Shown here piece by piece: positions 1-64,000 of a stretch of 64,000 nucleotides of DNA. Numbering within the stretch: the first letter of the stretch is position 1; each line of letters begins with the position of its first letter. The position numbers and the translations under genes were made by a program. The stretch is from Alphaproteobacteria bacterium (GTDB lineage: Bacteria > Pseudomonadota > Alphaproteobacteria > UBA828). The notes under the pieces are model-generated. The model made no database searches. It saw only the letters and a list, made by a program, of their open reading frames with translations, and was not told the DNA's origin. The DNA lies in contig OZ243972.1 in the NCBI GenBank assembly GCA_965214705.1, positions 2,976,001-3,040,000 of the forward strand. The letters are read 5' to 3'.

Positions 1-335
1 GCTCCCTCACCTTCCTCCAACCAAAATCCCTCGAAGAAACAACCTTCTTCGTTGACGTTGGCTCTCAGAATGTATATGGACGCTTTGCCTTCATAACCGT
101 TGCTAGGGCCAATGTGGGACTCGTAGTAGCCCTCTACTCGACGGTCTGCTATGCCACTCAGACGATATTCTTTTGGATCATCTAGAGTTGGCGTGTAGAA
201 CAGATCGAACGAAATCTGTTTCAACGTGGCGGGATTGTCGTCTCGAATGATAGGGCGTTGCCGAATAATCATGCGCTCCGCGCGAAGGCGAAACTTGTTT
301 GGTTCGACGGTCAAGTCTCCTTTGAATGTCAGCAT
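1..335 (-). CDS. hypothetical protein, partial (runs off left edge)
   Basis: Hand-translated open frame from ATG at 335 (MLTFKGDLTVEPNKFRL...EGFWLEEGEG), directly downstream of the 346..762 ORF; lower-GC region. Confidence 0.5.
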   Translation of the reverse strand, partial: MLTFKGDLTVEPNKFRLRAERMIIRQRPIIRDDNPATLKQISFDLFYTPTLDDPKEYRLSGIADRRVEGYYESHIGPSNGYEGKASIYILRANVNEEGCFFEGFWLEEGEG

Positions 336-345
336 GACGGCCACC

Positions 346-762
346 CTACGGCAGCGCACATGCTACAAGGTAGTAGTAATGAGGTAGCCCGAAACCGTTT
401 CTAGATTCCGTTATCTGAGATAGGAGCACTCCGCGTCGATCATTCAACCGGCAAACGTAGTCACCCAGATCACGTGCTTGGGCCAAGTGAGATGGATTGT
501 CGGGATCGAACCCGGACGGGTCGAGTTCATACTGAGCTTTATCTGCAAGAAGCTCCTGTATGGTTGCATTCGTTTCCCTTAGCTTTGTAAGCCCTTCGAT
601 TTTCACCCAATTATTGCCTATCTCCGCCACCGTCACCAAAGGTGTGTCCGGCTGTTCCGGCATCTCCGAACGTGCCTCGATTGGCACAAACAAGAGCAGC
701 GCTGAGAGGCAGGCAGCACAGGCAGTGCACACGAGTCCTGTAAGTCTTGTGATTCGACGCAT
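346..762 (-). CDS. hypothetical secreted protein
   Basis: ATG at 762 preceded by CAGGAGAGG; N-terminus MRRITRL...ALLLFVPIEARS resembles a signal peptide. Confidence 0.55.
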   Translation of the reverse strand: MRRITRLTGLVCTACAACLSALLLFVPIEARSEMPEQPDTPLVTVAEIGNNWVKIEGLTKLRETNATIQELLADKAQYELDPSGFDPDNPSHLAQARDLGDYVCRLNDRRGVLLSQITESRNGFGLPHYYYLVACALP

Positions 763-1048
763 GGTCCTCTCCTGTCGGCGGCGACCGACATCCAGAACAC
801 CCTGGTGTCGGGCCGTTGCCAACACATTCCACGGTAGATGGTGGAGAGGTTCCCGCCTATTCACCAAGACAGAGGGAGCTACCCTCCACCCGAGATCAGG
901 CTCTTGTATTCAGCGGGTAGCCCGACCAAGGGGCTACCGTGCAAATGTGTTGGCGCATGAATTGGACCATATGAGCGATAGCCCGTCAACCGACGAGACA
1001 ACGACGTTATGATATAACGTATCCGCGTGAAGTCGCCATGCTTCTCAC

Positions 1049-1078
1049 TTGACTCAGTATGAAAAATCATGCTACGCT
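1049..1078 (+). promoter_or_regulatory. sigma70-like promoter of the transposase
   Basis: TTGACT-18 nt-TACGCT with an extended TG; overlaps an IR-like motif GACTCAGTATGAAA. Confidence 0.45.
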
Positions 1079-1112
1079 GACAGGATGTTACGGTCTATCA
1101 GTGAGGCTCATT

Positions 1113-2039
1113 ATGAGAAGACTATCGACGGAGAAGAGGGCGCTGGCAATCAACCTGATGGTGGAAGGCATGTCGATGCGTGCCATCGCCCGCACCTTGA
1201 AGGTGTCCCTGAACACGGTCTACAAGCTACACGCGGATGCGGGAGCGGCCGCTACAGCCTACCACAAGAAAGTGGCGCGCAACCTGGACGTGAGCTTGGT
1301 GCAGTGCGACGAAATCTGGTCGTTCATCTACGCCAAGAAGCGAAATGTGCCAACCGCCTTGAAGCCTCCACCCGAGGCTGGAGACGCTTGGACGTGGACA
1401 GCTCTGGACGTAGATTCCCGGTTCATGCTGAATTGGGAAGTTGGAGATAGGACAACGCGAACCGCCCAACGGTTCATGAATAACCTGAAGCGGCGTCTAG
1501 GAGGCAATAGAATTCAGTTGACCACTGACGGGCACCAGCCGTACCTGAAAGCCGTACCTAGAGCCTTCGGCTATGACATCGACTTCGCCACCCTGGTCAA
1601 GATGTTCGGGACGGGTGATCCGGTGATTGATCCTCGTGTAGTGCTCGGCAATCCCGACCCTGACCTCATCAACACCAGCTACATCGAGCGATCCAACCTA
1701 ACCATGAGGTCAGAGATACGCCGGTTCACCCGGAAGACCAACGGCCATTCCAAGTCAATCCACGCGCTTCGGTGCTCTGTGACTCTGTACTTCTTGTACT
1801 ACAACTTTTGCCGTCCCCATCTAAGCCTAAAGAATGAGACTCAAAGACGGGTCAGCCCTGCGATGGCGATTGGATTGACTGATCGCGTGTACGATGTAGA
1901 ATGGATCGTTGGTCTGATTGATGCTAGGGCGCCGAAGCCTAACCGGCCCAAGACCTACAAGAAGAGCGAGGCAATGGCCCGTAAGCAGAGAGTGCAACGC
2001 ATCAAACGTGCTAGGGAGGGGTTGCGTAGGGCTCGATAG
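1113..2039 (+). CDS. IS1-family DDE transposase
   Basis: N-terminal HTH (MVEGMSMRAIARTLKVSLNTV), CDEIWSF, TTDGHQPY, NTSYIERSNLTMR, RRFTRKTNGHSK. Confidence 0.85.
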   Translation: MRRLSTEKRALAINLMVEGMSMRAIARTLKVSLNTVYKLHADAGAAATAYHKKVARNLDVSLVQCDEIWSFIYAKKRNVPTALKPPPEAGDAWTWTALDVDSRFMLNWEVGDRTTRTAQRFMNNLKRRLGGNRIQLTTDGHQPYLKAVPRAFGYDIDFATLVKMFGTGDPVIDPRVVLGNPDPDLINTSYIERSNLTMRSEIRRFTRKTNGHSKSIHALRCSVTLYFLYYNFCRPHLSLKNETQRRVSPAMAIGLTDRVYDVEWIVGLIDARAPKPNRPKTYKKSEAMARKQRVQRIKRAREGLRRAR

Positions 2040-2041
2040 GG

Positions 2042-2069
2042 TTGACAGGGAGCCCTGCATATAGATAAT
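2042..2069 (+). promoter_or_regulatory. sigma70-like promoter
   Basis: TTGACA-16 nt-GATAAT upstream of the 2112 ORF; AAGGAAGG RBS. Confidence 0.5.
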
Positions 2070-2111
2070 GCGGCAAGAAGGCCCACAAGAATATAAGGAA
2101 GGTGAGCAGAC

Positions 2112-2297
2112 ATGAACTACTACACCTATATCTTTATCGTGAATGGGAACACTGTCCACGGCGGAATTACGACCGATCCCGAGCGCAGGGAGGGTGAGCA
2201 TCAACAGAAGTGGCCCACCGGCCACATGCAGATTGTCGGTGGACCGATGTCGGAGAAAGATGCTCGGGAATGGGAACGCCGGAACGGCTACTCCTGA
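2112..2297 (+). CDS. small GIY-YIG-like protein (61 aa)
   Basis: YTY...HGGITTDPERREGEH...A.EWE resembles a minimal GIY-YIG core; has its own promoter and RBS. Confidence 0.6.
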   Translation: MNYYTYIFIVNGNTVHGGITTDPERREGEHQQKWPTGHMQIVGGPMSEKDAREWERRNGYS

Positions 2298-2558
2298 TCC
2301 TTTATGTCACCATCGATGCCGGTCCAACCAATCCCAAATAATCTGGATATGAACCAGAAGTATAGATTGGCGGGCGTCAGCAAGAATAGGTAGATTCGAC
2401 TCTTCAGATTGAGACGTTTGTGCTGGTGAGTAGACATGCCAAATTCTCCTAGTTCTCTCGATCATTGGGGCTTGTCTTGAACGAAAAATGCAGTGACTCT
2501 GTTTGAAATCAGGCCAGTTCAGTTTTCAGATTGAGTCACTACCTCATTCCGGCACTCC

Positions 2559-2903
2559 CTACAATCCAACTCCGGATGCGGGGCTCTCTGCCGAACTGTC
2601 GTCCCGGCCGACCGACAGTCCCTTGGCGATTCGCTTCTTCAGCACATGAGAAGCCCGGAAGACCACCACACGGCGCGGGGCTATCGGCGCTGCCTCCAGG
2701 GTATGGGGATTGCGGCCCAGCCGCTCGCTCTTGTCGCGCAGGTTGAAGCTGCCGAAGCCGGTGAGCTTCACCGTCTCCCCGGTCTCAAGGCGGGACATGA
2801 TCGCCTCGAATGCCGCGTCGACAAACTTCCTCGCGTCGCGCTGCGTCCATCCCGTCTCCTCGCTGACGGCCCTCGCCAGATCCGCGCGCGTCAAGGTCCC
2901 CAT
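2559..2903 (-). CDS. ihfA: integration host factor alpha subunit
   Basis: TLTRADL...VKLTGFGSFNLRDKSERLGRNP...PRRVVVFRASHVLK. Confidence 0.9.
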   Translation of the reverse strand: MGTLTRADLARAVSEETGWTQRDARKFVDAAFEAIMSRLETGETVKLTGFGSFNLRDKSERLGRNPHTLEAAPIAPRRVVVFRASHVLKKRIAKGLSVGRDDSSAESPASGVGL

Positions 2904-4732
2904 CGCCGATAAGTCCTCCACCTGCAGGATCACGATACGAAAGGCAACGGAAGGGTCAAATCTCCGTTCCGCTGCGCGGCCTAACGCCCAACGAGGCCCC
3001 GGTTAGCCGGCCGTGTCACAGGTCGAGCGCGCTCACTTGGCCGGCGTGGCTCTGAATGAAGGCGAGGCGGGATTCGGGGCGGCGGCCCATCAGTTCCTCG
3101 ACCCGGCGCGCCGTGGCCGTGCCTGCGTCTTCGGCGACCTCGACGCGCAGCAGCGTGCGCCGCGCCGGGTCCATGGTGGTCTCCTTGAGCTGGGCGGGCG
3201 GCATCTCGCCCAGCCCCTTGAAGCGGCTGATCTCGACCTTGCCGGCGCCGGCGAAGCCGCTCGCGAGCAGCCGGTCGCGGTCGGCATCGTCGCGCGCGTA
3301 GCGCGTGGTGCCGCCGCGCGCGAGGCGATAGAGCGGCGGCTGCGCGAGGAAGAGATGCCCGCCGTCGATCAGCCCCGGCATCTGCCGGTAGAAGAAGGTC
3401 ATCAGCAGTGCTGCGATGTGGGCGCCGTCCACGTCCGCATCGGTCATGATGACGACCCGCTCGTAGCGGAGCGCGCCCGCATCGAAGCGCGCGCCGGTGC
3501 CGCAACCGAGCGCCTGGACCAGATCGTCGAGCTCCTTGTTGCCGCGCACCTTGTCGGCGCTGGCGCTCGCCACGTTGAGAATCTTGCCGCGCAGCGGCAG
3601 CACGGCCTGCGTCTCGCGGTTGCGCGCCTGCTTGGCCGAGCCCCCCGCCGAATCGCCCTCGACCAGAAAGATCTCGGTGCCGTCCGCCGCCTCGCGCGCG
3701 CAATCGGCGAGCTTGCCCGGAAGCCGGGTCTTGCGGGCCGCGCGCTTGCGCGCGACCTCCCGGTCCTTCCTGCGCCGGAGCCGCTCCTCGGCACGCTCGA
3801 CCACGCGCTCGAGCAGCAGGTTGGCGGCGGCGGGATCGGCCGAGAGCCAATGGTCGAAGTGATCGCCGGGGGCGTTCTCCACCAGGCGGCCGGCCTCGGG
3901 CGAGGCGAGGCGCTCCTTGGTCTGCCCCTGGAACTGCGGGTCGCGCAGGAACACCGAGAGCAGCGCGCAGGCGCCTCCCGTGACGTCGTCGGCGGTGAGT
4001 TGCGCGGCGCGCTTGTTGCCGACCAGCGCGCCGTAGCCCCTCAGTCCGCGCACGAGGGCCGCCCGCATGCCGGCCTCGTGGCTGCCGCCCTGGCTGGTCG
4101 GCACGGTGTTGCAGTGGGAGGCGACGAAGCCCTCGTCGTCGTCGGGCCAGGCGATGGCCCACTCGACCCGGCCGGACTCGCCGTTGAGCGTGCCCTGGCC
4201 TGCGAAGGGCGCGGGCGTCAGCGTGTGGCGCTTGCCGAGGACGGCGGTGAGATAGTCGACCAGGCCGCCGGGATAGTGCAGCACGGCCTTCTCCGGCGCC
4301 GCGTCGCCAGGGCCGAGCAGCGCCGCATCGCAGGCCCAGCGGATCTCGACGCCGCGGTGGAGATAGGCCCGCGTCCGCGCCATCTCGTAGAGCGGCCCCG
4401 GCTGGAAGCGCAGCCCATCGCCGAAGATCTCGGGATCGGGTCGGAAGCGCACCAGCGTGCCGCGCCGGTTGGTGACAGGGCCCGCGTCCTCCAGCGGGCC
4501 GGTGGGGAGGCCCCGGGCATAGGCCTGCCGCCACAGCCGCTTGTCGCGTGCGACCTCGACCGTCAGTGATTCCGAGAGCGCGTTGACCACGGAGAGTCCG
4601 ACCCCGTGCAGGCCGCCCGAGGTCGCGTACACCTTGTCGCCAAACTTGCGGCCGGAGTGCAGCGTGGTGAGAATCACCTGCAGCGCCGAGACGTTCTCGT
4701 ACCTGGGGTGCGGGTCGACGGGGATGCCCCGG

Positions 4733-6850
4733 CAGGACTATCCCACGCTCCCCAAATGCGGACGATCTGGGCCGCGTTCGGGCGATTTCGGGTGTTGCGG
4801 CTCCCGCGCGATAGCCCGATTCGCAGGCTCACGGCTCTCGGTTCGGGCGAGACGTTGGCTTGGCCGCAATGAACGTCAGTGCTGACAGCTGAGCGGTGAC
4901 GAGGTTGCACACCGCCATTGTCTGCCGTCCGGATCGGACGGCGTGGTGGCGCTCAGGGGGAAAGGATCGCGGCGAAGGCGTCCTCGCGCTGGAGCGCGAA
5001 GTGGCGGGTTGCCGAGGCGACGCTGTCGAAGTCGGTTTTGTGGATGATGAGCGCGATCGCGATGTTGGTGCAGAGCGCGTTGTTCTCGGGCGCGAAGCCG
5101 GTGCGCGCGAGGCACGCGTCCTCGTCGAAGAGCTTGTCCCTGACGTGGTGGTTGACCTCGACCGACCAGTGGCCGCGGTTCCAGGCGAGAAGGTCCTTTG
5201 GCGAGGCGCGCTCTGCCGGCACCGAGGTGATGCCGTAGGCGTGCTCGATGCTGGTCTCGCCTGTGCCGTTGCGCCGTGCGTCGGTGCGCTTGCGGGTGAC
5301 ACGGAAGATCTGCGCGACATGAGGATAGTTGATCAGGCCTGGAAGCGGGGTCAGGGTCTCGATGCGGCGTTGCTCGATGCGGCCATGGGCCTTGGCGACA
5401 TCTTCCTCGAAGTGTCCGCTCGCGTCGCGCTCCCAGTCGATGGAGGCGAGGGTCTCGCAGGTCTCGGGCGCGTTTTCCTTGACCGTCAATGAGATAGTCG
5501 GCGCCGTGGGTTTCCTTGATGGTGCGCGCGGTGTCGCGGGTGGTGTGAAGCGCGTCGATGGTGATCACGCGGCCTTCGACGGGAACCTCGTCGAGCAGCG
5601 CGCACACGGCCGCGATCTCGCCGCCTGAGTCGTTGAAGGCGAGGCTTGCGAGCGGCGCGCCGGTTGCGTGGTCGACCAGGGTCGCGGTCTCGTGGTGGCC
5701 CTCGCCGTTGCGGTTGGCGCCGCGAATGCGCTTGCCGTCGAGCGCGATCGCACGGCCAAGGTTCAGTCTCGGCATCGAGAAGCGTTGCAGCGCCGCCTCG
5801 ATCTGCTCGGGGTCGAGGGAGGCGATGACCCGGTGCAGGGTCGACTTCGAGACCGGCACGTAGAGGCCGGTCTTCGGGTTCTTCCAGGCGCCGAGCGCTT
5901 CCAGTTCCCGCTGCGCCAGCTTGCTCGCATACTCGGCGGCGGCGACGGGACCGCGCATGTTGGCGAGCCTTGCGAGGATATAGACCGCGAGCGTGGTTGC
6001 GACGCTGTGCTTGCGCCCCTGGCCGCGCCGGAAGTCCTCGATCCCGTCGAGTTCCTGGTAGAGCGAGCGCAGTTCGCTCGGCGCCCTGCCGGCGTGGCCC
6101 TTGGGCTCCCAGCTTGCGGGCAGCGGGCGGGGCGCGCTGAGCCGCCGGCGGGCATCGCGGCGCAGGGGATAGACATAGAGCCGCTTGGGCTCGCCGTGGG
6201 GGTCGGTGTAGCGGCCGTTGTGGCGGGCAAAGCCCCTGGTGTCGCCGAGATAATGCCAGTTGGCGGCCTCGTAGATCGTGCCCTCGAAGAGCGCCGGGTT
6301 CACGAAGGTCTCCGCGATCAGAATCGGATGCCCATAACAGGACTGCCAGTCGTCGCCGAGGCGGCGCAGCATCGCGGCGATCGCGAACGAGGCAAGACAC
6401 GGAAAGACGCGCTTCGCGCCGAGGATGACGAAGCGGGTGTTGTTCGCGATCAGATGCAGGCGCTGGAACTGCTGCGCCGCCGACCACCCGATCCAGCGGT
6501 CGCGGTGCCTGCTCTTGAAGGCGCCGGCTTGCCACCCGGCAAGCGCGATCCACAACCCGCACCATTCGACGATGTAGCGCAGGCCGCGTCCGGCGAAGCG
6601 CTTGAAGCCGAGGTAATGGTGCCGCTCGACCGCCGCATCCCACTGCACGCGTTCATTCGGCTCCGCGAGGCGGACCACGACATCGGCAAGCGAGAAGCCG
6701 TCCGGCGCGCTCTCGAAGAAGGGTCTGCCATCCGCTCGGTGGCCCATGCCGCCATGACTAATCGAACCGGCGGCGAAAAGCCAGCGGAAAATGCAACTAC
6801 CTCGATTGGAAGCTCAAATCGTCAACGAAACCTAGCGTGGGATGGCCCTG
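4733..6850 (-). mobile_element. ISAs1-family insertion sequence
   Basis: 17-bp IRs CAGGACTATCCCACGCT / CAGGGCCATCCCACGCT; TSD GATGCCCCGG at 4723-4732 and 6851-6860. Confidence 0.92.
4953..6747 (-). pseudogene. DUF4338 (DruA-like)-ISAs1 transposase fusion, frameshifted near 5488
   Basis: HHYLGF..RDRWIGW..IANNTRF..ETFV..YEAANW, then ALDGK, TIDALHT; second frame carries TVKENA, HGRIEQR, RGHWSVE. Confidence 0.8.
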
Positions 6851-7646
6851 GATGCCCCGGCCGTTGTCCTTGACCGAGGCCGAGCCGTCGTCGTGGAGCG
6901 CGATCTCGATCCGGCTCGCGTGGCCGGCGATGGCCTCGTCCATCGCGTTGTCGATGAGCTCGGCCTGCAGGTGGTGCAGCGCCCGCTGATCGGTGCCGCC
7001 GACATACATGCCGGGGCGGCGGCGCACCGGCTCCAGCCCCTCCAGAATCTCGATGTCGTGCGCAGTGTAGTCGCCGTTGGCGGGCGGCGCGGGCTGGGCC
7101 GCGGGCGCCCTCGCCTTGGGTTCCCGGCCGGGCGCGCGCGCAGCCTTGCGTTGAGGCTTGCGCTTCCTGGCTGGAGCGCTCTCGTCGAGCCCTGCGAAGA
7201 GATCGAGGTTATCGGCCATGAGGATCGAACCTCTCCGCCTGCGAACAGGCCACTCGGCCGGACCGGCGTCCGCACTGAACGGAGCACCGGGTTCCCTCGC
7301 GCACGCAGCCCCGTATCATCCTCCGAATCGCCGGTTCGGCGCCCGAAGCTATAGGCGAGGGTCCGGTGGGTGGGATACAAGGAGGCGTCCATCTCGCGAT
7401 GAGGGCCTGCCACGTGCCCGCAACAGGCCGACCCGCCTTGAGTACAGACCTCTCGCTGGCGGAGCGGCGAGGTTCTACCTCCGATGCCGGAAAGCCCGGC
7501 AGCAGTGAAGGGATCGCCGCCCGATGCAGGACCGGCAGACCACCAGGCCCTCCTCCGTTGCGAAGATCCTCCTTCGCCACATCGCGGCACCCTCGCTTTT
7601 CCGATAACCTTCCCGGCGGGCGATCCGGGCGCGGGAGGCGGGGGCC

Positions 7647-8036
7647 ATGAACGAAAGTGAGCGACAGACCTTGTCGATCGTGGCCAAGCTGATGGCCCTG
7701 ACCTGCGTCCGCAACACGAAGCTCGAGGACATCCACGCCGGCATCGTCCCAGTCACCCGCTCCGGGGACTACTCCGACGTGACGGTCGTCGACGCCGACG
7801 GGCAGCGGATACCGTGGCCGCGCGTGTCCCATTTCGACGACGACGCGATGCGCGATCTGATGCGGCAAGTTGTCGACCGCCTCTACACGTTCCATGCGAA
7901 GATCGACGATCCGCAATTCCAGGCCATGCTGGGGTTCTGGGAATCCTCCGTCCGGGCGTGGGACGAGCCGAAGCTGGACGCCGACTTGATGGTGCCTCTC
8001 AAGCCTCCCGGAAGAACGGACGGCGATGATGACTGA
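7647..8036 (+). CDS. hypothetical protein
   Basis: 129-aa ORF with GGGAGG RBS and protein-like composition. Confidence 0.7.
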   Translation: MNESERQTLSIVAKLMALTCVRNTKLEDIHAGIVPVTRSGDYSDVTVVDADGQRIPWPRVSHFDDDAMRDLMRQVVDRLYTFHAKIDDPQFQAMLGFWESSVRAWDEPKLDADLMVPLKPPGRTDGDDD

Positions 8037-8214
8037 TTCCCCACTATCGGCCGCCTGCGGCACCGCCAGTCCCGGGAAGGCGAACAGGCACAGTTCCCGG
8101 AGGCGCCGGGCGGCTTCCTGTCTCCGGCTGCCCTGCACCGGGCGGTGCACGTTCCGGCCGCAGTGTTCGCAAGTTGCCGGCGGCACTTTCAGGGACTGAC
8201 GGGAAAGCGGACCC

Positions 8215-9807
8215 ATGCCGGACGACGATACCGGCCCCGATTGGCTGGACGAGCTCGCAGGCGACGATGCCGAGGCCGCGATGCGCGCTGCGATGGACCA
8301 CGCCCCGGCGCTCCTGGGAGCGCCGGGGATCACAACTGCGCTGCTTCTGGACCCCCGGTGGGACCCGGAGCGGCGAATGCGCCTGTTCGAGGCCCTGGTC
8401 GAGCACGCCCGGCTGGACCGGGAGAGCGGGGGGCGCCTGGGCGAGCGCTTCCTGGCAGAGGCGCAGGGGACGATCGACGGGCTGGCCGCGTCCGGGGGCC
8501 TCGATCTTGAGACCGCCCTGTCGCTCGCGCGCGCCTACGCCCGCGCCGAGATCGACGCGCCCGAGGCCCTGGCCTCGTTCCTCCTTGCCTCCATCGCGGA
8601 CGAGGCGGAGAGCCGCGGCTGTCCCGGCGACCTCGACGCCGAGCTCGACGGCCTGCGGCGGCAGGCGGAGGGCGACACCTATCGTCTGTACGCGATGCTG
8701 GAAGACCTGCTGGGCCTGCTTCCCGCGCCGCTCCGGCCGGGCTTCGTGCACCGTGTCGCGGGCCGGGACGAGGCGTGGTGCGGCCGTCTTGCGCTCTACT
8801 GGCTTCTGCATACGGCGTCGGAGGTCCGTCTCGCCGCCGCCGGGGGGCTGGGGGAGCGCGCGCGGCGGGGCACCCTCGACCCCGGTTCGGCGGCGGCGCT
8901 GCCCCTCATCCGGAGCTGGCTTCCCGCCGACGGCACGCGCCCGCTTCTCGACACGGCGCTACGCGAGGCGCGGCAGCGCGGCCCGGTGGGACCGCTGGAG
9001 GAACATGGCCTGCGCCGGTTGCAGCTGTTCGGCACGGTGCCGGACGGCACGGGCGGCCAGTCCTTCGCGGCGGCGCTCGAGGGCGGGAACGGCCCCGCTG
9101 CGGCGCTGGTGCTGCTCAAGACAGGCGAGGGAGTGAAGGACGCCTTCCTGGCGCAGGGGAACGGTATCGAGGACGTCGTGCCGTCTCACGTCGCCGAGTC
9201 CGGCGGCTTCGAGGTGGCCTGGCCGGCGCTTGAGACGGTCTTGGCAGTTGCGCTGGCGGACGGGCTGCTCACCGGGCGCCCGCCGGCGCCGGGACTGCTG
9301 GATGTGGCGGGCGCCTTTGGTCTCGCCGACCTGCGGCCCCGGCCGATGGGCGTGCCGGAATGGACGGCCCTCGCCGATCCCGGCGGCGAGGTCGCCGGGC
9401 TCTCGGCCCGCGAGCGGAGAGTTCTGGTCGGCCGCAGCGCGCAGTGGCCGCTCGACCACGCGCTCGTGTCCACCTGGAGCGAGGGCACGGCTGTGGTGGA
9501 CGAGGCGCTGGATGACGCGCCCGGCCCGCGGCAGCTGGAAGCGGCGCTGTGGACCCGCCTGGAGGAGCGTCGCGACTACTGGGCGCTTCTCATGCTGAGG
9601 ACGGCGCATGTCCTGAGGGCCGGCAGCAGGGGCGGGGAGTGGCGGTCCTTCGCAGCGACGGCGGACGCACTGCTCGACGGCTGGGCGCTGAAGAAGGTGC
9701 CGATCATGGAGCACGTCCTCTCCGCCAGCATCGCGGCCTGGCAGATGGAGGAATACGGTTTCGCGATAGGGCTTCCGGACGAGGACGCCTGGCCGGACGC
9801 CGAGTAG
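8215..9807 (+). CDS. hypothetical protein (530 aa, predicted helical)
   Basis: Long ORF with high third-position GC and protein-like composition; no motif recognised. Confidence 0.75.
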   Translation: MPDDDTGPDWLDELAGDDAEAAMRAAMDHAPALLGAPGITTALLLDPRWDPERRMRLFEALVEHARLDRESGGRLGERFLAEAQGTIDGLAASGGLDLETALSLARAYARAEIDAPEALASFLLASIADEAESRGCPGDLDAELDGLRRQAEGDTYRLYAMLEDLLGLLPAPLRPGFVHRVAGRDEAWCGRLALYWLLHTASEVRLAAAGGLGERARRGTLDPGSAAALPLIRSWLPADGTRPLLDTALREARQRGPVGPLEEHGLRRLQLFGTVPDGTGGQSFAAALEGGNGPAAALVLLKTGEGVKDAFLAQGNGIEDVVPSHVAESGGFEVAWPALETVLAVALADGLLTGRPPAPGLLDVAGAFGLADLRPRPMGVPEWTALADPGGEVAGLSARERRVLVGRSAQWPLDHALVSTWSEGTAVVDEALDDAPGPRQLEAALWTRLEERRDYWALLMLRTAHVLRAGSRGGEWRSFAATADALLDGWALKKVPIMEHVLSASIAAWQMEEYGFAIGLPDEDAWPDAE

Positions 9808-10291
9808 GAAGCGCGCAGCGGCTGCGGCCGGGCGGTGGGGACTCGGACCGTCGGCGCCGCCGCACCGGCATCTCCGGGCGGGATCGGACCGTGGGCAGAG
9901 TCCGGCATCCGTGGCCTGCGTCCGCCGCGAGCAATCCGCCTCTCACCTGCACAGCATCCCCGGCAAACTACCCGCGCCCATCCATTGAGCAGACCGTGAC
10001 GCTGACGCACCTGTGCCTCCCTCCCACTCTTCGGCCGCCGAACATCCGATTCGCAATTCACCGACGCGGTCGCCCGCGCTCACGGCCCGCGGCGTGGCGG
10101 CGACGGCCGGCGGCAACGCGGGACCGGTTGCCGCCAGCGATCCCTCGGGCCTGGTTGTGTACCTGCCGGCCGAGAAGAGGTTCCCGGAGCGGGAAGACGC
10201 CGGTGGGGCTCCGGTAGGGACCAGCGTCCCTTGGCGCCCGCTCGCCGGCGTAGAATGCAGCCGCTCCACCAGATCATCGGAGGTCCAGCAC

Positions 10292-10633
10292 ATGGCAACT
10301 TCAACTCCCCGCAAGGCCACCGCGCTCAAGGAAGCGATGACCAAGACGCAGCTGCTGGCCTCGCTCTCGGAGTCGACCGGGCTTCCGAAGAAGGACGTCG
10401 CTGCGGTGCTCGACGAACTGGGCATTCTCATCGAGCGCCACATCAAGAAGCGCGCCGTCGGCACCTTCACGCTTCCCGGCTTGCTCAGGATCGTGCGTGT
10501 GCGCAAGCCTGCCACCAAGGCGCGGACGATGATCTCGCCGCGCACGGGCGAGGAGATACAGGTGGCCGCAAAGCCAGCGTCCACGGCGGTCAAGGTCCGC
10601 GTCCTGGCGGGCCTCAAGCGGATGGTGGAATAG
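10292..10633 (+). CDS. HU-family DNA-binding protein
   Basis: GGAGG RBS; MTKTQL..L...TGL.KKDV..FTLPGL..KPATKAR...PRTGEEI. Confidence 0.88.
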   Translation: MATSTPRKATALKEAMTKTQLLASLSESTGLPKKDVAAVLDELGILIERHIKKRAVGTFTLPGLLRIVRVRKPATKARTMISPRTGEEIQVAAKPASTAVKVRVLAGLKRMVE

Positions 10634-10720
10634 CTCTACGCCACCCTGCCGAATCGGCGCTCGCGTTCCGGCCGTACATCCCGGCATGTGAGACGTACCG
10701 GCGCGCGGTGGCGTTCCGCC

Positions 10721-11563
10721 TCAGATGAGCTCGATGTGCCTCGCCTGAGGGCCGCGCGTTCCCTGCTCTACCATGACGCTCACCCGCTCGCCCGGCTCAA
10801 GCGCGCCCAGGCCGGCCCGGTTGAGCACGCTCCCGTGCAGGAACACGTCAGGCCCGCCGTCGTCCGGAACCACGAAACCGTAGCCCTTGGCGGCGTTGTA
10901 GAACTTGACCAGACCGGAACGCTCCTCGGCCGGTCCGGCCGGCTGGTCGCGGTCCCACCCTCGCCCACGCCGGTCGCGGTACGGCTCGTCGCGGCCCGCA
11001 GGTTGGGCCATGGCGGTCGAGGCATCGACGTCGACGATGGACGAAACCATCGGACCCTGCCGGCCTTCCGTCACCTCGCAGGTCACGGTCGCGCCTTCCG
11101 GGAGCGTGTCGTACCCGGCGTCCCGGATCGCCGAGGCATGGCAGAACACATCGGGCGAACCGTCGTCGGGAACCAGAAACCCGAAACCCTTCGACGGAAC
11201 GAACCACTTGACCATGGCCACGACGCGGCGGCCGGAAGCCGGACCCCGCTCGCCGTGCAGATGTCCGTAATCGCCGCGCGGCGGCCCGCCGCTCCCCGTC
11301 GGGCTCGCGGTCGCGGTCGACGTATCGACGGCATGAATCTGCCAGACCTGCAGACCCTGACGGCCCTGCTCGACTTCACAGGTGACGGTCGCGCCCTCCG
11401 GAAGAGTGTCCCAGCCTGCCCGCGACAGCGCCGAGATATGGCAGAACACATCGGGCGAGCCGTCGACGGGCGTCAGGAAGCCGAACCCCTTCACCGGATT
11501 GAACCACTTTACCGTCGCAACGACGGTGGCGTCGGGCGCCGATCCTGAACCGCCTTCCAGCAT
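10721..11563 (-). CDS. protein with three cold-shock domains
   Basis: Three copies of VKWF/VKFY..KG(F/Y)GF..DVF(C/L)H; start uncertain. Confidence 0.88.
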   Translation of the reverse strand: MLEGGSGSAPDATVVATVKWFNPVKGFGFLTPVDGSPDVFCHISALSRAGWDTLPEGATVTCEVEQGRQGLQVWQIHAVDTSTATASPTGSGGPPRGDYGHLHGERGPASGRRVVAMVKWFVPSKGFGFLVPDDGSPDVFCHASAIRDAGYDTLPEGATVTCEVTEGRQGPMVSSIVDVDASTAMAQPAGRDEPYRDRRGRGWDRDQPAGPAEERSGLVKFYNAAKGYGFVVPDDGGPDVFLHGSVLNRAGLGALEPGERVSVMVEQGTRGPQARHIELI

Positions 11564-11911
11564 TCCGAACGACCTGCCTTGTGTGAGCTGCCTGGGCCAA
11601 CCCGCCGCCGGGCAACCCGAATGACTGCGGCGGGATGGTCTCCGCCGCAGGGCCGTCATCATAGCCACGGACGGGACGCGGTGACAGACCGGCGGACGCC
11701 TCGTAAGCGGCCCCGGCCGTCCCCCGGATGACGAAACGGGCGGTGTCCGTCACTCCCACCCGCCTCCGCCCCGCCGCCTCCCCGTCGTTCTTCCGCCGCC
11801 ACACGCTTCTGCGCCGCTGCGAGCGAGAGGCCGGCCGTGACGCGGGCGGTGGGGGCGGCGCTGCGGAGCGGGTCCCCGCCGTCGGCACATCAGACGAAGG
11901 GGAGGCAGGCC

Positions 11912-12238
11912 ATGCAGATTCGCCGGCCGTCGTATCGCAACGCGCACACGTTCCTGGTCCACGTCTTCGGGCGGGGGCTCGACGGGGAGCGCTACGTGGT
12001 AGAGAAGTACCGCTCCCGGCCCGACGGGCAGATCCACCCGGTCGAGGCCGAGCAGCCGAAGGCAAAGAAGGGCGGACGCAGGCCGCGCCGCACGATCGTG
12101 AGCGCAGACGCCGTCAGGAAGTTGCGGCCCGAGCGCGACGAGATCATCGTCTGCACCGCGCTCGATCTCAAGGCGTCGGGCGTGCAGATTTGGGGGATTT
12201 CCGCGAGCGGGTTGAGCGCCATGCGCCACGCGCGCTGA
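11912..12238 (+). CDS. hypothetical protein
   Basis: GGGGAGG RBS, ATG at 11912, operon-like spacing to the next gene. Confidence 0.55.
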   Translation: MQIRRPSYRNAHTFLVHVFGRGLDGERYVVEKYRSRPDGQIHPVEAEQPKAKKGGRRPRRTIVSADAVRKLRPERDEIIVCTALDLKASGVQIWGISASGLSAMRHAR

Positions 12239-12253
12239 CCGGGGTGGCCGGTC

Positions 12254-13063
12254 ATGCCGCTCAAGGACCCGGTGAAGAAGAAGGCGCGGGATCGCCGCCT
12301 CCGCCAGCGCCACGCCGCGCGCACCGCCAGCGGCCGTTGCACTCGCTGCGGCCGGCTTCCTCCCGAGCCCGGTCGCAAAGTGTGTACAGGCTGTGCCGAG
12401 AAGCGCCGCGCCGCCGAGCGCGCCCGCCGGGCGAAGGCCCGCGGCGAGGGCCAGCAATATGGCGGCCGCGATCCGGAGCGCTGCCGCAGAGCCGACCGCG
12501 CCGGCGACAGGCGCCGCCGCCGGGCGCGTCAGGAGGCGGGACTCTGCACGTCCTGCGGCCTCCGCCGGCCGGAAGACAAGCGCTCCGTCTGCGAGCCGTG
12601 CCGCGAGGCAAGGCGCGCACGCGACCGCCGGCGTTATGACGCGCGGCGCGCCGCCGGCAGTTGCGTGCGCTGCAACCAGCCCACGGTAGGGGGCCTGTCG
12701 CGCTGCGGCCGCTGCCTCGCGCTGGAGAAGGAACGCGTCTCACCCGAGCGCGAGAGCGCCGCCGGGAAGCGGCGCTATGCCGCGAGGCGCGCGCAGGGCG
12801 CGTGTGTGGATTGTGGGGTCCGCACCGGTGGCACGGCCCGCTGTGAGCGCTGCGCATATCGGTCCAATTCCCGCGCGCCAGAGCGTCACCTGGCGGCGCT
12901 CTGGCCGCCGCAGATCACCGTGATCGAATTGGAGACGGGCGACGAGCTGGGCGTCTTCGAGACCGAATCCGAGGCCGCCGCCTGCATCGCCTTCGCCCGT
13001 CTGCGCCCCGAGCAAGTCGAGATCCGCTCCAACGTTCCCTTGATGGCTCTATCGCCGTCATGA
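12254..13063 (+). CDS. Cys/Arg-rich protein with four CxxC..CxxC modules
   Basis: GRCTRCG..VCTGC, GLCTSCG..VCEPC, GSCVRCN..RCGRC, GACVDCG..RCERC separated by Arg-rich stretches. Confidence 0.7.
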   Translation: MPLKDPVKKKARDRRLRQRHAARTASGRCTRCGRLPPEPGRKVCTGCAEKRRAAERARRAKARGEGQQYGGRDPERCRRADRAGDRRRRRARQEAGLCTSCGLRRPEDKRSVCEPCREARRARDRRRYDARRAAGSCVRCNQPTVGGLSRCGRCLALEKERVSPERESAAGKRRYAARRAQGACVDCGVRTGGTARCERCAYRSNSRAPERHLAALWPPQITVIELETGDELGVFETESEAAACIAFARLRPEQVEIRSNVPLMALSPS

Positions 13064-13306
13064 GCGCGGACCCGCCGCGGGCGTTCCGAAGGTGAGCCCG
13101 CTCCCGTCAATCGCGATCTCGAGTCGGCACCACGGCAATCACCGGCCGTGCGATTCGCGAGGCCTCGTGAACCCGGCGGGCCTCGGAGCAGGCCGCAGGC
13201 GAGAGTGAAGTGAGGCTTGGAGAAGGTGAGCAGGGCGGGGCCGAGGAGAGGCTCCAGCCCGCTCGTCAACCTTCGTCATCAACTCGAATCGCAAGGAGAC
13301 ACGATC

Positions 13307-13753
13307 ATGGCGTTCGGACTCAACTCCGCTCAGATCATCGGCCGGCTGGGCGCCGATGCGACCATCAGCAACCTCGCCTCCGGCGGGCGCGTCGCCAATA
13401 TGTCGGTGGCGACCGACGAATCCTATATCGACAGGCAATCCGGCGAGCGGGTGGATCGGACCGAGTGGCACCGGGTCGTCAGCTTCCAGAGCGGGCTGAT
13501 CGACATGCTGGAGAAGCACGCGAAGAAGGGCCGGTTGGTCTACGTCGCGGGCAAGCTGCAGACCAGGAAGTGGCGCAAGGACGGCGAGGACAGCGACCGG
13601 TTCTCCACCGAGATCCTGCTCGTTCCCGGTGGCCGCGTGCAGTTCCTCGATCGGCCTGCCGGCACCAATGGCAACGGCGCTGCGGCGTCCGACGGTGAGG
13701 CTGCGGCGCCCGCATCGGCCGACGCTCAGTCAGATACGCATATCCCATTCTGA
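13307..13753 (+). CDS. ssb: single-stranded DNA-binding protein
   Basis: AAGGAG RBS; IIGRLGAD, TEWHRVV, GKLQTRKW, C-terminal IPF. Confidence 0.95.
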   Translation: MAFGLNSAQIIGRLGADATISNLASGGRVANMSVATDESYIDRQSGERVDRTEWHRVVSFQSGLIDMLEKHAKKGRLVYVAGKLQTRKWRKDGEDSDRFSTEILLVPGGRVQFLDRPAGTNGNGAAASDGEAAAPASADAQSDTHIPF

Positions 13754-13795
13754 GCCTGTCCCCGCAGCGGGCCTTCCCCGCCCGCTCGCCCCAGA

Positions 13796-13833
13796 GCCCG
13801 CCCCGCGTTCCTCCCGCGCGGGGCGGGTTTTTT
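13796..13833 (+). terminator. intrinsic terminator
   Basis: GCCCGCCCCGCG / CGCGGGGCGGGT stem followed by a T run, downstream of ssb. Confidence 0.7.
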
Positions 13834-14038
13834 CGTGCAGCCCGATCCGAGTCCCTCACGGGCAGGACGGCGCGCCGTGCGCTTCGCGCGGCGCCTGCCG
13901 TCCCGGCGCCGGCGAGAGGCCGGTCGAGGCCGGGACCGGGGCGCGTCCCACGCAGCGTCCGGAGAGGTCTCTCATGCGCCCCGTCCCCGCTCACAGGTCC
14001 GGCTCCGACGGTCCCCTTTCCGGCCCGAGATGTGCATC

Positions 14039-15031
14039 GTGAGCGCCGCCGCTCGCGTCGCGGCCGCCCTCGGCGCACGCGCCGAGGAGGTGTGCCGCCG
14101 CTACCTGCCCCAGGGCCGCAAGCAGGGCCGATACTGGACCGCCGGCGACGTCTACGGCGCGCGCGGGCGGTCGCTCTTCGTCCGCCTGGCGCCCCCCGGC
14201 GTCCCGGGGAAGTGGACCGACGCAAGCAGCGGTGAGCACGGCGACCTGCTCGACCTCATTCGCATCTCTTCAGGCGCGGGCTCGCTCCGCGCGGCCCTTG
14301 CCGAGGCGTACGCCTTCCTCGCGTCGCCGCCCATGCCGTCCTCCGCCGTTCGCGAAGACTACGACCGCACCGAGGCGGCCCGTCGTCTCTGGCGGCGCTG
14401 CCGGGCCATCGACGGCACCCATGCCGAGGCCTACCTCGAGGCGCGCGGTATTGAGCGCTGCCGCTTCGCGGCCCTGCGCTTCCATCCCGGCCTCTTCTGC
14501 CGCGACGACGGCGGCGTGCGCCGCCTGCCGGCCCTGGTCGCGGCCGTCACCGGCTCCGATGAAGTCGTCTGCGGCGTGCTGCGAACGTGGTTGCACCCGA
14601 CCAGGCCCGCCAAGGCGAACGTGAACCGCCCGCGCAAGGCGCTGGGCCGCGTCCACGGCCATGCCGTCCGCTTCGGCGCTCCCGGCGCCGGCACGCTGCT
14701 GGTCGGCGAGGGCATCGAGACCGTGCTGTCCATCGTCACGGCCATCCCCGACACCGTCGCCGCCGCAGCGCTGTCCGCCGGCAGCCTCGGCGCATTCGCG
14801 CCGCCTGCCGGCGTCACGCGGCTGGTGATCGCGCGCGACAACGACCCCGAGGGAGAGCGTGCCGCCGAGCGCCTCGCCCGGCGCTGCGCACGCGCGAGGG
14901 TCGCCGCACTGGTCGTCGCGCCCGAGCGCGACGACTTCAACAGCGATCTCGTCGCCCTCGGCGCGCCGGCGCTTCGCGCCAGCCTCGCGCCGATCTTCCA
15001 CCGCCGGGTCAGCGCCGGGGACCGGTGGTGA
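14039..15031 (+). CDS. TOPRIM-domain primase-like protein typical of alphaproteobacterial plasmids/ICEs
   Basis: AEEVCRRYLPQGR..YW.AGD; VGEGIET, IARDND, DDFN. Confidence 0.8.
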   Translation: MSAAARVAAALGARAEEVCRRYLPQGRKQGRYWTAGDVYGARGRSLFVRLAPPGVPGKWTDASSGEHGDLLDLIRISSGAGSLRAALAEAYAFLASPPMPSSAVREDYDRTEAARRLWRRCRAIDGTHAEAYLEARGIERCRFAALRFHPGLFCRDDGGVRRLPALVAAVTGSDEVVCGVLRTWLHPTRPAKANVNRPRKALGRVHGHAVRFGAPGAGTLLVGEGIETVLSIVTAIPDTVAAAALSAGSLGAFAPPAGVTRLVIARDNDPEGERAAERLARRCARARVAALVVAPERDDFNSDLVALGAPALRASLAPIFHRRVSAGDRW

Positions 15032-15129
15032 CGATCGCCCGGCCAGAGACGGAGAAGAGCAGGCGCCGGGCGAGCGGCGCAGAGAGGGAGAGAGGTTTCT
15101 CCCCGCCGCCATCACGCCAGGAGCGCAGC

Positions 15130-15363
15130 ATGAGCAGCACCATCACCTTCACGCGCGTCGCCGACGACGAGGCTCGCATCCTCGACGCCGACGGCGGCCA
15201 CGTCGGCGATCTCTTCCGTCATCCCGACATCCTTCATCCGGGTTCGTCCTACTTCGTGATCCATCTCGACGAAGATCCCCGCGGCCCGGTGCGTGTGCAC
15301 GACCGCTCGCGCATTCGCGAGGTGGCCGAGCAGCGTATCCGCTCACACCCACTCTGGTCGTGA
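15130..15363 (+). CDS. hypothetical protein
   Basis: AGGAG RBS; 77-aa protein-like ORF. Confidence 0.6.
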   Translation: MSSTITFTRVADDEARILDADGGHVGDLFRHPDILHPGSSYFVIHLDEDPRGPVRVHDRSRIREVAEQRIRSHPLWS

Positions 15364-15415
15364 TGCCGGCAGGCACAACAGAAACGGGGACCGTGCGTGG
15401 GGAGAGAATAGCCAC

Positions 15416-18006
15416 GTAGAGTAGGACGCGAGCGCCTGGTGATCCTCACGCACCACAGGTTTCTCGCGCCCTCTCTCAGAACCGGGCGTGCACCTTTCGT
15501 TATGCACCCGGCTCGCCAAAGGCTTTCGTGAAGGCAGGAGTTTTCATCCAATTGAGCTTGAACTGCATGACCGGAATCCGGCCCATTTGGTACAGCTCAG
15601 TGTCGCCATCGGCCCAGACCCGAGCGCCGGGATACTGCCGGCTCGGCCTCGACCAAGAAGCGTACACCCGTCGCGGGGAGGCGCCGTCGTGCTTACCCCG
15701 CATCCACAGCCAGAGCCGTCGCCACACATACCAGTCCAGACTGGACAGGATGCGCTTGGCCCCGATGCAGTGGCGGTAGTAGTGGCCCCACCCCCGGAGG
15801 ATTGGATTGATTTCCTGGAGCACGCTTCTCAGCGAGCGCGTCCGCGTCCGCTGATTCAGCACTTGCTTGATCCGCCGGCAGAAGTCACTGATCGCCTCCT
15901 TCGGGATTTCGACCCGGCACATGTAGCCGTCATGGTCGTCCCCTTTGAGACGAACCCGGCATCCGAGGAACCGGAATCCTTCCGTCAGTCTGGTGATCCG
16001 CGTCTTCTCCTCCGATAGCGTCAGCCCCATCTCCTCGCGCAGCCAGTCCGCGAGCGCCTGCTTCTCAGCAGCCGCATCGTCGTAACCGCCCGCCACGAAG
16101 ATCAGGAAGTCGTCGGCATATCGGACCGGGTAGAAGACCGTTCGCCCGGCCTCCCTGTCCCGAAATCGCCGTGTCGCGGCCATCCGCCTTCCGTCAGTCC
16201 GGATATTGGGATCATGCGGGTGCCTCACCCACCACCAGTACCGCTCCTCGATCGCGCTCAGCGCGATGTTGGCCAGCAGGGGAGACAGGACACCCCCTTG
16301 AGGCGTGCCGGTGGTTGTCGGATTGTAGTTGACGTCCTCCAATACCCCGGCTTTGAGGAACCGCACGATCAGCCTGTTGACCTTCCGGTCCGCGACGGAT
16401 TTCCGTACGCGCTCCATCAGGTAGTGATGGCCGATGTTGTCGAAGCAGCCCTCGATGTCGCCTTCAATCACCCATTGATAGGGAGGGTCGCGAAGCTTCC
16501 CATCGGTTCTCGACTTGTGAGTCCGAGTGGTCAGCCGGATATGTTCGAGTGCGCCATGGCAGCCCCGTCCGGGCCTGAACCCGTAGGAGACCTGCCAGAA
16601 ACGCGCCTCGAAAATTGGCTCCAGGATGTTCTTGACCGCGCATTGCACCACGCGGTCAGCAACGGTGGGGATACCAAGGGGTCGGAACTTCCCCGGCTTG
16701 CCCGGCTTCGGAATCCACTTCCGCCGGGCGGGCGACGGTCGGTAGCTGCCATCGCGCAGCGCCTCCCGAAGCTCGTCCAGAAAGAGCGGTACACCTCCAT
16801 CGCCAGCGGCAATGCTCGCCACCGTCAGCCCGTCGACGCCCGGCGTTCGTCTGCCCTTGTTCTGGGCAATCGAGTGCCATGCACAGCGAAGATTGCGCGG
16901 ATCGGTTACCCAGTTCCACACATCGCCGTAAGCGCCTTCAGGCGTCTCCTTACTCCACCGATACAACTTCCGCTGCACGTTGAGGAGCCAGGCCATGTCG
17001 GCCTGATTATCCGAGTCCACGGATAGTTCCTCCGTCAGTCGATAGCCGATCCACCTTCTGCCCCCCTTCGCCATGTATGCGGCTTTCCCGCACTCCGACT
17101 ACTACGAGGGCTCCGCCCCCATGCGGCCCGTCTCCGTTCTCCGCGGCTAGCCCGGTTCCGTGCCGGGCGAACAGCATGGGTTCCTGTGTTCCGATGACAA
17201 ACCTGAGACCCTTAGGCGGCACGCTATACCCCTTGCAGCTCTGGGGTTCGGGATAGAAGGGTTGACCCGTACCCGGGTGCGTTCAACACACCCGCCAGTC
17301 GGCAGACGGAAGACCAACCGGCTCTCACCGCGCTCCCTCCGCCCCGTCGGGCCATTGAGGGTTGGGCATCTAAATAAAGAGGCTTCCGTCACGTGCTTCG
17401 TTCAACCTCGCCATAGGTCCTGTGGTAGCCCGGCCCGCGAGCGACGGCCCGCACCCGGTACAGTTCAGATCGCAGCTCTTTCGCCCCACCGTCGGAAACC
17501 GGCGGAGCTTAGCGATCCCCTTCCGCCCAACACCCCTCGTCAGGCAGGGTGGCGTTTCAGCCACCGGTCGATCATCAGCACTACCAAGTGTTTGGTTTAC
17601 TTCATGCTTTCCTCCTACTTGGTATTCACAGCGCACCCCGTCGTGATGTCCGAGGATGTCACGCGTGCTCATTCCAGCAACCCTGCGGGTCCTCCGGTCG
17701 CTCCGCTCCCTGCGGCCTGGCCCAAGATGCTCTAAGGCGGGCCGTGAACGTCGCCGACCGTGAAGTTGGCTTGCCAGAACTCTCCAACGCCGAGCGTGTG
17801 GCGCACCGGCCCCTTGCGCGGGGCCGGCGCGTCGGCCTGGCGCTAGCAGTTCTCGAGAAGGCCTACTCGAAACGCGGCCAGTCACCGAGGCGGCGCGCCG
17901 GGCCTCCCAGGATCGAAGAACGCCAACTTCCGCACCAACATCGGCGACGTTCCGCACCAACTCCCGCCTAAGACCATCTAGGGCCAGGTGCTTCCACTGC
18001 GCGCGC
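15416..18006 (-). mobile_element. group II intron (5' boundary uncertain, about 17957-18006)
   Basis: Domain V GAGCCGGGTGCATAACGAAAGGTGCACGCCCGGTTC and domain VI ending CCTACTCTAC at 15416; RT ORF; long structured 5' region. Confidence 0.85.
15500..17074 (-). CDS. ltrA: group II intron reverse transcriptase/maturase, no endonuclease domain
   Basis: TPGVDG, RPLGIP, SYGFRPGR, GTPQGG, RYADD, NPILRGW; start may be GTG near 17020. Confidence 0.93.
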   Translation of the reverse strand: MAKGGRRWIGYRLTEELSVDSDNQADMAWLLNVQRKLYRWSKETPEGAYGDVWNWVTDPRNLRCAWHSIAQNKGRRTPGVDGLTVASIAAGDGGVPLFLDELREALRDGSYRPSPARRKWIPKPGKPGKFRPLGIPTVADRVVQCAVKNILEPIFEARFWQVSYGFRPGRGCHGALEHIRLTTRTHKSRTDGKLRDPPYQWVIEGDIEGCFDNIGHHYLMERVRKSVADRKVNRLIVRFLKAGVLEDVNYNPTTTGTPQGGVLSPLLANIALSAIEERYWWWVRHPHDPNIRTDGRRMAATRRFRDREAGRTVFYPVRYADDFLIFVAGGYDDAAAEKQALADWLREEMGLTLSEEKTRITRLTEGFRFLGCRVRLKGDDHDGYMCRVEIPKEAISDFCRRIKQVLNQRTRTRSLRSVLQEINPILRGWGHYYRHCIGAKRILSSLDWYVWRRLWLWMRGKHDGASPRRVYASWSRPSRQYPGARVWADGDTELYQMGRIPVMQFKLNWMKTPAFTKAFGEPGA

Positions 18007-18352
18007 GTGAAGAGAAACGACATCACGAAGGGGCACTGGGCCCCGGAGGATGAACAAGGGAGGTCGACATGATCGACACCACAAGCGCTACCCCGACCGC
18101 GTCAGCAACCGCTGCCGTCTGCGACAGCATGGCCCTCTACGGCGCAAGCCCCGAGCGCGGAGAGCTCGACAGCCGCGTCGTCTGGGACGAGGACGACGCC
18201 ATGGATGCACTGGGCGAAGCCATCCGCGTCATCGTCGACGGCATCACCGTAGACGGCACTCAGTAAGCGGTATCGGGCCCCCATACTTCCAGCGGATCTG
18301 ATTTCGGGGCTGACTCTCCGCCTTGACCACGAGCCACACAGGAGAGATCGCG

Positions 18353-18778
18353 ATGACAGATTCGATTTTGGCATCTGGCGACGGTGTCGCTGTTGCTTCG
18401 GTTGAGATCCCAGCTTCTGAGGGAGCCGCCCCGGCTCCGTCTGAGCCGGCCCCCATGCGACGCTGGCCGGACGATGAGAAGGCGCGGATTGTCTCGGAGA
18501 GCTTTGAGCCGGGCTCTTCGGTTGCGGCGGTCGCGCGCCGCCATGGCGTCAGCGATACGACCCTGACCAAGTGGCGGCGGCGCGCGCGGGAGGGAACTCT
18601 TCCGGGCGCTCGGATTGGTGGCTCTGCACCGCCATTTGTTCCCGTGGTGGTTGATAGCGTGACGTCCGAGCGGACGGTGGCGATCGAGGCGCTAGGCGTG
18701 GTCGTTCGCCTTCCGGTGGAGAGCGCGGTCGATCGGATTGTTGCGGTGGCCTCGGGCCTGGGCCGGGCGTCGTCATGA
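18353..18778 (+). CDS. tnpA: IS66 accessory protein TnpA (HTH)
   Basis: RRWPDDEKARIVSES..SVAAVARRHG. Confidence 0.85.
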   Translation: MTDSILASGDGVAVASVEIPASEGAAPAPSEPAPMRRWPDDEKARIVSESFEPGSSVAAVARRHGVSDTTLTKWRRRAREGTLPGARIGGSAPPFVPVVVDSVTSERTVAIEALGVVVRLPVESAVDRIVAVASGLGRASS

Positions 18779-19125
18779 TCGCGGCCCCCTCGCTTCGCAT
18801 CGTGTTGGCGACGCGGCCGGTTGATTTTCGTCGCGGCCACGACGCGCTTGCGGCGACGGCGGCGGGGGAGCTGGACCTCGATATCTATTCCGGGGTGATC
18901 GTGATCTTCCGCTCGCGCCGCGGCGACAGGCTCAAGCTCCTTGCGTGGGACGGCAGCGGTCTGGTGATGACCTACAAGCGTCTGGAGCAGGGCCGCTTCG
19001 CCTGGCCTCGGATCGAGGATGGTGTGATGCGCCTTACGAAGGGCCAGTTCGAGGCCCTCTTCGAGGGTCTGGACTGGCGCCGGGTGAAGGCCCGCCCGGT
19101 TCGCCGCCCGCTGGCGGCGGAGTGA
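18775..19125 (+). CDS. tnpB: IS66 accessory protein TnpB
   Basis: PVDFRRG..DRLKLLAWDGSG..KRLE.GRF.WP. Confidence 0.92.
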   Translation: MIAAPSLRIVLATRPVDFRRGHDALAATAAGELDLDIYSGVIVIFRSRRGDRLKLLAWDGSGLVMTYKRLEQGRFAWPRIEDGVMRLTKGQFEALFEGLDWRRVKARPVRRPLAAE

Positions 19126-19218
19126 GGCGGCACGCAGGCGGGGCCGCAGATTTCGGTCGCGGTCCCGCCTGCACTTTTCCCTGGTCATGCATTGGCGAAT
19201 CGGATTAAGGGGTGGCCC

Positions 19219-20934
19219 ATGCCGAAGGTCACGCCCTCACCCCTCAGCAGCGCCGGTTCGCCGTCGCCTGCGGTGGTTTCGGCGGCGCTGGCGGCCCTGC
19301 ATGCGGAGCTTGACGACGAGCGCGCGGCGCGCCGGGCGACGGAAGCAGCCCTATGCGAAGCGGAGCAGGCACGCGGCGCGGCGGAGGCGGCGAGGCAGAC
19401 GGCGGAAGCGCGGGCGGCACGGCTGGAGGCCGAGAACGCGCAGAGCGCGGAGCAGATCAGCCGGCTTGAGCATCTCAACAAGGAGCTCAGGAAGGCGCTG
19501 TTCGGTCCGCGCTCCGAGAAGCTCGGCGAGGACGAGCGCCAGCTTACGTTCGAGGAGTTTTGGGCGGCGATCGCTGAAGCCGGCGGTCGGCCCGAGGCAG
19601 ATGACCAGGAGCAGGACGAGGGGGCTGGCGGCAAGCGCCGGCGGCGCTCTTCCCGGGGGTCGCGCAGCGGGGTGCGCTTCGGGCCCCAGGTCGACCGGCG
19701 CGAGGAGGTGATCGAGCCGGACACGATCATGTGCCCCTGCGGCTGCGGCGAGATGACGAAGATCGGCGAGGACCGCAGCGAGCGGCTGGACTATGAGCCG
19801 GCGAAGTTCACCGTCATCGAGACCGTGCGCCCCCGCTACGCCTGCAACAAGTGCAAGGGGGGCGGGGTGGTGCAGTCGCCGGCGCCGGCCGCTCTGGTCG
19901 AGGGCGGCCTTCCCACCGAGGCTCTTCTGGCGCAGGTGCTGATCGCGAAGTACGGCGATCATTGCCCGCTCTATCGCCAGTCGCAGATCTACGAGCGCTC
20001 GGGGATCGAGGTTCACCGTGCGACGCTGGCGACGTGGGTGGGCCAGGCGTCGTTTCACCTGCGCCCCGTGGTCGCTTGCCTGGAGGATGAGCTGAAGAAG
20101 TCGGATCACCTGGGTCTGGACGAGACCACGATCCGCGTTCTCGACCCGGGCCGGGGCAAGACGAAGACGGGCTACATGTGGACCCTTGTGCGTGACGAGC
20201 GCCACTGGAGCGGCACGGACCCGCCGGGCGTCGTCTATCGCTATGCGCCCGGCCGCGGCGGCAAGTATGGCGCCGAGCTTATGGAGGGCTTTTCGGGGAC
20301 GGTGCAGCTCGACGGCTACTCGGGCCACAACATCCTGGCGCGGCCGGACCGGGCGGAAGGCCCTGTGACGCGGGCCCTCTGTTGGGCGCATGTAAGACGG
20401 AAGCTGAAAGAGGTATACGACTCGAGCGCATCGCCGATCGCGCTGGCCGGTCTGAATCGGATCGCGAAGCTCTATGCGATCGAGAAGAAGATCCGGGGCA
20501 AGCCGCCGGCGGAGCGCCGCGCGATCCGTTGGGAGGAGTCGGCGCCGATCGTGAACACCTTCGGTGTCTGGCTCGACGAGCAGCGCTCGCGCGTCTCACC
20601 GCGCTCGCGTCTCGGCGAGAAGCTGACCTATATCGCCAACCAGTGGGACGGGCTGCTGGAGTTCCTGCACGACGGTCGTGTCGAGATCGACTCGAACCTG
20701 GTGGAAAACCGAATCCGGCCGCTGAAGCTCACCGCCAAGAACGCGCTCTTCGCCGGCAACGACGAGGGTGCGCAAGCCTGGGCCCGCATCGCCTCGCTGA
20801 TCGAGACCTGCAAGATGAACGGCGTCGAGCCCTACGCCTGGATGCGGAGCACGCTCGAGAAGATCGCCAAGGGCCACCCGCAGTCGGGCATCCAGGAGCT
20901 TCTGCCGTGGAACTTCCAGCCCGAGGCAAAATGA
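19219..20934 (+). CDS. tnpC: IS66 transposase TnpC
   Basis: FGPRSEK, zinc ribbon, PLYRQ, DET, CWAHVRRK, IDSN..E..IRP, LLPW. Confidence 0.93.
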   Translation: MPKVTPSPLSSAGSPSPAVVSAALAALHAELDDERAARRATEAALCEAEQARGAAEAARQTAEARAARLEAENAQSAEQISRLEHLNKELRKALFGPRSEKLGEDERQLTFEEFWAAIAEAGGRPEADDQEQDEGAGGKRRRRSSRGSRSGVRFGPQVDRREEVIEPDTIMCPCGCGEMTKIGEDRSERLDYEPAKFTVIETVRPRYACNKCKGGGVVQSPAPAALVEGGLPTEALLAQVLIAKYGDHCPLYRQSQIYERSGIEVHRATLATWVGQASFHLRPVVACLEDELKKSDHLGLDETTIRVLDPGRGKTKTGYMWTLVRDERHWSGTDPPGVVYRYAPGRGGKYGAELMEGFSGTVQLDGYSGHNILARPDRAEGPVTRALCWAHVRRKLKEVYDSSASPIALAGLNRIAKLYAIEKKIRGKPPAERRAIRWEESAPIVNTFGVWLDEQRSRVSPRSRLGEKLTYIANQWDGLLEFLHDGRVEIDSNLVENRIRPLKLTAKNALFAGNDEGAQAWARIASLIETCKMNGVEPYAWMRSTLEKIAKGHPQSGIQELLPWNFQPEAK

Positions 20935-22608
20935 CTCGCGCGCTCACGGCGCTCCTCAAGAAATCCCCGTCGTAGTCAAGCCAGATTCCGGTATGGGGTC
21001 TGCGTACCGCTTACGGCACTCAGATGGCCGACGAGCGCGAGCCGCTGATGTGGGGCCTGACCAACATGCTGCACTCACAGGTCACACGCCTCGACCGCGC
21101 CGTCGACCGCATCGCGCCCGAGATGAAGGACCTCGAGAAGGCGCAGGATGGATCGGAGGTCAAGGCGTGGGAGCTGCAGACCCTCACGGACCGTGCGCAG
21201 AACCTTGGCGATAGGCGCGACGCCTTCGAGAAGCTCCGCGACCTCGCCGCCGACGCCTACCGCGTCGAGACCGGCGACGTCTGGCGCCCAAGGCACGGAT
21301 CGCACGCGAGTCAGACCGGCACGCTGACCTCCGCCGCCATCGACGCACGCGACTTCAGGCGCGCCCGCAAGGACCGCGAGACACGGGCGCACCTTCCCGA
21401 GGGCACCCTGGTCGCCGTCACCGGCGGCAAGACCGTCAGCGATGCCGACGCCGTCTGGAGCACGCTCGACATGGCGCGCGCGAAGTACGGCGACATGGTG
21501 CTGCTACATGGCGGCGGTCCCGGCGTCGAGAAGATCGCGGCAAGCTGGGCAGAGGCCAGAGGCGTCAACCAGGTCATCTGCCGCCCGGACTGGAACGCCC
21601 ACGGCAAGGCCGCGCCCTTCCGTCGCAACGACGACCTGCTCAACCTGCTGCCCAAAGGCGTCATCGCCTTCCCCGGCAGCGGGATCACCGGCAACCTCGT
21701 CGACAAAGCTCGGCAGCTGGGGATACCGGTCATGAAGGTTCAGCTCGCCGCATGACAATGGCGCCACCTGTCCACTACGAGCCGATCGCTGCCTCCGCGG
21801 CGATCGGCTCCCCCTTTTTCGCCGTGCCCCCCTCGCGCATCGCGGCTCGGCGCATCCGCGCCTGCGCCGCTCGCGCTCGAACCGCCAACCCTCCCGGACG
21901 CGGCCTCGGCATCGCTGCCGTCACGGTGCTGCGCACCGTCGACGGACGCTCGCCTCATGGCAGCGAGACCGACCGCGGCGACGTCCGCGCGGCCTCGCCC
22001 GCGCTCCTACTTCACGTCGCCGTCGCCGACCGGTGTACCGGCGCGTGCATCGGCCTCGCCCGTTCGCTTGTGACGATGACGACAACGATGGCGAAGGTGC
22101 GCCCAAGAGTGCGGCCGTTGTCGCCGTGCTGACCTTTACCTCCGCGAGATGAACTGCGAGACCCCTGTGCAGACTCCCCGTCAGCGCCGCCGCCGATGGC
22201 GACAAGCGCCGTGACGCCTCGCCAGACATTGGTGCAGCCGAGCCTGAACGGCCCGGCATCACCACGCCCGCCACTCGCGACGAACATGGTGATCGGATCG
22301 CCACGCCCTTCGTGATCGCCGAGCTTCTGCGCTTCGACCCGGTTGCCGTCCAGCCAACCGTCGCCTGGTCGCCGCGGTCGCACGACCGCCTGCCGCAGAC
22401 TATCCTCCCCGCCTTCGAATCAGGGCTGGCCCTGACCCCTCTTCTCGCCCCCCTCAAGTCCCGGCTCTACGGCGGAGCCGCTTTCACCCTCACACCCCAC
22501 GCGCCTGAAGGCGCAGAGCTATTTTGAGGCGACATAGCCTGACATGGCCGGACACGATAGGACAGAATTGTAGCGAATCCACAGGCGGTGGCGTTGGAAC
22601 GAGCGAAG

Positions 22609-22678
22609 TACATTGAAATACGGCCCCTAGCCGCCTGATTGGACGCATGTCTTGACATGTGAAATACATTGAAATACG
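22609..22678. repeat. 14-bp direct repeat plus palindrome in an AT-richer intergenic region
   Basis: TACATTGAAATACG at 22609 and 22665; CATGTC-TT-GACATG at 22646-22659. Confidence 0.6.
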
Positions 22679-23098
22679 AAGGGGCTTTGCGACTCCAACC
22701 GTCCCGTAGTTCTTTGAAACACGCGACTTGCAGGGGCTGACAGGGCGACACATGTCCGCAATCCGGACCACGAAAAGATGAACGCCCAGCGAGATCGCGT
22801 TGCGGGAGAACGCTGTCGTGACGAACAAGAACAAGACAAAACCCCGCTCCAAGGCCCAAGTCGATGAGAAACCGACCGGGCCTCGCTCGCCGCGAACCAT
22901 CAGATTCACAGATGCCGAGTGGGCGAAGGTCCAGCGCGCCGCAGAAGCAGCCAACATTTCAACCGCCACGTTCGCCTGCAACGTCGTCCTGCACGCCGCT
23001 GACGAATTCACCACCGCCTCCGGTGGAGCCCTTCCGCCCGGCATTCTGGAGCTGGTCAAGCGCACCTATCGCAGCGCCTACATCCTGTCGACTCTGAA

Positions 23099-25258
23099 CC
23101 CAAGTTGGCACTTTTCCGCTGCCTGTGTTCCCTATTGGTTTGATTCAACGCGATATTTTTCTCGGTCGATTCCAACATGGCCCCACATTTTGTGAGATTC
23201 TGTCAGCTCATCAGACGGGTCCTCGTGCGGTGGATGGCGGGGTCCACGCCCGCCGCCGAGGAGATTGCGGCAACCTCGGCGGCCGGGCGCGTGTCCTGGC
23301 GGTTGACGATCAAGGTGCCGTCGGTCTGGCGCAGGCGCGTGGTGATCCGCACCCAGGTCCGCATGCTCTCGCGGATCGACGCCCAGCACTTGTGGATGCC
23401 GCGCGCGGCCAGCCGGGTACGGATCAGATGCACGGCGTGGTAGGCCAGCACGGCGATCAGCAGGTGGGCCGCGATGCGCCGGTCGAGCTGGTGCCAGATC
23501 GGGCGAAGGCCGAGCTCGGATTTCAGGCTCCGGAATGTCGCCTCGATATCCGTGATCCGCCAGTACGTCCGCAGGACCGTCTCGATGTCCCAGTCGACGT
23601 GGCTGGTGCGCAGCACATAGGCACCGGCGCCCTCATCGGCCTCGTCGTATCGCGGCCTGCGCTTGAAGCGCACGGCGGTGGCATTGGGGCCGGTTTTCGC
23701 CCTCTCGACCGTGATCTCGTAGTGCCTGGCGACGGCGGAGAAGCGCTGCTTGAGGCGGCCTATGCTCTCCAGCACCTTGTCGTAGCGCTTGAGGCGGCCC
23801 TTGACCGGGAGGCCGCCGTGGAGCCTTTCCAGCGCCGCCTCGAAGCGGTTCCGCCTCAGGCCGATGATCGCGTTCTCGGCCTTCTTCTTGCCCTCGCTGA
23901 CGACGTAGAGCCGCGCCTCGCCGTCCTCGCTGGCAAGCCGCCAGGCCCGCACCTCGTGGCGCGCGCTGGTGATCAGCAGGGCCTCGGGTCCGCCCTCGGG
24001 CGGCGCAGGCCTGGCACCGCGGCTGACCGCGATCCAGTCGTAGCCCTGCTCGCCCAGCCACGCGATGTTTTTCTCGGTGGCGATGCCCGCGTCCATGACC
24101 ACCGTGGGCTTCGGCGCCGTGCCGCCGCACACCGCCTCGAGCCGCGCCAGCGCCTCGTGCAGCGTGCCCGGCTCGCTCACGTTGCCCGGCAGGATCTCGC
24201 AACTGCGCGGGAAGCCCGCGCCGTCGAGCGCCAGCGCCAGCGTGATGAGGGGACAGTCGTCGCGCTTCTGCTTGGAGCGCCCGAACCTGGGAAGCTCGCC
24301 GCCCGTGTGGCCGTGGTAGTGGACGTTGGTGAGATCGTAGAAGGCGATCGTCTCGGGCAGGTCGAGCAGTGCGCGCTCACGGTTGAACAGCTCCCGCTGG
24401 ATGGCGGCGCGGTGGCGCCAGAGCAGGTCGCCGATGCGGTAGAGCGTCTTGCGCCGCAGCGCCTTGCGGTCGCCCTCCAGGCCCAGGAGCTCGGCGGCCG
24501 CGCTGTCGTGGCGGAGCCAGCGGCTGGTATCACGCTCGCTGGCGGGATGGACCATCCTGGCGACGATCAGCGCGCTGGCGATGCGCCCGTCGCGGCCCTT
24601 GATGTCGAGGCCGTGGAGGATTTCGGCGAAGCCGAGGGCGTCGAGGGCCTTGAGGCACAGGCGCTCGCAGCCGACGGTGCGCGGGTTCTCGTGCTCCAGG
24701 GTATCGAGGTCGACGGTGGCGATGTCGGGCTTGCGCGCCTCTTCCTGCATCGCCTCGACGCGGAACCCCCTGGCCCTGAGCTTGGCGACGATGTCCTCGG
24801 CTGCGGCCCGCACATCCGCCTCGCCCTCGAACAGCGGCGGCTTGCCGTGAAGCAGCGCCTCGGCGAGTTCGGTGACGGCCTTCCACTTCTCGCGCGGCAC
24901 CGGATAGTCGGTGCCGAGATTGAGCAGCGTCCTGTGGCGCACCTTGTCGCCGACGCGCTGGGCGAGCACGAGGCGATGGCTTCGGACCGGCTGGCCGGCC
25001 TTGTCGGTGTGTGTCCTGGTTGCCTTGATGTACATGGCGGCGCCGTTTCTGCGATGCCTGTTTCGCATACACGGCGTTCGCGGCATCTGGCAAGAGGGAT
25101 ATCGACTCAACCCCAAAGTCCTGGCCCCACAATTGGCTTCCAGGACCACGAATGGCAAATGTGGGTCTCAGGTGTCCTCCAACCCCAACATCTAGTGGTT
25201 CAGCGCCGCAAAACTGGCTCGAACAGGCTCGGCTGGTCGGAAAAAGTGCCAACTTGGG
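23099..25258 (-). mobile_element. IS1634-family insertion sequence (copy A, complete)
   Basis: IRs CCCAAGTTGGCACTTTT / AAAAGTGCCAACTTGGG; flanking TGAA duplication. Confidence 0.9.
23203..25035 (-). CDS. IS1634-family transposase
   Basis: FYDLTN, FGRSKQKRDD, VVMDAG, IEATFRSLKSELGLRPIWHQ. Confidence 0.92.
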   Translation of the reverse strand: MYIKATRTHTDKAGQPVRSHRLVLAQRVGDKVRHRTLLNLGTDYPVPREKWKAVTELAEALLHGKPPLFEGEADVRAAAEDIVAKLRARGFRVEAMQEEARKPDIATVDLDTLEHENPRTVGCERLCLKALDALGFAEILHGLDIKGRDGRIASALIVARMVHPASERDTSRWLRHDSAAAELLGLEGDRKALRRKTLYRIGDLLWRHRAAIQRELFNRERALLDLPETIAFYDLTNVHYHGHTGGELPRFGRSKQKRDDCPLITLALALDGAGFPRSCEILPGNVSEPGTLHEALARLEAVCGGTAPKPTVVMDAGIATEKNIAWLGEQGYDWIAVSRGARPAPPEGGPEALLITSARHEVRAWRLASEDGEARLYVVSEGKKKAENAIIGLRRNRFEAALERLHGGLPVKGRLKRYDKVLESIGRLKQRFSAVARHYEITVERAKTGPNATAVRFKRRPRYDEADEGAGAYVLRTSHVDWDIETVLRTYWRITDIEATFRSLKSELGLRPIWHQLDRRIAAHLLIAVLAYHAVHLIRTRLAARGIHKCWASIRESMRTWVRITTRLRQTDGTLIVNRQDTRPAAEVAAISSAAGVDPAIHRTRTRLMS

Positions 25259-25399
25259 TGAAGCGGGACGAGATGATGCGCGAGGGACGGCAGGAAGAGC
25301 TTGAACTCACTGTCCAGGCGGCACGGAATGCCGAGGCTCAGGTCCTGGGCGATTCATCCGACTAGTTCCGCAGCACCCGCACCCCTGTCTTCCGGCGCG

Positions 25400-25622
25400 A
25401 CATTCATCGAAGGGCTTGACGGGATCGACCGCATCGAACTGCTCCCCGTCTCCGACTAACGCGACCAAGGCATGCACAGCTCATAGGCGATCCTGAGCAA
25501 GTCGCGAGCCTGGACGGTCGACGCCAACGAATCCTCGTCAATCACCAAGACATCCTTGGCGAAAGCTTCCCGTAAGTCGCGGTCGCCCCAGCGCGTGAAC
25601 CTTCGCTCGGCGACACCGTCAT
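25400..25622 (-). pseudogene. relic of a MobF/TraI-type relaxase helicase domain
   Basis: Hand translation FAKDVLVIDEDSLASTVQARDLLRIA, frameshift, then VALVGDGEQFDAVDPVKPF (RecD-like motifs II and III). Confidence 0.7.
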
Positions 25623-26177
25623 GCGCACCTGCGGTGCTAATGTACTGACATAGCGTTTCTTTTTCCCTCCTGTTGTAGCCGATGGGCGCGAATTCGGTCC
25701 GCGTATTCGCCCCGTCTTGAACTAGGAATGCAGGAGGAATCTCTATGGCAACGCTTCACCTCAGTCGACGCCGCGTCGGTTCGCTCAAGCCCCGCAAGTC
25801 CACCTACGACATTCGCGACCGTGAACTCAAGGGCTTCGGCGTAAGGGTCCTGCCCTCGGGCGCCAAGCGCTACCTCATCCATAGCCAGCACAATGGTTGT
25901 CGCGTCTGGAAGATCGTCGGCCAAGCCGGGTCCATCGGCGTCGACGAGGCCCGCGAGCGGGCGAGAGCCATGCTGGCCTCGATCCGGAATGGAAACGACG
26001 CGGACGTTGTGGCCACGCCTGACACCGTGTTCGAGACAGTCGCCGACGAAGTGTTCCGGCGCTACGCCCGGAACTGGAAGCCGTCGACGCTCAAGGTCAA
26101 TCAAGGATACTACCGCAAGCAAATCCTGCCCTGGTTCCAGGGACGCCCTATCGCCGACATCACCGCCCAAGGTTAAG

Positions 26178-28269
26178 CCGAACTTCCAGTGTGGGATAGT
26201 CAAAGAACCGTTGTGCGGCAGGGGTTTCGGCGAGTTTCGAAGCGACGATTACTGGACAGGTTTGGCGGTGGTCATCCCCTTTTCGGTGAGCGCGGGCGCA
26301 GGATGGGGCCGCAGCCCGAGCAATGCGAACGCCCTTTCCTGCAGTTCGGTCGGCTTGGTCAGGGCGGGCACGGCGAAGTCGGTTCCGGTGGCGATCTCAG
26401 TGGCAGCAAGCGTGCCGAGATGGCCGAGGAGATCGCGGAAGTCGCACACCGCAAGTCCATCATCCGTCTTTCGGCGCTTGTCCTTGCGCCGGGCCTTTTC
26501 CGAGCGTTCCGGCGGCGCCACCGGGTTCGCGGACAGCGGCGCTCCGTCCTCCTCGGCGAACAGCAGCGGCGCCAGCCTGCGGCGCATGTGCCACTCGACA
26601 TACCAAGCCAGCATGCAGATCAGAAGATGCGCCCGTACTCGGTCGTCGCGCCAGTGGAAGATCGGGCGGATCCGCAACGACACCGTCTTGAGCGAGCGGA
26701 AGGCGCGCTCGACGCGTGACAGGCTCTTGTAGACGCGGACCGCCTCGACGTCCTCGATCTCGTCCTCGTCCACGTTGGTGCGTATGACGTAGAGACCGTC
26801 GAGGGCGGCCTCGGCGTCGATCGACGCCCGGTCGCGTTCGCAACTGAAGGTGCCGCTGCCCTCGTCGAATTCGAAGCGGAAGTGCTTGGCCATCTTGCGG
26901 CGGCGCAAGGTTCCCAGCCGACGGTTCAACTCGTCGCGGTCGATGTCGCCGGCGGCGTGGCGCGCGGCGAAATCGCGCGCGTCCGTCTCGGTCGCATTGA
27001 GCAGCCCGTCGCGGTTGCGCTTGCGCTCGGCCGCCAGAACCGGGTTGTAGCAGACGATCAGCCTCTCGCCGGGATAGTCCGGCGTGGTCACCCGCGCGAG
27101 GCCCCAGGTGTCGAACAGGCCGGGCGTGACATGCCCCCGGTCGACGAGCTTGCGGATCGAGGATGCGCGCAGCGCCGTGATCCAGTCGATGCCGTTGGGC
27201 GCGAGGTCGCGGTCGATGCGGGTCTGCGCGATCATGCCGCGGTCCCCCACCAACACCACCCGCCGGATGCCGAAGCTGTCGCGGACCTTGCGCACCTGGC
27301 TGGCCAGAGTCATCGGGTCGCCGGTGTTGCCGGCGAAGGCCTCGATCGAGACCGGACAGCCATCGCGGGTGCAGAGGAGGCCGTAGACGATCTGCGGGCG
27401 GTCGCCCCGGCGATCCCTCGAATAGCCGCGCTTCGCCATGGGGCAGGCGTTGCCCTCCATGTAGCTCGAGGACACGTCGTAGAGGACGAGATCGTCCTCT
27501 CCGAGATGGCGCCGGGCGAGCTTGCGCTCGATCGCGCCCTGTCGCGCGCCCAGCCAGTCCATGGCGGCGTAGAGTTCGTCGACGCTGACGCCTTCGACGC
27601 CGAGCAGGGCGGCGAGGGTGGTTGTGCCGGCCGCTCCCAGTTCGCGCTCGACGCGCAGCTTGGCGCCGGGCCGGATCAGGCGGGCGACGATCATGGCGAT
27701 GACGAGGGCCCTGCGGCGATCGGGCCGGTGGAAGATGACGCGGTCGAGGCCGATGTCGCGAAGGGTGCCGAGAACGGCGCTGACGGCGCCGTGCGCCCGG
27801 CTGGCGCGCAGTTCGACGTCGGCGCTGTCGGGATTGAGGGCGGGTCCGCGCTTGAGGGCGCGTTTGAGGGCTTCGATGGCGTGTTCCGGGAGGGCGGAGA
27901 GGTTGCACAGGGTGCGCTTCTTGGGTTTTCCGTCCTGCCAGTAGGACTGTCTGAGGAGGTGGCAGCGGGAGTTTCCGGACCGGGTGGTTTCGATGTGCAT
28001 ATCGATCTGCCTAGCGAATCGCGGCAATCATATCGGAAAGGCTTGGGAATGCGGAGCAATTATCGTAACGAGAAAACTATCTACTGACTAGTATTCAGGT
28101 TTTGGTGGATGCGCCGGGACGGCGTGATCCAGCGCTGGAGCGCCGAATCGCGGCGGTTTCGGCGATCATTTCGGGAATTTCGCGCCAAACCGGGCGCTAA
28201 ACTGCGCAGAAAGGGCGGAAACAGGCAAAATCCGGCCAGATCGGCAATCAGATGCTAACGGAAGTTCGG
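26178..28269 (-). mobile_element. second, distinct IS1634-family insertion sequence
   Basis: IRs CCGAACTTCC / GGAAGTTCGG; 6-bp TSD GTTAAG at 26172-26177 and 28270-28275. Confidence 0.9.
26249..28000 (-). CDS. IS1634-family transposase
   Basis: LYDVSSSY, GYSRD, VGDRGM, VERAFRSLK..IRPIFH. Confidence 0.92.
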   Translation of the reverse strand: MHIETTRSGNSRCHLLRQSYWQDGKPKKRTLCNLSALPEHAIEALKRALKRGPALNPDSADVELRASRAHGAVSAVLGTLRDIGLDRVIFHRPDRRRALVIAMIVARLIRPGAKLRVERELGAAGTTTLAALLGVEGVSVDELYAAMDWLGARQGAIERKLARRHLGEDDLVLYDVSSSYMEGNACPMAKRGYSRDRRGDRPQIVYGLLCTRDGCPVSIEAFAGNTGDPMTLASQVRKVRDSFGIRRVVLVGDRGMIAQTRIDRDLAPNGIDWITALRASSIRKLVDRGHVTPGLFDTWGLARVTTPDYPGERLIVCYNPVLAAERKRNRDGLLNATETDARDFAARHAAGDIDRDELNRRLGTLRRRKMAKHFRFEFDEGSGTFSCERDRASIDAEAALDGLYVIRTNVDEDEIEDVEAVRVYKSLSRVERAFRSLKTVSLRIRPIFHWRDDRVRAHLLICMLAWYVEWHMRRRLAPLLFAEEDGAPLSANPVAPPERSEKARRKDKRRKTDDGLAVCDFRDLLGHLGTLAATEIATGTDFAVPALTKPTELQERAFALLGLRPHPAPALTEKGMTTAKPVQ

Positions 28270-28576
28270 GTTAAGGGTTGGGCAGGCTCTCTCTCGAGAG
28301 CCTGCCCAACCCTTTTGAACGAAGCCGCGGGCCACGAGAGGCGAAGTTGAGCTATGTGGAAAGTGCGCTGATGTCAGCGTCAGGCGGCATCCACCGGCAG
28401 CAGAGTTGCGCATAAAATCGACGCTCGCGCCGGTCTTTCGGCAGGCATGCGGGCGCACGCTGCGAGGACTGAGCGGGGTGTGAGCCGAGGGCTGTCAGCC
28501 CGGCTCAAGCGGAGACAGGTTCGGTCGTGCGTCGGCGCTTTGGCGCCGTTGCGCGGGGCCGAAGCGAGCGGGCGTC

Positions 28577-29820
28577 TCACGGTTTCCCCCTGTGGGTCGG
28601 CGGCAGCGCCGGCGGGCCGCGCGTCGAGCGGGGCTCATGGCGGCGGCGGATTTCGCGGACGAGGCGCATGACGCCGCCGCAGTGGGGGCAGGCCACGGGC
28701 GCGGTGCCGATCTCGGGCTCTTCGTCGGGCTCGGCCCGAGCGCCGTCCACGCTTCCCTCGGGGGCGGCGCAGCCGAGGGCGCCGAGAGCCTGGCGTGCTC
28801 TCTCCAGCGTGCTGGCGCGGCAGCCGTTGGCGAGGATGCCGAAGTAGCGAATGCGGTGCATGCCGTCCGGCAGGACGTGCCTCAGGAAGCGGCGGATGAA
28901 CTCGTCGGCGCTCACGGTGGCGATGCCGTAGCGCGGCTTTCTCTGCCCCGGCGCCTTGGGCTTTCGGTGGCGGAAGGAGACCGTCTCGCCGTCGAAGGAG
29001 ACGATGCGGCTGTCGGAGATGGCGATCCTGTGCGTGTAGTGCGAGAGGTACCGGAAGACCTGCTCAGGCCCGCGGAAGGGCCGCTTGGCGTAGACCACCC
29101 AGTCCCTGGCCCGGGCGGCGGCAAGCGTGGCGTGGAACTCGCCGGGATTGGCGAGGTGGGCGACGGTGCCGTGGAACTCCAGGTCCCCCCGGCCGTGGGC
29201 GCGGGCGAGCTCCTCGAGGAAGAGGCGGCGGAACAGGCTGCCGAGGACCTTGACGGGGGCGAGGAAGGTGGTGCTCCCCGTCTTCCACTCGCCACTGTCT
29301 ACGTCGAAGCCCGCGTTGGGCACGACCACGTGCAGGTGCGGGTGGAAGCGGAGCTTCTGATCCCAGGTATGGAGGACCGCGGTGCCGCCGATGCGCATGC
29401 CGCCGTGGCGGGGATCGGCGGCGATGGTGCGCAGGGTCTCGGCGACGGCCCGGAAGAGGATGTCGAACACCACCCTGCGGTTGCAGAAGGCAATGGCGGC
29501 AACCTCCTTGGGCAGGGTGAAGACCACATGGAAGTAGGGCACCGGCAGGATGTCCCCGGCGCGCTCCTCGCTCCAGAGGTTGGCGGCGAGACCCTGGCAG
29601 GTGGGGCAGTGGCGGTTGCGGCAGGAGTTCTGAAGAGCGGATGCTCGCGCCCGCAGCCCTCGCAGGCGTACATGTGGCCGCCGAGCACGGCGGTGCGGCA
29701 CGCCTCGATGGCGCCCATGACCTTGAGCCGGGCGGCGTCGATGCGCCCTTTGTGGCGCTCACGGAAAGCGGCGCCGGCGCGGCGGAAGATCTCCGCCACG
29801 CCCGCGCGTTCGGCCTCCAC
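28577..29820 (-). pseudogene. IS91-family HUH (Y2) transposase, frameshifted
   Basis: 2-bp insertion near 29630 relative to the intact copy; SCRNRHCP.C, HPHLH, YLSHY. Confidence 0.88.
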
Positions 29821-29826
29821 GCGCCG

Positions 29827-30705
29827 TCAGTTGCGCAACGCTGCGAAGCCTGAGATCGGGTGGTCGAGGCCCTCGAACATCTTGCCGGTGACGCGGGCGT
29901 AGTGACGGGTCGTGTTCGCGCTTCGATGGCCGAGCATGTCCCGGATCACCTCGATATCGCCGCCGCGCTCGAGGAGATGGGTCGCCGCCGAATGGCGCAG
30001 GCAATGGAAGGTGTAGCTGCGGTCGAGCTCGGCAATGTCGCGCGCCCTCCTGAAGGCGGCCTGCAAGGTCTCCGTTGCGATGGGCCTGTCGAGCGAGACG
30101 CCGTAGAAGAGCCAGCTCGTCGGACGCGGCCAGATGTTCCTGTAGTAGACGCGCAAGTAGTGGATGACGATGTCCGGCAACGGTGCCATTCTCTCGGTGC
30201 CGCCTTTGCCGGAGGGGATGTGCAGCAGCTTCTTCTCCGACAGGATGTCGCCGACCTTGATGGCCAAGGTCTCGGAGATGCGGAGCCCGCCGCCATAGCC
30301 GGTGACAATGGCAGCACGGTGGCGGAGGTCGGGTGTCGCAAGGATGAGGTGCTCGACCTCCTGCTCCGACATGTAGCGCGGCAGCTTGCCGGGCTTCTTG
30401 CGGGAGCGCAGGCCGGCGACATGGTCAGGCCAGCCGAGTGTGTCGATGTAGAGGAAGTTCAGCGCGGCGAAGGAGACGTTGGTCGTGCCCGGACTGAGCC
30501 CCTTGTCGATCCGCCCCAGGTACCACTGGCGCACCTGCTCGGCGTCGAGCTCGTCCGGCGAGGCGTCGTAGTACCTGGCCAGGTTCTTGATCTCGCAGAT
30601 GTAGGCCTTGGACGTGCTCGCGGCCAGATTGGCGATGCGGAGCTGCTCCTCCATGCGCTGGCGAAGAGGGGTGACGGTGTTCGTGTCGCACGCGGTCCCG
30701 GTCAT
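29827..30705 (-). CDS. tyrosine recombinase associated with the IS91-like transposase
   Basis: PLRQRM.., GLRISE, GKGG, HCLRHS.ATHLLE, LGH, Y. Confidence 0.9.
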   Translation of the reverse strand: MTGTACDTNTVTPLRQRMEEQLRIANLAASTSKAYICEIKNLARYYDASPDELDAEQVRQWYLGRIDKGLSPGTTNVSFAALNFLYIDTLGWPDHVAGLRSRKKPGKLPRYMSEQEVEHLILATPDLRHRAAIVTGYGGGLRISETLAIKVGDILSEKKLLHIPSGKGGTERMAPLPDIVIHYLRVYYRNIWPRPTSWLFYGVSLDRPIATETLQAAFRRARDIAELDRSYTFHCLRHSAATHLLERGGDIEVIRDMLGHRSANTTRHYARVTGKMFEGLDHPISGFAALRN

Positions 30706-31695
30706 TATCGATCTCCCTGGATCGCGACGGCGCGCCGCCGGACCGATCCGGCGACGGTCCGTCGCAGGGGTCGATGCTAACCACTGGTGATCGGGAGGCT
30801 GCTGGGGATCCGCCACCCGACGGGCGGAGCGCCACTGACGCAACCGGGAAGCGAACGCACAGAACAAACGGCACCCGCGACGCCTCGGAAATGAATGAAC
30901 TCTACGCCGCTAACTCCGCGTAGCGGCTTCGTTCAAGACGTCAAGCAATGGTTCGCGTCCCCTCACATTACCCCGGTGGCGGCAGACCGCTCGGCCCGCA
31001 TCCTGTCAGTCATCATGCGCCAGGCCGAGGTCTACGGCTACCGGCCGGAGGGGACCAATCCGTGCAAGGGCATCAAACGATACCGGCGACAGGGACGGGA
31101 GCGCTTCCTGTCGGCCGTGGAGATACGCCGGCTTGGCGAGGTGCTGGCACACTTCGAGGCCGACCACCGGCAGGCTGTGGCGATCATACGGCTGCTGTTG
31201 CTCACCGGATGCCGGAAAGGCGAAATCGTCGCCCTGAAATGGAGCTACTACCGCGAGGGCAAGCTGTTCCTTGCGACAGCAAGTCCGGGCCGCGAACGAT
31301 CTGGCTCTCGTCCGCCGCGCGCGCGATCCTCGACAGCCTGCCTCGCACGACGGCCTGGGTCTTTCCGTCGCCGCGGTCGAACAGCTTCTTGAGCGCGGAG
31401 GCGGTGGACTTGGTCTGGCATCGCGTGAGGGCGGAAGCGGACCTGTGCGATGTCCGCCTTCACGACCAGAGACACACGTACGCGAGCATGGCCTTGGCGC
31501 AAGGCGAGACAGTGCTGACCATCGGCCGGCTGCTTGGACACCGCAACCCGGCAACGGCTCTGAATTACACCCACCTACGCACCTTCGGTTCTAATTGTTT
31601 GAAATAGAGTCGTTTTTTCTCCTCCACCTTGTTGCATCCGGGCGAATTGGGCAACCGTCTGTTCCCCGGCTGCAACCGCAACCGGGAGAACGGAG

Positions 31696-32817
31696 ATGGC
31701 CAGGATTACCCTCACCGAGGCCCGAGTCACGGCGCTCAAGGCGCGAAAGACCGCCTACGATACTCGCGACGGCAAGCTCAAGGGCTTCGGAGTCCGCGTG
31801 CTGCCTTCGGGAGGAAAGCGCTTATTCATCCATTGCCAGCACCGGGGAGAGCGCATCTGGAGAATCGTCGGCGCCACCGACGCGATGGGCCTGGCCGAAG
31901 CGAGAACACGGGCTGTCGCCATGCTGACCGCGATCCGGCGCGGCGAAGAGCCCCTCCCATCGGAGGAGAACGCCATCTTCGAGAATGTCGCCGACGAGGT
32001 ATTCGACCGATACGCTCTGCGATGGAAACCGGGAACCCTACGGGTCAACCGCTGCTATCTGCGCAACCAGATCCTGCCGCGCTTCGCCGGGCGCCAGATC
32101 ATGGATATCGACAGTCAGGATGTCCGCAACTGGTTCGCCTCGCTGCGTGCGACGCCGGTCGCGGCCGACAGGTCGATGCCGGTACTGTCCGTCATCATGG
32201 GGGAGGCAGAAGCCATGGGCCTTCGCCCCGAGGGCTCCAACCCGTGCCGGGGCATCCGGCGCTACCGACGAAAGGGGCGCGAGCGATTCCTGTCCGATGA
32301 CGAGATCCGCCGGTTGTCCGCGAGACTGTCGGCGCATGCCGGGAGCAGGCCCCTGTCGGTCGGCGCCATCCGCCTCCTCCTGCTGACCGGTTGCCGGAAA
32401 GGCGAGATCCTGAGCCTTCGATGGTCGGACTATCGCGACGGCCATCTCTTCCTGCGCGACGGCAAGACCGGTCCGCGAACCGTCTGGCTCTCGCGGCCAG
32501 CCAGAAACGTTCTCGACGGTCTCGAGCGAACGAGCCGCTGGGTATTTCCGGCGTTGCGGGAGGATCGGCCACTGAGCGGCGCCTGGCTGCACTGGAACTG
32601 GTGCCGGGTCCGCGAGGAAGCCGGGCTGCGCGACGCGCGTCTTCACGACTTGCGTCATACCCACGCGAGCCTGGCCATGCGGGAAGGTGAATCGATCCTG
32701 GCCATCGGGCGCCTTCTGGGCCACCGCGATACGGAGACGACGCTCAAGTATGCTCATCCGACCGACGGAATGGTGATGGATGCCACCGAGACGGTCGGCG
32801 CCGTGTTGGGGCGCTGA
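31696..32817 (+). CDS. arm-type tyrosine recombinase 2 (intact)
   Basis: GFGVRVLPSG arm-binding domain; TGCRKGE, KTG, HDLRH, LLGH, KYAH. Confidence 0.92.
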   Translation: MARITLTEARVTALKARKTAYDTRDGKLKGFGVRVLPSGGKRLFIHCQHRGERIWRIVGATDAMGLAEARTRAVAMLTAIRRGEEPLPSEENAIFENVADEVFDRYALRWKPGTLRVNRCYLRNQILPRFAGRQIMDIDSQDVRNWFASLRATPVAADRSMPVLSVIMGEAEAMGLRPEGSNPCRGIRRYRRKGRERFLSDDEIRRLSARLSAHAGSRPLSVGAIRLLLLTGCRKGEILSLRWSDYRDGHLFLRDGKTGPRTVWLSRPARNVLDGLERTSRWVFPALREDRPLSGAWLHWNWCRVREEAGLRDARLHDLRHTHASLAMREGESILAIGRLLGHRDTETTLKYAHPTDGMVMDATETVGAVLGR

Positions 32818-32820
32818 GCG

Positions 32821-33672
32821 ATGGCCAGCAAGAATCGCGCGAGGCTCACCGATGCCTTGATCGCCCGTCTCCGGCCGCGCGAAAGAGAATATACGGTGTG
32901 GGACCTCCGCTTGCCCGGTCTCGGGGTCCGGGTGAGGACGACGGGCGCGCGGACCTTTGTCCTGCTGTGGGACGCGCAGGGCCGATCGAGGCGTGTATCC
33001 CTCGGTCCGGTCGGGGCGAGAACGGTGGAGGAGGTTCGCCGCGAAACTCACGCTCTGGCGGCGGCATCCCCTCCAAACGGACCGCTCGGACGTGACGGGA
33101 CCGGACGAGCCGCCCCGTTGTTCCGGGATTTCGTGGAGGGTCCGTGGAAGGAAGCCCATTTCGATCGCTACAAGCCGTCGACGAAAGAGGGCGTGCGGTA
33201 CGCGCTTCGCAATCGACTGCTGCCAGCTTTCGGGCCGAAACCGCTGGATCGCATCTCCCTCGCAGACGTCAGGCGCTGGTTCGACAAGTACAGTCGAACC
33301 GCCCCGGGCGGAGCCAATCGTGGCCTCGACCTCCTTCGCCAGATCATGAACTTCGCCGTCTCGCAGGGCCTTCTCGACACCAACCCGGCACGGAACATCA
33401 AACACAATCCCCGGCCCAGGCTCACCCGGTTCCTTTCTCGCGAGGAAATCGCCCGCCTTCACCGAGCGCTCGATGACCATGCGGGAGGGAAAGCCCGGCC
33501 GCAGGCCGACATGATCAGGCTGCTTCTTCTGACCGGATGCCGAAGAAGCGAGATCGTACGGCTGCGCTGGTCGGAGGTGCACGACACCGCGCTGATGCTG
33601 GCCGACAGCAAGACAGGAATATTTCTCGACAGCTACGTTGGTCATACGGTCTGCTACGCTGGTTCACCATAA
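32821..33672 (+). pseudogene. arm-type tyrosine recombinase 3, truncated after LADSKTG
   Basis: WD..LPGLGVRV, TGCRRSE; lacks HxxR and the catalytic Tyr. Confidence 0.85.
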
Positions 33673-33802
33673 AGCATTATATTTGCTCTAGTTTTCTTGA
33701 TCTTTCGCCGAAACGACCCTCTTGCGCCTGCGCGGAGAATACGCTTGAATGCGCCCCGGTTCCATGCCGCTTATTTGCGGTTTGATCACGGGACGAAGAG
33801 CG

Positions 33803-34984
33803 ATGCCGAAGCGAAGCAGTCTGAAGATCGCCAAGCGCACCGTCGATGCGCTCCGCGTCGATCGCGGCGACGCCACCTTCTGGGACCGCGACCTCGCGGG
33901 CTTCGGGGTACGCGTGCACGCGACCGGGCGCAAGGTCTACGTGGTGCAGTCCAGGGGGCCGGGTGGCCTGAAGCGCGCCAGGATCGGCAGGCACGGCGAT
34001 CTCACCGTCGAAGAGGCGAGAACGCGGGCGGTGGCGGCGATCGACCGGATCAAGCGGGGCGAGGATCCCTTCCCGGCGCCTGCGGCGCCGGCGCTCACCG
34101 TGGCCGGGCTGGCGGAGCGCTATCTGGAGAAACATGTGGCGATGCACTGCAAGCCGAAGACGGCGGCACTCTACCGGACGGTGCTGGACCTGCACATCCT
34201 GCCGGTTCTGGGCGACAAGGCTCTCGGCGAGGTGAGGCGGGAAGACGCGGCCGAACTGCATCACCGGCTGCGCGACACGCCCTACATGGCCAACACCGCT
34301 GCGGGCGTTCTGTCGAAGATGTACCGGCTGGCGGAGAGCTGGGAGCTGGTGCCGCGCGGGTCCAACCCGTGCCGGTCCCTGCGCTACTACCGCGAGCATG
34401 CGCGCGAGCGGTTCCTGACGCCGGAGGAATACCGCCGGCTGGGCGCGGCGTTGCGCGAGGCGGGATCGAAGGCATCCCCGTGGCCGCAGGCGGTGGCGGC
34501 GATCCGGCTGCTGATCCTGAGCGGCTGCCGCAAGAGCGAGATCCTGACGCTGAAGTGGGACGACATTGACCGGGTGGCGAACGAGCTGCGGTTGAGGGAC
34601 GCGAAGTCGGGGCCGCGCATGGTGCCGCTGACCCCGCCGCTGCTGAAGGTGCTCGACGGCATTCCCCGGACGGACGGCGGTCCGTGGGTCGTGCCGGGCC
34701 GCAAGCCGGACACCCATCTGATCAACCTCGACTACTACTGGAAGCGCATCACCGCGAGAGCCGGTATCAAGGGCGTGCGCCTTCACGATGCGCGTCATTC
34801 TTATGCGAGCCGGGCGCTGGCGCTGGGCGAAAGCCTGAGCATGATCGGGAGGCTGCTGGGTCATTCCCGGGTGGCGACGACGGCGCGCTATGCGCATCTG
34901 GTGCGCGACGCTGAAAAGGCGGCGGCGGGCCGGGTGGGCGACAGTATCGGCGTCCACGTGGCGCCGGAGCGGAGCGCGGCATGA
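33803..34984 (+). CDS. arm-type tyrosine recombinase 4 (intact)
   Basis: FWDRDLAGFGVRV, SGCRKSE, HDARHS, LLGH, RYAH. Confidence 0.92.
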   Translation: MPKRSSLKIAKRTVDALRVDRGDATFWDRDLAGFGVRVHATGRKVYVVQSRGPGGLKRARIGRHGDLTVEEARTRAVAAIDRIKRGEDPFPAPAAPALTVAGLAERYLEKHVAMHCKPKTAALYRTVLDLHILPVLGDKALGEVRREDAAELHHRLRDTPYMANTAAGVLSKMYRLAESWELVPRGSNPCRSLRYYREHARERFLTPEEYRRLGAALREAGSKASPWPQAVAAIRLLILSGCRKSEILTLKWDDIDRVANELRLRDAKSGPRMVPLTPPLLKVLDGIPRTDGGPWVVPGRKPDTHLINLDYYWKRITARAGIKGVRLHDARHSYASRALALGESLSMIGRLLGHSRVATTARYAHLVRDAEKAAAGRVGDSIGVHVAPERSAA

Positions 34985-36140
34985 AGGGGACGCGGCGGCG
35001 GACGATCTCCAACCGCATGGTGGCGGCGCTGGAGGTCGAGCGGGACACGGTGTTCTGGGACCGGGAGCTGAAGGGCTTTGGGGTACGGGCCTATCCCGGC
35101 GGCGGCAGGGTCTATGTCGCCCAGGCGCGGGGGCCGAAGGGACCGAGGCGCGTCACGGTGGGGCGCCACGGGGTGCTCAACGCCGAGGAGGCGAAGCGCC
35201 GCGCGGCGCTCATCATCGCGCGGGTCAAGGCGGGCGAGGACCCGGTACCGGAGCCGCTGGCGGCGAAGCTGTCGCAGGGGCCGACGGTGGCCGATCTCGC
35301 GGCGAGCACGTCACGGTGCGCTGCAAGCCGAAGACTGCGAGGACGACACGCAGCGTGGTGCAACGGCATATTGTGCCCAGGCTCGGCGGTTTGACGCTGG
35401 CGGCGGTCGGGCCCCGCGACGTATTGGAGCTGCATCACGGTCTCAGCGACCGGCCCGCGATGGCGAACATGACGGTGGCCACGCTGTCGCACATGTACAG
35501 GCTGGCCGAGGGCTGGGGCATGGTGGCGGACGGCGTCAACCCCTGTGGGTCGGTGGCGAGGTATCCGTCGAAGCGCCGCGAGCGGTTCCTGACCGACGCG
35601 GAGTTCGAGAAGCTGGGCCGGGTGCTGGACGAGGCGGAGGCGCGGGGCGGCGCGTCGGCGGGCGCGGTGACGGCGATCCGGCTGCTGATGCTGACCGGGT
35701 GCCGCAAGAACGAGATCCTGAGCCTGCGCTGGCGGGACGTTGACCTCGACGCGGGCGAGCTGGCGTTGGCGGACGCGAAAACTGGCCCGCGCGCGGTGCC
35801 GCTGCCGCCCTCGGCGGCGCGGCTGCTGGCTGCGCTGCCCCGCAAGCCCGACAATCCCTGGGTCATACCGGGACACAAGCCGGGCACGCACATGACCGAC
35901 ATCGACGGGGCCTGGCAGACGCTGCGGGCGCGCGCCGGGCTTAAGGGTGTGCGGCTTCATGACCTCCGTCACAGCTACGCTTCGAGGGCCTTGGCACTCG
36001 GGGAATCCCTGCCGATGATCGGCAAGTTGCTGGGCCACAGCCAAGTCGAGACCACGGCGCGCTATGCGCACCTCGCGCGCGAGTCGGTGCACAAGGCGGC
36101 GGCCCGGATCGCGGACAGTATCGCCGCGGACGTATTGTAG
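34981..36140 (+). pseudogene. arm-type tyrosine recombinase 5, frameshifted near 35300
   Basis: FWDRELKGFGVR in one frame; EHVTVRCKP..TGCRKNE, HDLRHS, RYAH in another. Confidence 0.85.
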
Positions 36141-37155
36141 GCTCGCCGTTTGGGAGGTATCGGGGGTCTATGCTGTCAGGGATGAAGACGCGCGCCGGGC
36201 GGTCCAGCCAAGTCGATGGCGCCGACATGTGAGCGCAACGCCCGGCTGAAGAGTGTCCATGAGTATCTTACCGCTGGCGTGGCTGAGCGGGCACAGAACA
36301 CTCGATTAGTCGAGGCCGATCGCCCGCCAAAGTTTGGCACGGGCATTCAGGAAGAAGCCAATGTATTCGCCGTGCAACGACATGCCTTGCAGACGGAGAC
36401 ATCCCAGCCGCTTGACTCGGAGGTAGCCGTCGCCCCAGGACTCGGGGGCAGCTTCCCAATCCTTTAGATTGTCGAGTTCGGGTCTGTAGGTGTCGCCCAT
36501 GACGGCGAAGTACGCTGACGGCAAGCACAGCTGGGGCACGCTGAATTCGACATCGTCACGGTCAAAGTCGAAGCCGAACTGCACGGAGATGTTCTTCTGA
36601 TCATCCACCCAGGGAGAGCTGTAGTACAAATCCTCCCTATTGTGGCTCCACTGGTTACCCTTGGTGCCGGAGAGCCCGCACGCTTCTTTGGTTTCATTCA
36701 GAATTTGCACGAGCTGAGGGCCGACTGACCTGTGATAAATCGTCGCTGTCGCCAGAAGGCCAGCATTGAGGTTCATGGCCATTCTCCATTCCTCCATAAG
36801 CGAAAGCAGTTCGCGAACGAAGAGCGTACTTTGGTCATCGGCGCCAGTGGTCGGCTTGGCCCACCCTCTCATCCAGTCCGCCATTTCGAACCAGTGAACT
36901 GGACGGAATGCAACTGGGGGGCCTTCGAGCGACGCTTGAAACGAAGTTCGCTCATGAAGCGTAGCATAGGCCAGGGTGCGTGTGTCGGCGGTAGTTTCGC
37001 GTTTCAGGTGCCGCTCATACCTTGGTAGCTGACCCGGTCCTTCTCCCGACGCGATTTTGCTTTCCATCGCGATCACGTGGCGGGCACCATTGCGCCGGCT
37101 CCGTGCATCGATCCAGATGTCGAGCCGATCGCCACCTTCAACAGTCTTTTGGGTT

Positions 37156-38184
37156 GGCTCAATTCGTGAATCGTAGGCATTAGGGTAGAATCGCTCCCGG
37201 TTCGCCTTGGAGGTCAGACAGATGGATCACGAGCGGTTTCGGGACTGGTTTTCGCGTGTCGATGAGTTGACGGCGGCGCAGCGCAAGGAGGTGGCGGCGG
37301 TGCTGTCGGACCCGCCGGAGGGCGCGGCCGCGCTGGCAGCGATCGAGTTGGGCGTGGATGACGAGCGGCACTGTCCGCATTGCGGCGCCGGCGGGGCGGT
37401 GTCGCGGGGCAAGGCGCGCGGTCTTCGCCGGTTCCGGTGCAAGGAGTGCGGGAGGAGCTTCGGCGCGCTCACCGGCACGGCGCTGTCCGGGCTTCACCAC
37501 AAGGAACGCTGGCTTGCCTTTGGCGCGTCGCTTGCCGAGGGCGAGACGATCAAGGAGTCTGCCGCGCGCTGCGGGATTGCGCCGAGCACGGCGCATCGCT
37601 GGCGCCACCGTTTTCTGGCGGCTGTGCGCCAGGCGCCGGACCGGCATGCCGGCATCGTTGAGGCGGACGAGACATTCGTCCTTGAGAGCCGCAAGGGGGA
37701 GCGGAAGCTGGACCGCACGCCGCGCCGGCGCGGCGGCAAGGCCCGCAAACGCGGCCTTTCGCGCGAGCAGGTGCCGATCCTGGTCGCCGCCGACCGTGGC
37801 GGCGAGACCCTCAGCCATACCCTGCCGGCGCTGAACGCAGACAGCATGAAGGACGTGCTGGAGCCGGTCCTCGCCCCGGATGCGCTGCTCGTCTCCGACG
37901 CCAACCGCTGCTATCCGCCCGTCGCGGCGGCGCTCGACATCCCTCACGAGAGCATCAACGCCTCGGCTGGCGAGCGGGTCCGGGGCGCGCTGCACATTCA
38001 GACGGTCAACAGCCGCCACAGCCAGATCAAGGGCTTCCTGCGCGGGCGGCGCGGCATCGCCACCAAGTACCTCGACAGCTATCTGAGGTGGTTCCATCTC
38101 ATCGAACTCGGCGACCAGCCATCGCCCAGGGCTTGCCTTGAGGCGGCGATGGTGAGGCCACGCCTACGGTTCGCGAATTGAGCC
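37156..38184 (+). mobile_element. IS1595-family insertion sequence
   Basis: 23-bp IRs GGCTCAATTCG(T/C)GAA(T/C)CGTAGGC; 8-bp TSD TTTGGGTT. Confidence 0.93.
37222..38181 (+). CDS. IS1595-family transposase
   Basis: CPHC..CKEC zinc finger, VEADET, HIQTVN, ATKYL..YL.W. Confidence 0.92.
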   Translation: MDHERFRDWFSRVDELTAAQRKEVAAVLSDPPEGAAALAAIELGVDDERHCPHCGAGGAVSRGKARGLRRFRCKECGRSFGALTGTALSGLHHKERWLAFGASLAEGETIKESAARCGIAPSTAHRWRHRFLAAVRQAPDRHAGIVEADETFVLESRKGERKLDRTPRRRGGKARKRGLSREQVPILVAADRGGETLSHTLPALNADSMKDVLEPVLAPDALLVSDANRCYPPVAAALDIPHESINASAGERVRGALHIQTVNSRHSQIKGFLRGRRGIATKYLDSYLRWFHLIELGDQPSPRACLEAAMVRPRLRFAN

Positions 38185-38832
38185 TTTGGGTTTCAAGATA
38201 AGCGAAGTCCACATCGTGGCCGATGAGCCACTTGACGAATGCCAGCCGGAGGGGCTGGCTGGTTTCGAGAACCGCGACGAGCGTCTCGGTAAAAAAAATC
38301 CTCCGCAGGCATGCGGCCGGCACTCGGCCGATATCTGAAGATGCGTCCGAATACGCTGCTCATAAGGCCTTGCCGGTTGAGATTGCAAAGGGGTTTATAT
38401 CGAAAAGTGCCGAAAATCCTTGACCCTCCCGCGTTTCGGCACTATATTGTGAACATCAAGGGGGGGGGCGGACATGGCACAGAAGGCACCGGGCAAGTCT
38501 CACCGCAAGGGCATGACCCTTCAAGGTTAAGGGTTGGGCAGGCTCTCTCTCGAGAGCCTGCCCAACCCTTTTGAACGAAGCCGCGGGCCACGAGAGGCGA
38601 AGTTGAGCTATGTGGAAAGTGCGCTGATGTCAGCGTCAGGCGGCATCCACCGGCAGCAGAGTTGCGCATAAAATCGACGCTCGCGCCGGTCTTTCGGCAG
38701 GCATGCGGGCGCACGCTGCGAGGACTGAGCGGGGTGTGAGCCGAGGGCTGTCAGCCCGGCTCAAGCGGAGACAGGTTCGGTCGTGCGTCGGCGCTTTGGC
38801 GCCGTTGCGCGGGGCCGAAGCGAGCGGGCGTC

Positions 38833-40074
38833 TCACGGTTTCCCCCTGTGGGTCGGCGGCAGCGCCGGCGGGCCGCGCGTCGAGCGGGGCTCATGGCGGC
38901 GGCGGATTTCGCGGACGAGGCGCATGACGCCGCCGCAGTGGGGGCAGGCCACGGGCGCGGTGCCGATCTCGGGCTCTTCGTCGGGCTCGGCCCGAGCGCC
39001 GTCCACGCTTCCCTCGGGGGCGGCGCAGCCGAGGGCGCCGAGAGCCTGGCGTGCTCTCTCCAGCGTGCTGGCGCGGCAGCCGTTGGCGAGGATGCCGAAG
39101 TAGCGAATGCGGTGCATGCCGTCCGGCAGGACGTGCCTCAGGAAGCGGCGGATGAACTCGTCGGCGCTCACGGTGGCGATGCCGTAGCGCGGCTTTCTCT
39201 GCCCCGGCGCCTTGGGCTTTCGGTGGCGGAAGGAGACCGTCTCGCCGTCGAAGGAGACGATGCGGCTGTCGGAGATGGCGATCCTGTGCGTGTAGTGCGA
39301 GAGGTACCGGAAGACCTGCTCAGGCCCGCGGAAGGGCCGCTTGGCGTAGACCACCCAGTCCCTGGCCCGGGCGGCGGCAAGCGTGGCGTGGAACTCGCCG
39401 GGATTGGCGAGGTGGGCGAGGGTGCCGTGGAACTCCAGGTCCCCCCGGCCGTGGGCGCGGGCGAGCTCCTCGAGGAAGAGGCGGCGGAACAGGCTGCCGA
39501 GGACCTTGACGGGGGCGAGGAAGGTGGTGCTCCCCGTCTTCCACTCGCCACTGTCTACGTCGAAGCCCGCGTTGGGCACGACCACGTGCAGGTGCGGGTG
39601 GAAGCGGAGCTTCTGATCCCAGGTATGGAGGACCGCGGTGCCGCCGATGCGCATGCCGCCGTGGCGGGGATCGGCGGCGATGGTGCGCAGGGTCTCGGCG
39701 ACGGCCCGGAAGAGGATGTCGAACACCACCCTGCGGTTGCAGAAGGCAATGGCGGCAACCTCCTTGGGCAGGGTGAAGACCACATGGAAGTAGGGCACCG
39801 GCAGGATGTCCCCGGCGCGCTCCTCGCTCCAGAGGTTGGCGGCGAGACCCTGGCAGGTGGGGCAGTGGCGGTTGCGGCAGGAGTTGAAGAGCGGATGCTC
39901 GCGCCCGCAGCCCTCGCAGGCGTACATGTGGCCGCCGAGCACGGCGGTGCGGCACGCCTCGATGGCGCCCATGACCTTGAGCCGGGCGGCGTCGATGCGC
40001 CCTTTGTGGCGCTCACGGAAAGCGGCGCCGGCGCGGCGGAAGATCTCCGCCACGCCCGCGCGTTCGGCCTCCAC
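38833..40074 (-). CDS. IS91-family HUH (Y2) transposase with zinc-binding domain
   Basis: CRT..LGG, NSCRNRHCPTC, YFHVVFTLP, HTW..HPHLH, YLSHYTHR, RIRYFG. Confidence 0.93.
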   Translation of the reverse strand: MEAERAGVAEIFRRAGAAFRERHKGRIDAARLKVMGAIEACRTAVLGGHMYACEGCGREHPLFNSCRNRHCPTCQGLAANLWSEERAGDILPVPYFHVVFTLPKEVAAIAFCNRRVVFDILFRAVAETLRTIAADPRHGGMRIGGTAVLHTWDQKLRFHPHLHVVVPNAGFDVDSGEWKTGSTTFLAPVKVLGSLFRRLFLEELARAHGRGDLEFHGTLAHLANPGEFHATLAAARARDWVVYAKRPFRGPEQVFRYLSHYTHRIAISDSRIVSFDGETVSFRHRKPKAPGQRKPRYGIATVSADEFIRRFLRHVLPDGMHRIRYFGILANGCRASTLERARQALGALGCAAPEGSVDGARAEPDEEPEIGTAPVACPHCGGVMRLVREIRRRHEPRSTRGPPALPPTHRGKP

Positions 40075-40080
40075 GCGCCG

Positions 40081-40959
40081 TCAGTTGCGCAACGCTGCGA
40101 AGCCTGAGATCGGGTGGTCGAGGCCCTCGAACATCTTGCCGGTGACGCGGGCGTAGTGACGGGTCGTGTTCGCGCTTCGATGGCCGAGCATGTCCCGGAT
40201 CACCTCGATATCGCCGCCGCGCTCGAGGAGATGGGTCGCCGCCGAATGGCGCAGGCAATGGAAGGTGTAGCTGCGGTCGAGCTCGGCAATGTCGCGCGCC
40301 CTCCTGAAGGCGGCCTGCAAGGTCTCCGTTGCGATGGGCCTGTCGAGCGAGACGCCGTAGAAGAGCCAGTTCGTCGGACGCGGCCAGATGTTCCTGTAGT
40401 AGACGCGCAAGTAGTGGATGACGATGTCCGGCAACGGTGCCATTCTCTCGGTGCCGCCTTTGCCGGAGGGGATGTGCAGCAGCTTCTTCTCCGACAGGAT
40501 GTCGCCGACCTTGATGGCCAAGGTCTCGGAGATGCGGAGCCCGCCGCCATAGCCGGTGACAATGGCAGCACGGTGGCGGAGGTCGGGTGTCGCAAGGATG
40601 AGGTGCTCGACCTCCTGCTCCGACATGTAGCGCGGCAGCTTGCCGGGCTTCTTGCGGGAGCGCAGGCCGGCGACATGGTCAGGCCAGCCGAGTGTGTCGA
40701 TGTAGAGGAAGTTCAGCGCGGCGAAGGAGACGTTGGTCGTGCCCGGACTGAGCCCCTTGTCGATCCGCCCCAGGTACCACTGGCGCACCTGCTCGGCGTC
40801 GAGCTCGTCCGGCGAGGCGTCGTAGTACCTGGCCAGGTTCTTGATCTCGCAGATGTAGGCCTTGGACGTGCTCGCGGCCAGATTGGCGATGCGGAGCTGC
40901 TCCTCCATGCGCTGGCGAAGAGGGGTGACGGTGTTCGTGTCGCACGCGGTCCCGGTCAT
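40081..40959 (-). CDS. tyrosine recombinase associated with the IS91-like transposase
   Basis: Near-identical to 29827-30705; catalytic R-K-H-R-H-Y set intact. Confidence 0.9.
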   Translation of the reverse strand: MTGTACDTNTVTPLRQRMEEQLRIANLAASTSKAYICEIKNLARYYDASPDELDAEQVRQWYLGRIDKGLSPGTTNVSFAALNFLYIDTLGWPDHVAGLRSRKKPGKLPRYMSEQEVEHLILATPDLRHRAAIVTGYGGGLRISETLAIKVGDILSEKKLLHIPSGKGGTERMAPLPDIVIHYLRVYYRNIWPRPTNWLFYGVSLDRPIATETLQAAFRRARDIAELDRSYTFHCLRHSAATHLLERGGDIEVIRDMLGHRSANTTRHYARVTGKMFEGLDHPISGFAALRN

Positions 40960-42232
40960 TATCGATCTCCCTGGATCGCGACGGCGCGCCGCCGGACCGA
41001 TCCGGCGACGGTCCGTCGCAGGGGTCGATACTAACCACTGGTGATCGGGAGGCTGCTGGGGATCCGCCACCCGACGGGCGGAGCGCCACTGACGCAACCG
41101 GGAAGCGAACGCACAGAACAAACGGCACCCGCGACGCCTCGGAAATGAATGAACTCTACGCCGCTAACTCCGCGTAGCGGCTTCGTTCAAGAGCTTTTCC
41201 GCATGTTCCCGGATGACGCGACCGCCGAGAAATGGTTTGCAGAAAAGCGCTGGCCCGATGGCCCGCACTGCCCTTACTGCGGATCGACCAACGTCCAGTC
41301 CGGCGCCAAGCACAAGACCATGCCCTATCGGTGCCGCGAGAAAGCGTGCGCCAAGCGATTCAGCGTCCGCACCAAGACGCCTATGGAATCGTCGAAGCTC
41401 GGCTTTCAAACATGGGCTATCGCGCTTTATCAGGTCACGACCAACCTCAAGGGCGTTTCGTCCATGAAGCTGCATCGTGACTTGGGGATCACGCAGCGGT
41501 CAGCGTGGTTCCTGGCGCATCGGCTCCGCGAGGCGTGGAAAGATCACGGCCCACAGTTCACCGGTCCCGTAGAGGCCGATGAGACGTATATCGGCGGGAA
41601 GCGGAAGAACATGCCCAAGAGCAAGCGGGCGAAGCTAACGGGGCGCGGAGCGGTCGGGAAGGCCATCGTGGTGGGAACCAAGGACCGCGCGACCAACAAG
41701 GTTGCGGCGCGTCGCGTCGAAAACACGGAAGGCGCGACGCTCAAGGGCTTCGTCGCCGAGCACACCGCGCCCGGAGCCAAGGTGTTCACCGACGAGTCCA
41801 GTTCCTATCAGGGCATGGATTTCGACCATGAGCCCGTGAACCACTCGGCTGGCGAGTATGTGCGCGGCATGGCGCACACCAACGGGATCGAGTCCTTCTG
41901 GTCAATGCTGAAGCGCGGCTATCGGGGAACCTTCCACCACTTCAGCGAAAAGCACCTAGATCGGCACGTCACGGAGTTTTCGGGTAGGCACAATGATCGT
42001 GATTCCGATACTACAGACCAGATGTCTCTGCTGGTTTCCCGAATGATTGGAAAACGGCTACGCTATCTTGATCTGACGGCATAAGTGGTTTGCCGTTTGT
42101 TGCAGACAAGGAACACCAGAATTCGTTAGCAACAAAGGTAGTTGCTGGCTGGTCACTAGAGCACGCTAGTGTCTGGGCCTCATCATCAGCAGAGAACGTT
42201 ACGACGCGAAGAGGTGACATTGCTTCCTCCAT

Positions 42233-43102
42233 TCAGTCTTTTGACATAGAGAAGGTTACACCGTGATTACTTAAGATAGGAATAATAGTGCTCACGTGCG
42301 TTCCCATTCCTGTATTGAGGAATTGGTGTTCCCTATTCCGATGATTAGGGACCTCTGGAGAGAAGCCGAGGGGGTGGTGCATCGTTCTCGACTGCATTGC
42401 CCAAATTCTCCCCTTTGCGTCAAATGTTGGACCGCCGCTTTGTCCGCGCAAACCGGGCGATGATGTTTCCACAAATTCAGCAGATATCTTACCATTCCCA
42501 ACTACCACAGTGCGAGTGAAAATGCCTTCAATCGGGAAAAGCGGAATTGGGAATGCGCCCGACGGAAACTCAAATGTATTGCTAGCTTCAACAAATGTTG
42601 GTGTAATGCTATGAAAAGGGAATCCCAATTTACATAGGCTCTCGCCAACATCGACGTTTGTCGAAGGATTCTTAAATGTGGGATATTTCGTCACGCGTGT
42701 CTTATCGAATCCAGAAAGCTGACCTATAGCCACGTCTGCTAGCGCATCAATTTGAAATGAATCGATGCGCCATCCGTCGTACCCCCACCATGGCGAGAAT
42801 TCGGTTATGTGGTTTGCGGGAGGTTTGGCCAAGGACCTTATCGACTTTTTCCGTTGGGCCTTTGTGAGCTTTTCATCAGCGTTGATGTTAGAGATTTCCC
42901 CCTTATAGTCAGTATAGGATTCCAGTTCCGCCTTATATTTCTGTATTTCGCTCACTATATGGTGCGCTGTAAGAATCCAACCATCCTCATTAAGGACAAT
43001 AAATGCACCTATCGAGCTGCCGGTCGAGCCATCCCGTCGGCGACGAGAAATAACGACCGGCAGCGTGTATTGCTGCGCCTCTTTTATCGCTTCTTGAAAC
43101 AT
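42233..43102 (-). CDS. trypsin-like serine protease (IS passenger, low GC)
   Basis: ILTAHH, ADVAIG, GQSGGP catalytic triad motifs. Confidence 0.85.
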   Translation of the reverse strand: MFQEAIKEAQQYTLPVVISRRRRDGSTGSSIGAFIVLNEDGWILTAHHIVSEIQKYKAELESYTDYKGEISNINADEKLTKAQRKKSIRSLAKPPANHITEFSPWWGYDGWRIDSFQIDALADVAIGQLSGFDKTRVTKYPTFKNPSTNVDVGESLCKLGFPFHSITPTFVEASNTFEFPSGAFPIPLFPIEGIFTRTVVVGNGKISAEFVETSSPGLRGQSGGPTFDAKGRIWAMQSRTMHHPLGFSPEVPNHRNREHQFLNTGMGTHVSTIIPILSNHGVTFSMSKD

Positions 43103-43149
43103 GCTAATGGGTCACTCGGAAAGTCAGACAGGACGAACATCATCCCCAC

Positions 43150-43320
43150 TCAGGGATTGTTGTTCTGTGGTCCCTTCGGCTCATTGCGCTCGGCACCGCC
43201 ACACGTGACGGCCCACGCCAGCGCTTCAGGCGTGGCGTTGATGCTCACGTCCTCTTCCAAGTCGGCTTTGGTTGGTTGGTGGGCCGCCGGATCGGTGGCC
43301 TTCAGGTCTCGGACTGCCAT
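43150..43320 (-). CDS. small hypothetical protein inside the IS1595 element
   Basis: GGGGGAGG RBS; MAVRDL..HQPTKADLEEDVSINATPEALA. Confidence 0.55.
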   Translation of the reverse strand: MAVRDLKATDPAAHQPTKADLEEDVSINATPEALAWAVTCGGAERNEPKGPQNNNP

Positions 43321-43867
43321 CGCCTCCCCCTGTGAAGCTGTGTCCACACGATGGTAGATATAGGAATTGGGTGCGCATCCTGACACACCCTCATCCACAG
43401 CACACCCGGAAAATGATACCCCTCATCGGCATACCCGCGCGTGGGCTTCGGCCATGGGGCCGAGGCGTTCGGCACTTTTCGATATAATCCCCATTGCAAA
43501 CTGTCCTTTGTAGCTCTTGCGTTGGCGAACGATTCTCGATTTCGAGCATCGACCGATTGTGGTGGTGCCAGTGATTAGCCAGAAGTCTCGGTCCCTTTGC
43601 GGCTGACGGTGCCACTATCCCATCGTGCGGTGTGGGCGGTCCAGGGCGACCTGTTCGGCGCTTCGCCGAACGAGGAGGTGATCGACGGAGCGTTGGCGCG
43701 GTGCACCAATCCCGGCGACGACGCCATCTTAAGCGGCCACGGCTTCGGAAGGAAACCCGTTCGGCAGGGACCTTCGGAGTTCGACCGAGGGGAAGGCAGC
43801 ACCGGTGTGAGCGGCCATCCCGTCCGGCCCGTGACGGCGCATTCTCTTGGCACCTGATCGGAGACGC

Positions 43868-44641
43868 TCACTCCCTGGTCATTGTCCAGATGACGTCGCC
43901 GAGCACATCGACATTCCCGGCGAGGCAGGTACGGACCCCGTAGTCAGGATTGGCGCAGCTCAGGCGGAGCCTCGGCGGCTCCGTCCCGCCGATCGGCTCG
44001 ACGCGCCAGACCTCGAAGCCGCCGTCTTGGCGGAGCACGAAGAGCCCGCCGGCGCAGGGAACGCGCTTCGCGGTGTCGACGAGCAGACGGTCGCCCTCGC
44101 GCAGCACGGGCTCCATCGCGTTGCCGCGCACCCTGACGACGCGCAGGTTCGCGGGCTCGGCGCCCAATTCTTCGCGGATCGTGCGTTCGGGGATCTGCCA
44201 GCGCGCCGTCTCGCGTTCGACCCCCTTGCCGGCCGGCTCCGGCGCGGCGAAGAACTCGATCTCGATCTCGGATACGTCGGCCAGGCCGGAAGCGCCTCTT
44301 GGCGGCCTGCGTTTTCCACGCTTCCGGGTCCTGGGCGCGGGGAGCTGGGCGTGTCGCAGGAGATCGGGGTCGCAGTCGAGCAGCGCGGCGAGAGCGGCGC
44401 AGTCCCGGTAGGAAAGCACGCGGGGGATGCCGCGGGCGAGATACTGCTGGAGCCAGGCCTTGTTCCTGCCGATGGCGAGGGAGGCGGCGGCGAGCGAGAC
44501 GCCGCGCTCCCGGAGCCGTTGCCGAAGATTCTCCCGTGCCGGATCGCGCTCCGTCGTGTGCTTCTTCGGCCGTGCCGCGGGCGCGCCCGCCGGGTCGCGG
44601 TCGATCCCGCCGCCGGCGCCGTGCGCCGCACCCGTCAGCAT
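43868..44641 (-). CDS. HTH + S24-like repressor paralog lacking catalytic residues
   Basis: SLAAASLAIGRNKAWLQQY HTH; GNAMEP and FEVWRV in place of GDSM and VVKRV. Confidence 0.8.
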   Translation of the reverse strand: MLTGAAHGAGGGIDRDPAGAPAARPKKHTTERDPARENLRQRLRERGVSLAAASLAIGRNKAWLQQYLARGIPRVLSYRDCAALAALLDCDPDLLRHAQLPAPRTRKRGKRRPPRGASGLADVSEIEIEFFAAPEPAGKGVERETARWQIPERTIREELGAEPANLRVVRVRGNAMEPVLREGDRLLVDTAKRVPCAGGLFVLRQDGGFEVWRVEPIGGTEPPRLRLSCANPDYGVRTCLAGNVDVLGDVIWTMTRE

Positions 44642-45336
44642 TTCCTCACGGTCCAGACGACCTTGCCGACGATGTGGGCTTCCTCGGCGAGGCAGCTGTA
44701 GGGCTCATACTCGGGGTTGGCGGAGTGGAGGCGGAGCCGCGGCGGCTCGGCATGGGGCATCACCTCGACGCGCTTGACCACCAGCCCCGAGCCGTCCCAG
44801 AGCACCGCCATCTCCCCGGTATCGGGGCTGCGCCGGGCGATGTCGACCAGCAGCCGGTCGCCGTCGGAGATCAGCGGCTCCATGGAGTCGCCGCGAGCGC
44901 GGAGCACGCGCAGGGTGCCGGGGTCGGCGTCGCCCTCGTGGCGGATCATGCCCTCGGGCAGGTACCAGCGCGCCTTCTCGTCGACGAACTCCTCGTTGAG
45001 CGCGCCCGGCCCGGCGGCGGCCTCGACCGCCACCTCGGGGATGGCGACGAGCGGCGCGCCGGCAGGGGGCGCGGTGCGCCGGCGGCGCTTCTGCGGCCTG
45101 CGCCGGGGCGGCTCGGGATGGCGCAGCTCGGTCGCCTCGCATCCAAGCAGCTTCGCGAGGCTCTCGGCGTCCGCATGGCCGAGCGCCTTGGGCACGCCGC
45201 GGGCGATGAACTGGTTCAGGTAGCTCGGGCTGCGGCCGATGGCGGCGGAGGCCTCCTTCATGGTGAGGCCGCGCTGCCATAGGCGATCCCTGATTTTTTG
45301 TCGTAACGGGTCGCGTTCCATGGTCGATGCTCGCAT
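44635..45336 (-). CDS. CI/LexA-like HTH + S24 peptidase repressor
   Basis: HTH, AAAGPG cleavage site, GDSMEP (Ser), LVVKRV (Lys); start at 45336 or 45321. Confidence 0.88.
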   Translation of the reverse strand: MRASTMERDPLRQKIRDRLWQRGLTMKEASAAIGRSPSYLNQFIARGVPKALGHADAESLAKLLGCEATELRHPEPPRRRPQKRRRRTAPPAGAPLVAIPEVAVEAAAGPGALNEEFVDEKARWYLPEGMIRHEGDADPGTLRVLRARGDSMEPLISDGDRLLVDIARRSPDTGEMAVLWDGSGLVVKRVEVMPHAEPPRLRLHSANPEYEPYSCLAEEAHIVGKVVWTVRKC

Positions 45337-45353
45337 CTGCTGCGTAGAACAGT

Positions 45354-45383
45354 AGTGTATTGAAGACTGAAATATATTGTCAA
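45354..45383 (-). promoter_or_regulatory. leftward sigma70-like promoter in the divergent control region
   Basis: TTGACA-18 nt-TACACT on the minus strand in an AT-rich gap. Confidence 0.55.
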
Positions 45384-45412
45384 GCCGGAATGTTCCACCT
45401 ACGTTCCGGCCC

Positions 45413-46135
45413 ATGACCCGATACCGCACACACTTCCTCGGTGCCATCGACGCCCATATGGAGCGTCACGACATGTCCCCCAGCCGCTTCGGCAGGGAGA
45501 CGATGCGCGATCCCACCTTCGTCTTTCGGGTGAAGAAGAAGGGGCGCAACCCGCGCCTGGATACGGTGGACAAGGTGCTGGTCGGGATGGGCCATGAACC
45601 CGTCGGGGACCGCTTCGTGGCCGAGGTCAGGACGTTCCTGGCGGTCACCGGCATGAAGCGCTCGGAATTCAGCCGCGAAGTCAACAAAAACCGGTCCTTT
45701 GCGACCTGGCTGCTGAATGGCGGCTTGCCCCGGCTCGCCACCATGGACAAGGCGGACGCCGTCATGGCCGAGCATGCGAACCCGGCCCAGCGCGAGGCGA
45801 TCCGGGCGGCGGTCGAGGAAGGGGTACCCGCGGCGCCGGTCGGGGAAGCCGACGATGAGGAGATGGAGATGACCGAGGACGGCTACATGAGCACCGAGGA
45901 GGCGGCGGAGTTCCTGAAACTGTCGCCCCGCACGCTTCAGGCTTACCGGGGCAGCGGCAAGGGACCGCCGTTCAGCCGTATGGGCAACCGGGCGCGCTAT
46001 CTGCGCTCGAAGGTCGCGGAGTGGGCGGCCGCGCGCGAGGCGCGCTCGACCACCGAGGCCGACGAGAAGGAGCGCGAGGAGAGAGCGGCGGCCTCGCCGC
46101 CGGACAGGGACGACACCGGGAAGGAGGACAGGTGA
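45413..46135 (+). CDS. regulator with two Cro-like HTH repeats and a C-terminal excisionase-like HTH
   Basis: MSPSRFGR..DPTFV..PRLDT and MKRSEFSR..PRLAT repeats; MSTEEAAEFLKLSPRTL..GKGPPF..RY. Confidence 0.75.
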   Translation: MTRYRTHFLGAIDAHMERHDMSPSRFGRETMRDPTFVFRVKKKGRNPRLDTVDKVLVGMGHEPVGDRFVAEVRTFLAVTGMKRSEFSREVNKNRSFATWLLNGGLPRLATMDKADAVMAEHANPAQREAIRAAVEEGVPAAPVGEADDEEMEMTEDGYMSTEEAAEFLKLSPRTLQAYRGSGKGPPFSRMGNRARYLRSKVAEWAAAREARSTTEADEKEREERAAASPPDRDDTGKEDR

Positions 46136-46458
46136 TGACTGCAATCTCGAACGACCGCAGGAAGCGCGCACTCCGCATCGCCGTGGGCGCGATCGTCGCG
46201 CTGGCGCTGGCGCTGCTCGGGATCGACGCCGCGTTTGCGACGACGGACACCACCTTCACGGATCCGCTGGACACGGTGACGGGCATGGTGTCGGGCACCG
46301 GCGGTCAGCTCGCGGCGGCGCTCGCCGTGGGCGCCGCCCTGGTGGGCTCGGTTCTGCGCTTCAACGCGATGCAGCTTCTCGGCGCGGTCGGCGTCGGCGT
46401 GGCGGCGGGCGCCGGCACCGGGATCGTCACCGGCCTCGTCGGCACGGCGATCGTCTGA
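46135..46458 (+). CDS. traA: conjugative pilin
   Basis: Leader ending AFA plus hydrophobic segments; position before traL. Confidence 0.75.
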   Translation: MTAISNDRRKRALRIAVGAIVALALALLGIDAAFATTDTTFTDPLDTVTGMVSGTGGQLAAALAVGAALVGSVLRFNAMQLLGAVGVGVAAGAGTGIVTGLVGTAIV

Positions 46459-46468
46459 CGGTGCGGCG

Positions 46469-46762
46469 ATGAGCGACACCGCGCGCCATGCGATACCGCG
46501 CCGGCTCGACGATCCGGAGCGCTGGCTGTTCTGGACCTTCGACGAGGCGGCCGCGCTGCTGGGACCGGCGGTGCTCGGGCTCGCGGCGAACCAGTTCGTC
46601 GCAGGACTGGTGGCCGGCATCGCCGGCTGGCTGCTGCTGCGCCGCGTCAAGCGCGGCGGCGGGGCCAACATCGCGCTCTACGCGCTCTACTGGTTCCTGC
46701 CCGAGTTCGTGCTGCGGCTCCGTGGCACCCCGCCGAGCCATGTCAGGCGGTACTTCGGATGA
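46469..46762 (+). CDS. traL: F-type TraL
   Basis: IPRRLDDP..WTFDE..YWFLP..TPPS..R.Y.G. Confidence 0.9.
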   Translation: MSDTARHAIPRRLDDPERWLFWTFDEAAALLGPAVLGLAANQFVAGLVAGIAGWLLLRRVKRGGGANIALYALYWFLPEFVLRLRGTPPSHVRRYFG

Positions 46763-47310
46763 GGCGCGAGGCGATGGACGCGGAGCGTCGCCGTGCGCGG
46801 GATGCGCGGACGGTTCTCGCGGGCCTGCTGGCGCTCTCGGTGCTGTCCAACCTGGTGCTGGCGCACGGGCTCAGCAGCCGCGAGCGGGTAACGGTGCTCC
46901 TTCCCGCCGTCTCGGGCCCCGCCTGGGAGGTGGGGGAGAGCTGGGCCGGGCGGCGCTACCTGGAGGACGCCGCGCGCACCGCAGCGGTGACGCTGCTCAC
47001 GCTGACGCCCGAGAACGCGGCCCATGTGCGTGAGGCAGCGGCGCGTCTCGCCCATGCCGAGGCCAGGGGCGCGATCGGCGCCTGGGTGGCAGCGGAAGCG
47101 GAACGGATGGCCCGGCGCGATCTCGCGACCGCGTTCTATCCGAGGAGCATCGAGAGCGACGGGCGCGAACTCAGCGCCGAGATCGCGGGCGAGCTCGTGA
47201 CCTGGATCGGGCGCGAGGAAGCATCGCGGCAGAAGCGGCGCTACCGCCTCGCCTTCCGCATCGACGCGGGCCGGCTCGCGCTGCTGCGCTTCGAGCAGAT
47301 GGAGGACTGA
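46759..47310 (+). CDS. traE: F-type TraE
   Basis: TM segment, YLE, L.LTPEN, FYP; gene order. Confidence 0.85.
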   Translation: MRREAMDAERRRARDARTVLAGLLALSVLSNLVLAHGLSSRERVTVLLPAVSGPAWEVGESWAGRRYLEDAARTAAVTLLTLTPENAAHVREAAARLAHAEARGAIGAWVAAEAERMARRDLATAFYPRSIESDGRELSAEIAGELVTWIGREEASRQKRRYRLAFRIDAGRLALLRFEQMED

Positions 47311-47312
47311 GG

Positions 47313-48302
47313 ATGAATACAGGATCGTTGACGGCCGGACCGCACTCCATGGCGCGCTTCGGCCGCGTCGCGGCAATGGCGGCGGCACTCCTTATATGTA
47401 TGGCGTACGGCTCCGTGGCCGCCGCCATGGATGCCTCGGGCGCGTATGCCGCCGGCACGAGTGTCTCCGGCACGAGTGTCTCCGGCACAAGTGTCCTGGA
47501 GGCGGCGGATCATGCCGAGCTTGCGGCGGACATCTCCATGTCCGGGGTTGTTCGCATCGCGCTGCCGGGCGACCGCGTCGCCAAGGTGATCCGGGCGCCC
47601 GGCGGCCTGCGCGTCGAGCACGACCCGGCGAGCGGCGATCTCTACCTGCACCCCCTCGGGGGCGACGGCGCGGCGGCGGCGGGGCCCGAGGTGCTGTTCA
47701 TCGGCACCGAGCGGGGCTTCACCTACCGGCTCGCTCTGACGCCCGTGTCCGTGGGCGCGACGCAGATCCTGATCCGCAACCCGGCGGTCACGGTATCCGC
47801 ATCTTCACCGGCCCGGAGGGTCAAGGGGATACTCGTGCCGGAGAGCGACGGCCGCGTCGGCGCGCTGGTGCGCCTGGTCCGCGCGGCGGCGCGGGGCGAG
47901 CCGCTTGCCGGTTATGCGGTCCATGCCGGGCGCGCGGTCGCCGGCACAAGTGTCCCCGGCACGGGTGTCTCAGGATTGAAGGTCATCGAGACCTGGCGTG
48001 GATCGCGCTTCTCGGCGTTCGTGTTCGAGGCCGGCCCTTCGGCCTCAGGGGGCGCGGAGGGCGCCGCGGGCCTCGCCGGGACACTCGTGCCGGAGACACT
48101 CGTGCCGGAGACACTCGTGCCGGGGACCATCGGCGGGCTGGCGGGCATCGGCCGCCTCGCCGCTCTCTGGCTGGCGGCGCCCGGCACCGGCCCCTCGGGC
48201 GGCAGGCTCGCGGTGGCGGTGTACGAGGACGCCCGTGCCGGAGACACTCGCGCCGGAGACGGTCCGGTTGCCGATCCGCCGCACGCGGGAGAGTCACGGT
48301 GA
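47313..48302 (+). CDS. traK: F-type TraK with pentapeptide-repeat insertions
   Basis: RIAL.GDRV, GDLYL, FIGTERGFTY.L.L.P; gene order. Confidence 0.82.
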   Translation: MNTGSLTAGPHSMARFGRVAAMAAALLICMAYGSVAAAMDASGAYAAGTSVSGTSVSGTSVLEAADHAELAADISMSGVVRIALPGDRVAKVIRAPGGLRVEHDPASGDLYLHPLGGDGAAAAGPEVLFIGTERGFTYRLALTPVSVGATQILIRNPAVTVSASSPARRVKGILVPESDGRVGALVRLVRAAARGEPLAGYAVHAGRAVAGTSVPGTGVSGLKVIETWRGSRFSAFVFEAGPSASGGAEGAAGLAGTLVPETLVPETLVPGTIGGLAGIGRLAALWLAAPGTGPSGGRLAVAVYEDARAGDTRAGDGPVADPPHAGESR

Positions 48303-48487
48303 GCGCGCGCACCGCGAAGGCGCGCGACGGCGAGTCGCGCCGCGCCCGCAACCGGCAGCTGGTGCTGTTCTCGGTGATCGCGGCGGCGGTGCTGATGGTG
48401 TTCGCCTTCTGGCTCGCGGCGGGCGGCGGCAATGCGCCCCGGCCGGAGGCGCGCATCGATGCCGAGCTCGCGACGCCGGGGACGGCC

Positions 48488-50690
48488 CAGGGCGAATTTG
48501 TCCAAGCCTGATTTTTGAGTTCTGCGCTACGAGTTGACCTTGGGTCTGGTCAGCGCGCGCCAACCCTGCTATGGATTGAGGCGACTGGATTCGCGGTGTT
48601 CTGCTGCGGATCGGCTTCGAGCAGGGGGACGGTTTCTACGGTGGATCTTTCCGAGGTCGATGTCGCTGCTGTCCGGCCGGAGGACGAGGCCCGGTTCCGC
48701 GCGCTGATGGAGGGGCATCACTACCTGGGTGCGTCTGCGAAGGTGGGGGCGACGGCGTGGTACGTCGCCCATCGGCGCGGCGAGTGGCTGGCGCTGGCCG
48801 TGTTTTCGGCTGCGGCGCGCAAGTGCCGGGCGCGGGACGAGTGGATCGGCTGGGACTTCCGCACGCAGCACGGGCGGCTGCATCTGATCGCGAACAACGC
48901 GCGCTTCCTGATCCTGCCGGGACGGGGTGTTCCGAACCTCGGCTCGCGGGTGCTGGGGCTTTGCGCGCGGCGCTTGGCGCGCGACTGGCCGGCCCGCTTC
49001 GGCCACCCCGTGCTGATGCTGGAAACATTCGTGGACGCGGCGAGGTTCCGGGGCACGGTCTACCGGGCGGCTGGATGGCTGGCGGTCGGCCAGACCCGCG
49101 GCTTCCGGCGCCACCGCTCGGGCTATGTCGCCGGCTCGACGCCGAAGCTTGTGCTGCTGCGCCCCCTGGTTCCCGACGCCTGCCGCCGGCTGTCCGCTGC
49201 CGGGCTGGATCGGGAGTTGTGGAAGAAAGGAGTTCCGAGAACCATGATCAGCGCCGCTCAGCAAGAGTCGCTCTACGCCTACTTCAAGGACATCGACGAC
49301 CCCCGCACGCGCAAGGGACGGCGGCATTCGCTGCCCAGCGTGCTCGCGCTTGCGAGTGGCGCGACGCTCTGCGGCATGCGAGGCTGGAAGGCCATGTCCG
49401 AGTGGGTCGACGATCTCGGCGAGAAGGCGCTGGCCCGCTTCGGCGTGCGGCTGCGCGACGGGGTGCGCCGGCCGCCTTCGATGTCGACCATCCGCAATGT
49501 GGTGATCCGGGTGGACCCGGACCAGTTGGACGAGGCGTTGCGCAAGTGGCAGGAGGCCCACGGCTCAGGCGACGCGGCGCTTGCCATCGACGGCAAGACC
49601 CTGAGGGGGGCCATCGACGAGGACGGGACCCAGGCTCATGTCATGAGCGCGGTCGGGCACGAGACCAAGGCCACGCTCGCCCAAAAAAACTTCTCCTGAA
49701 AGTCGGGGCCGACGAGGAGACAAAGCGCACCAACGAGATCGGCACCGTGACGGCGCTGGTGGACCTGATCCCGAACATCGCGGGCAAGACGGTCACGACG
49801 GACGCGCTGCTAACCCAGCGCAAGTTCGCCCGCTACCTGCTCGACCGGGGCGCGCACTTCATGTTCATCGTGAAAGGGAACCAGAAGACCATGCGGGACG
49901 ATGTGACGCTGCTCTTCGAAGAGGCGCCGGAGCGTGAGCCCGACTTCGAGGAGGAGGCCGCGCTGTCGCACGGACGCATCGAGCAGCGGGCAATCTGGAC
50001 GAGCACGGAGTTGAACGGCTTTCTCGACTTCCCGGGCGTCGGCCAGGTCTTCATGATCGAGCGCTCCCGCCAGGACAAGAAGACCGGCGAGACCGGCACC
50101 GAGACCGCCTACGGGATCTCCAGCCACACGCCCGGCACGGCCAACGCGCAGAGCCTGCTCGCCCTCAACCGCGGCCACTGGTGCATCGAGAACAGCTCGC
50201 ACCACTGCCTCGACTGGACCTGGGACGAGGACCGCAGCCGCATACGCACAGGCTTCGGCCCCGAGAACATGACCCGCCTGCGGCGCTTCGCCATCGGCCT
50301 GATCAAGGGCCGGGGGCTCGAGGTCGCCTCGACCGTGCGCAGGCTCGCCCGCAACGTCCGCGCCGTCCTCGACTTCCTGAAAATGACCGGGAACACCCAG
50401 CCGAGGACCGCAAAGCGCGCCGCGCCGGCCTGAACCCCGGCGCCCGGCAAGCCGGGCGCAAAGATCGTACCTGCCCTCGCTCCCGACCACGCCGGTGGCG
50501 CGATCCATCATGTCGGGGCACCGCCAAATCGCGACGGCACCGCCCGCACCGCCCACACGGTAATGCCAGAACCGTCTGACCGAACCGGATGCTCGGCCAG
50601 ACCCCGCCGCAAACCCCGCAACAAAGCCGATCCGCACAACCCGTGGCCAGAACTCAACTGCCTACCAGCCGCTTGGACAAATTTGCCCTG
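48488..50690 (+). mobile_element. ISAs1-family insertion sequence
   Basis: 20-bp IRs CAGGGC(G/A)AATTTGTCCAAGC; 10-bp TSD GGGGACGGCC at 48478-48487 and 50691-50700. Confidence 0.93.
48641..50433 (+). CDS. DUF4338-ISAs1 transposase with probable -1 programmed frameshift
   Basis: HHYLG..RDEWIGW..ETFVD; AIDGKT; A7C run at 49683-49690; -1 frame TTDALLTQ, VKGNQ, HGRIE, RGHWCIEN. Confidence 0.82.
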
Positions 50691-51760
50691 GGGGACGGCC
50701 GAGGAGAGCTGGACGCGGCGCTCTGAAGCCCGACTCGGCGACATGGACGCGCGGCTGCGCGACATGGAGACCAGGGCGAATCGCGTGAACCAGGAGAATG
50801 AGCGCCTCCGGACCCAGCTCACCGCCAATGCCCAGGACGCGAAGCGTGTCATCGACGGCCTCGCGGCGAAGATCGCCGAGATGGAGCGCGCGGAGGCGGG
50901 CTCAGAAGCCGCCCCGGCCGAGGGCGCGCCGAAGGGCGAGCTGTTCCAGCGGGGCGCGGGGCGGCGGACAGCCCCGACGGCCGGCGATGCCGCGTCCGGG
51001 GTCGTGCCGGAGACCGGGTCTCTGATCGAGACCTTCCGGCTCGACGGTTCGGAGGAGCCGTTCGACGCGCCCCCCGCCAGGGATATCGGCGCCTGGCTTC
51101 CGGCCGGGAGCCACGCCGAGGCGATCGTGCTCGCGGGCGTCGACGCCTCGGCGGGGGTCTCGTCGCAGGGCGACCCGCGCCCGGTGCTGCTCAGGATCGT
51201 CGGTCCCGCATGGACCGCGGCGGTCGATGGCAGGGCGCTCGCCGTCGATATCGACGGCTGCACCGTGACCGGCGCCGCCCATGGCGACCTCTCGTCGGAG
51301 AAGGTCTACGCGAGGCTCAGGACGCTCACCTGCGTCGGAGACGAGCCCGGCACGGGGGAACACCCCGGCACGGTGCTGGAAACACAGGTTGCGGGGTTCG
51401 TCGCCGGCGCCGGCAAGACCGGTGTGCGCGGCCCCGTGGTGAGCCGCGAGGGCGCGCTGGTCGAGAAGGCGTTCCTGGCCGGCCTCGTCTCCGGGCTCGG
51501 CGAGGGTGTCTCGGGCGCGTTCGCGCCGCAGGCCGTCGCCACCGGCACGGGAGCTTCGATGGCCAATACCGGTCTCGACGATATCGGCCGGGCCGGGCTC
51601 GGCTCCGGGGCTTCGTCGGCGGGCCGCAAGGTCGCCGACTACCTGATCCGGCGCGCCGAACAGTACCAGCCGGTGATCCAGCTCCAGGCCGGGACCCGGG
51701 TGACGGTGGTGTTCATCGAGGGCGCGTGGCTCGACGGAAGGACCGAAAAGGGGAAGAGGA

Positions 51761-52561
51761 ATGACTGAACGCAGGAACCGGCCGCCTGCAGCGGGGGCGG
51801 CCTTGATTGCCGCGCTGGCGCTGGCGGGCTGCTCGGCGACCCATGTGGGCGACGACTGGCAATGCCCGCTGGCGCAGGGAAAGGTGTGCGCGTCCGTCTT
51901 CGCCGCCGACCCGGCGGTGCCGCAGACACTCGCGTCGGAGACGCGCGCGTCGGAGACGCGCGCGCCGGAGACACTCGTGCCGGAGACACTCGTGCCGGAG
52001 ACGCGAGATGGGACGAGGCTCGCAGGTGCAATCCCGCGCCACGGACAGGGCAGCGGTCGCATCGTTGCGGGCCTGTCGGCCGGGACTGCCGACGAACCGG
52101 CCTGCGAATCGGATTGCGATCCGTTCGCCTGGCTCGGGTCGCTGTTCTCGGGCATCGGCGATGCCGGTGACGCGGATTCGGAAACGGGCCTCTCCCGGCG
52201 AAATAACGATGTCGCGACCGATGCGACCGCCGGCCCGAGAGTAAGTCGCGCCGCGCCGGTAGCGGGCGCCGTCCGGGACTCCTCCGCCGCTACCGGCCAT
52301 TCCGCGTCCGGTGCTTTGAGAGCCGGTTCGGCCGCGATCGCGCCGCCGGTCCCGGACGATGCGCCGCCCACGGCCGAGGGCGAGGCGGCCGGCGATGCCC
52401 GCGCCGATAACGCGCCCGATCCGGCCGCATCGGATGCGTTCCGTACCGGCGAGGTGGTGGCGCGCATCTGGATCGCGCCCTTCGTGGATGCCGACGGCAT
52501 CTACCGCGAGGGGAGTTACGTGCGGGCGGTGATCGCGCCGGCCGAATGGAGGCTGCGGTGA
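51761..52561 (+). CDS. traV: TraV lipoprotein
   Basis: Lipobox LAGC, W.C..G..C, RIWIAPFVDADG. Confidence 0.88.
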   Translation: MTERRNRPPAAGAALIAALALAGCSATHVGDDWQCPLAQGKVCASVFAADPAVPQTLASETRASETRAPETLVPETLVPETRDGTRLAGAIPRHGQGSGRIVAGLSAGTADEPACESDCDPFAWLGSLFSGIGDAGDADSETGLSRRNNDVATDATAGPRVSRAAPVAGAVRDSSAATGHSASGALRAGSAAIAPPVPDDAPPTAEGEAAGDARADNAPDPAASDAFRTGEVVARIWIAPFVDADGIYREGSYVRAVIAPAEWRLR

Positions 52562-55248
52562 CGCCGCCGGGCGCCGGCTCCGGCATCGCGCGCCGCCTGC
52601 TCGACCTGTTCGAGGGTCCGGCCGGGCTGGAGCCCTGGTCGCCGCCCGAGACCGGCGCGGCGCTTTGCGAGCTGCTGCCCTGGCGCGCCTTCGACGAGCG
52701 GGGCGAGCTCTATGTCAACGCGGGCTCGGTCGGGTTCGTTGTCGAGATCCCGCCCTTCGCCGGGATCGACGCCGAGACGCTCGGCGCGCTCGCGGGCACG
52801 CTGGCCGACGCCGCGCCCGAGCGCTGCACGGTGCAGGTGATCCACTGGGCGAGCCCGCGCTTCGGCGCGGCGCTCGATGCCTGGGCCGGGCCGCGCGGGG
52901 ACGCGGGTCCCGTCCAGGCCGGCATGGCGCGCCGCAGGCTTCGTCTCCTCGGCGGCGCGGGCTGGCGGGCGCTGCATCCGGGCGGGCCGCCATTCACGCT
53001 GTCGGACTACCGGGCCTTCGTCTGCGCCTCGCTGGCGGGTCCTCCCGGCCCGGCTCCCGAGACCGCGCTCTCGGCCTTCCGGCGGGCGCTCGAAGGGACG
53101 CTCGCCTCGGCCGGGGCCGTGGCGCGGAGGCTCGGTCCCGATGCGCTGCTGTCGCTCGCTGCCGAGCTGATCGCGCCCGCGATCGCGCCCGATGCCGAAC
53201 CGGGCACGGCCACCCCGCTCCACCGGCCGCGCCGCCGCTGGTCTCCGAGGGATCCCATTCACCTGCAATGCGCCGCGCCCGGCCGCGCGCTCACTGTCGC
53301 GCCCACGGGCCTGGTATTCCACGGAGGGAGCGGCAGCGACACGCGTGCCGGCGACGTTGCGGTGCGGGTGCTGACGGCCGCTACCTTTCCCGAGGTGTGG
53401 CCGGGCTGGCGCGGCAACGCGCTGATCGGCGACTTCCACCGCGACTTCCTGCAGCCCGGATGTCCGGTGCTGACCTGTCTCACCGTTATGACCGGCGAGG
53501 CGGCCGACGGGGAGAAGGCGTTCCTCAAGTCCGCGCGCGCCACCCAGCAGGCCGGCACCGGGATCGCGCGATACCTGCCGGGGCTGCCCGAGAAGGCACG
53601 GGACTGGCAGTTCGTCACCGAGCGCCTCAAGGACGGCGAGCGGCTGGTGAAGGCCTGCTACTTCGCCGCGGTCTACGCGCCGCTCGATGCGCTGGACGAG
53701 GCCGAGCAGGCGGTGCGCGCGATCTATCACGGCCAGGGCTGGCGGGTGAGCGCCGAGCGCTACGTCCAGCTCCCCTCCTGGCTCTCCTGCCTGCCGATGG
53801 TCCCGGCGGGCGGGCTCAACGGCGATCTCGCGCGCATGGGCCGCGTGAAGACCCTGCTGAGCTCCTCGGCGGTCAACCTGGCTCCGCTGCACGGCGAGTG
53901 GCGGGGACAGCCCGTCAATCTCGACAACCCGCCGGCTCTGTTCCTGATCGGCCGCCGCGGCCAGCCGGCCGGCTGGTCGCCGTTTGCCAACGAGGCGGGC
54001 AACTACAACGTCGCCGTGACGGGAAAATCCGGCTCGGGCAAGTCGGTGCTGATGCAGGAGCTGGTCACCGGCATCGTCGGCGCGGGCGGCGAGGCCGTGG
54101 TGATCGACGACGGCCGGTCCTTCCAGCACACGGCGGAAGCATTGGGCGGCGCCTTCATCGCCTTCGGCAAGGATCCCGCCTGCCTCAATCCCTTCGCCAT
54201 GATCGACGCCGCCACGGCGCACCGTGACGGCGATTACAGGGAAGAGTGCTTCGCCATGCTGGCGGGCGTCATCGGACGCATGTGCCGCAGGCGAGGGTCG
54301 ATCGACGACATCGAGGCGGCGCTGATCGCCGAGGCCATTGCGGCCGCCTGGGACGAAGCCGGGAACGACGCCGATCTCGGCACCGTACGCCGGCATCTCG
54401 ACGCCCGCGGCGACCGCCGCGCCGCCGACATGGCGACCTCCCTCGGTCCGTGGTGCCCCGGCGGCGCCATGGGACGGCTGTTCGCGGGCGCGGAGACGCC
54501 GGCGCTCGATGCCGCGCTCACCGTGTTCGAGCTGGCCGAGCTCAAGGGCCGGGGCGACGTCCAGGCCGTGGTGCTGATGCTGGTGGTCTTCCTCGCCACC
54601 CAGCGCATGTATCACGGGGAGCGCACGCGGGCGAAGGCCATCGTCATCGACGAGGCCTGGGACCTGCTCTCCGGCGAGAACAGCCGGGCCTTCCTCGAAG
54701 GCGCGGCGCGCAGGGCCAGAAAATACCGCGGCTCGCTCATCACCGGCACCCAGTCGGTCAACGACTATTACGCCAACCCGGCGGCGCAGGCGGCCTGGGA
54801 GAACTCCGACTGGACGATCTTCCTCGCCCAGAAGGACGAATCCGTCGAGCTGCTGAAGCAGGAAAAGCGCATCCACTGCGATCCCGGCATGGAGCGGGCC
54901 TTGAAGAGCCTGACCACCGCCGAGGGCCGCCATGCGGAGCTGCTGCTGCACGGTCCCGACGGCTGGCGCGTGGCGCGCCTCGTGCTCGATCTCTGGTCGG
55001 TGGCGCTGTTCTCCTCGCGCGGACCCGCATTCGCGGCCGTCGAGCGGCTCAAGGCCGAGGGGCTCTCCACCGTCGAGGCCATCGACCGGCTCGCGGGGGA
55101 CGCTCCCGTCGCGGACGGCGCGAGGCCTGGGGACGGCTCCGGCCGAACCGGCGGCGAAACCGGCATCCAGGAGACAGCCGGCGGAGACGACAGCGCCGGC
55201 GCCGATGGCGACATCGAACATGCGGACAAGAAAGGAGACGGCGAATGA
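52558..55248 (+). CDS. traC: TraC (VirB4-like ATPase)
   Basis: NYNVAVTGKSGSGKS, VIDDGRS, IDEAWDLL, RRARKY. Confidence 0.95.
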   Translation: MTPPGAGSGIARRLLDLFEGPAGLEPWSPPETGAALCELLPWRAFDERGELYVNAGSVGFVVEIPPFAGIDAETLGALAGTLADAAPERCTVQVIHWASPRFGAALDAWAGPRGDAGPVQAGMARRRLRLLGGAGWRALHPGGPPFTLSDYRAFVCASLAGPPGPAPETALSAFRRALEGTLASAGAVARRLGPDALLSLAAELIAPAIAPDAEPGTATPLHRPRRRWSPRDPIHLQCAAPGRALTVAPTGLVFHGGSGSDTRAGDVAVRVLTAATFPEVWPGWRGNALIGDFHRDFLQPGCPVLTCLTVMTGEAADGEKAFLKSARATQQAGTGIARYLPGLPEKARDWQFVTERLKDGERLVKACYFAAVYAPLDALDEAEQAVRAIYHGQGWRVSAERYVQLPSWLSCLPMVPAGGLNGDLARMGRVKTLLSSSAVNLAPLHGEWRGQPVNLDNPPALFLIGRRGQPAGWSPFANEAGNYNVAVTGKSGSGKSVLMQELVTGIVGAGGEAVVIDDGRSFQHTAEALGGAFIAFGKDPACLNPFAMIDAATAHRDGDYREECFAMLAGVIGRMCRRRGSIDDIEAALIAEAIAAAWDEAGNDADLGTVRRHLDARGDRRAADMATSLGPWCPGGAMGRLFAGAETPALDAALTVFELAELKGRGDVQAVVLMLVVFLATQRMYHGERTRAKAIVIDEAWDLLSGENSRAFLEGAARRARKYRGSLITGTQSVNDYYANPAAQAAWENSDWTIFLAQKDESVELLKQEKRIHCDPGMERALKSLTTAEGRHAELLLHGPDGWRVARLVLDLWSVALFSSRGPAFAAVERLKAEGLSTVEAIDRLAGDAPVADGARPGDGSGRTGGETGIQETAGGDDSAGADGDIEHADKKGDGE

Positions 55249-55973
55249 ACGCACGAGCGGAAGACGAGCGGGGAACCCTCGCCACCGCCGGGGCTGCCGG
55301 CGGGCGCCTCGCCTGGCCTGGCGATCCGGAGGGCGCGACCCCCGCCGATATCGACTTCGAGGCGCTGGCGCACGTGCTGGCCAACACCTGCCGCTTCGGC
55401 GGACGCACCCGGCAGTACCACTCGCTGGCGGCGCACGCCGTGATCGCCAGCGAGGAGATCGAGGCGCTCGACGGGCTCGGCGCCGACGAGCGGCGGAACC
55501 TCGCGCTTTGCGCGCTGATCGCGGACGCGCCATCGGCGTGGCTGCGAGGAGAGGGATCGTCCCAGCGTGCGGCGAAGCTCGCCGACGCCATCGAACGCGC
55601 GGTGCGCGAGGCGGCGGGGCTCGATCCCGTGCTTGGCGAGGACCACGCGGAGCTGCTCCGCTTCGTCTTCCGCATGACGGCGGCGGCGGAGCGCCGCGAC
55701 CTCGCGGACGCCGATGCCGGTTCGGGCGCGGCGTTCCCGCCGCTGAGGCGGCGCATCCGCGCAGTGGGACCAGGACGGGCCGCGAGGCTCTGGCTCGCCC
55801 GCTTCGAGGCGCTCTCCGAGCCGCCACGGCAGACCGGCGCGGCGACGGGAACAACGTCAACCGGAGAAATGAAGGGAGGGACCGGCGATGACGAAGGCAT
55901 GCAGGCGGACACTCGTGCCGGCGAACGGAAAACGGAGGAATCGGACCATGGCGCGGCGCGGCAGGCGGCGTGA
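55245..55973 (+). CDS. degenerate HD-domain (YfbR-like) protein
   Basis: DI..LAH.LAN.CRFGG..SLAAH; LIADA replaces LLHDA. Confidence 0.7.
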   Translation: MNARAEDERGTLATAGAAGGRLAWPGDPEGATPADIDFEALAHVLANTCRFGGRTRQYHSLAAHAVIASEEIEALDGLGADERRNLALCALIADAPSAWLRGEGSSQRAAKLADAIERAVREAAGLDPVLGEDHAELLRFVFRMTAAAERRDLADADAGSGAAFPPLRRRIRAVGPGRAARLWLARFEALSEPPRQTGAATGTTSTGEMKGGTGDDEGMQADTRAGERKTEESDHGAARQAA

Positions 55974-56205
55974 GAACCGGGGCGGCATTGCCCCCGGCAT
56001 CCGGGTGGTGCGGGACGCCGAGGAGGTGTTCCGCGCGGCGATCCTGGCGGGCGTGCTGTCCGCCGAGCGCTCGAAGCGCGACTGGGCGGGCCACTACCTC
56101 TACATGTTCCACGACGAGGACGGCACCGCCTGGTTCAAGCACCGAGACACGCGTTCGTACGTCTCGATGACGGCCCGGCAGCGGGCCGCGGAGCAAGCGC
56201 GGTGA
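55948..56205 (+). CDS. hypothetical protein
   Basis: GGAGG RBS; YLYMFHD..AWFKHRDTRSY; stop overlaps the trbI start. Confidence 0.65.
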   Translation: MARRGRRRENRGGIAPGIRVVRDAEEVFRAAILAGVLSAERSKRDWAGHYLYMFHDEDGTAWFKHRDTRSYVSMTARQRAAEQAR

Positions 56206-56576
56206 GCGAGGTCCGGGTGGTCCTCTCCGCCATGCTGCTCGCTGCCGGCGTTGCTGCGGCGGTCGCCGCCGGCGCGGTGCGCCTGTCCGTGGACGAAGGA
56301 CCGCGCATCGCGAGCGTCCGCCTCGCCGAGCTCGCGGCGGAGCATGCCGAGAGGGCCGCGCACAGGGGCGCTTCAGCCGACGAGATTCAGACCTCGACCC
56401 GGCTCTGGGCGGCGGCGCTGGAGCGGACGCTCGGCGACATCGTCGGGCGCCGGGACGTGGTGCTGCTGCCTTCGCGCGCAGTCGCTGCCGGCGCGCCGGA
56501 CGTGACCGATGTCGTGCGCTCCATGATCGAGGACAGGATGAAACAGGCCACGTCCGGCCGGGAGGACCGGCCGTGA
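56202..56576 (+). CDS. trbI: TrbI-like protein
   Basis: TM segment, VVLL..AV.AGAPDVT; gene order. Confidence 0.78.
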   Translation: MSEVRVVLSAMLLAAGVAAAVAAGAVRLSVDEGPRIASVRLAELAAEHAERAAHRGASADEIQTSTRLWAAALERTLGDIVGRRDVVLLPSRAVAAGAPDVTDVVRSMIEDRMKQATSGREDRP

Positions 56577-57142
56577 CGGGTCGGGCGATCCTGGCCGCCC
56601 GCGGGCGCGGCGGGAAGCGCGCCTGGATCGGGCTCGCGCTCATGACAGTGCTCGCCTCGCTGTGGCTGGCGGCGGCCTCGCGCGTGCACGTCAATGCGAG
56701 CTGGTCGGACGATGCCTGGGGCTATCTCGTGCTGCCCATCGGCGAGCCCGCCGTCGGCGACGCGGTGCTGTTCGAGCCGCCGCCGGCGCTCGGCGCGCGG
56801 ACTCCGTGGCTCAAGACCGTGCGCGGCCTGCCGGGCGCGGCCGTGACCGTGGACGCGGACCGGACGGTGCGCCTCGACGGTGCGCCTGTCGCGCGCGCGA
56901 AGAGCCACGCCCTCGACGGACGGCCGCTTGAAGCGATCCGGCCGGGCGCCGTTCCCGAGGGGCACTATTACGTCCACGCCGATCATCGCGACAGCCACGA
57001 CAGCCGCTATGCGGAGGTCGGGCCGGTCCCCCGCGACCGCATTCTCGGGCGGGCGCTGGCGCTCCCCGACCTCCCCTGGCTCGGCCTCGCGGGGCCGCTG
57101 GTGGGGCCGGACGATATCGGGCCGGCGGAGACGCGGCGATGA
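56573..57142 (+). CDS. S26 conjugative signal peptidase (TrhF-like)
   Basis: NASWS, LKTVRGLPG, SHDSRY. Confidence 0.85.
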   Translation: MTGRAILAARGRGGKRAWIGLALMTVLASLWLAAASRVHVNASWSDDAWGYLVLPIGEPAVGDAVLFEPPPALGARTPWLKTVRGLPGAAVTVDADRTVRLDGAPVARAKSHALDGRPLEAIRPGAVPEGHYYVHADHRDSHDSRYAEVGPVPRDRILGRALALPDLPWLGLAGPLVGPDDIGPAETRR

Positions 57143-57828
57143 CGCGCTTTCCGCCATTGTCCTTTCGGCCCCTCGCGGTCCTTTGCCTCCTGGCAATGCT
57201 TGCCGCGGGGCCTTCCGCGTCGGTCTCCGCGAAGGACTTGGGTGTGCGTGGCGCGACCTGGCCTGTCGCCGAGCCCGATCTTCTCAAGCAGATCGAGGTG
57301 CGGCTGGCGGAGATGGAACGCTCCGGCGAGCTCGCCCGCTTCGAGGCGGAGGCGCGCGAGCGGGCGAGCGGCATGCTGGAGGAGCCGAATCCGGTGCCCG
57401 GCATCGCGCCGGCCGGACAGGCGCGCTCGTGGACCTTCGACCCCTCGATAACGGTGGCCCGGGACATCCGCGCCGTCGACGGCACGCTAATCGCCGCCGC
57501 CGAGACACGCATCGACCCGTTCGCGTACGTGCCGCTCAGCCGCGACCTCCTGTTCGTCGACGGCAGGCGCGACGCCGAGATCGCCTGGGCGCTGGCGCAC
57601 GGACGGCCCTCGAAGATCGTCCTGCTGGCGGGGCGGCCGCTCGATCTCGCGCGGCGCCATGGGCGGCCCTTCCACTTCGACCAGGGCGGACGGCTCGCCG
57701 CGCGGCTCGGACTCCGCTTCACGCCGTCGCTGGTCACGCGCACGGGCGCGCATCTGCGCATCACGGAGATCGCGCTCGACGACGCCGTCGTGGACGGGAG
57801 GGACACTCGTGTCGGGGGCAGGCAATGA
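57139..57828 (+). CDS. traW: TraW
   Basis: DLG..G.TWPVAEPD, FDPSI, FDQGG. Confidence 0.92.
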   Translation: MTRFPPLSFRPLAVLCLLAMLAAGPSASVSAKDLGVRGATWPVAEPDLLKQIEVRLAEMERSGELARFEAEARERASGMLEEPNPVPGIAPAGQARSWTFDPSITVARDIRAVDGTLIAAAETRIDPFAYVPLSRDLLFVDGRRDAEIAWALAHGRPSKIVLLAGRPLDLARRHGRPFHFDQGGRLAARLGLRFTPSLVTRTGAHLRITEIALDDAVVDGRDTRVGGRQ

Positions 57829-58651
57829 GAACCGTCCGTCTTCTCCTGCTTGTTTCCGCGCTGTTCGCCCTCCTGCCGGCCGGGCCTGCCTCGGCGCAGG
57901 CCTGCACGGGGCGCTTCGTCAATCCGATCGCGGACGTCTGCTGGGAATGCCTGTTCCCGATCTCGATCGGGCCGATCCGCATCGGGAGCGTATCGGGCGC
58001 GCCCGATACCCCGAACCCGTCCTCGCCGATCTGCCTCTGCGGCTCGCCCATCCCCCGGATCGGGCTCTCGCTCGGGGTGTGGGAGCCGGCAAGGCTGGTG
58101 GACGTCACGAGGACGCCGTGGTGCTTCCCCAATCTCGGCGGGCTCACCATCGACCCGGGGCTGCCCGCCGCGCGCGGGCGCACCGGGTCCTCGGGCGGCG
58201 ACGGCGCCGCGGGCTCGGTCTGGCACGTACATTACTATGTGTACCCGCTGCTGTCGTGGATCGGGGCGCTGCTCGATCTCGGCTGCCTCGAAGGCGGCTC
58301 GCTCGACATCGCCTGGACCTCGGAGCTCGACCCGGCCTGGCTCGACGACGAGCTGTCGTTCCTGCTGAACCCGGAGGCGGCGCTGTTCGCCAACCTGCCG
58401 GCGCAGGCGGCCTGCGCCGCCGACTGCGCGGCGGCCTCGGCCGGACTGCCGCTCGATCCGATGTTCTGGTGCGCCGGCTGCCAGGGCGGGATGTATCCAT
58501 TGACCGGCAACGTGGCGGCCCATGTCGGCGGCGTCCAGGCCTCCCTGCTGGCGGCCCAGCGGCTGGTCTACCGCCTGCATCGGGCCGGGCTCGCCTGGGG
58601 CACGTCGGGATCGGCCGCGCTCTGCGGGCGCTACCCGATGCCGATCATGAA
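57825..58651 (+). pseudogene. traU: TraU, 3'-truncated at the IS1634 fragment
   Basis: C.GRFVNPI.DVCWEC.FP, WEPARL, SELDP.W, FWCAGC; ends at PMPIMK. Confidence 0.9.
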
Positions 58652-60369
58652 GATGTGCGGGCCGCAGCCGAGGACATCGTCGCCAAGCTCAGGGCCAGGG
58701 GGTTCCGCGTCGAGGCGATGCAGGAAGAGGCGCGCAAGCCCGACATCGCCACCGTCGACCTCGATACCCTGGAGCACGAGAACCCGCGCACCGTCGGCTG
58801 CGAGCGCCTGTGCCTCAAGGCCCTCGACGCCCTCGGCTTCGCCGAAATCCTCCACGGCCTCGACATCAAGGGCCGCGACGGGCGCATCGCCAGCGCGCTG
58901 ATCGTCGCCAGGATGGTCCATCCCGCCAGCGAGCGTGATACCAGCCGCTGGCTCCGCCACGACAGCGCGGCCGCCGAGCTCCTGGGCCTGGAGGGCGACC
59001 GCAAGGCGCTGCGGCGCAAGACGCTCTACCGCATCGGCGACCTGCTCTGGCGCCACCGCGCCGCCATCCAGCGGGAGCTGTTCAACCGTGAGCGCGCACT
59101 GCTCGACCTGCCCGAGACGATCGCCTTCTACGATCTCACCAACGTCCACTACCACGGCCACACGGGCGGCGAGCTTCCCAGGTTCGGGCGCTCCAAGCAG
59201 AAGCGCGACGACTGTCCCCTCATCACGCTGGCGCTGGCGCTCGACGGCGCGGGCTTCCCGCGCAGTTGCGAGATCCTGCCGGGCAACGTGAGCGAGCCGG
59301 GCACGCTGCACGAGGCGCTGGCGCGGCTCGAGGCGGTGTGCGGCGGCACGGCGCCGAAGCCCACGGTGGTCATGGACGCGGGCATCGCCACCGAGAAAAA
59401 CATCGCGTGGCTGGGCGAGCAGGGCTACGACTGGATCGCGGTCAGCCGCGGTGCCAGGCCTGCGCCGCCCGAGGGCGGACCCGAGGCCCTGCTGATCACC
59501 AGCGCGCGCCACGAGGTGCGGGCCTGGCGGCTTGCCAGCGAGGACGGCGAGGCGCGGCTCTACGTCGTCAGCGAGGGCAAGAAGAAGGCCGAGAACGCGA
59601 TCATCGGCCTGAGGCGGAACCGCTTCGAGGCGGCGCTGGAAAGGCTCCACGGCGGCCTCCCGGTCAAGGGCCGCCTCAAGCGCTACGACAAGGTGCTGGA
59701 GAGCATAGGCCGCCTCAAGCAGCGCTTCTCCGCCGTCGCCAGGCACTACGAGATCACGGTCGAGAGGGCGAAAACCGGCCCCAATGCCACCGCCGTGCGC
59801 TTCAAGCGCAGGCCGCGATACGACGAGGCCGATGAGGGCGCCGGTGCCTATGTGCTGCGCACCAGCCACGTCGACTGGGACATCGAGACGGTCCTGCGGA
59901 CGTACTGGCGGATCACGGATATCGAGGCGACATTCCGGAGCCTGAAATCCGAGCTCGGCCTTCGCCCGATCTGGCACCAGCTCGACCGGCGCATCGCGGC
60001 CCACCTGCTGATCGCCGTGCTGGCCTACCACGCCGTGCATCTGATCCGTACCCGGCTGGCCGCGCGCGGCATCCACAAGTGCTGGGCGTCGATCCGCGAG
60101 AGCATGCGGACCTGGGTGCGGATCACCACGCGCCTGCGCCAGACCGACGGCACCTTGATCGTCAACCGCCAGGACACGCGCCCGGCCGCCGAGGTTGCCG
60201 CAATCTCCTCGGCGGCGGGCGTGGACCCCGCCATCCACCGCACGAGGACCCGTCTGATGAGCTGACAGAATCTCACAAAATGTGGGGCCATGTTGGAATC
60301 GACCGAGAAAAATATCGCGTTGAATCAAACCAATAGGGAACACAGGCAGCGGAAAAGTGCCAACTTGGG
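58652..60369 (+). mobile_element. 5'-truncated second copy of IS1634 copy A
   Basis: Reverse complement of 23099-24816; retains only one IR (AAAAGTGCCAACTTGGG). Confidence 0.9.
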
Positions 60370-60623
60370 TCGAAGCGGGCGTCGCCATCGACCCGCGTCT
60401 GTTCCGCCTGTTCGGCGTCGAGCGCGTCCCGGTGGTGGTCGCGGTTCCGGGAGGCGTGCCGCCCTGCACGAGCCGGGGCTGCGCGAACGATCCCGCTCCG
60501 CCGCACGATCTCGTCACCGGAAACATCGGCCTCGCCGCTGCGCTGGAGATCATCTCCGCCGAGGGCGACGCCGGGCGCGGCGCCGCGCGGCAAATGCTCG
60601 AACGCCTCGACGGAGAGCGATGA
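60370..60623 (+). pseudogene. trbC: TrbC C-terminal fragment
   Basis: IDPRLFR.FGV.RVP..D.V.GNI.L..ALE. Confidence 0.85.
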
Positions 60624-61789
60624 CGGACATGATGAAGCCGACGCACTCCCGGTCGACCCGAGCTGACCTTGCCGTGGAGCGCATGACCCGGTTCGCCTGC
60701 CTGCTGGCGTGGACCGCCAGGCTTGCGCTCCCCGCCACGAGTGTCTGGTGCGCCCTGATCTGGCTGCTGTTCGCAGGCGCCTCGTGGGCGGGCGATCCCA
60801 AGGCGGAAGCCCGGGCAATGGGCCAGGCCGGCACGGCGGCGGCCTCGGCCATCGCGCGGGATCCATCGAGCGCCGCGGCGGTGCCGGGTCATGCGGGCAC
60901 GAACGTGCCCGAGCGCAACGTCGGCGCGAACGAGATGGAGGACGCGGCGCGGGCGCGCCTCGCCGACCCGAACGATCCCGGCGGCGCGGCCGGCCGTGCG
61001 GTGATCGAGGGCGTGACGGTCCGGCCCGATATCCCCGTCGCCGCGAACGATCCCATTGCGGTGCGCGCGGAGGCCGTCGCGGATACTCCACAGGCTCCCG
61101 GCCATGGCGCCTCCGGGCTTGCCTCCGGCAGCGTCGCCGACTGCACGGCGCGGGTGGCCGATGCGGAACGCGGTGGGTCCTGCGGGCGGGTGTCGTATTG
61201 CGTGGGCGCCGGCTGCGAGAGCGTCGCGCCGGAGGCCAACACCGGGTTCGTGGACGCCGCCGCGCGACTCAACATGGCGTTGGAGATGGGCACGGACGAG
61301 TTCGACCGCGGCAATCTCCGCTTCTTCTCCGGCGAGCGCCGCGCCTGCCACATCAAGCTGTTCGGGCTGGCCGACTGCTGCAGCAACTCCGGCCTGCTGG
61401 TCGGACTCGCCAACTGCTCGGCCTCCGAGCGCGAGCTCGCCGAGGAGCGCCACGCCGGCAACACCCACTATCTCGGCAAGTATTGCTCGAAGCGCACCCT
61501 CTTCGGCGTCTGTATCCGCCGCTCGCGCGCCTGGTGCGTGTTCGGCTCGAAGCTCGGGCGCATCCTGCACCAGCAGGCGCGGCCGCAGCTGGGCCTCGGC
61601 TGGTCGAGCTGCCGGGGCTTCTCGGTGGCCGAGATCGAGCGCATCGACTTCGACCGGCTCGACCTCACCGAGTTCACCGAGAACCTGATCGACGGATCGA
61701 TGGAGCCGTCGATCTCTCTCCCGGACAAGGGCGGCACGCAGACCTTCATGCGGGACCGGGTGCGCGACTTCTACGAGAGGGGGCAATGA
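60620..61789 (+). CDS. traN: TraN mating-pair stabilisation protein (short form)
   Basis: FSGE...C..DCC, YLGKYCS, CVFGSKLGRI..QAR.QL, CRGF, IDFDRLDL. Confidence 0.88.
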   Translation: MTDMMKPTHSRSTRADLAVERMTRFACLLAWTARLALPATSVWCALIWLLFAGASWAGDPKAEARAMGQAGTAAASAIARDPSSAAAVPGHAGTNVPERNVGANEMEDAARARLADPNDPGGAAGRAVIEGVTVRPDIPVAANDPIAVRAEAVADTPQAPGHGASGLASGSVADCTARVADAERGGSCGRVSYCVGAGCESVAPEANTGFVDAAARLNMALEMGTDEFDRGNLRFFSGERRACHIKLFGLADCCSNSGLLVGLANCSASERELAEERHAGNTHYLGKYCSKRTLFGVCIRRSRAWCVFGSKLGRILHQQARPQLGLGWSSCRGFSVAEIERIDFDRLDLTEFTENLIDGSMEPSISLPDKGGTQTFMRDRVRDFYERGQ

Positions 61790-62625
61790 TGGCGTTCGCT
61801 CCCGGACGGGCCGTCATGCGCGCCCTCCCACGGATCCTCGCGGCGCTCGGCGTCTGGGCCGCGCTCGGAGCCTCCGCGGCGGGCGGGGAGTGGCGCCCCT
61901 GGTGCGGCGGTGCGCCGGGCGAGGGTCCGTCGCTCGGCTGGCACTTCTACTGCGACCGCGAGGAGGAGCGCGACGAGGAACAGGCGCCCGTTCTGTCCGC
62001 ACCGCCCTCTGCGTCCAAGACCGCCACGGCGCGGATCGCGACGATGCGCGTACGCCTGGAGGAGGCGCGCGCGGAGGCGATTCTCGACCCCACGCCGGAG
62101 AAGGTCGCGGCCTATCTCGCGCTCCAGCGCGATGCCTTGCAGCGCGCCGCCGTGTTCTCGGACGCCTTCCGCCGCACGGTGTGGGCGACGCCCGCGCTCG
62201 ACTACACGCTGACGCGTCCCGTGGGCGCGCTTGCCAAGCGGTTCTGGTCGGACGAGCGCCGGGGTGAGATCGCCGACGCGCTGGCGACGCTCGGGGAGCG
62301 CTACGGGCTGATCTATCTCGGCCATCCCGACTGCGGCGGCTGCCGGGTGTTCGGGCCACTGCTGCGCGCCTTCAGCCTCCGCCACGGCCTCGACGTGCTG
62401 GCCGTGTCGATGACCGGCGGCCCGCTCGAGGGCTGGCCCGAAGCGGTGCCCGACAACGGGCGGGCCGCCCGGCTCGGGCTCTCGGGCTCGCCGCTCCCCG
62501 CCGTCGCGCTGTTCGACACCAGGACGAAGCGGGCGCTGCCGGTCGGCTACGGCGTGCTCGCGGAAGACCAGCTGGCGGAGCGCATCTTCGTGCTGACGCG
62601 ACTGGAGACCGGCGATGACTATTGA
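61786..62625 (+). CDS. traF: F-type TraF (thioredoxin-like)
   Basis: GWHFYC, AILDPT, P.LDY, CGGC. Confidence 0.88.
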   Translation: MMAFAPGRAVMRALPRILAALGVWAALGASAAGGEWRPWCGGAPGEGPSLGWHFYCDREEERDEEQAPVLSAPPSASKTATARIATMRVRLEEARAEAILDPTPEKVAAYLALQRDALQRAAVFSDAFRRTVWATPALDYTLTRPVGALAKRFWSDERRGEIADALATLGERYGLIYLGHPDCGGCRVFGPLLRAFSLRHGLDVLAVSMTGGPLEGWPEAVPDNGRAARLGLSGSPLPAVALFDTRTKRALPVGYGVLAEDQLAERIFVLTRLETGDDY

Positions 62626-64000
62626 TGCAGGGAAGACCGCGATCGTCGCGGCGGCGATGTCGCTCGCCTTGACCGCCTCCGTGCCCGGCCGCGCCGACGT
62701 TCTCTCGGAGATGCAGTCCTTCTGGCAGGGCACGGTCTCGAACGTGACCGGCCCGACCGCCTTCGACGGCCAGGCCTCGGGTCACTGGACGCTCGGCAAC
62801 CTCTACATGCGGGCGCCTGTACGCTCCGAGCAGATCGCCACCGTCAACCTGCCTTCCTTTCGCGCCGGCTGCGGCGGCATCGACGCCTTCGCGGGCGCCT
62901 TCTCGTTCATCGATTCCGACCAGCTCGTGGCCTTCGCCCGCGCGGTCGCGCAGAACGCCGCCGGCTTCGCCTTCGAGCTCGCCCTGGAAACCATCTCGCC
63001 GGTGATCGCCGAGACCATGTCGAAGCTCCGCGCGCTGGCGCAATGGGTGAACAGCCAGAACCTGAACAGCTGCGAGACCGCCCAGGCGCTGGTGGGCGCG
63101 GCGTGGTCGAAGAACGACCGGGCGTCTGCGGCGATCTGCGCCGCCGTCGGGACCAGCCAGGGCATCTTCTCGGACTATGCCGCCGCCAAGCACGGCTGCG
63201 GCGCCGACGGCAAGAGGAACTCGACGCTGGCCTCGGCCTCCGGGGAAATCGCCGACCAGGTGCCGGTCAACGTCAACTACGCCTGGAAGGCGGTGCGGGC
63301 GTCGTCGTTGCTCTCGGGCGACACGGAGCTCGCCGAGTTCGCGATGTCGATCACCGGCACGGTGATCGTCACCGCGCCGACCTCGGACGGCGACGCGTCG
63401 GGCCCGAGGGTCCGCATCCTCGAGCCGCTCGCGCTGGACCGGCGCATCACCGAGGTGCTAATGGAGGGCGGCGGCGATCTCCCCGTCTACCGCTGCGACA
63501 CCGCGGATCTCTGCCTCAACCCGTCGCTCGGGCGGGCGAGCATCCCCGCGGGCCGGGGCTTCCGGAACCGCGTGGCGACGCTGCTGCGCGACCTGGTGGA
63601 CGCGGTCAGGGCGGACACTGCGCCGACGCCCGCCGCGCTCGGGCTGGTCAACCTCACGGCGCTCCCGGTCTACCGGGTCGCCAACGTCGCGGCCGCCTAC
63701 CGGGGCGCGGTGGTCGACCAGGAGATGGACGCGCTCGCCGAGGCCGTGGCGCTCGACGTGCTCCACGTCTGGCTCTCGGATTTGCACCGGACGGTGGAGG
63801 AGCGGGCGGGCGCCCTCGACATCGCCGACGGCGCGCAGCTCGAGCGTTGGCGCGAGGGTCTGAGGGCCAACCGTTCCGCGCTGGCCCGGCACCGCTCGGC
63901 GGGCCTCCGGCGCTTCAACACCGCGCTCGGGGTGATCGAGAAGCTCCGCCTGATCGAGACCGAGCTCGCGGGCGCGCTCAGCGCCGATCTCCGGGCCGCA
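62615..64000 (+). CDS. traH: TraH, partial (runs off right edge)
   Basis: Hand translation NVTGP..GQ..G..GNLY.R, LPSFRAGCGGIDAFAGAFSFI, NLNSCE. Confidence 0.9.
   Translation, partial: MTIDAGKTAIVAAAMSLALTASVPGRADVLSEMQSFWQGTVSNVTGPTAFDGQASGHWTLGNLYMRAPVRSEQIATVNLPSFRAGCGGIDAFAGAFSFIDSDQLVAFARAVAQNAAGFAFELALETISPVIAETMSKLRALAQWVNSQNLNSCETAQALVGAAWSKNDRASAAICAAVGTSQGIFSDYAAAKHGCGADGKRNSTLASASGEIADQVPVNVNYAWKAVRASSLLSGDTELAEFAMSITGTVIVTAPTSDGDASGPRVRILEPLALDRRITEVLMEGGGDLPVYRCDTADLCLNPSLGRASIPAGRGFRNRVATLLRDLVDAVRADTAPTPAALGLVNLTALPVYRVANVAAAYRGAVVDQEMDALAEAVALDVLHVWLSDLHRTVEERAGALDIADGAQLERWREGLRANRSALARHRSAGLRRFNTALGVIEKLRLIETELAGALSADLRAA

Follow-up and report, generated by a model that had tools for sequence, protein, structure and literature searches.

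The window, as we call the 64-kb stretch of DNA analysed here, carries five arm-type tyrosine integrase genes (int1 to int5), which lie adjacent to one another, all on the + strand, between positions 25745 and 36140. Two of them are intact (int2 and int4) and three are damaged (int1, int3 and int5), as the original prediction had it, and the 3-nt gap between int2 and int3 and the ATGA overlap between int4 and int5 that it described are both present. No tRNA gene was found within the 64-kb window. The features of the locus are the following:

25613..25640, +, attL of the outermost element: core ACACCGTCAT (25613-25622), then left-end motif GCGCACCTGCGGTGCTAA (25623-25640)
25745..26172 (end approximate), +, int1 5' part, A-type: PF13356 and PF14659 (arm-binding and SAM-like domains)
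26173..~28268, -, IS4-like insertion sequence in int1: DDE_Tnp_1 transposase (PF01609)
28269..30936, -, IS91-family unit in int1, 2668 bp: Y2_Tnp transposase and XerC-like tyrosine recombinase
30937 (approximate)..31576, +, int1 3' part, catalytic domain (PF00589), ending inside the Y-T-H-L codons
31567..31594, +, attL of the int2/int3 element: core ACACCCACCT, then left-end motif ACGCACCTTCGGTTCTAA
31696..32817, +, int2, A-type integrase, intact, 373 aa (Pfam; tree)
32821..33614, +, int3, 5' two thirds, B-type (Pfam; tree)
33604..33614, +, attL core of the conjugative element: GACAGCAAGAC, 11 bp, being the D-S-K-T codons of int3
33615..64000, +, left 30.4 kb of the 67.6-kb integrative and conjugative element (ICE), which continues to C1:3077194
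33749..34984, +, int4, C-type integrase, intact, 411 aa (Pfam)
34981..36140, +, int5, D-type integrase, overlapping int4
43868-44641 and 44635-45447, -, two Peptidase_S24 (LexA/CI-like) ORFs (raw ORF coordinates)
45377-46135, +, HTH_17 ORF, excisionase-type helix-turn-helix (raw ORF coordinates)
47313..64000, +, conjugation genes of the ICE: TraK, TrbI, TraV, TraC, TraU, TraN, TraF and TraH

Pfam searches detected the arm DNA-binding domain PF13356 together with PF00589 in four of the five genes, and PF13356 in the N-terminal frame of int5. The arm-binding N-termini that had been predicted are thus found in every type (A, B, C and D), and the domains follow the order arm-binding (PF13356), SAM-like core-binding and catalytic (PF00589). 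The box-I segments of the five genes form a single repeat family. Protein identity between pairs of the five ranges from 31 to 61% (56% for int1 against int2), therefore the genes are not the product of a recent tandem duplication, an origin that the original prediction had named as counting against it.

The first gene, int1, is interrupted by two mobile units. The start of the IS4-like element at 26173 is shared by ten hits in the genome and its right boundary is approximate, while the 2668-bp IS91-family unit has a second copy in the window at ~38525-41190 and 66 full-length copies genome-wide. The gene is also frameshifted by 1 nt near 31271, and an extra G follows this position in some short-read contigs. 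One copy of the IS91-family unit lies at the same ACACCGACAA site; the idea of a shared target was rejected, since the 66 copies lie after ..AA / ..TTC(G), the usual IS91 target, and the overlap is therefore judged a coincidence.

The core ACACCCACCT in front of int2 corresponds to native codons of int1 (tAC ACC CAC CT). The stop codon of int2 is separated from the start codon of int3 by 3 nt (TGA GCG ATG), and the likeness of int3 to its B-type relatives ends at 33614. Its 3' third is located in frame at C1:3077195-3077572, 67.6 kb downstream and outside the window; the gene is thus split, not truncated. A search of the whole genome gave no convincing match to ACACCCACCT as attR of the int2/int3 element, nor to ACACCGTCAT as attR of the int1 element. 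The nesting of these two is therefore read from the left junctions only, and a later deletion or rearrangement must be assumed.

The 11 bp that make up the attL core, GACAGCAAGAC, recur without change at C1:3077195-3077205 as attR of the conjugative element, with the 3' third of int3 next to it; the element thus has a recombinase at one end and flanking direct repeats, with the halves of int3 outside the repeats. Its conjugation machinery is complete and of the F type, comprising mating-pair formation, the TraC ATPase, a coupling protein and a relaxase, and it extends beyond the window with TraG_N, a TrwB-type coupling protein and a TrwC relaxase. DDE transposase ORFs interrupt the conjugation genes, and as some genes are broken by them the present-day function of the element is doubtful. 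The two Peptidase_S24 ORFs and the HTH_17 ORF (43868..46135) are regulatory genes of the ICE. Two sister copies of int4 in the same genome are 94% and 91% identical to it, and the comparison of int5 with two intact sister copies reveals a 13-nt deletion at 35303/35304, by which int5 is inactivated. For two int4/int5 sister modules no right ends were found, GACAGAAAGAC being present solely at their left junctions. The ends of the ICE gave neither a match to a promoter consensus nor a promoter-like site.

The two-integrase unit of the original prediction proved to be real, conserved and translationally coupled. The genome under study has about 45 modules; counted by type, the A+B loci number about 30 and the C+D loci about 18. 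These copy numbers may be somewhat off since the genome is a metagenome-type assembly with an estimated contamination of 8.7%. Of the two checks proposed, the phylogeny places int2 in the A clade and int3 in the B clade (support 1.0), and the synteny of homologues agrees with the pairing: among A-type loci in other genomes, 72 of 80 are followed directly by a B-type gene, and a second integrase lies directly downstream at 30 of 30 C-type loci. The spacing of stop codon, 3 nt and start codon recurs in 77 of 97 A/B pairs. The residues R-K-H-R-H-Y are invariant in the distinct sequences of all types (A, n=103; B, n=95; C, n=49; D, n=26), and with all six catalytic residues kept in each, both partners appear to be catalytically complete. 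Elsewhere the modules occur as single pairs, the gene content after the second integrase varies between copies, and modules are also present on plasmids of cultured bacteria. One such case is the harmless Aurantiacibacter atlanticus s21-N3, on whose plasmid NZ_CP015441.1 overlapping integrase genes occupy 30609-32911.

Each coupled pair, A+B (int2 and int3) as well as C+D (int4 and int5), is the integration module at the left end of an island and has the cargo of that island to its right. In 27 of 28 copies in the own genome the left-end motif is preceded by ACACC and 5 variable nucleotides, an arrangement shared by about 60 of the 72 unique flanks taken across genomes; A+B modules insert after ACACC+N5. 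Matching right ends were located 14-95 kb downstream for 15 of 37 A/B left ends (16 of 37 with a doubtful one at 165 kb), and none of them adjoins the second gene. The cores at these 16 right ends, each preceded by a conserved AT-rich end, comprise five exact 11-mers and 11 with one mismatch. Cores with one mismatch often arise by chance; the 11 attR assignments that are not exact depend on the AT-rich motif, which was judged by eye. On inspection by eye, three A/B right ends also show a promoter-like TTGACG-17-TGTATGATA. One A+B module lies inside a 2160-bp insertion sequence, about 40 intact copies of which serve as empty-site references, and the interrupted copy resumes 35.9 kb downstream, after the repeat ACACCGACAAG. 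A TrwC relaxase is carried by one A+B island of 13.9 kb. Regarding the C-type loci with upstream sequence, 9 of 29 have the junction GA[CT]A[GC]nAAGACAGG, and at all nine an integrase fragment cut at D-x-K-T-G lies upstream; these fragments belong to four different types and come from four genomes.

Neither an excision product nor an empty site was found in the assembled contigs of public runs, which miss rare forms. Contig joints were rejected as evidence of excision, as they connect equivalent places of different integrase genes, have short sides and are best taken for paralogues. When left and right flanks of 200 nt were paired at distances of up to 400 nt, no empty site emerged within the genome, the real right flanks being tens of kb away, and a 1.5-kb flank of one island (L001:1-1500) has no match in 20 other genomes of the genus.

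Several other explanations of the array have to be weighed. Paralogous integrase genes number more than 100 in the genome and one insertion sequence is present in 66 copies, and together with the estimated contamination of 8.7% this might have led a repeat-rich metagenome assembly to mis-join the paralogues. The junctions are however matched without difference by contigs from four runs of two studies: an independently assembled short-read contig of 385 nt (run X15) bridges the int1|int2 junction, and contigs of 2190 nt (X15 and X16) and 429 nt (X1, from the other study) bridge the int3|int4 junction. Moreover, the two ends of the ICE agree with each other, in the 11-bp repeat and in the in-frame halves of one gene, and the chance of an assembly artefact is close to negligible. 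Classical tandem accretion at one shared site such as a tRNA gene, followed by the loss of cargo through internal deletions, would have a precedent in the tandem ICE arrays at one site described in the account of Cury 2017 (PMC5587801), and the right ends missing for two of the three elements imply that deletions did occur. We regard it nonetheless as very unlikely, since the window has no tRNA gene, the three cores (ACACCGTCAT, ACACCCACCT and GACAGCAAGAC) are different, two of the three consist of codons native to the integrase gene upstream, and the 3' part of int3 is still present where the ICE ends, which shows an insertion and not a deletion.

The original prediction had itself offered two interpretations. 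One of them, a single ICE holding a library of five integrases that differ in target specificity, would agree with the conjugative element directly to the right and with the divergence of the five proteins, but the repeat GACAGCAAGAC brackets int4/int5 and their cargo alone, leaving int1 to int3 outside. The ICE splits int3, whose halves flank it, three of the five genes are broken, int1 and int2 have each their own left-end motif and core, every pair has a left junction of its own, and modules elsewhere are single pairs; the library can hardly be given any credence. The other was a minimal unit of two integrase genes accreting in tandem, understood here as cargo-less, ~2.4-2.7 kb long and similar to an insertion sequence. 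Nucleotide similarity between copies (<=98.6%) indeed ends at the two genes and a leader of ~100 nt, as such a unit would require. In no copy, however, does the core repeat adjoin the second gene; the stop codon of the second gene was also considered as a 'right end' and rejected, the conservation there being that of coding sequence only. The repetition of 16 of 37 cores at 14-165 kb with a conserved AT-rich end, the resumption of the insertion sequence and of int3 far downstream, and the relaxases and transfer systems encoded between the ends make the cargo-less element highly improbable, and it was rejected on the distant right ends and on the resumed insertion sequence and int3. What stands of that proposal is the head-to-tail pile-up of two-integrase units.

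We propose, with a probability of about 0.8, that the array consists of nested integrative elements, each led by a coupled integrase pair at its extreme left end. Five integrase genes would thus stand in a row because paired-integrase islands inserted into one another's integrase genes, and there would be no cargo between them because each incomer hit the leftmost gene of the resident, that is its integrase, all cargo being therefore displaced rightward. The process probably started with the integration of an A-type element (int1) after ACACCGTCAT, followed by the entry of an A+B element (int2/int3) at the ACACC+N5 site within the Y-T-H-L codons of int1. Subsequently the 67.6-kb int4/int5 conjugative element would have entered the D-S-K-T-G codons of int3 with duplication of GACAGCAAGAC, and finally int1 would have been split by insertion sequences and int5 killed by the 13-nt deletion.

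Concerning the recombination itself, we infer a joint action of the two partners, perhaps as a mixed recombinase complex at a core site in which short inverted arms flank ACACC+N5 or GACAG+N5-6. By analogy with XerC and XerD, each partner would carry out one pair of strand exchanges. For the int4-type clade with the AAGACAGG junction, the regular attachment site may be the conserved catalytic-lysine codons of other integrase genes. The broader proposal, namely a large conjugative or mobilisable family with an obligate two-subunit arm-type integrase as a counterpart of XerC/XerD, plus one clade dedicated to D-x-K-T-G codons, is tentative, and we put it at slightly below an even chance. In the literature no description was found of a paired-integrase design or of a lineage landing in integrase genes, and both the design and the landing habit seem to be undescribed.

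If such "integrase-hunting" ICEs exist, they would have a conserved, harmless and multi-copy landing site wherever a rival island sits, and by disabling and trapping the rival they would build integrase arrays and Russian-doll islands. A lineage of this kind would offer a plain example of elements in conflict or of one hitch-hiking on another, and half an integrase gene per end would provide a recognition rule for nested islands. Likewise, if integrases of this family work as two subunits, island finders and ICE classifications that assume one integrase per element would mis-delimit these elements, splitting them or reading the arrays as 'degenerate integrase clusters', and experiments would gain access to a second heteromeric class of tyrosine recombinases in addition to Xer. 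The shortness of the ACACC+N5 site would explain why islands occur at dozens of places per genome and without tRNA targets. As modules lie on plasmids of cultured bacteria, these predictions can be tested at the bench.

The elements share several properties with ICEs and mobilisable elements carrying P4-/SXT-type integrases (DUF4102 = PF13356), such as the order of the arm-binding, SAM-like and catalytic domains, an integrase at one end, a short direct repeat at both ends, and a type IV transfer system, relaxase and coupling protein in the cargo. They differ from them in that a single integrase acting alone with an excisionase is replaced by a conserved pair of coupled, different and apparently complete integrases, and in that the cores of 10-11 bp lie in ordinary or integrase genes, and not in tRNA or prfC-type sites. 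In the accounts of PMC3414803 and PMC10214605, Tn554 (tnpA, tnpB and tnpC) has two adjacent tyrosine recombinases, both with catalytic motifs and both required for movement, and in the adjacent pair with catalytic motifs it resembles the modules. There, however, the recombinases are of the 'simple' type devoid of an arm-binding domain, as classified in Smyshlyaev 2021 (PMC8138268), one of them is unusually long whereas both are of ordinary size here (373-411 aa), and a 6-bp footprint with no target repeat is found in place of a 10-11 bp core repeated at both ends. Tn554 also needs a third protein, TnpC.

Strand-biased circularizing elements (SE; intA-tfp-intB-srap) and GInts (ginABCD), as they are presented in PMC5385486 and PMC10214605, have a left-end multi-recombinase operon for which translational coupling was suggested, variable cargo and a short AT-rich right end, all of which have likenesses here. 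Judging by these descriptions they are set apart by their four core genes, one of which encodes a recombinase-fold protein that lacks the catalytic residues (Tfp/GinC) and another a small accessory protein (Srap/GinD), whereas here there are two genes 3 nt apart, both with all six catalytic residues. RIT elements (recombinase in trio) are described in PMC3414803 as tandem, overlapping and divergent tyrosine recombinases that move as a unit and reach many copies in some alpha- and beta-proteobacteria, and the tandem, overlapping and mutually divergent genes of the present locus recall them. They nevertheless comprise three genes (ritA, ritB and ritC), where we find pairs at 72/80 and 30/30 loci, and according to PMC8138268 and PMC10214605, respectively, their recombinases are 'simple', without arm domains, and the elements are cargo-less and bounded by inverted repeats; here PF13356 is present in all types and the cargo is of at least 14 kb (14-95 kb). 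The BIM elements of Cupriavidus were discarded as a match, since in PMC3414803 they appear with one recombinase and an unrelated protein, and no recombinase pair.

The likeness to XerC/XerD would reside in two paralogous active tyrosine recombinases working on one core site, but Xer proteins lack both an arm-binding domain and the context of a mobile element. The integrases are not members of the NCBIfam XerC/XerD models, which they match with 30-63 bits against cut-offs of 279-335 (in the equivalog test, best scores of 45.6-62.8 bits against 329.6-335.15). Finally, SSV-type archaeal integrases have their attachment site inside the integrase gene, so that integration splits the element's own integrase gene. 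An integrase gene is likewise split by integration at the present locus, with the difference that the incomer splits the gene of a different, resident element.

Five co-oriented tyrosine integrase genes of the arm type, int1 to int5, had been proposed for positions 25745-36140 of the window, and their Pfam domains bear this out. In int2, int3 and int4 an arm DNA-binding domain (PF13356) and SAM-like core-binding domains accompany PF00589; int1 carries the N-terminal domains in its 5' part and PF00589 in its 3' part, and int5 has PF00589 with PF13356 in its N-terminal frame. Two genes are intact and three damaged, as predicted: int1 is interrupted, int3 is split by an insert and int5 lacks 13 nt. 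The 3-nt spacing of int2 and int3 (TGA GCG ATG) and the ATGA overlap of int4 and int5 were likewise confirmed.

Features of the integrase array (window coordinates; ORF coordinates are raw, in DNA of 65-75% G+C)
25613, left end of the outermost element: core ACACCGTCAT, then the left-end motif, then int1
about 26172 to 30937, gap in int1 filled by two elements, one of them IS4-like
28269-30936, the other element within int1: 2668-bp unit with an IS91-family transposase and a XerC-like recombinase, 66 full copies genome-wide
near 31271, 1-nt frameshift of int1
31567, left end of the int2/int3 element: core ACACCCACCT, which is tAC ACC CAC CT of int1; left-end motif from 31577
31696-32817 (+), int2, intact
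33749-34984 (+), int4, intact
34981 (+), start of int5 on the int4 stop
35303/35304, point of int5 at which 13 nt are absent relative to two sister copies

Protein identity is 56-61% between int1 and int2, 55% between int4 and int5 and 31-41% for the remaining pairs, and the window contains no tRNA gene. The window spans C1:2976001-3040000 of a metagenome-type assembly of 7.9 Mb in three contigs with an estimated contamination of 8.7%; the int1|int2 and int3|int4 junctions are matched with zero differences by short-read contigs from four public runs of two studies, and thus the array is not an assembly artefact. Short-read contigs of runs X15, X16 and X2 have an extra G behind 31271 and those of X1 an extra C at 31273, either of which would abolish the internal frameshift of int1; the frameshift may stem from misassembly of a GG run, or the contigs with the extra base may derive from paralogues. 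To the left of the array lie a 553-aa GyrB/ParE-like ORF without the N-terminal ATPase part (3016-4677, -), a DUF7146+Toprim_3 primase-like gene of a type typical of conjugative elements (13835-15031), a group II intron reverse transcriptase/maturase (15500-17074, -) and an IS66 transposase (19192-20934, +), and the array itself may be embedded in older island DNA.

As had been suggested, two integrases form a unit whose homologues travel as pairs, in 72 of 80 loci of the int2-like type (A) and in all 30 of the int4-like type (C). The studied genome holds at least 150 integrase matches, and six-frame ORF sorting gave about 30 loci with A followed by an int3-like gene (B) and about 18 with C followed by a second, int5-like gene (D); the genome carries about 45 two-integrase modules. 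In a tree of 91 full-length proteins of this genome the A type forms one clade of 32 tips (support 0.61), the B type groups with int3 (1.0), and the C and D types stand together (1.0), the int5 kind of D being a sub-clade (0.90). A-type matches at E <= 1e-60 occur in 18 of 18 sampled genomes of the same genus, with 2-37 per genome, and in 2 of 12 more distant sampled genomes, where the best E-values are close to 1e-64. Searching a single genome of each species returned 237 stretches encoding relatives, and among the best 80 of these, mostly from metagenome-assembled Alphaproteobacteria, Defluviicoccus or Rhodospirillales bins, the 72 paired loci have the B-type start at most about 125 nt past the end of A; the eight exceptions comprise five truncated A genes, one insertion between the genes, one interrupted A and one A alone. 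In the 30 C-type loci, fetched from the genus, the second integrase lies directly downstream. A stop codon, 3 nt and a start codon join 77 of 97 A/B pairs (71 TGA, 5 TAA, 1 TAG), a spacing that is, judged from sequence, the hallmark of translational coupling. Not one of 103 A, 95 B, 49 C and 26 D distinct sequences departs from the six catalytic residues R-K-H-R-H-Y, and neither partner is a dead copy.

Such pairs, annotated merely as 'site-specific integrase', are also found on plasmids of cultured bacteria such as Aurantiacibacter atlanticus (NZ_CP015441.1) and Photobacterium damselae (NZ_CP146975.1). In the latter, a conjugative plasmid of a gammaproteobacterium, the two overlapping genes (66246-68857, fetched locus L120) overlap in turn the next gene, for a replication initiation protein, and type VI secretion genes adjoin.

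DNA similarity between copies, up to 98.6%, is confined to the two genes and a leader of about 100 nt, and a cargo-less element of 2.4 kb had therefore seemed likely. This candidate was rejected: cores recur far downstream and an interrupted insertion sequence resumes 35.9 kb away. One A+B module is inserted 259 nt into a 2160-bp IS, for which about 40 intact copies serve as references; the intact IS reads ...ACACCGACAAG|GCCGG... and the occupied copy ...ACACCGACAAG|CGCACCTTCGG..., the remainder following, at that distance, an AT-rich end and a second ACACCGACAAG. In the studied genome 16 of 37 A/B left ends have their core, ACACC plus five bases, repeated 14-165 kb downstream, and the minimal cargo-less mobile module of the original prediction was not borne out. 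The repeated core sits directly after a conserved AT-rich end (...TTAGGACC or ...TAGTGC), and in none of the 16 cases does it adjoin the B gene. The repeat is an exact 11-mer in five cases; in the other eleven a single base differs, mostly the eleventh, and these rest on the end motif because one-mismatch matches are frequent by chance. A 13.9-kb example encodes a 1592-aa TrwC relaxase and is thus a mobilisable element.

The left junction is uniform across genomes, with unrelated flank, ACACC, five variable nucleotides and (G/A)CGCACCT(N)CGGTGCTAA; ACACC is present in about 60 of 72 unique A/B left flanks. The right end terminates in ...AGGT(A)GTGC, the inverted counterpart of GCGCACCT, so that joined ends would give short inverted arms around ACACC and the five nucleotides. 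In three cases with a reference sequence, ACACC and the next five bases proved to be native to the target.

Native targets of A/B modules
2160-bp IS
Y-T-H-L codons of int1
R-H-T-H codons of another integrase gene (fetched locus L041)

Of 70 unique A/B left flanks, only 3 fall inside an integrase gene on the same strand, with 3 more on the other strand; the insertion into int1 probably came about by chance, through the occurrence of ACACC in Y-T and H-T codons.

The site ACACCGACAAG at position 259 of the 40-copy IS (e.g. C1:353582 of the studied genome) has been used repeatedly, with left junctions at C1:3355696, C3:2067572 and C1:655649 and right junctions at C1:3391593, C1:597586 and C3:1420737, and is a hot spot for islands of the A/B type. 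Near C1:360455 (-), where a 21.9-kb A/B island has its right end, at least four tandem copies of the 12-nt unit GACACCACCCGC come after the core; here the attachment core itself is multiplied. Modules at C1:3381546/3377394 and C2:610228/640517 are 97.6% identical, and their cores match crosswise, with the left core of one recurring as the right core near the other, which suggests recombination or exchange between islands on different contigs.

In the window, int3 resembles its B-type relatives through GACAGCAAGAC (33604-33614), after which it diverges into the left end of a third element. Within the next 190 kb this 11-mer has a single exact repeat, at C1:3077195. AT-rich sequence stands before it there, and after it the reading frame continues as DSKTGPRKVPL...HDLRHTHAS...LLGH...RYAHL..., the 124 B-type residues missing from int3 (PF00589 positions 67-168). 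The int4/int5 element is therefore 67.6 kb long and lies within int3, bounded by an 11-bp repeat. It encodes two S24 repressor-like proteins, an excisionase-type HTH protein and the transfer proteins TraK, TrbI, TraV, TraC, TraU, TraN, TraF and TraH and, beyond the window, TraG_N, a TrwB-type coupling protein, a TrwC relaxase, restriction- or defence-like genes and several insertion sequences; by its ends and gene content it is a complete, putative ICE. Intact sister modules exist, with first genes 94% and 91% identical, and with its broken int5 the ICE would be mobile only if these supply the missing partner. The search for right ends of the int2/int3 and int1 elements gave none; these ends must have been lost or moved, and the nesting of both elements is deduced from their left junctions.

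In the studied genome all three int4-type copies are preceded by an integrase gene cut at its D-x-K-T-G codons, in each case a different one (B, C or A type). Across the genus the junction GA[CT]A[GC]nAAGACAGG occurs in 9 of 29 C-type loci with upstream sequence, and in all nine an integrase fragment, of A, B, C or D type, ends there (G000, the studied genome, and genomes G005, G006 and G013); in these modules the first gene shares 62-100% identity with int4. The remaining 20 loci have neither junction nor fragment.

The 2668-bp unit encodes a Y2_Tnp-type transposase, its 66 full-length copies are 99.7-99.9% identical, and a second window copy lies at about 38525-41190. It adjoins the same end of the IS4-like element resident in int1 at four loci and the other end at three more, which could reflect a preferred GTTC-type target or co-mobilisation by one-ended rolling-circle transposition. 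Two ORFs, at 4876-6747 (-) and 48515-49699 (+), each contain DDE_Tnp_1_assoc together with a DruA-like domain (PF14236, Druantia defence protein), and a DDE_Tnp_1 ORF comes after the second; they constitute a predicted insertion-sequence family with a DruA-like N-terminal domain.

By computation, coupled and catalytically complete pairs stand at the left end of elements with ICE or IME cargo, in the window in nested order, with repeated cores of 10-11 bp and target sequence native up to the crossover. We propose that the two partner integrases would form a mixed tetramer at the core, in which each type cuts one strand pair in a XerC/XerD-like manner, and that arm-type sites, located in the leader and in the AT-rich right end, would confer directionality. 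The element would be excised as a circle and transferred by a conjugation system, either its own or that of a helper. For the int4 clade, a run of codons conserved among the integrase genes of its relatives may serve as a safe and widely available site, and insertion there would inactivate the resident element in passing.

A full-text literature search, with most subscription journals outside its coverage, returned no account of arm-type integrases paired in one module, nor of elements targeting integrase genes. Cury et al. 2017 (PMC5587801) count 21 ICEs with at least two integrases, a paired module not being defined in the text consulted, and the main text searched of Smyshlyaev et al. 2021 (PMC8138268) does not mention arm-type recombinase pairs. 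BIM elements, as described in PMC3414803, consist of one recombinase and an unrelated protein. Prokaryotic transposons with tyrosine recombinases are divided, in the sections consulted of Idola et al. 2023 (PMC10214605), into five groups: ICE/IME, SE, GInt, RIT and Tn554. RITs carry three simple recombinases whereas here there is a pair; SE and GInt have four-gene operons with a dead recombinase-fold protein, whereas both members of our pair are complete; and the present module differs from Tn554, with its simple type, one long protein, TnpC and no target repeat. By cargo and ends the present elements are ICEs or IMEs, with a pair in place of the single integrase usual in that group.

Follow-up and report, generated by a model that had tools for sequence, protein, structure and literature searches.

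A 15-nucleotide repeat with an imperfectly palindromic core lies in frame within conjugative transfer genes of uncultured Alphaproteobacteria

The window, the whole 64,000-nucleotide stretch of alphaproteobacterial DNA analysed here, carries an F-type mating-pair-formation operon, the genes of which contain copies (units) of a 15-bp motif, AGACACTCGTGCCGG. Insertion sequences interrupt traB (about 48.5-50.5 kb) and traU (58-60.4 kb) of this operon. The operon and the units within it are as follows, in window coordinates.

46021..64000, plus strand: F-type mating-pair-formation operon (pilin, traL, E, K, B, V, C, trbI, S26 peptidase, traW, U, N, F, H)
47313..48302, plus strand: traK of the F-type T4SS (Pfam TraK_N, 1.2e-12), with 11 units in five blocks
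47452..47496, minus strand: 3-unit array (GTSVS three times), directly after the TraK signal peptide
47827..47841, plus strand: single diverged unit GGATACTCGTGCCGG in traK, read GILVPE
47941..47970, minus strand: 2-unit array in traK (GTSVP GTGVS)
48079..48123, plus strand: 3-unit array in traK (TLVPE three times)
48227..48256, plus strand: 2-unit array close to the TraK C-terminus (DARAG DTRAG)
51919..52005, plus strand: array of 5-6 units in the TraV linker (TRF period 15, 5.8 copies)
53337..53351, plus strand: single unit in traC (SDTRAG)
55907..55921, plus strand: single unit at codons 7-11 of ORF 55888-56205 (RTLVPA)
57801..57815, plus strand: single unit at the TraW C-terminus (RDTRVG)
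60732..60746, minus strand: single unit in the N-terminal portion of the TraN ORF (ATSVS frame)

With up to two mismatches allowed, AGACACTCGTGCCGG has 17 matches in the window against 0.31 expected, and 17 or more were reached in none of 100 shuffles. Every match lies inside 47452-60746, and the rest of the window gave zero matches at this threshold. TRF reports 15-bp-period arrays at 47452-47495, 48075-48127 and 51919-52005. When in-phase units with three to four mismatches, including those from the TRF array, are added to the 17 matches, the total is 20: 11 units in TraK, 5 in TraV and 1 each in TraC, TraW, TraN and ORF 55888-56205. This tally by gene reproduces the roughly 20 copies within tra genes that a sequence-only reading of the window had proposed, and the translations it had given (ETLVP, DTRAG and, inverted, GTSVS) were all recovered. 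By contrast, an HD gene as host of one copy was not confirmed: neither the actual host, ORF 55888-56205, nor the preceding ORF 54932-55891 has a match in Pfam (E <= 0.01) or NCBIfam (E <= 0.001). The TraV assignment has both Pfam and NCBIfam matches, and the array in TraV intersperses AGACACTCGTGCCGG units with a variant, AGACGCGCGCGYCGG. The diverged unit at 47827..47841 sits within a patch of about 65 nt that is wholly unlike the F1 copy, which is 98% identical elsewhere; no donor for this patch was found in the genome.

Among 290 units collected from this genome and its relatives at up to three mismatches, 100 are read as ETLVP, 81 as DTRAG, 61 as inverted GTSVS and 48 in the other three frames. 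Conservation had been placed at the level of DNA rather than peptide, and this holds, given that both orientations and mainly three reading frames are used. Per-position variation in the 290 units does not track codon position: position 5 is variable in 35% of cases where the change is synonymous and in 30% where it is not, and position 10 in 25% and 29%, respectively. The G/C positions 2, 4, 9, 11 and 13 are near-invariant even at 4-fold degenerate sites, and variation falls on the A/T positions, in a genome of 67% GC. Orthologous pairs agree at 74.7% of 4-fold degenerate sites in units (124/166) and at 70.0% in flanks (12094/17274), so that there is no gross excess conservation of units over flanks. 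The frames in use yield small, polar or Pro-containing peptides, and Cys/His/Arg-rich frames are rare.

We found that the units are insertions. No TraK block is present in the motif-free paralogue F0 or in any of 10-12 further TraK homologues, and the units of I-type PilN/TcpQ-like and TraI proteins are likewise insertions relative to homologues. Codon alignments of TraK, PilN/TcpQ-like proteins, TraI and a hydantoinase place them in frame inside ORFs; in the hydantoinase, about 29 residues stand in place of 4 residues of a loop in the solved chain 7hk5_A. The alignment check put forward with the sequence-only reading thus came out in its favour, every block checked being an insertion of n x 15 nt. 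Array sizes range from 1 to 6 units in a tally over 271 units. The units are arranged head to tail and differ in copy number between relatives, as in a minisatellite or VNTR, and the site after SGYDWSW holds 0-7 units among six orthologues. Two insertions are restricted to single lineages, being found in L012 alone or in L012 and L013 only. Paralogues F3 and F0 show the empty site GCCGG/GACC of the traK array at 48079..48123, and a contig from the independent run X5 omits precisely this 45-nt array (here 48078-48122). Empty sites carry GCCGG/GAC, GGAG/GA, GG/GAC or TGGA/A. The part duplicated at junctions varies in length, which argues for a homology-driven process with no fixed target-site duplication; microhomology of the junction type is offered by GC-rich coding DNA about 60% of the time regardless. 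Cumulatively, the units are insertions at the level of DNA; they turn up at new sites in coding sequence, in either orientation, and their arrays grow and shrink.

The motif has 117 matches genome-wide at up to two mismatches. For its 12-nt core, GACACTCGTGCC, 43 of the 45 genome copies lie inside five transfer modules that make up 2.3% of the genome, namely three F-type systems and two unrelated I-type (Dot/Icm-like) systems. It recurs in 15 of 20 independently assembled congeners and is nearly absent elsewhere; public carriers comprise 16 genome-collection stretches, 26 metagenome-collection stretches and contigs of 4 runs from 2 studies. These independent occurrences bear on the notion that the arrays are assembly or sequencing artefacts. 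Short-read unitigs do break at the arrays, where depth spikes, but the blocks preserve reading frames and fit codon alignments, and the motif is carried by independent assemblies and runs. An artefact has a vanishingly small probability and is refuted for practical purposes.

In this genome and its relatives, we counted 145 arrays with 271 units in at least 15 gene families, so that one DNA repeat family occupies many unrelated loci, as do repeats of the Rickettsia palindromic element (RPE) kind. This is no single-locus minisatellite, as the unit occurs in unrelated genes at numerous loci and in either orientation. F-type hosts are TraK, V, C, W, N and H plus an SSB, and I-type hosts are DotA/TraY, DotH/I, TraI, PilN-like proteins and T2SSE ATPases. 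In public contigs the hosts include a TrwC relaxase, RadC, a Sno-like helicase, an aaRS-like ORF and a hydantoinase, and 32 of the 42 public loci with the motif match the T4SS query set. The claim that the motif is absent outside the tra region is accordingly correct for the window and for the elements of this genome, but fails for public contigs, where non-T4SS genes carry it. We saw no spread over housekeeping or metabolic genes genome-wide; the hydantoinase and the aaRS-like ORF are sporadic cases from metagenome and genome contigs. Copies concentrate in transfer modules and not in cargo. The carriers are mostly transfer modules of integrative conjugative elements in one genus of uncultured marine Alphaproteobacteria, probably sponge-associated, and the host organism is known solely from metagenome-assembled genomes.

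The identity of the host proteins raises the question of whether the repeats are retained for an effect on the protein, as length-variable flexible linkers in envelope-spanning T4SS parts that form a contingency (VNTR) device. Such a device would tune or diversify the T4SS machine, with the DNA motif as mere raw material. Many units do follow signal peptides or occupy the TraV lipoprotein linker or the termini of periplasmic and outer-membrane parts (TraK, TraV, TraW, TraN, PilN/TcpQ-like), copy number varies at fixed hot spots, and the peptides are of the small, polar or Pro-containing type. However, one DNA sequence gives three unrelated peptides, units are also found in cytoplasmic ATPases (TraC, T2SSE), an SSB, a relaxase, RadC and the hydantoinase, and nothing in the analysis shows a benefit to the protein. 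This proposal, which we consider very unlikely, also leaves the arrival of identical 15-mers at new sites unexplained, and it would supplement the best explanation given below rather than offer another origin.

This genome has two further I-type elements with a different, 18-nt palindromic unit, which occurs in tandem at 18-nt spacing and in at least three frames. All 16 of its genome copies at up to two mismatches lie within I-type elements. It behaves as the 15-mer does, and each of the two families is palindromic and specific to an element lineage.

A role in protein binding would be compatible with the symmetry of the unit. The core is an imperfect 12-nt palindrome, G-R-C-N-C / TC / G-N'-G-C-C, within the 15-nt unit, which falls in the 13-16 bp range of palindromic sites of the parS or KorB-operator kind. 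The pseudo-palindrome noted earlier is real, and its positions 5 and 10 covary. In 271 units they pair in Watson-Crick fashion as AT (196), CG (29), GC (9) or TA (2), 35 are non-complementary, and the combinations CC and GG were never seen. Between neighbouring units, 5/10 complementarity is found in just 15 of 52 heterotypic neighbour pairs. Variability is about mirror-symmetric (centre 7/8, pair 5/10, edges), and the F3 variant CACGCGTG renders the core fully palindromic. When arrays were folded as single-stranded DNA against shuffles, z lay between +0.65 and -0.91 except for the TraV array, which reached -1.8 and -2.4. Units could be cis-acting sites that a dimeric protein recognises by sequence, serving regulation or silencing, acting as a roadblock, or used for loading in the manner of parS or KorB operators. 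They would be intragenic as transfer operons lack intergenic space, and each lineage would have its own site (15-mer or 18-mer) and reader. Besides the symmetry and the covariation within but not between units, this proposal would draw on the G/C core that stays invariant at 4-fold degenerate codon positions, on two palindromic, lineage-specific families and on the gathering of copies in transfer modules rather than cargo.

Several observations speak against it. The interval 43868-47451 is free of motif copies; it takes in the regulatory stretch that separates the divergent regulators from the pilin gene. The adjacent CI/Cro-like proteins, suggested earlier as binders, do not track the motif: HTH-S24/HTH_17 regulators give matches above 60 bits beside F-type copies and a motif-free I-type element, but none above 60 bits near the two motif-bearing I-type elements. 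The other suggested binder, ParB, fares no better, since none of the five ParB_N matches in G000 (C1:1.099, 1.540, 2.083 and 2.444 Mb; C3:2.330 Mb) lies in or adjoins an element. Among ORFs of at least 70 aa, we found no protein cluster restricted to the F and I elements that bear the motif. Spacing is very uneven (11 units per 1 kb of traK, afterwards one per 2-3 kb), copy number runs from 0 to 7 at one orthologous site, and units occur in a hydantoinase loop and further non-T4SS genes. Moreover, the positions that vary are no other than the A/T ones of a unit in a GC-rich genome, and the covariation would go back to few independent events had each variant subfamily a single origin followed by copying. 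None of our tests supported an array of binding sites, which we regard as unlikely, although a sequence-specific reader would remain compatible with the palindromic symmetry and the 5/10 covariation. It is similarly doubtful that the 15-mer and 18-mer are lineage-specific cis barcodes of conjugative elements, present as translated inserts and either read by a cognate symmetric protein or written by conjugation-linked single-strand copy-and-paste. If true, such barcodes would mark, silence or coordinate a whole T4SS operon from within coding sequence, under a scheme common to unrelated T4SS families cohabiting one cell.

It appears somewhat probable that we are dealing with a very small in-frame repeat of the RPE kind, one able to copy itself and to vary in copy number as a minisatellite does. 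A self-propagating in-frame minisatellite had been offered as a second reading of the window, and it is favoured by the insertions, the copy-number variation, the single-lineage sites, the variable microhomology and the presence in unrelated T4SS families and a hydantoinase. New copies, as the junctions suggest, may derive from existing arrays in a copy-and-paste manner, by template switching or by ectopic gene conversion over short patches, and microhomology of 3-8 nt to the inter-unit junction GCCGG-R-GAC perhaps serves for priming; slippage would then alter array length. Every event would preserve the frame because the unit is 15 nt, or 5 codons. Selection would purge copies outside permissive loops, linkers and termini and outside frames that avoid Cys/His/Arg-rich peptides. 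Concentration in conjugation modules could reflect copying biased to nearby or same-molecule DNA, possibly linked to the single-stranded or rolling-circle phase of transfer, with a contribution from the long residence of core transfer genes relative to cargo, and co-resident elements may swap the repeat. Against a selfish repeat stand the extreme confinement of the core (43 of 45 copies in 2.3% of the genome) and a consensus that is unchanged between elements whose proteins are only 50-87% identical and between unrelated T4SS types. The near-invariance of the G/C positions 2, 4, 9, 11 and 13 at 4-fold degenerate sites likewise speaks against it. The 5/10 covariation fits a symmetric reader at least as well as subfamily propagation. 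We know of no enzyme that mobilises the motif.

Among known systems, the KorB operators (O_B) of IncP-1 plasmids and parS are few and single sites paired with an element-encoded ParB-family protein. The motif resembles them as a short palindrome scattered over a conjugative element, with some copies away from promoters, but differs in its tandem translated arrays, the lack of a linked ParB, the empty regulatory region and the copies in unrelated enzymes. REP/REPIN sequences are presented in PMC3116915 and PMC3733652 as short palindromic repeats mobilised by RAYT transposases. They too are short palindromes that multiply within genomes; however, REPs are 20-40 bp long, extragenic, tagged with GTAG/CGTC and associated with a RAYT gene, whereas the motif units examined are 15 bp, intragenic and tagless. 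A search for the Y1/RAYT transposase (PF01797) gave 0 matches in G000 (98.5% complete) and matched 6 of 14 control genomes. PMC2884548 mentions 'small dispersed repeats' of cyanobacteria, about 20 bp long, tandem, varying in copy number and possibly mobile. The motif is like them in being very small, both dispersed and tandem, without a transposase of its own and suspected of copy-and-paste. Cyanobacterial small dispersed repeats occur throughout the genome and for the most part are not described as coding inserts that keep the frame, and to our knowledge they have no link to conjugative elements.

RPEs were reportedly recognised by Ogata et al. in 2000 as selfish DNA in frame inside protein-coding genes. 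Their in-frame insertion into ORFs is covered in PMC10969869. The motif shares with RPEs an alphaproteobacterial host, presence or absence between homologues and the character of a dispersed palindromic family that is in frame, translated and tolerated in permissive parts of proteins. RPEs are about 100-150 bp long with one conserved peptide and lie in unrelated metabolic genes genome-wide, whereas the motif has 15 bp (18 bp in the second family) and three main pentapeptides, and is concentrated in conjugative-transfer modules. Unlike RPEs, it forms tandem arrays, with up to 7 units at one orthologous site. Its arrays fold no better than shuffled sequence, the TraV array (z -1.8, -2.4) apart. 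By analogy, the motif looks like a miniature counterpart of these selfish intragenic elements of Rickettsia.

Searching the window with AGACACTCGTGCCGG at ≤2 mismatches returned 17 matches, every one within 47452-60746, against a chance expectation of 0.31; none of 100 shuffles reached 17. The arrays reported by Tandem Repeats Finder and the two insertions that break the F-type module are as follows.

Repeat arrays and disrupting insertions in the window
47452-47495: 15-bp-period tandem array
48075-48127: 15-bp-period tandem array
51919-52005: 15-bp-period tandem array
48303-50560: ISAs1-like DDE_Tnp_1 element in traB
about 58000-60380: 650-aa DDE_Tnp_1 element in traU

Once weaker in-phase units were added, we recovered the copy counts of the sequence-only reading: 11 in TraK, 5 in TraV and one each in TraC, the ORF at 55888-56205, TraW and TraN. 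That ORF, which carries the copy at 55907, had been labelled an HD gene, a label that found no confirmation: neither it nor the preceding ORF has a match in Pfam (E ≤ 0.01) or NCBIfam (E ≤ 0.001). By Pfam, the host is an F-type T4SS operon (pilin, TraL, E, K, B, V, C, TrbI, S26 peptidase, TraW, N, F and H) with two HTH-S24 genes and one HTH_17 gene upstream. The stretch 43868-47451, which includes the regulatory region, contains zero copies, and the transfer operons are so compact that hardly any intergenic DNA is available for comparison with coding DNA. A near-identical module, F1 (C1:1962-1978 kb of the same genome, G000), is free of both insertion sequences and looks intact, as does the wider F1 element at C1:1.926-1.979 Mb. 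The idea that the motif is an insertion-sequence target was rejected, the element in traU not adjoining the TraW unit. Positions 1-43000 of the window are an insertion-sequence patchwork (IS66, IS91/Y2_Tnp with a paired integrase gene each, IS1595 and DDE_Tnp_1) that also holds gyrB fragments, a triple cold-shock-domain protein, SSB genes and YAcAr genes; a P4-type integrase at 33749-34984 may mark the end of the element.

The arrays are not assembly artefacts. Besides many independent assemblies, two studies provide four runs whose contigs contain them, and one contig omits precisely the 45 nt that make up the three-unit array. At the arrays unitigs end and read depth rises sharply, the pattern that a dispersed repeat should give; short-read assemblies thus break at these T4SS genes owing to the units.

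A scan of the whole genome at ≤2 mismatches gave 117 motif matches. Far from being equally frequent genome-wide, the core GACACTCGTGCC has 43 of its 45 copies inside five regions that amount to 184 kb, or 2.3% of the genome.

Motif-bearing T4SS modules of G000
Window, C1:2976001-3040000: F-type module
F1, C1:1.96-1.98 Mb: F-type module, near-identical to the window copy
F3, C3:0.24-0.25 Mb: F-type module
I1 and I2: two I-type (Dot/Icm-like) modules with DotA/TraY, DotH/IcmK, DotI/IcmL, DotD, T4SS_TraI, PilN/TcpQ-like, T2SSE, PilS/shufflon, T4CP and SSB

The genome has at least eight T4SS modules (four F-type, four I-type), and the 15-mer is absent from the fourth F-type module, F0, and from the I-type modules I3 and I4. 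Within a motif-bearing element the units span the transfer module; cargo and defence genes, the F1 TraD coupling protein and the relaxase helicase are free of them, and variant units are present in an SSB linker. The cargo of F1 (C1:1933-1947 kb) comprises a Type ISP restriction-modification enzyme, a Cas4-Cas1 fusion and a CRISPR array (C1:1946551-1947814). A link to CRISPR repeats was discarded, as none of the 8 CRISPR-like arrays found by a naive scan of the genome coincides with a listed motif position. Outside the elements there are 110 instances of a word similar to the GC variant of the motif, GACGCTCGCGCC (at window 28419 and 38675, for example). Three of them, viewed in context, all lie in one repeated 84-codon ORF; judged from these three of 110, most instances probably belong to a multicopy repeat, likely an IS, rather than being motif units.

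Next, we asked at which level the unit is conserved. Among 290 units (≤3 mismatches, from this genome and the elements of relatives), 100 are read as ETLVP, 81 as DTRAG and 61, inverted, as GTSVS; the three remaining frames account for 48, part of which are probably frame-assignment errors. Variation tracks the DNA position of the unit and not the codon position, bearing out the earlier claim of conservation at the DNA level. Retention of the units for a linker role in the proteins is, in our judgement, improbable.

Comparison with homologues indicated that the units are insertions. All motif blocks of the window TraK are insertions relative to three paralogues and 12 homologues from relatives. 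The empty site reads GCC GGG|ACC in the F3 and F0 paralogues, and its window counterpart is GCCGG(GACACTCGTGCCGGR)x3 GACC. In I-type proteins, the site after SGYDWSW carries 0 to 7 units across six orthologues, and two further sites are occupied in just one or two lineages. The duplicated junction varies from site to site (GCCGG, GGAG, GAC, TGGA), which points to homology-driven copying rather than a transposase with a fixed target duplication. The idea of a special target site was dropped, since the background already supplies junction-type microhomology about 60% of the time. Run as a profile against PDB sequences, the TraK alignment gave no match.

A patch of about 65 nt in traK (window 47793-47858, with one diverged unit) is wholly unlike the F1 copy, the rest of the gene being 98% identical. 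A contig of run X6 likewise shows many differences over this patch; a search of G000 for a donor found none. F1 itself is a mosaic, F3-like from the regulators through traE and window-like from traK through traH. From this mosaic and the traK patch, recombination among co-resident elements is evident.

In agreement with the pseudo-palindromic core described before, an imperfect palindrome, G-R-C-N-C TC G-N'-G-C-C, is embedded in the unit, and unit positions 5 and 10 covary. In 271 units these positions are AT 196 times, CG 29, GC 9 and TA 2, and non-complementary in 35; the combinations CC and GG are absent. Should every variant subfamily have a single origin followed by copying, the covariation would go back to few events. 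The G/C core positions are almost invariant, 4-fold degenerate codon positions included, and pooled 4-fold-site identity between orthologous pairs is 74.7% in units versus 70.0% in flanks. The positions that vary (1, 5, 7 and 10) are also those where the unit has A or T, in a genome of 67% GC, so that drift towards GC and a symmetric constraint are inseparable in these data.

Hairpins with GGA loops are a CsrA-type arrangement, and RNA hairpins of this kind between units were considered. They are ruled out by the covariation sitting within units: of 52 heterotypic neighbour pairs, just 15 are complementary between units. In addition, one gene holds units in both orientations. A stable hairpin or cruciform was likewise rejected: single-stranded DNA folds of three arrays, on both strands, were not above shuffles, with the GC-variant TraV array as the exception.

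Could the units instead be binding sites for a putative sequence-specific protein? Three features leave room for a sequence-specific reader or writer: the marked preference for transfer modules, a consensus that is stable over the long term, and the palindromic covariation. The motif-free regulatory region argues against a reader, as does the outcome of the search for candidates. CI/Cro-like proteins beside the operon or a ParB outside the window had been proposed as the binder, and neither candidate gained support. HTH-S24/HTH_17 homologues above 60 bits lie beside the F-type copies and the motif-free I3, with none near I1 or I2, and none of the five ParB_N matches in the genome is near an element. 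Y1/RAYT transposases, which are tied to REP repeats, were not found in the genome, and a link of the motif to RAYT or ParB was dropped. No protein cluster of at least 70 aa is exclusive to the motif-bearing F and I elements; among ORFs of that size these share only IS genes, SSB, YAcAr and helicase or T4CP-like proteins. We therefore regard binding sites as an unlikely explanation. If the covariation does reflect a reader protein, it would mean an undescribed control of conjugation operons from inside coding sequence.

By 11-mer enrichment per element, we found a second family. I3 (C3:340523-367729) and I4 (C1:1630121-1650868) have their own unit of 18 nt, about GGGAGTTCCCCTGTACCA, which differs from the 15-mer and whose reverse complement contains the core palindrome CAGGG-GAACT-CCCTG (arms CAGGG/CCCTG). 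It is tandem at 18-nt spacing and read in at least three frames (GSSPVP, QGVPLY/H, GELPGT), and all 16 genome copies at ≤2 mismatches are in I-type elements; F0 showed no enriched word. Elements bearing the 15-mer hold a few 18-nt copies. At C1:1291359-1291471 (motif locus L001, about 15359-15471), one CG-variant 15-mer and one 18-mer form a 33-nt composite, repeated about 4 times within a PilN/TcpQ-like gene. With their two motif families, the sister elements provide a natural experiment by which the selfish-repeat and reader-protein readings could be distinguished.

Beyond this genome, 15 of the 20 other members of the genus contain the 14-mer GACACTCGTGCCGG; 40 further relatives gave just two single matches, in two genomes, and a reversed control pattern gave zero. 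Units in TraK are confined, among 20 loci of the family, to those of G000 and a single one from another genome, G010. Scanning one genome per species (185,579 species) returned 16 motif stretches, from metagenome-assembled genomes labelled Rhodospirillales, Alphaproteobacteria or Thalassobaculaceae and from one 9.5-kb contig binned as Rhodothermales; a metagenome collection added 26. With a limited T4SS query set, 32 of these 42 public loci matched, 8 of them with F-type genes. The other ten include a TrwC relaxase, RadC, a Strawberry-notch-like helicase, other I-type ORFs, 650-aa proteins without assigned function and an aaRS-like ORF. In a hydantoinase A from another of these ten loci, about 29 residues of GTSVS-type units stand in place of 4 loop residues of the solved chain 7hk5_A. 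The earlier remark that the motif was not seen outside the tra region thus holds for the window and fails on public contigs; the repeat is centred on conjugative elements, yet not limited to T4SS genes. The peptide GWETLVPET, encoded by a near-consensus unit, occupies an identical place in the Strawberry-notch-like helicase of two genomes (G000, C1:1581761; locus L051, 2497) and is either an old fixed insertion or native motif-like sequence. A distant-mode search of a plasmid collection with window 46000-48400 gave no match, and a literature search for the motif's DNA and peptide words returned unrelated primers only.

The most economical reading, which we favour with modest confidence, is that the motif is a very small, frame-preserving, palindromic selfish minisatellite. 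The repeat would multiply by copy-and-paste out of existing arrays and by slippage, selection would confine it to permissive protein segments, and co-resident conjugative elements would carry it and pass it among themselves. This reading has the following implications: 1) frame-preserving selfish DNA inside genes can be just five codons long; 2) the niche of such a repeat can be the conserved core of mobile elements instead of the host genome; 3) the repeat crosses between unrelated secretion systems in one cell; 4) units are candidate flags of permissive loops in T4SS proteins; and 5) units inflate apparent protein divergence, TraK being 92% identical where its neighbours are 100%. Some features are common to the motif and the 'small dispersed repeats' (PMC2884548). 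Rickettsia palindromic elements are selfish DNA in genes (PMC10969869), and on this reading the motif is a new, extreme variant of this kind of selfish DNA.
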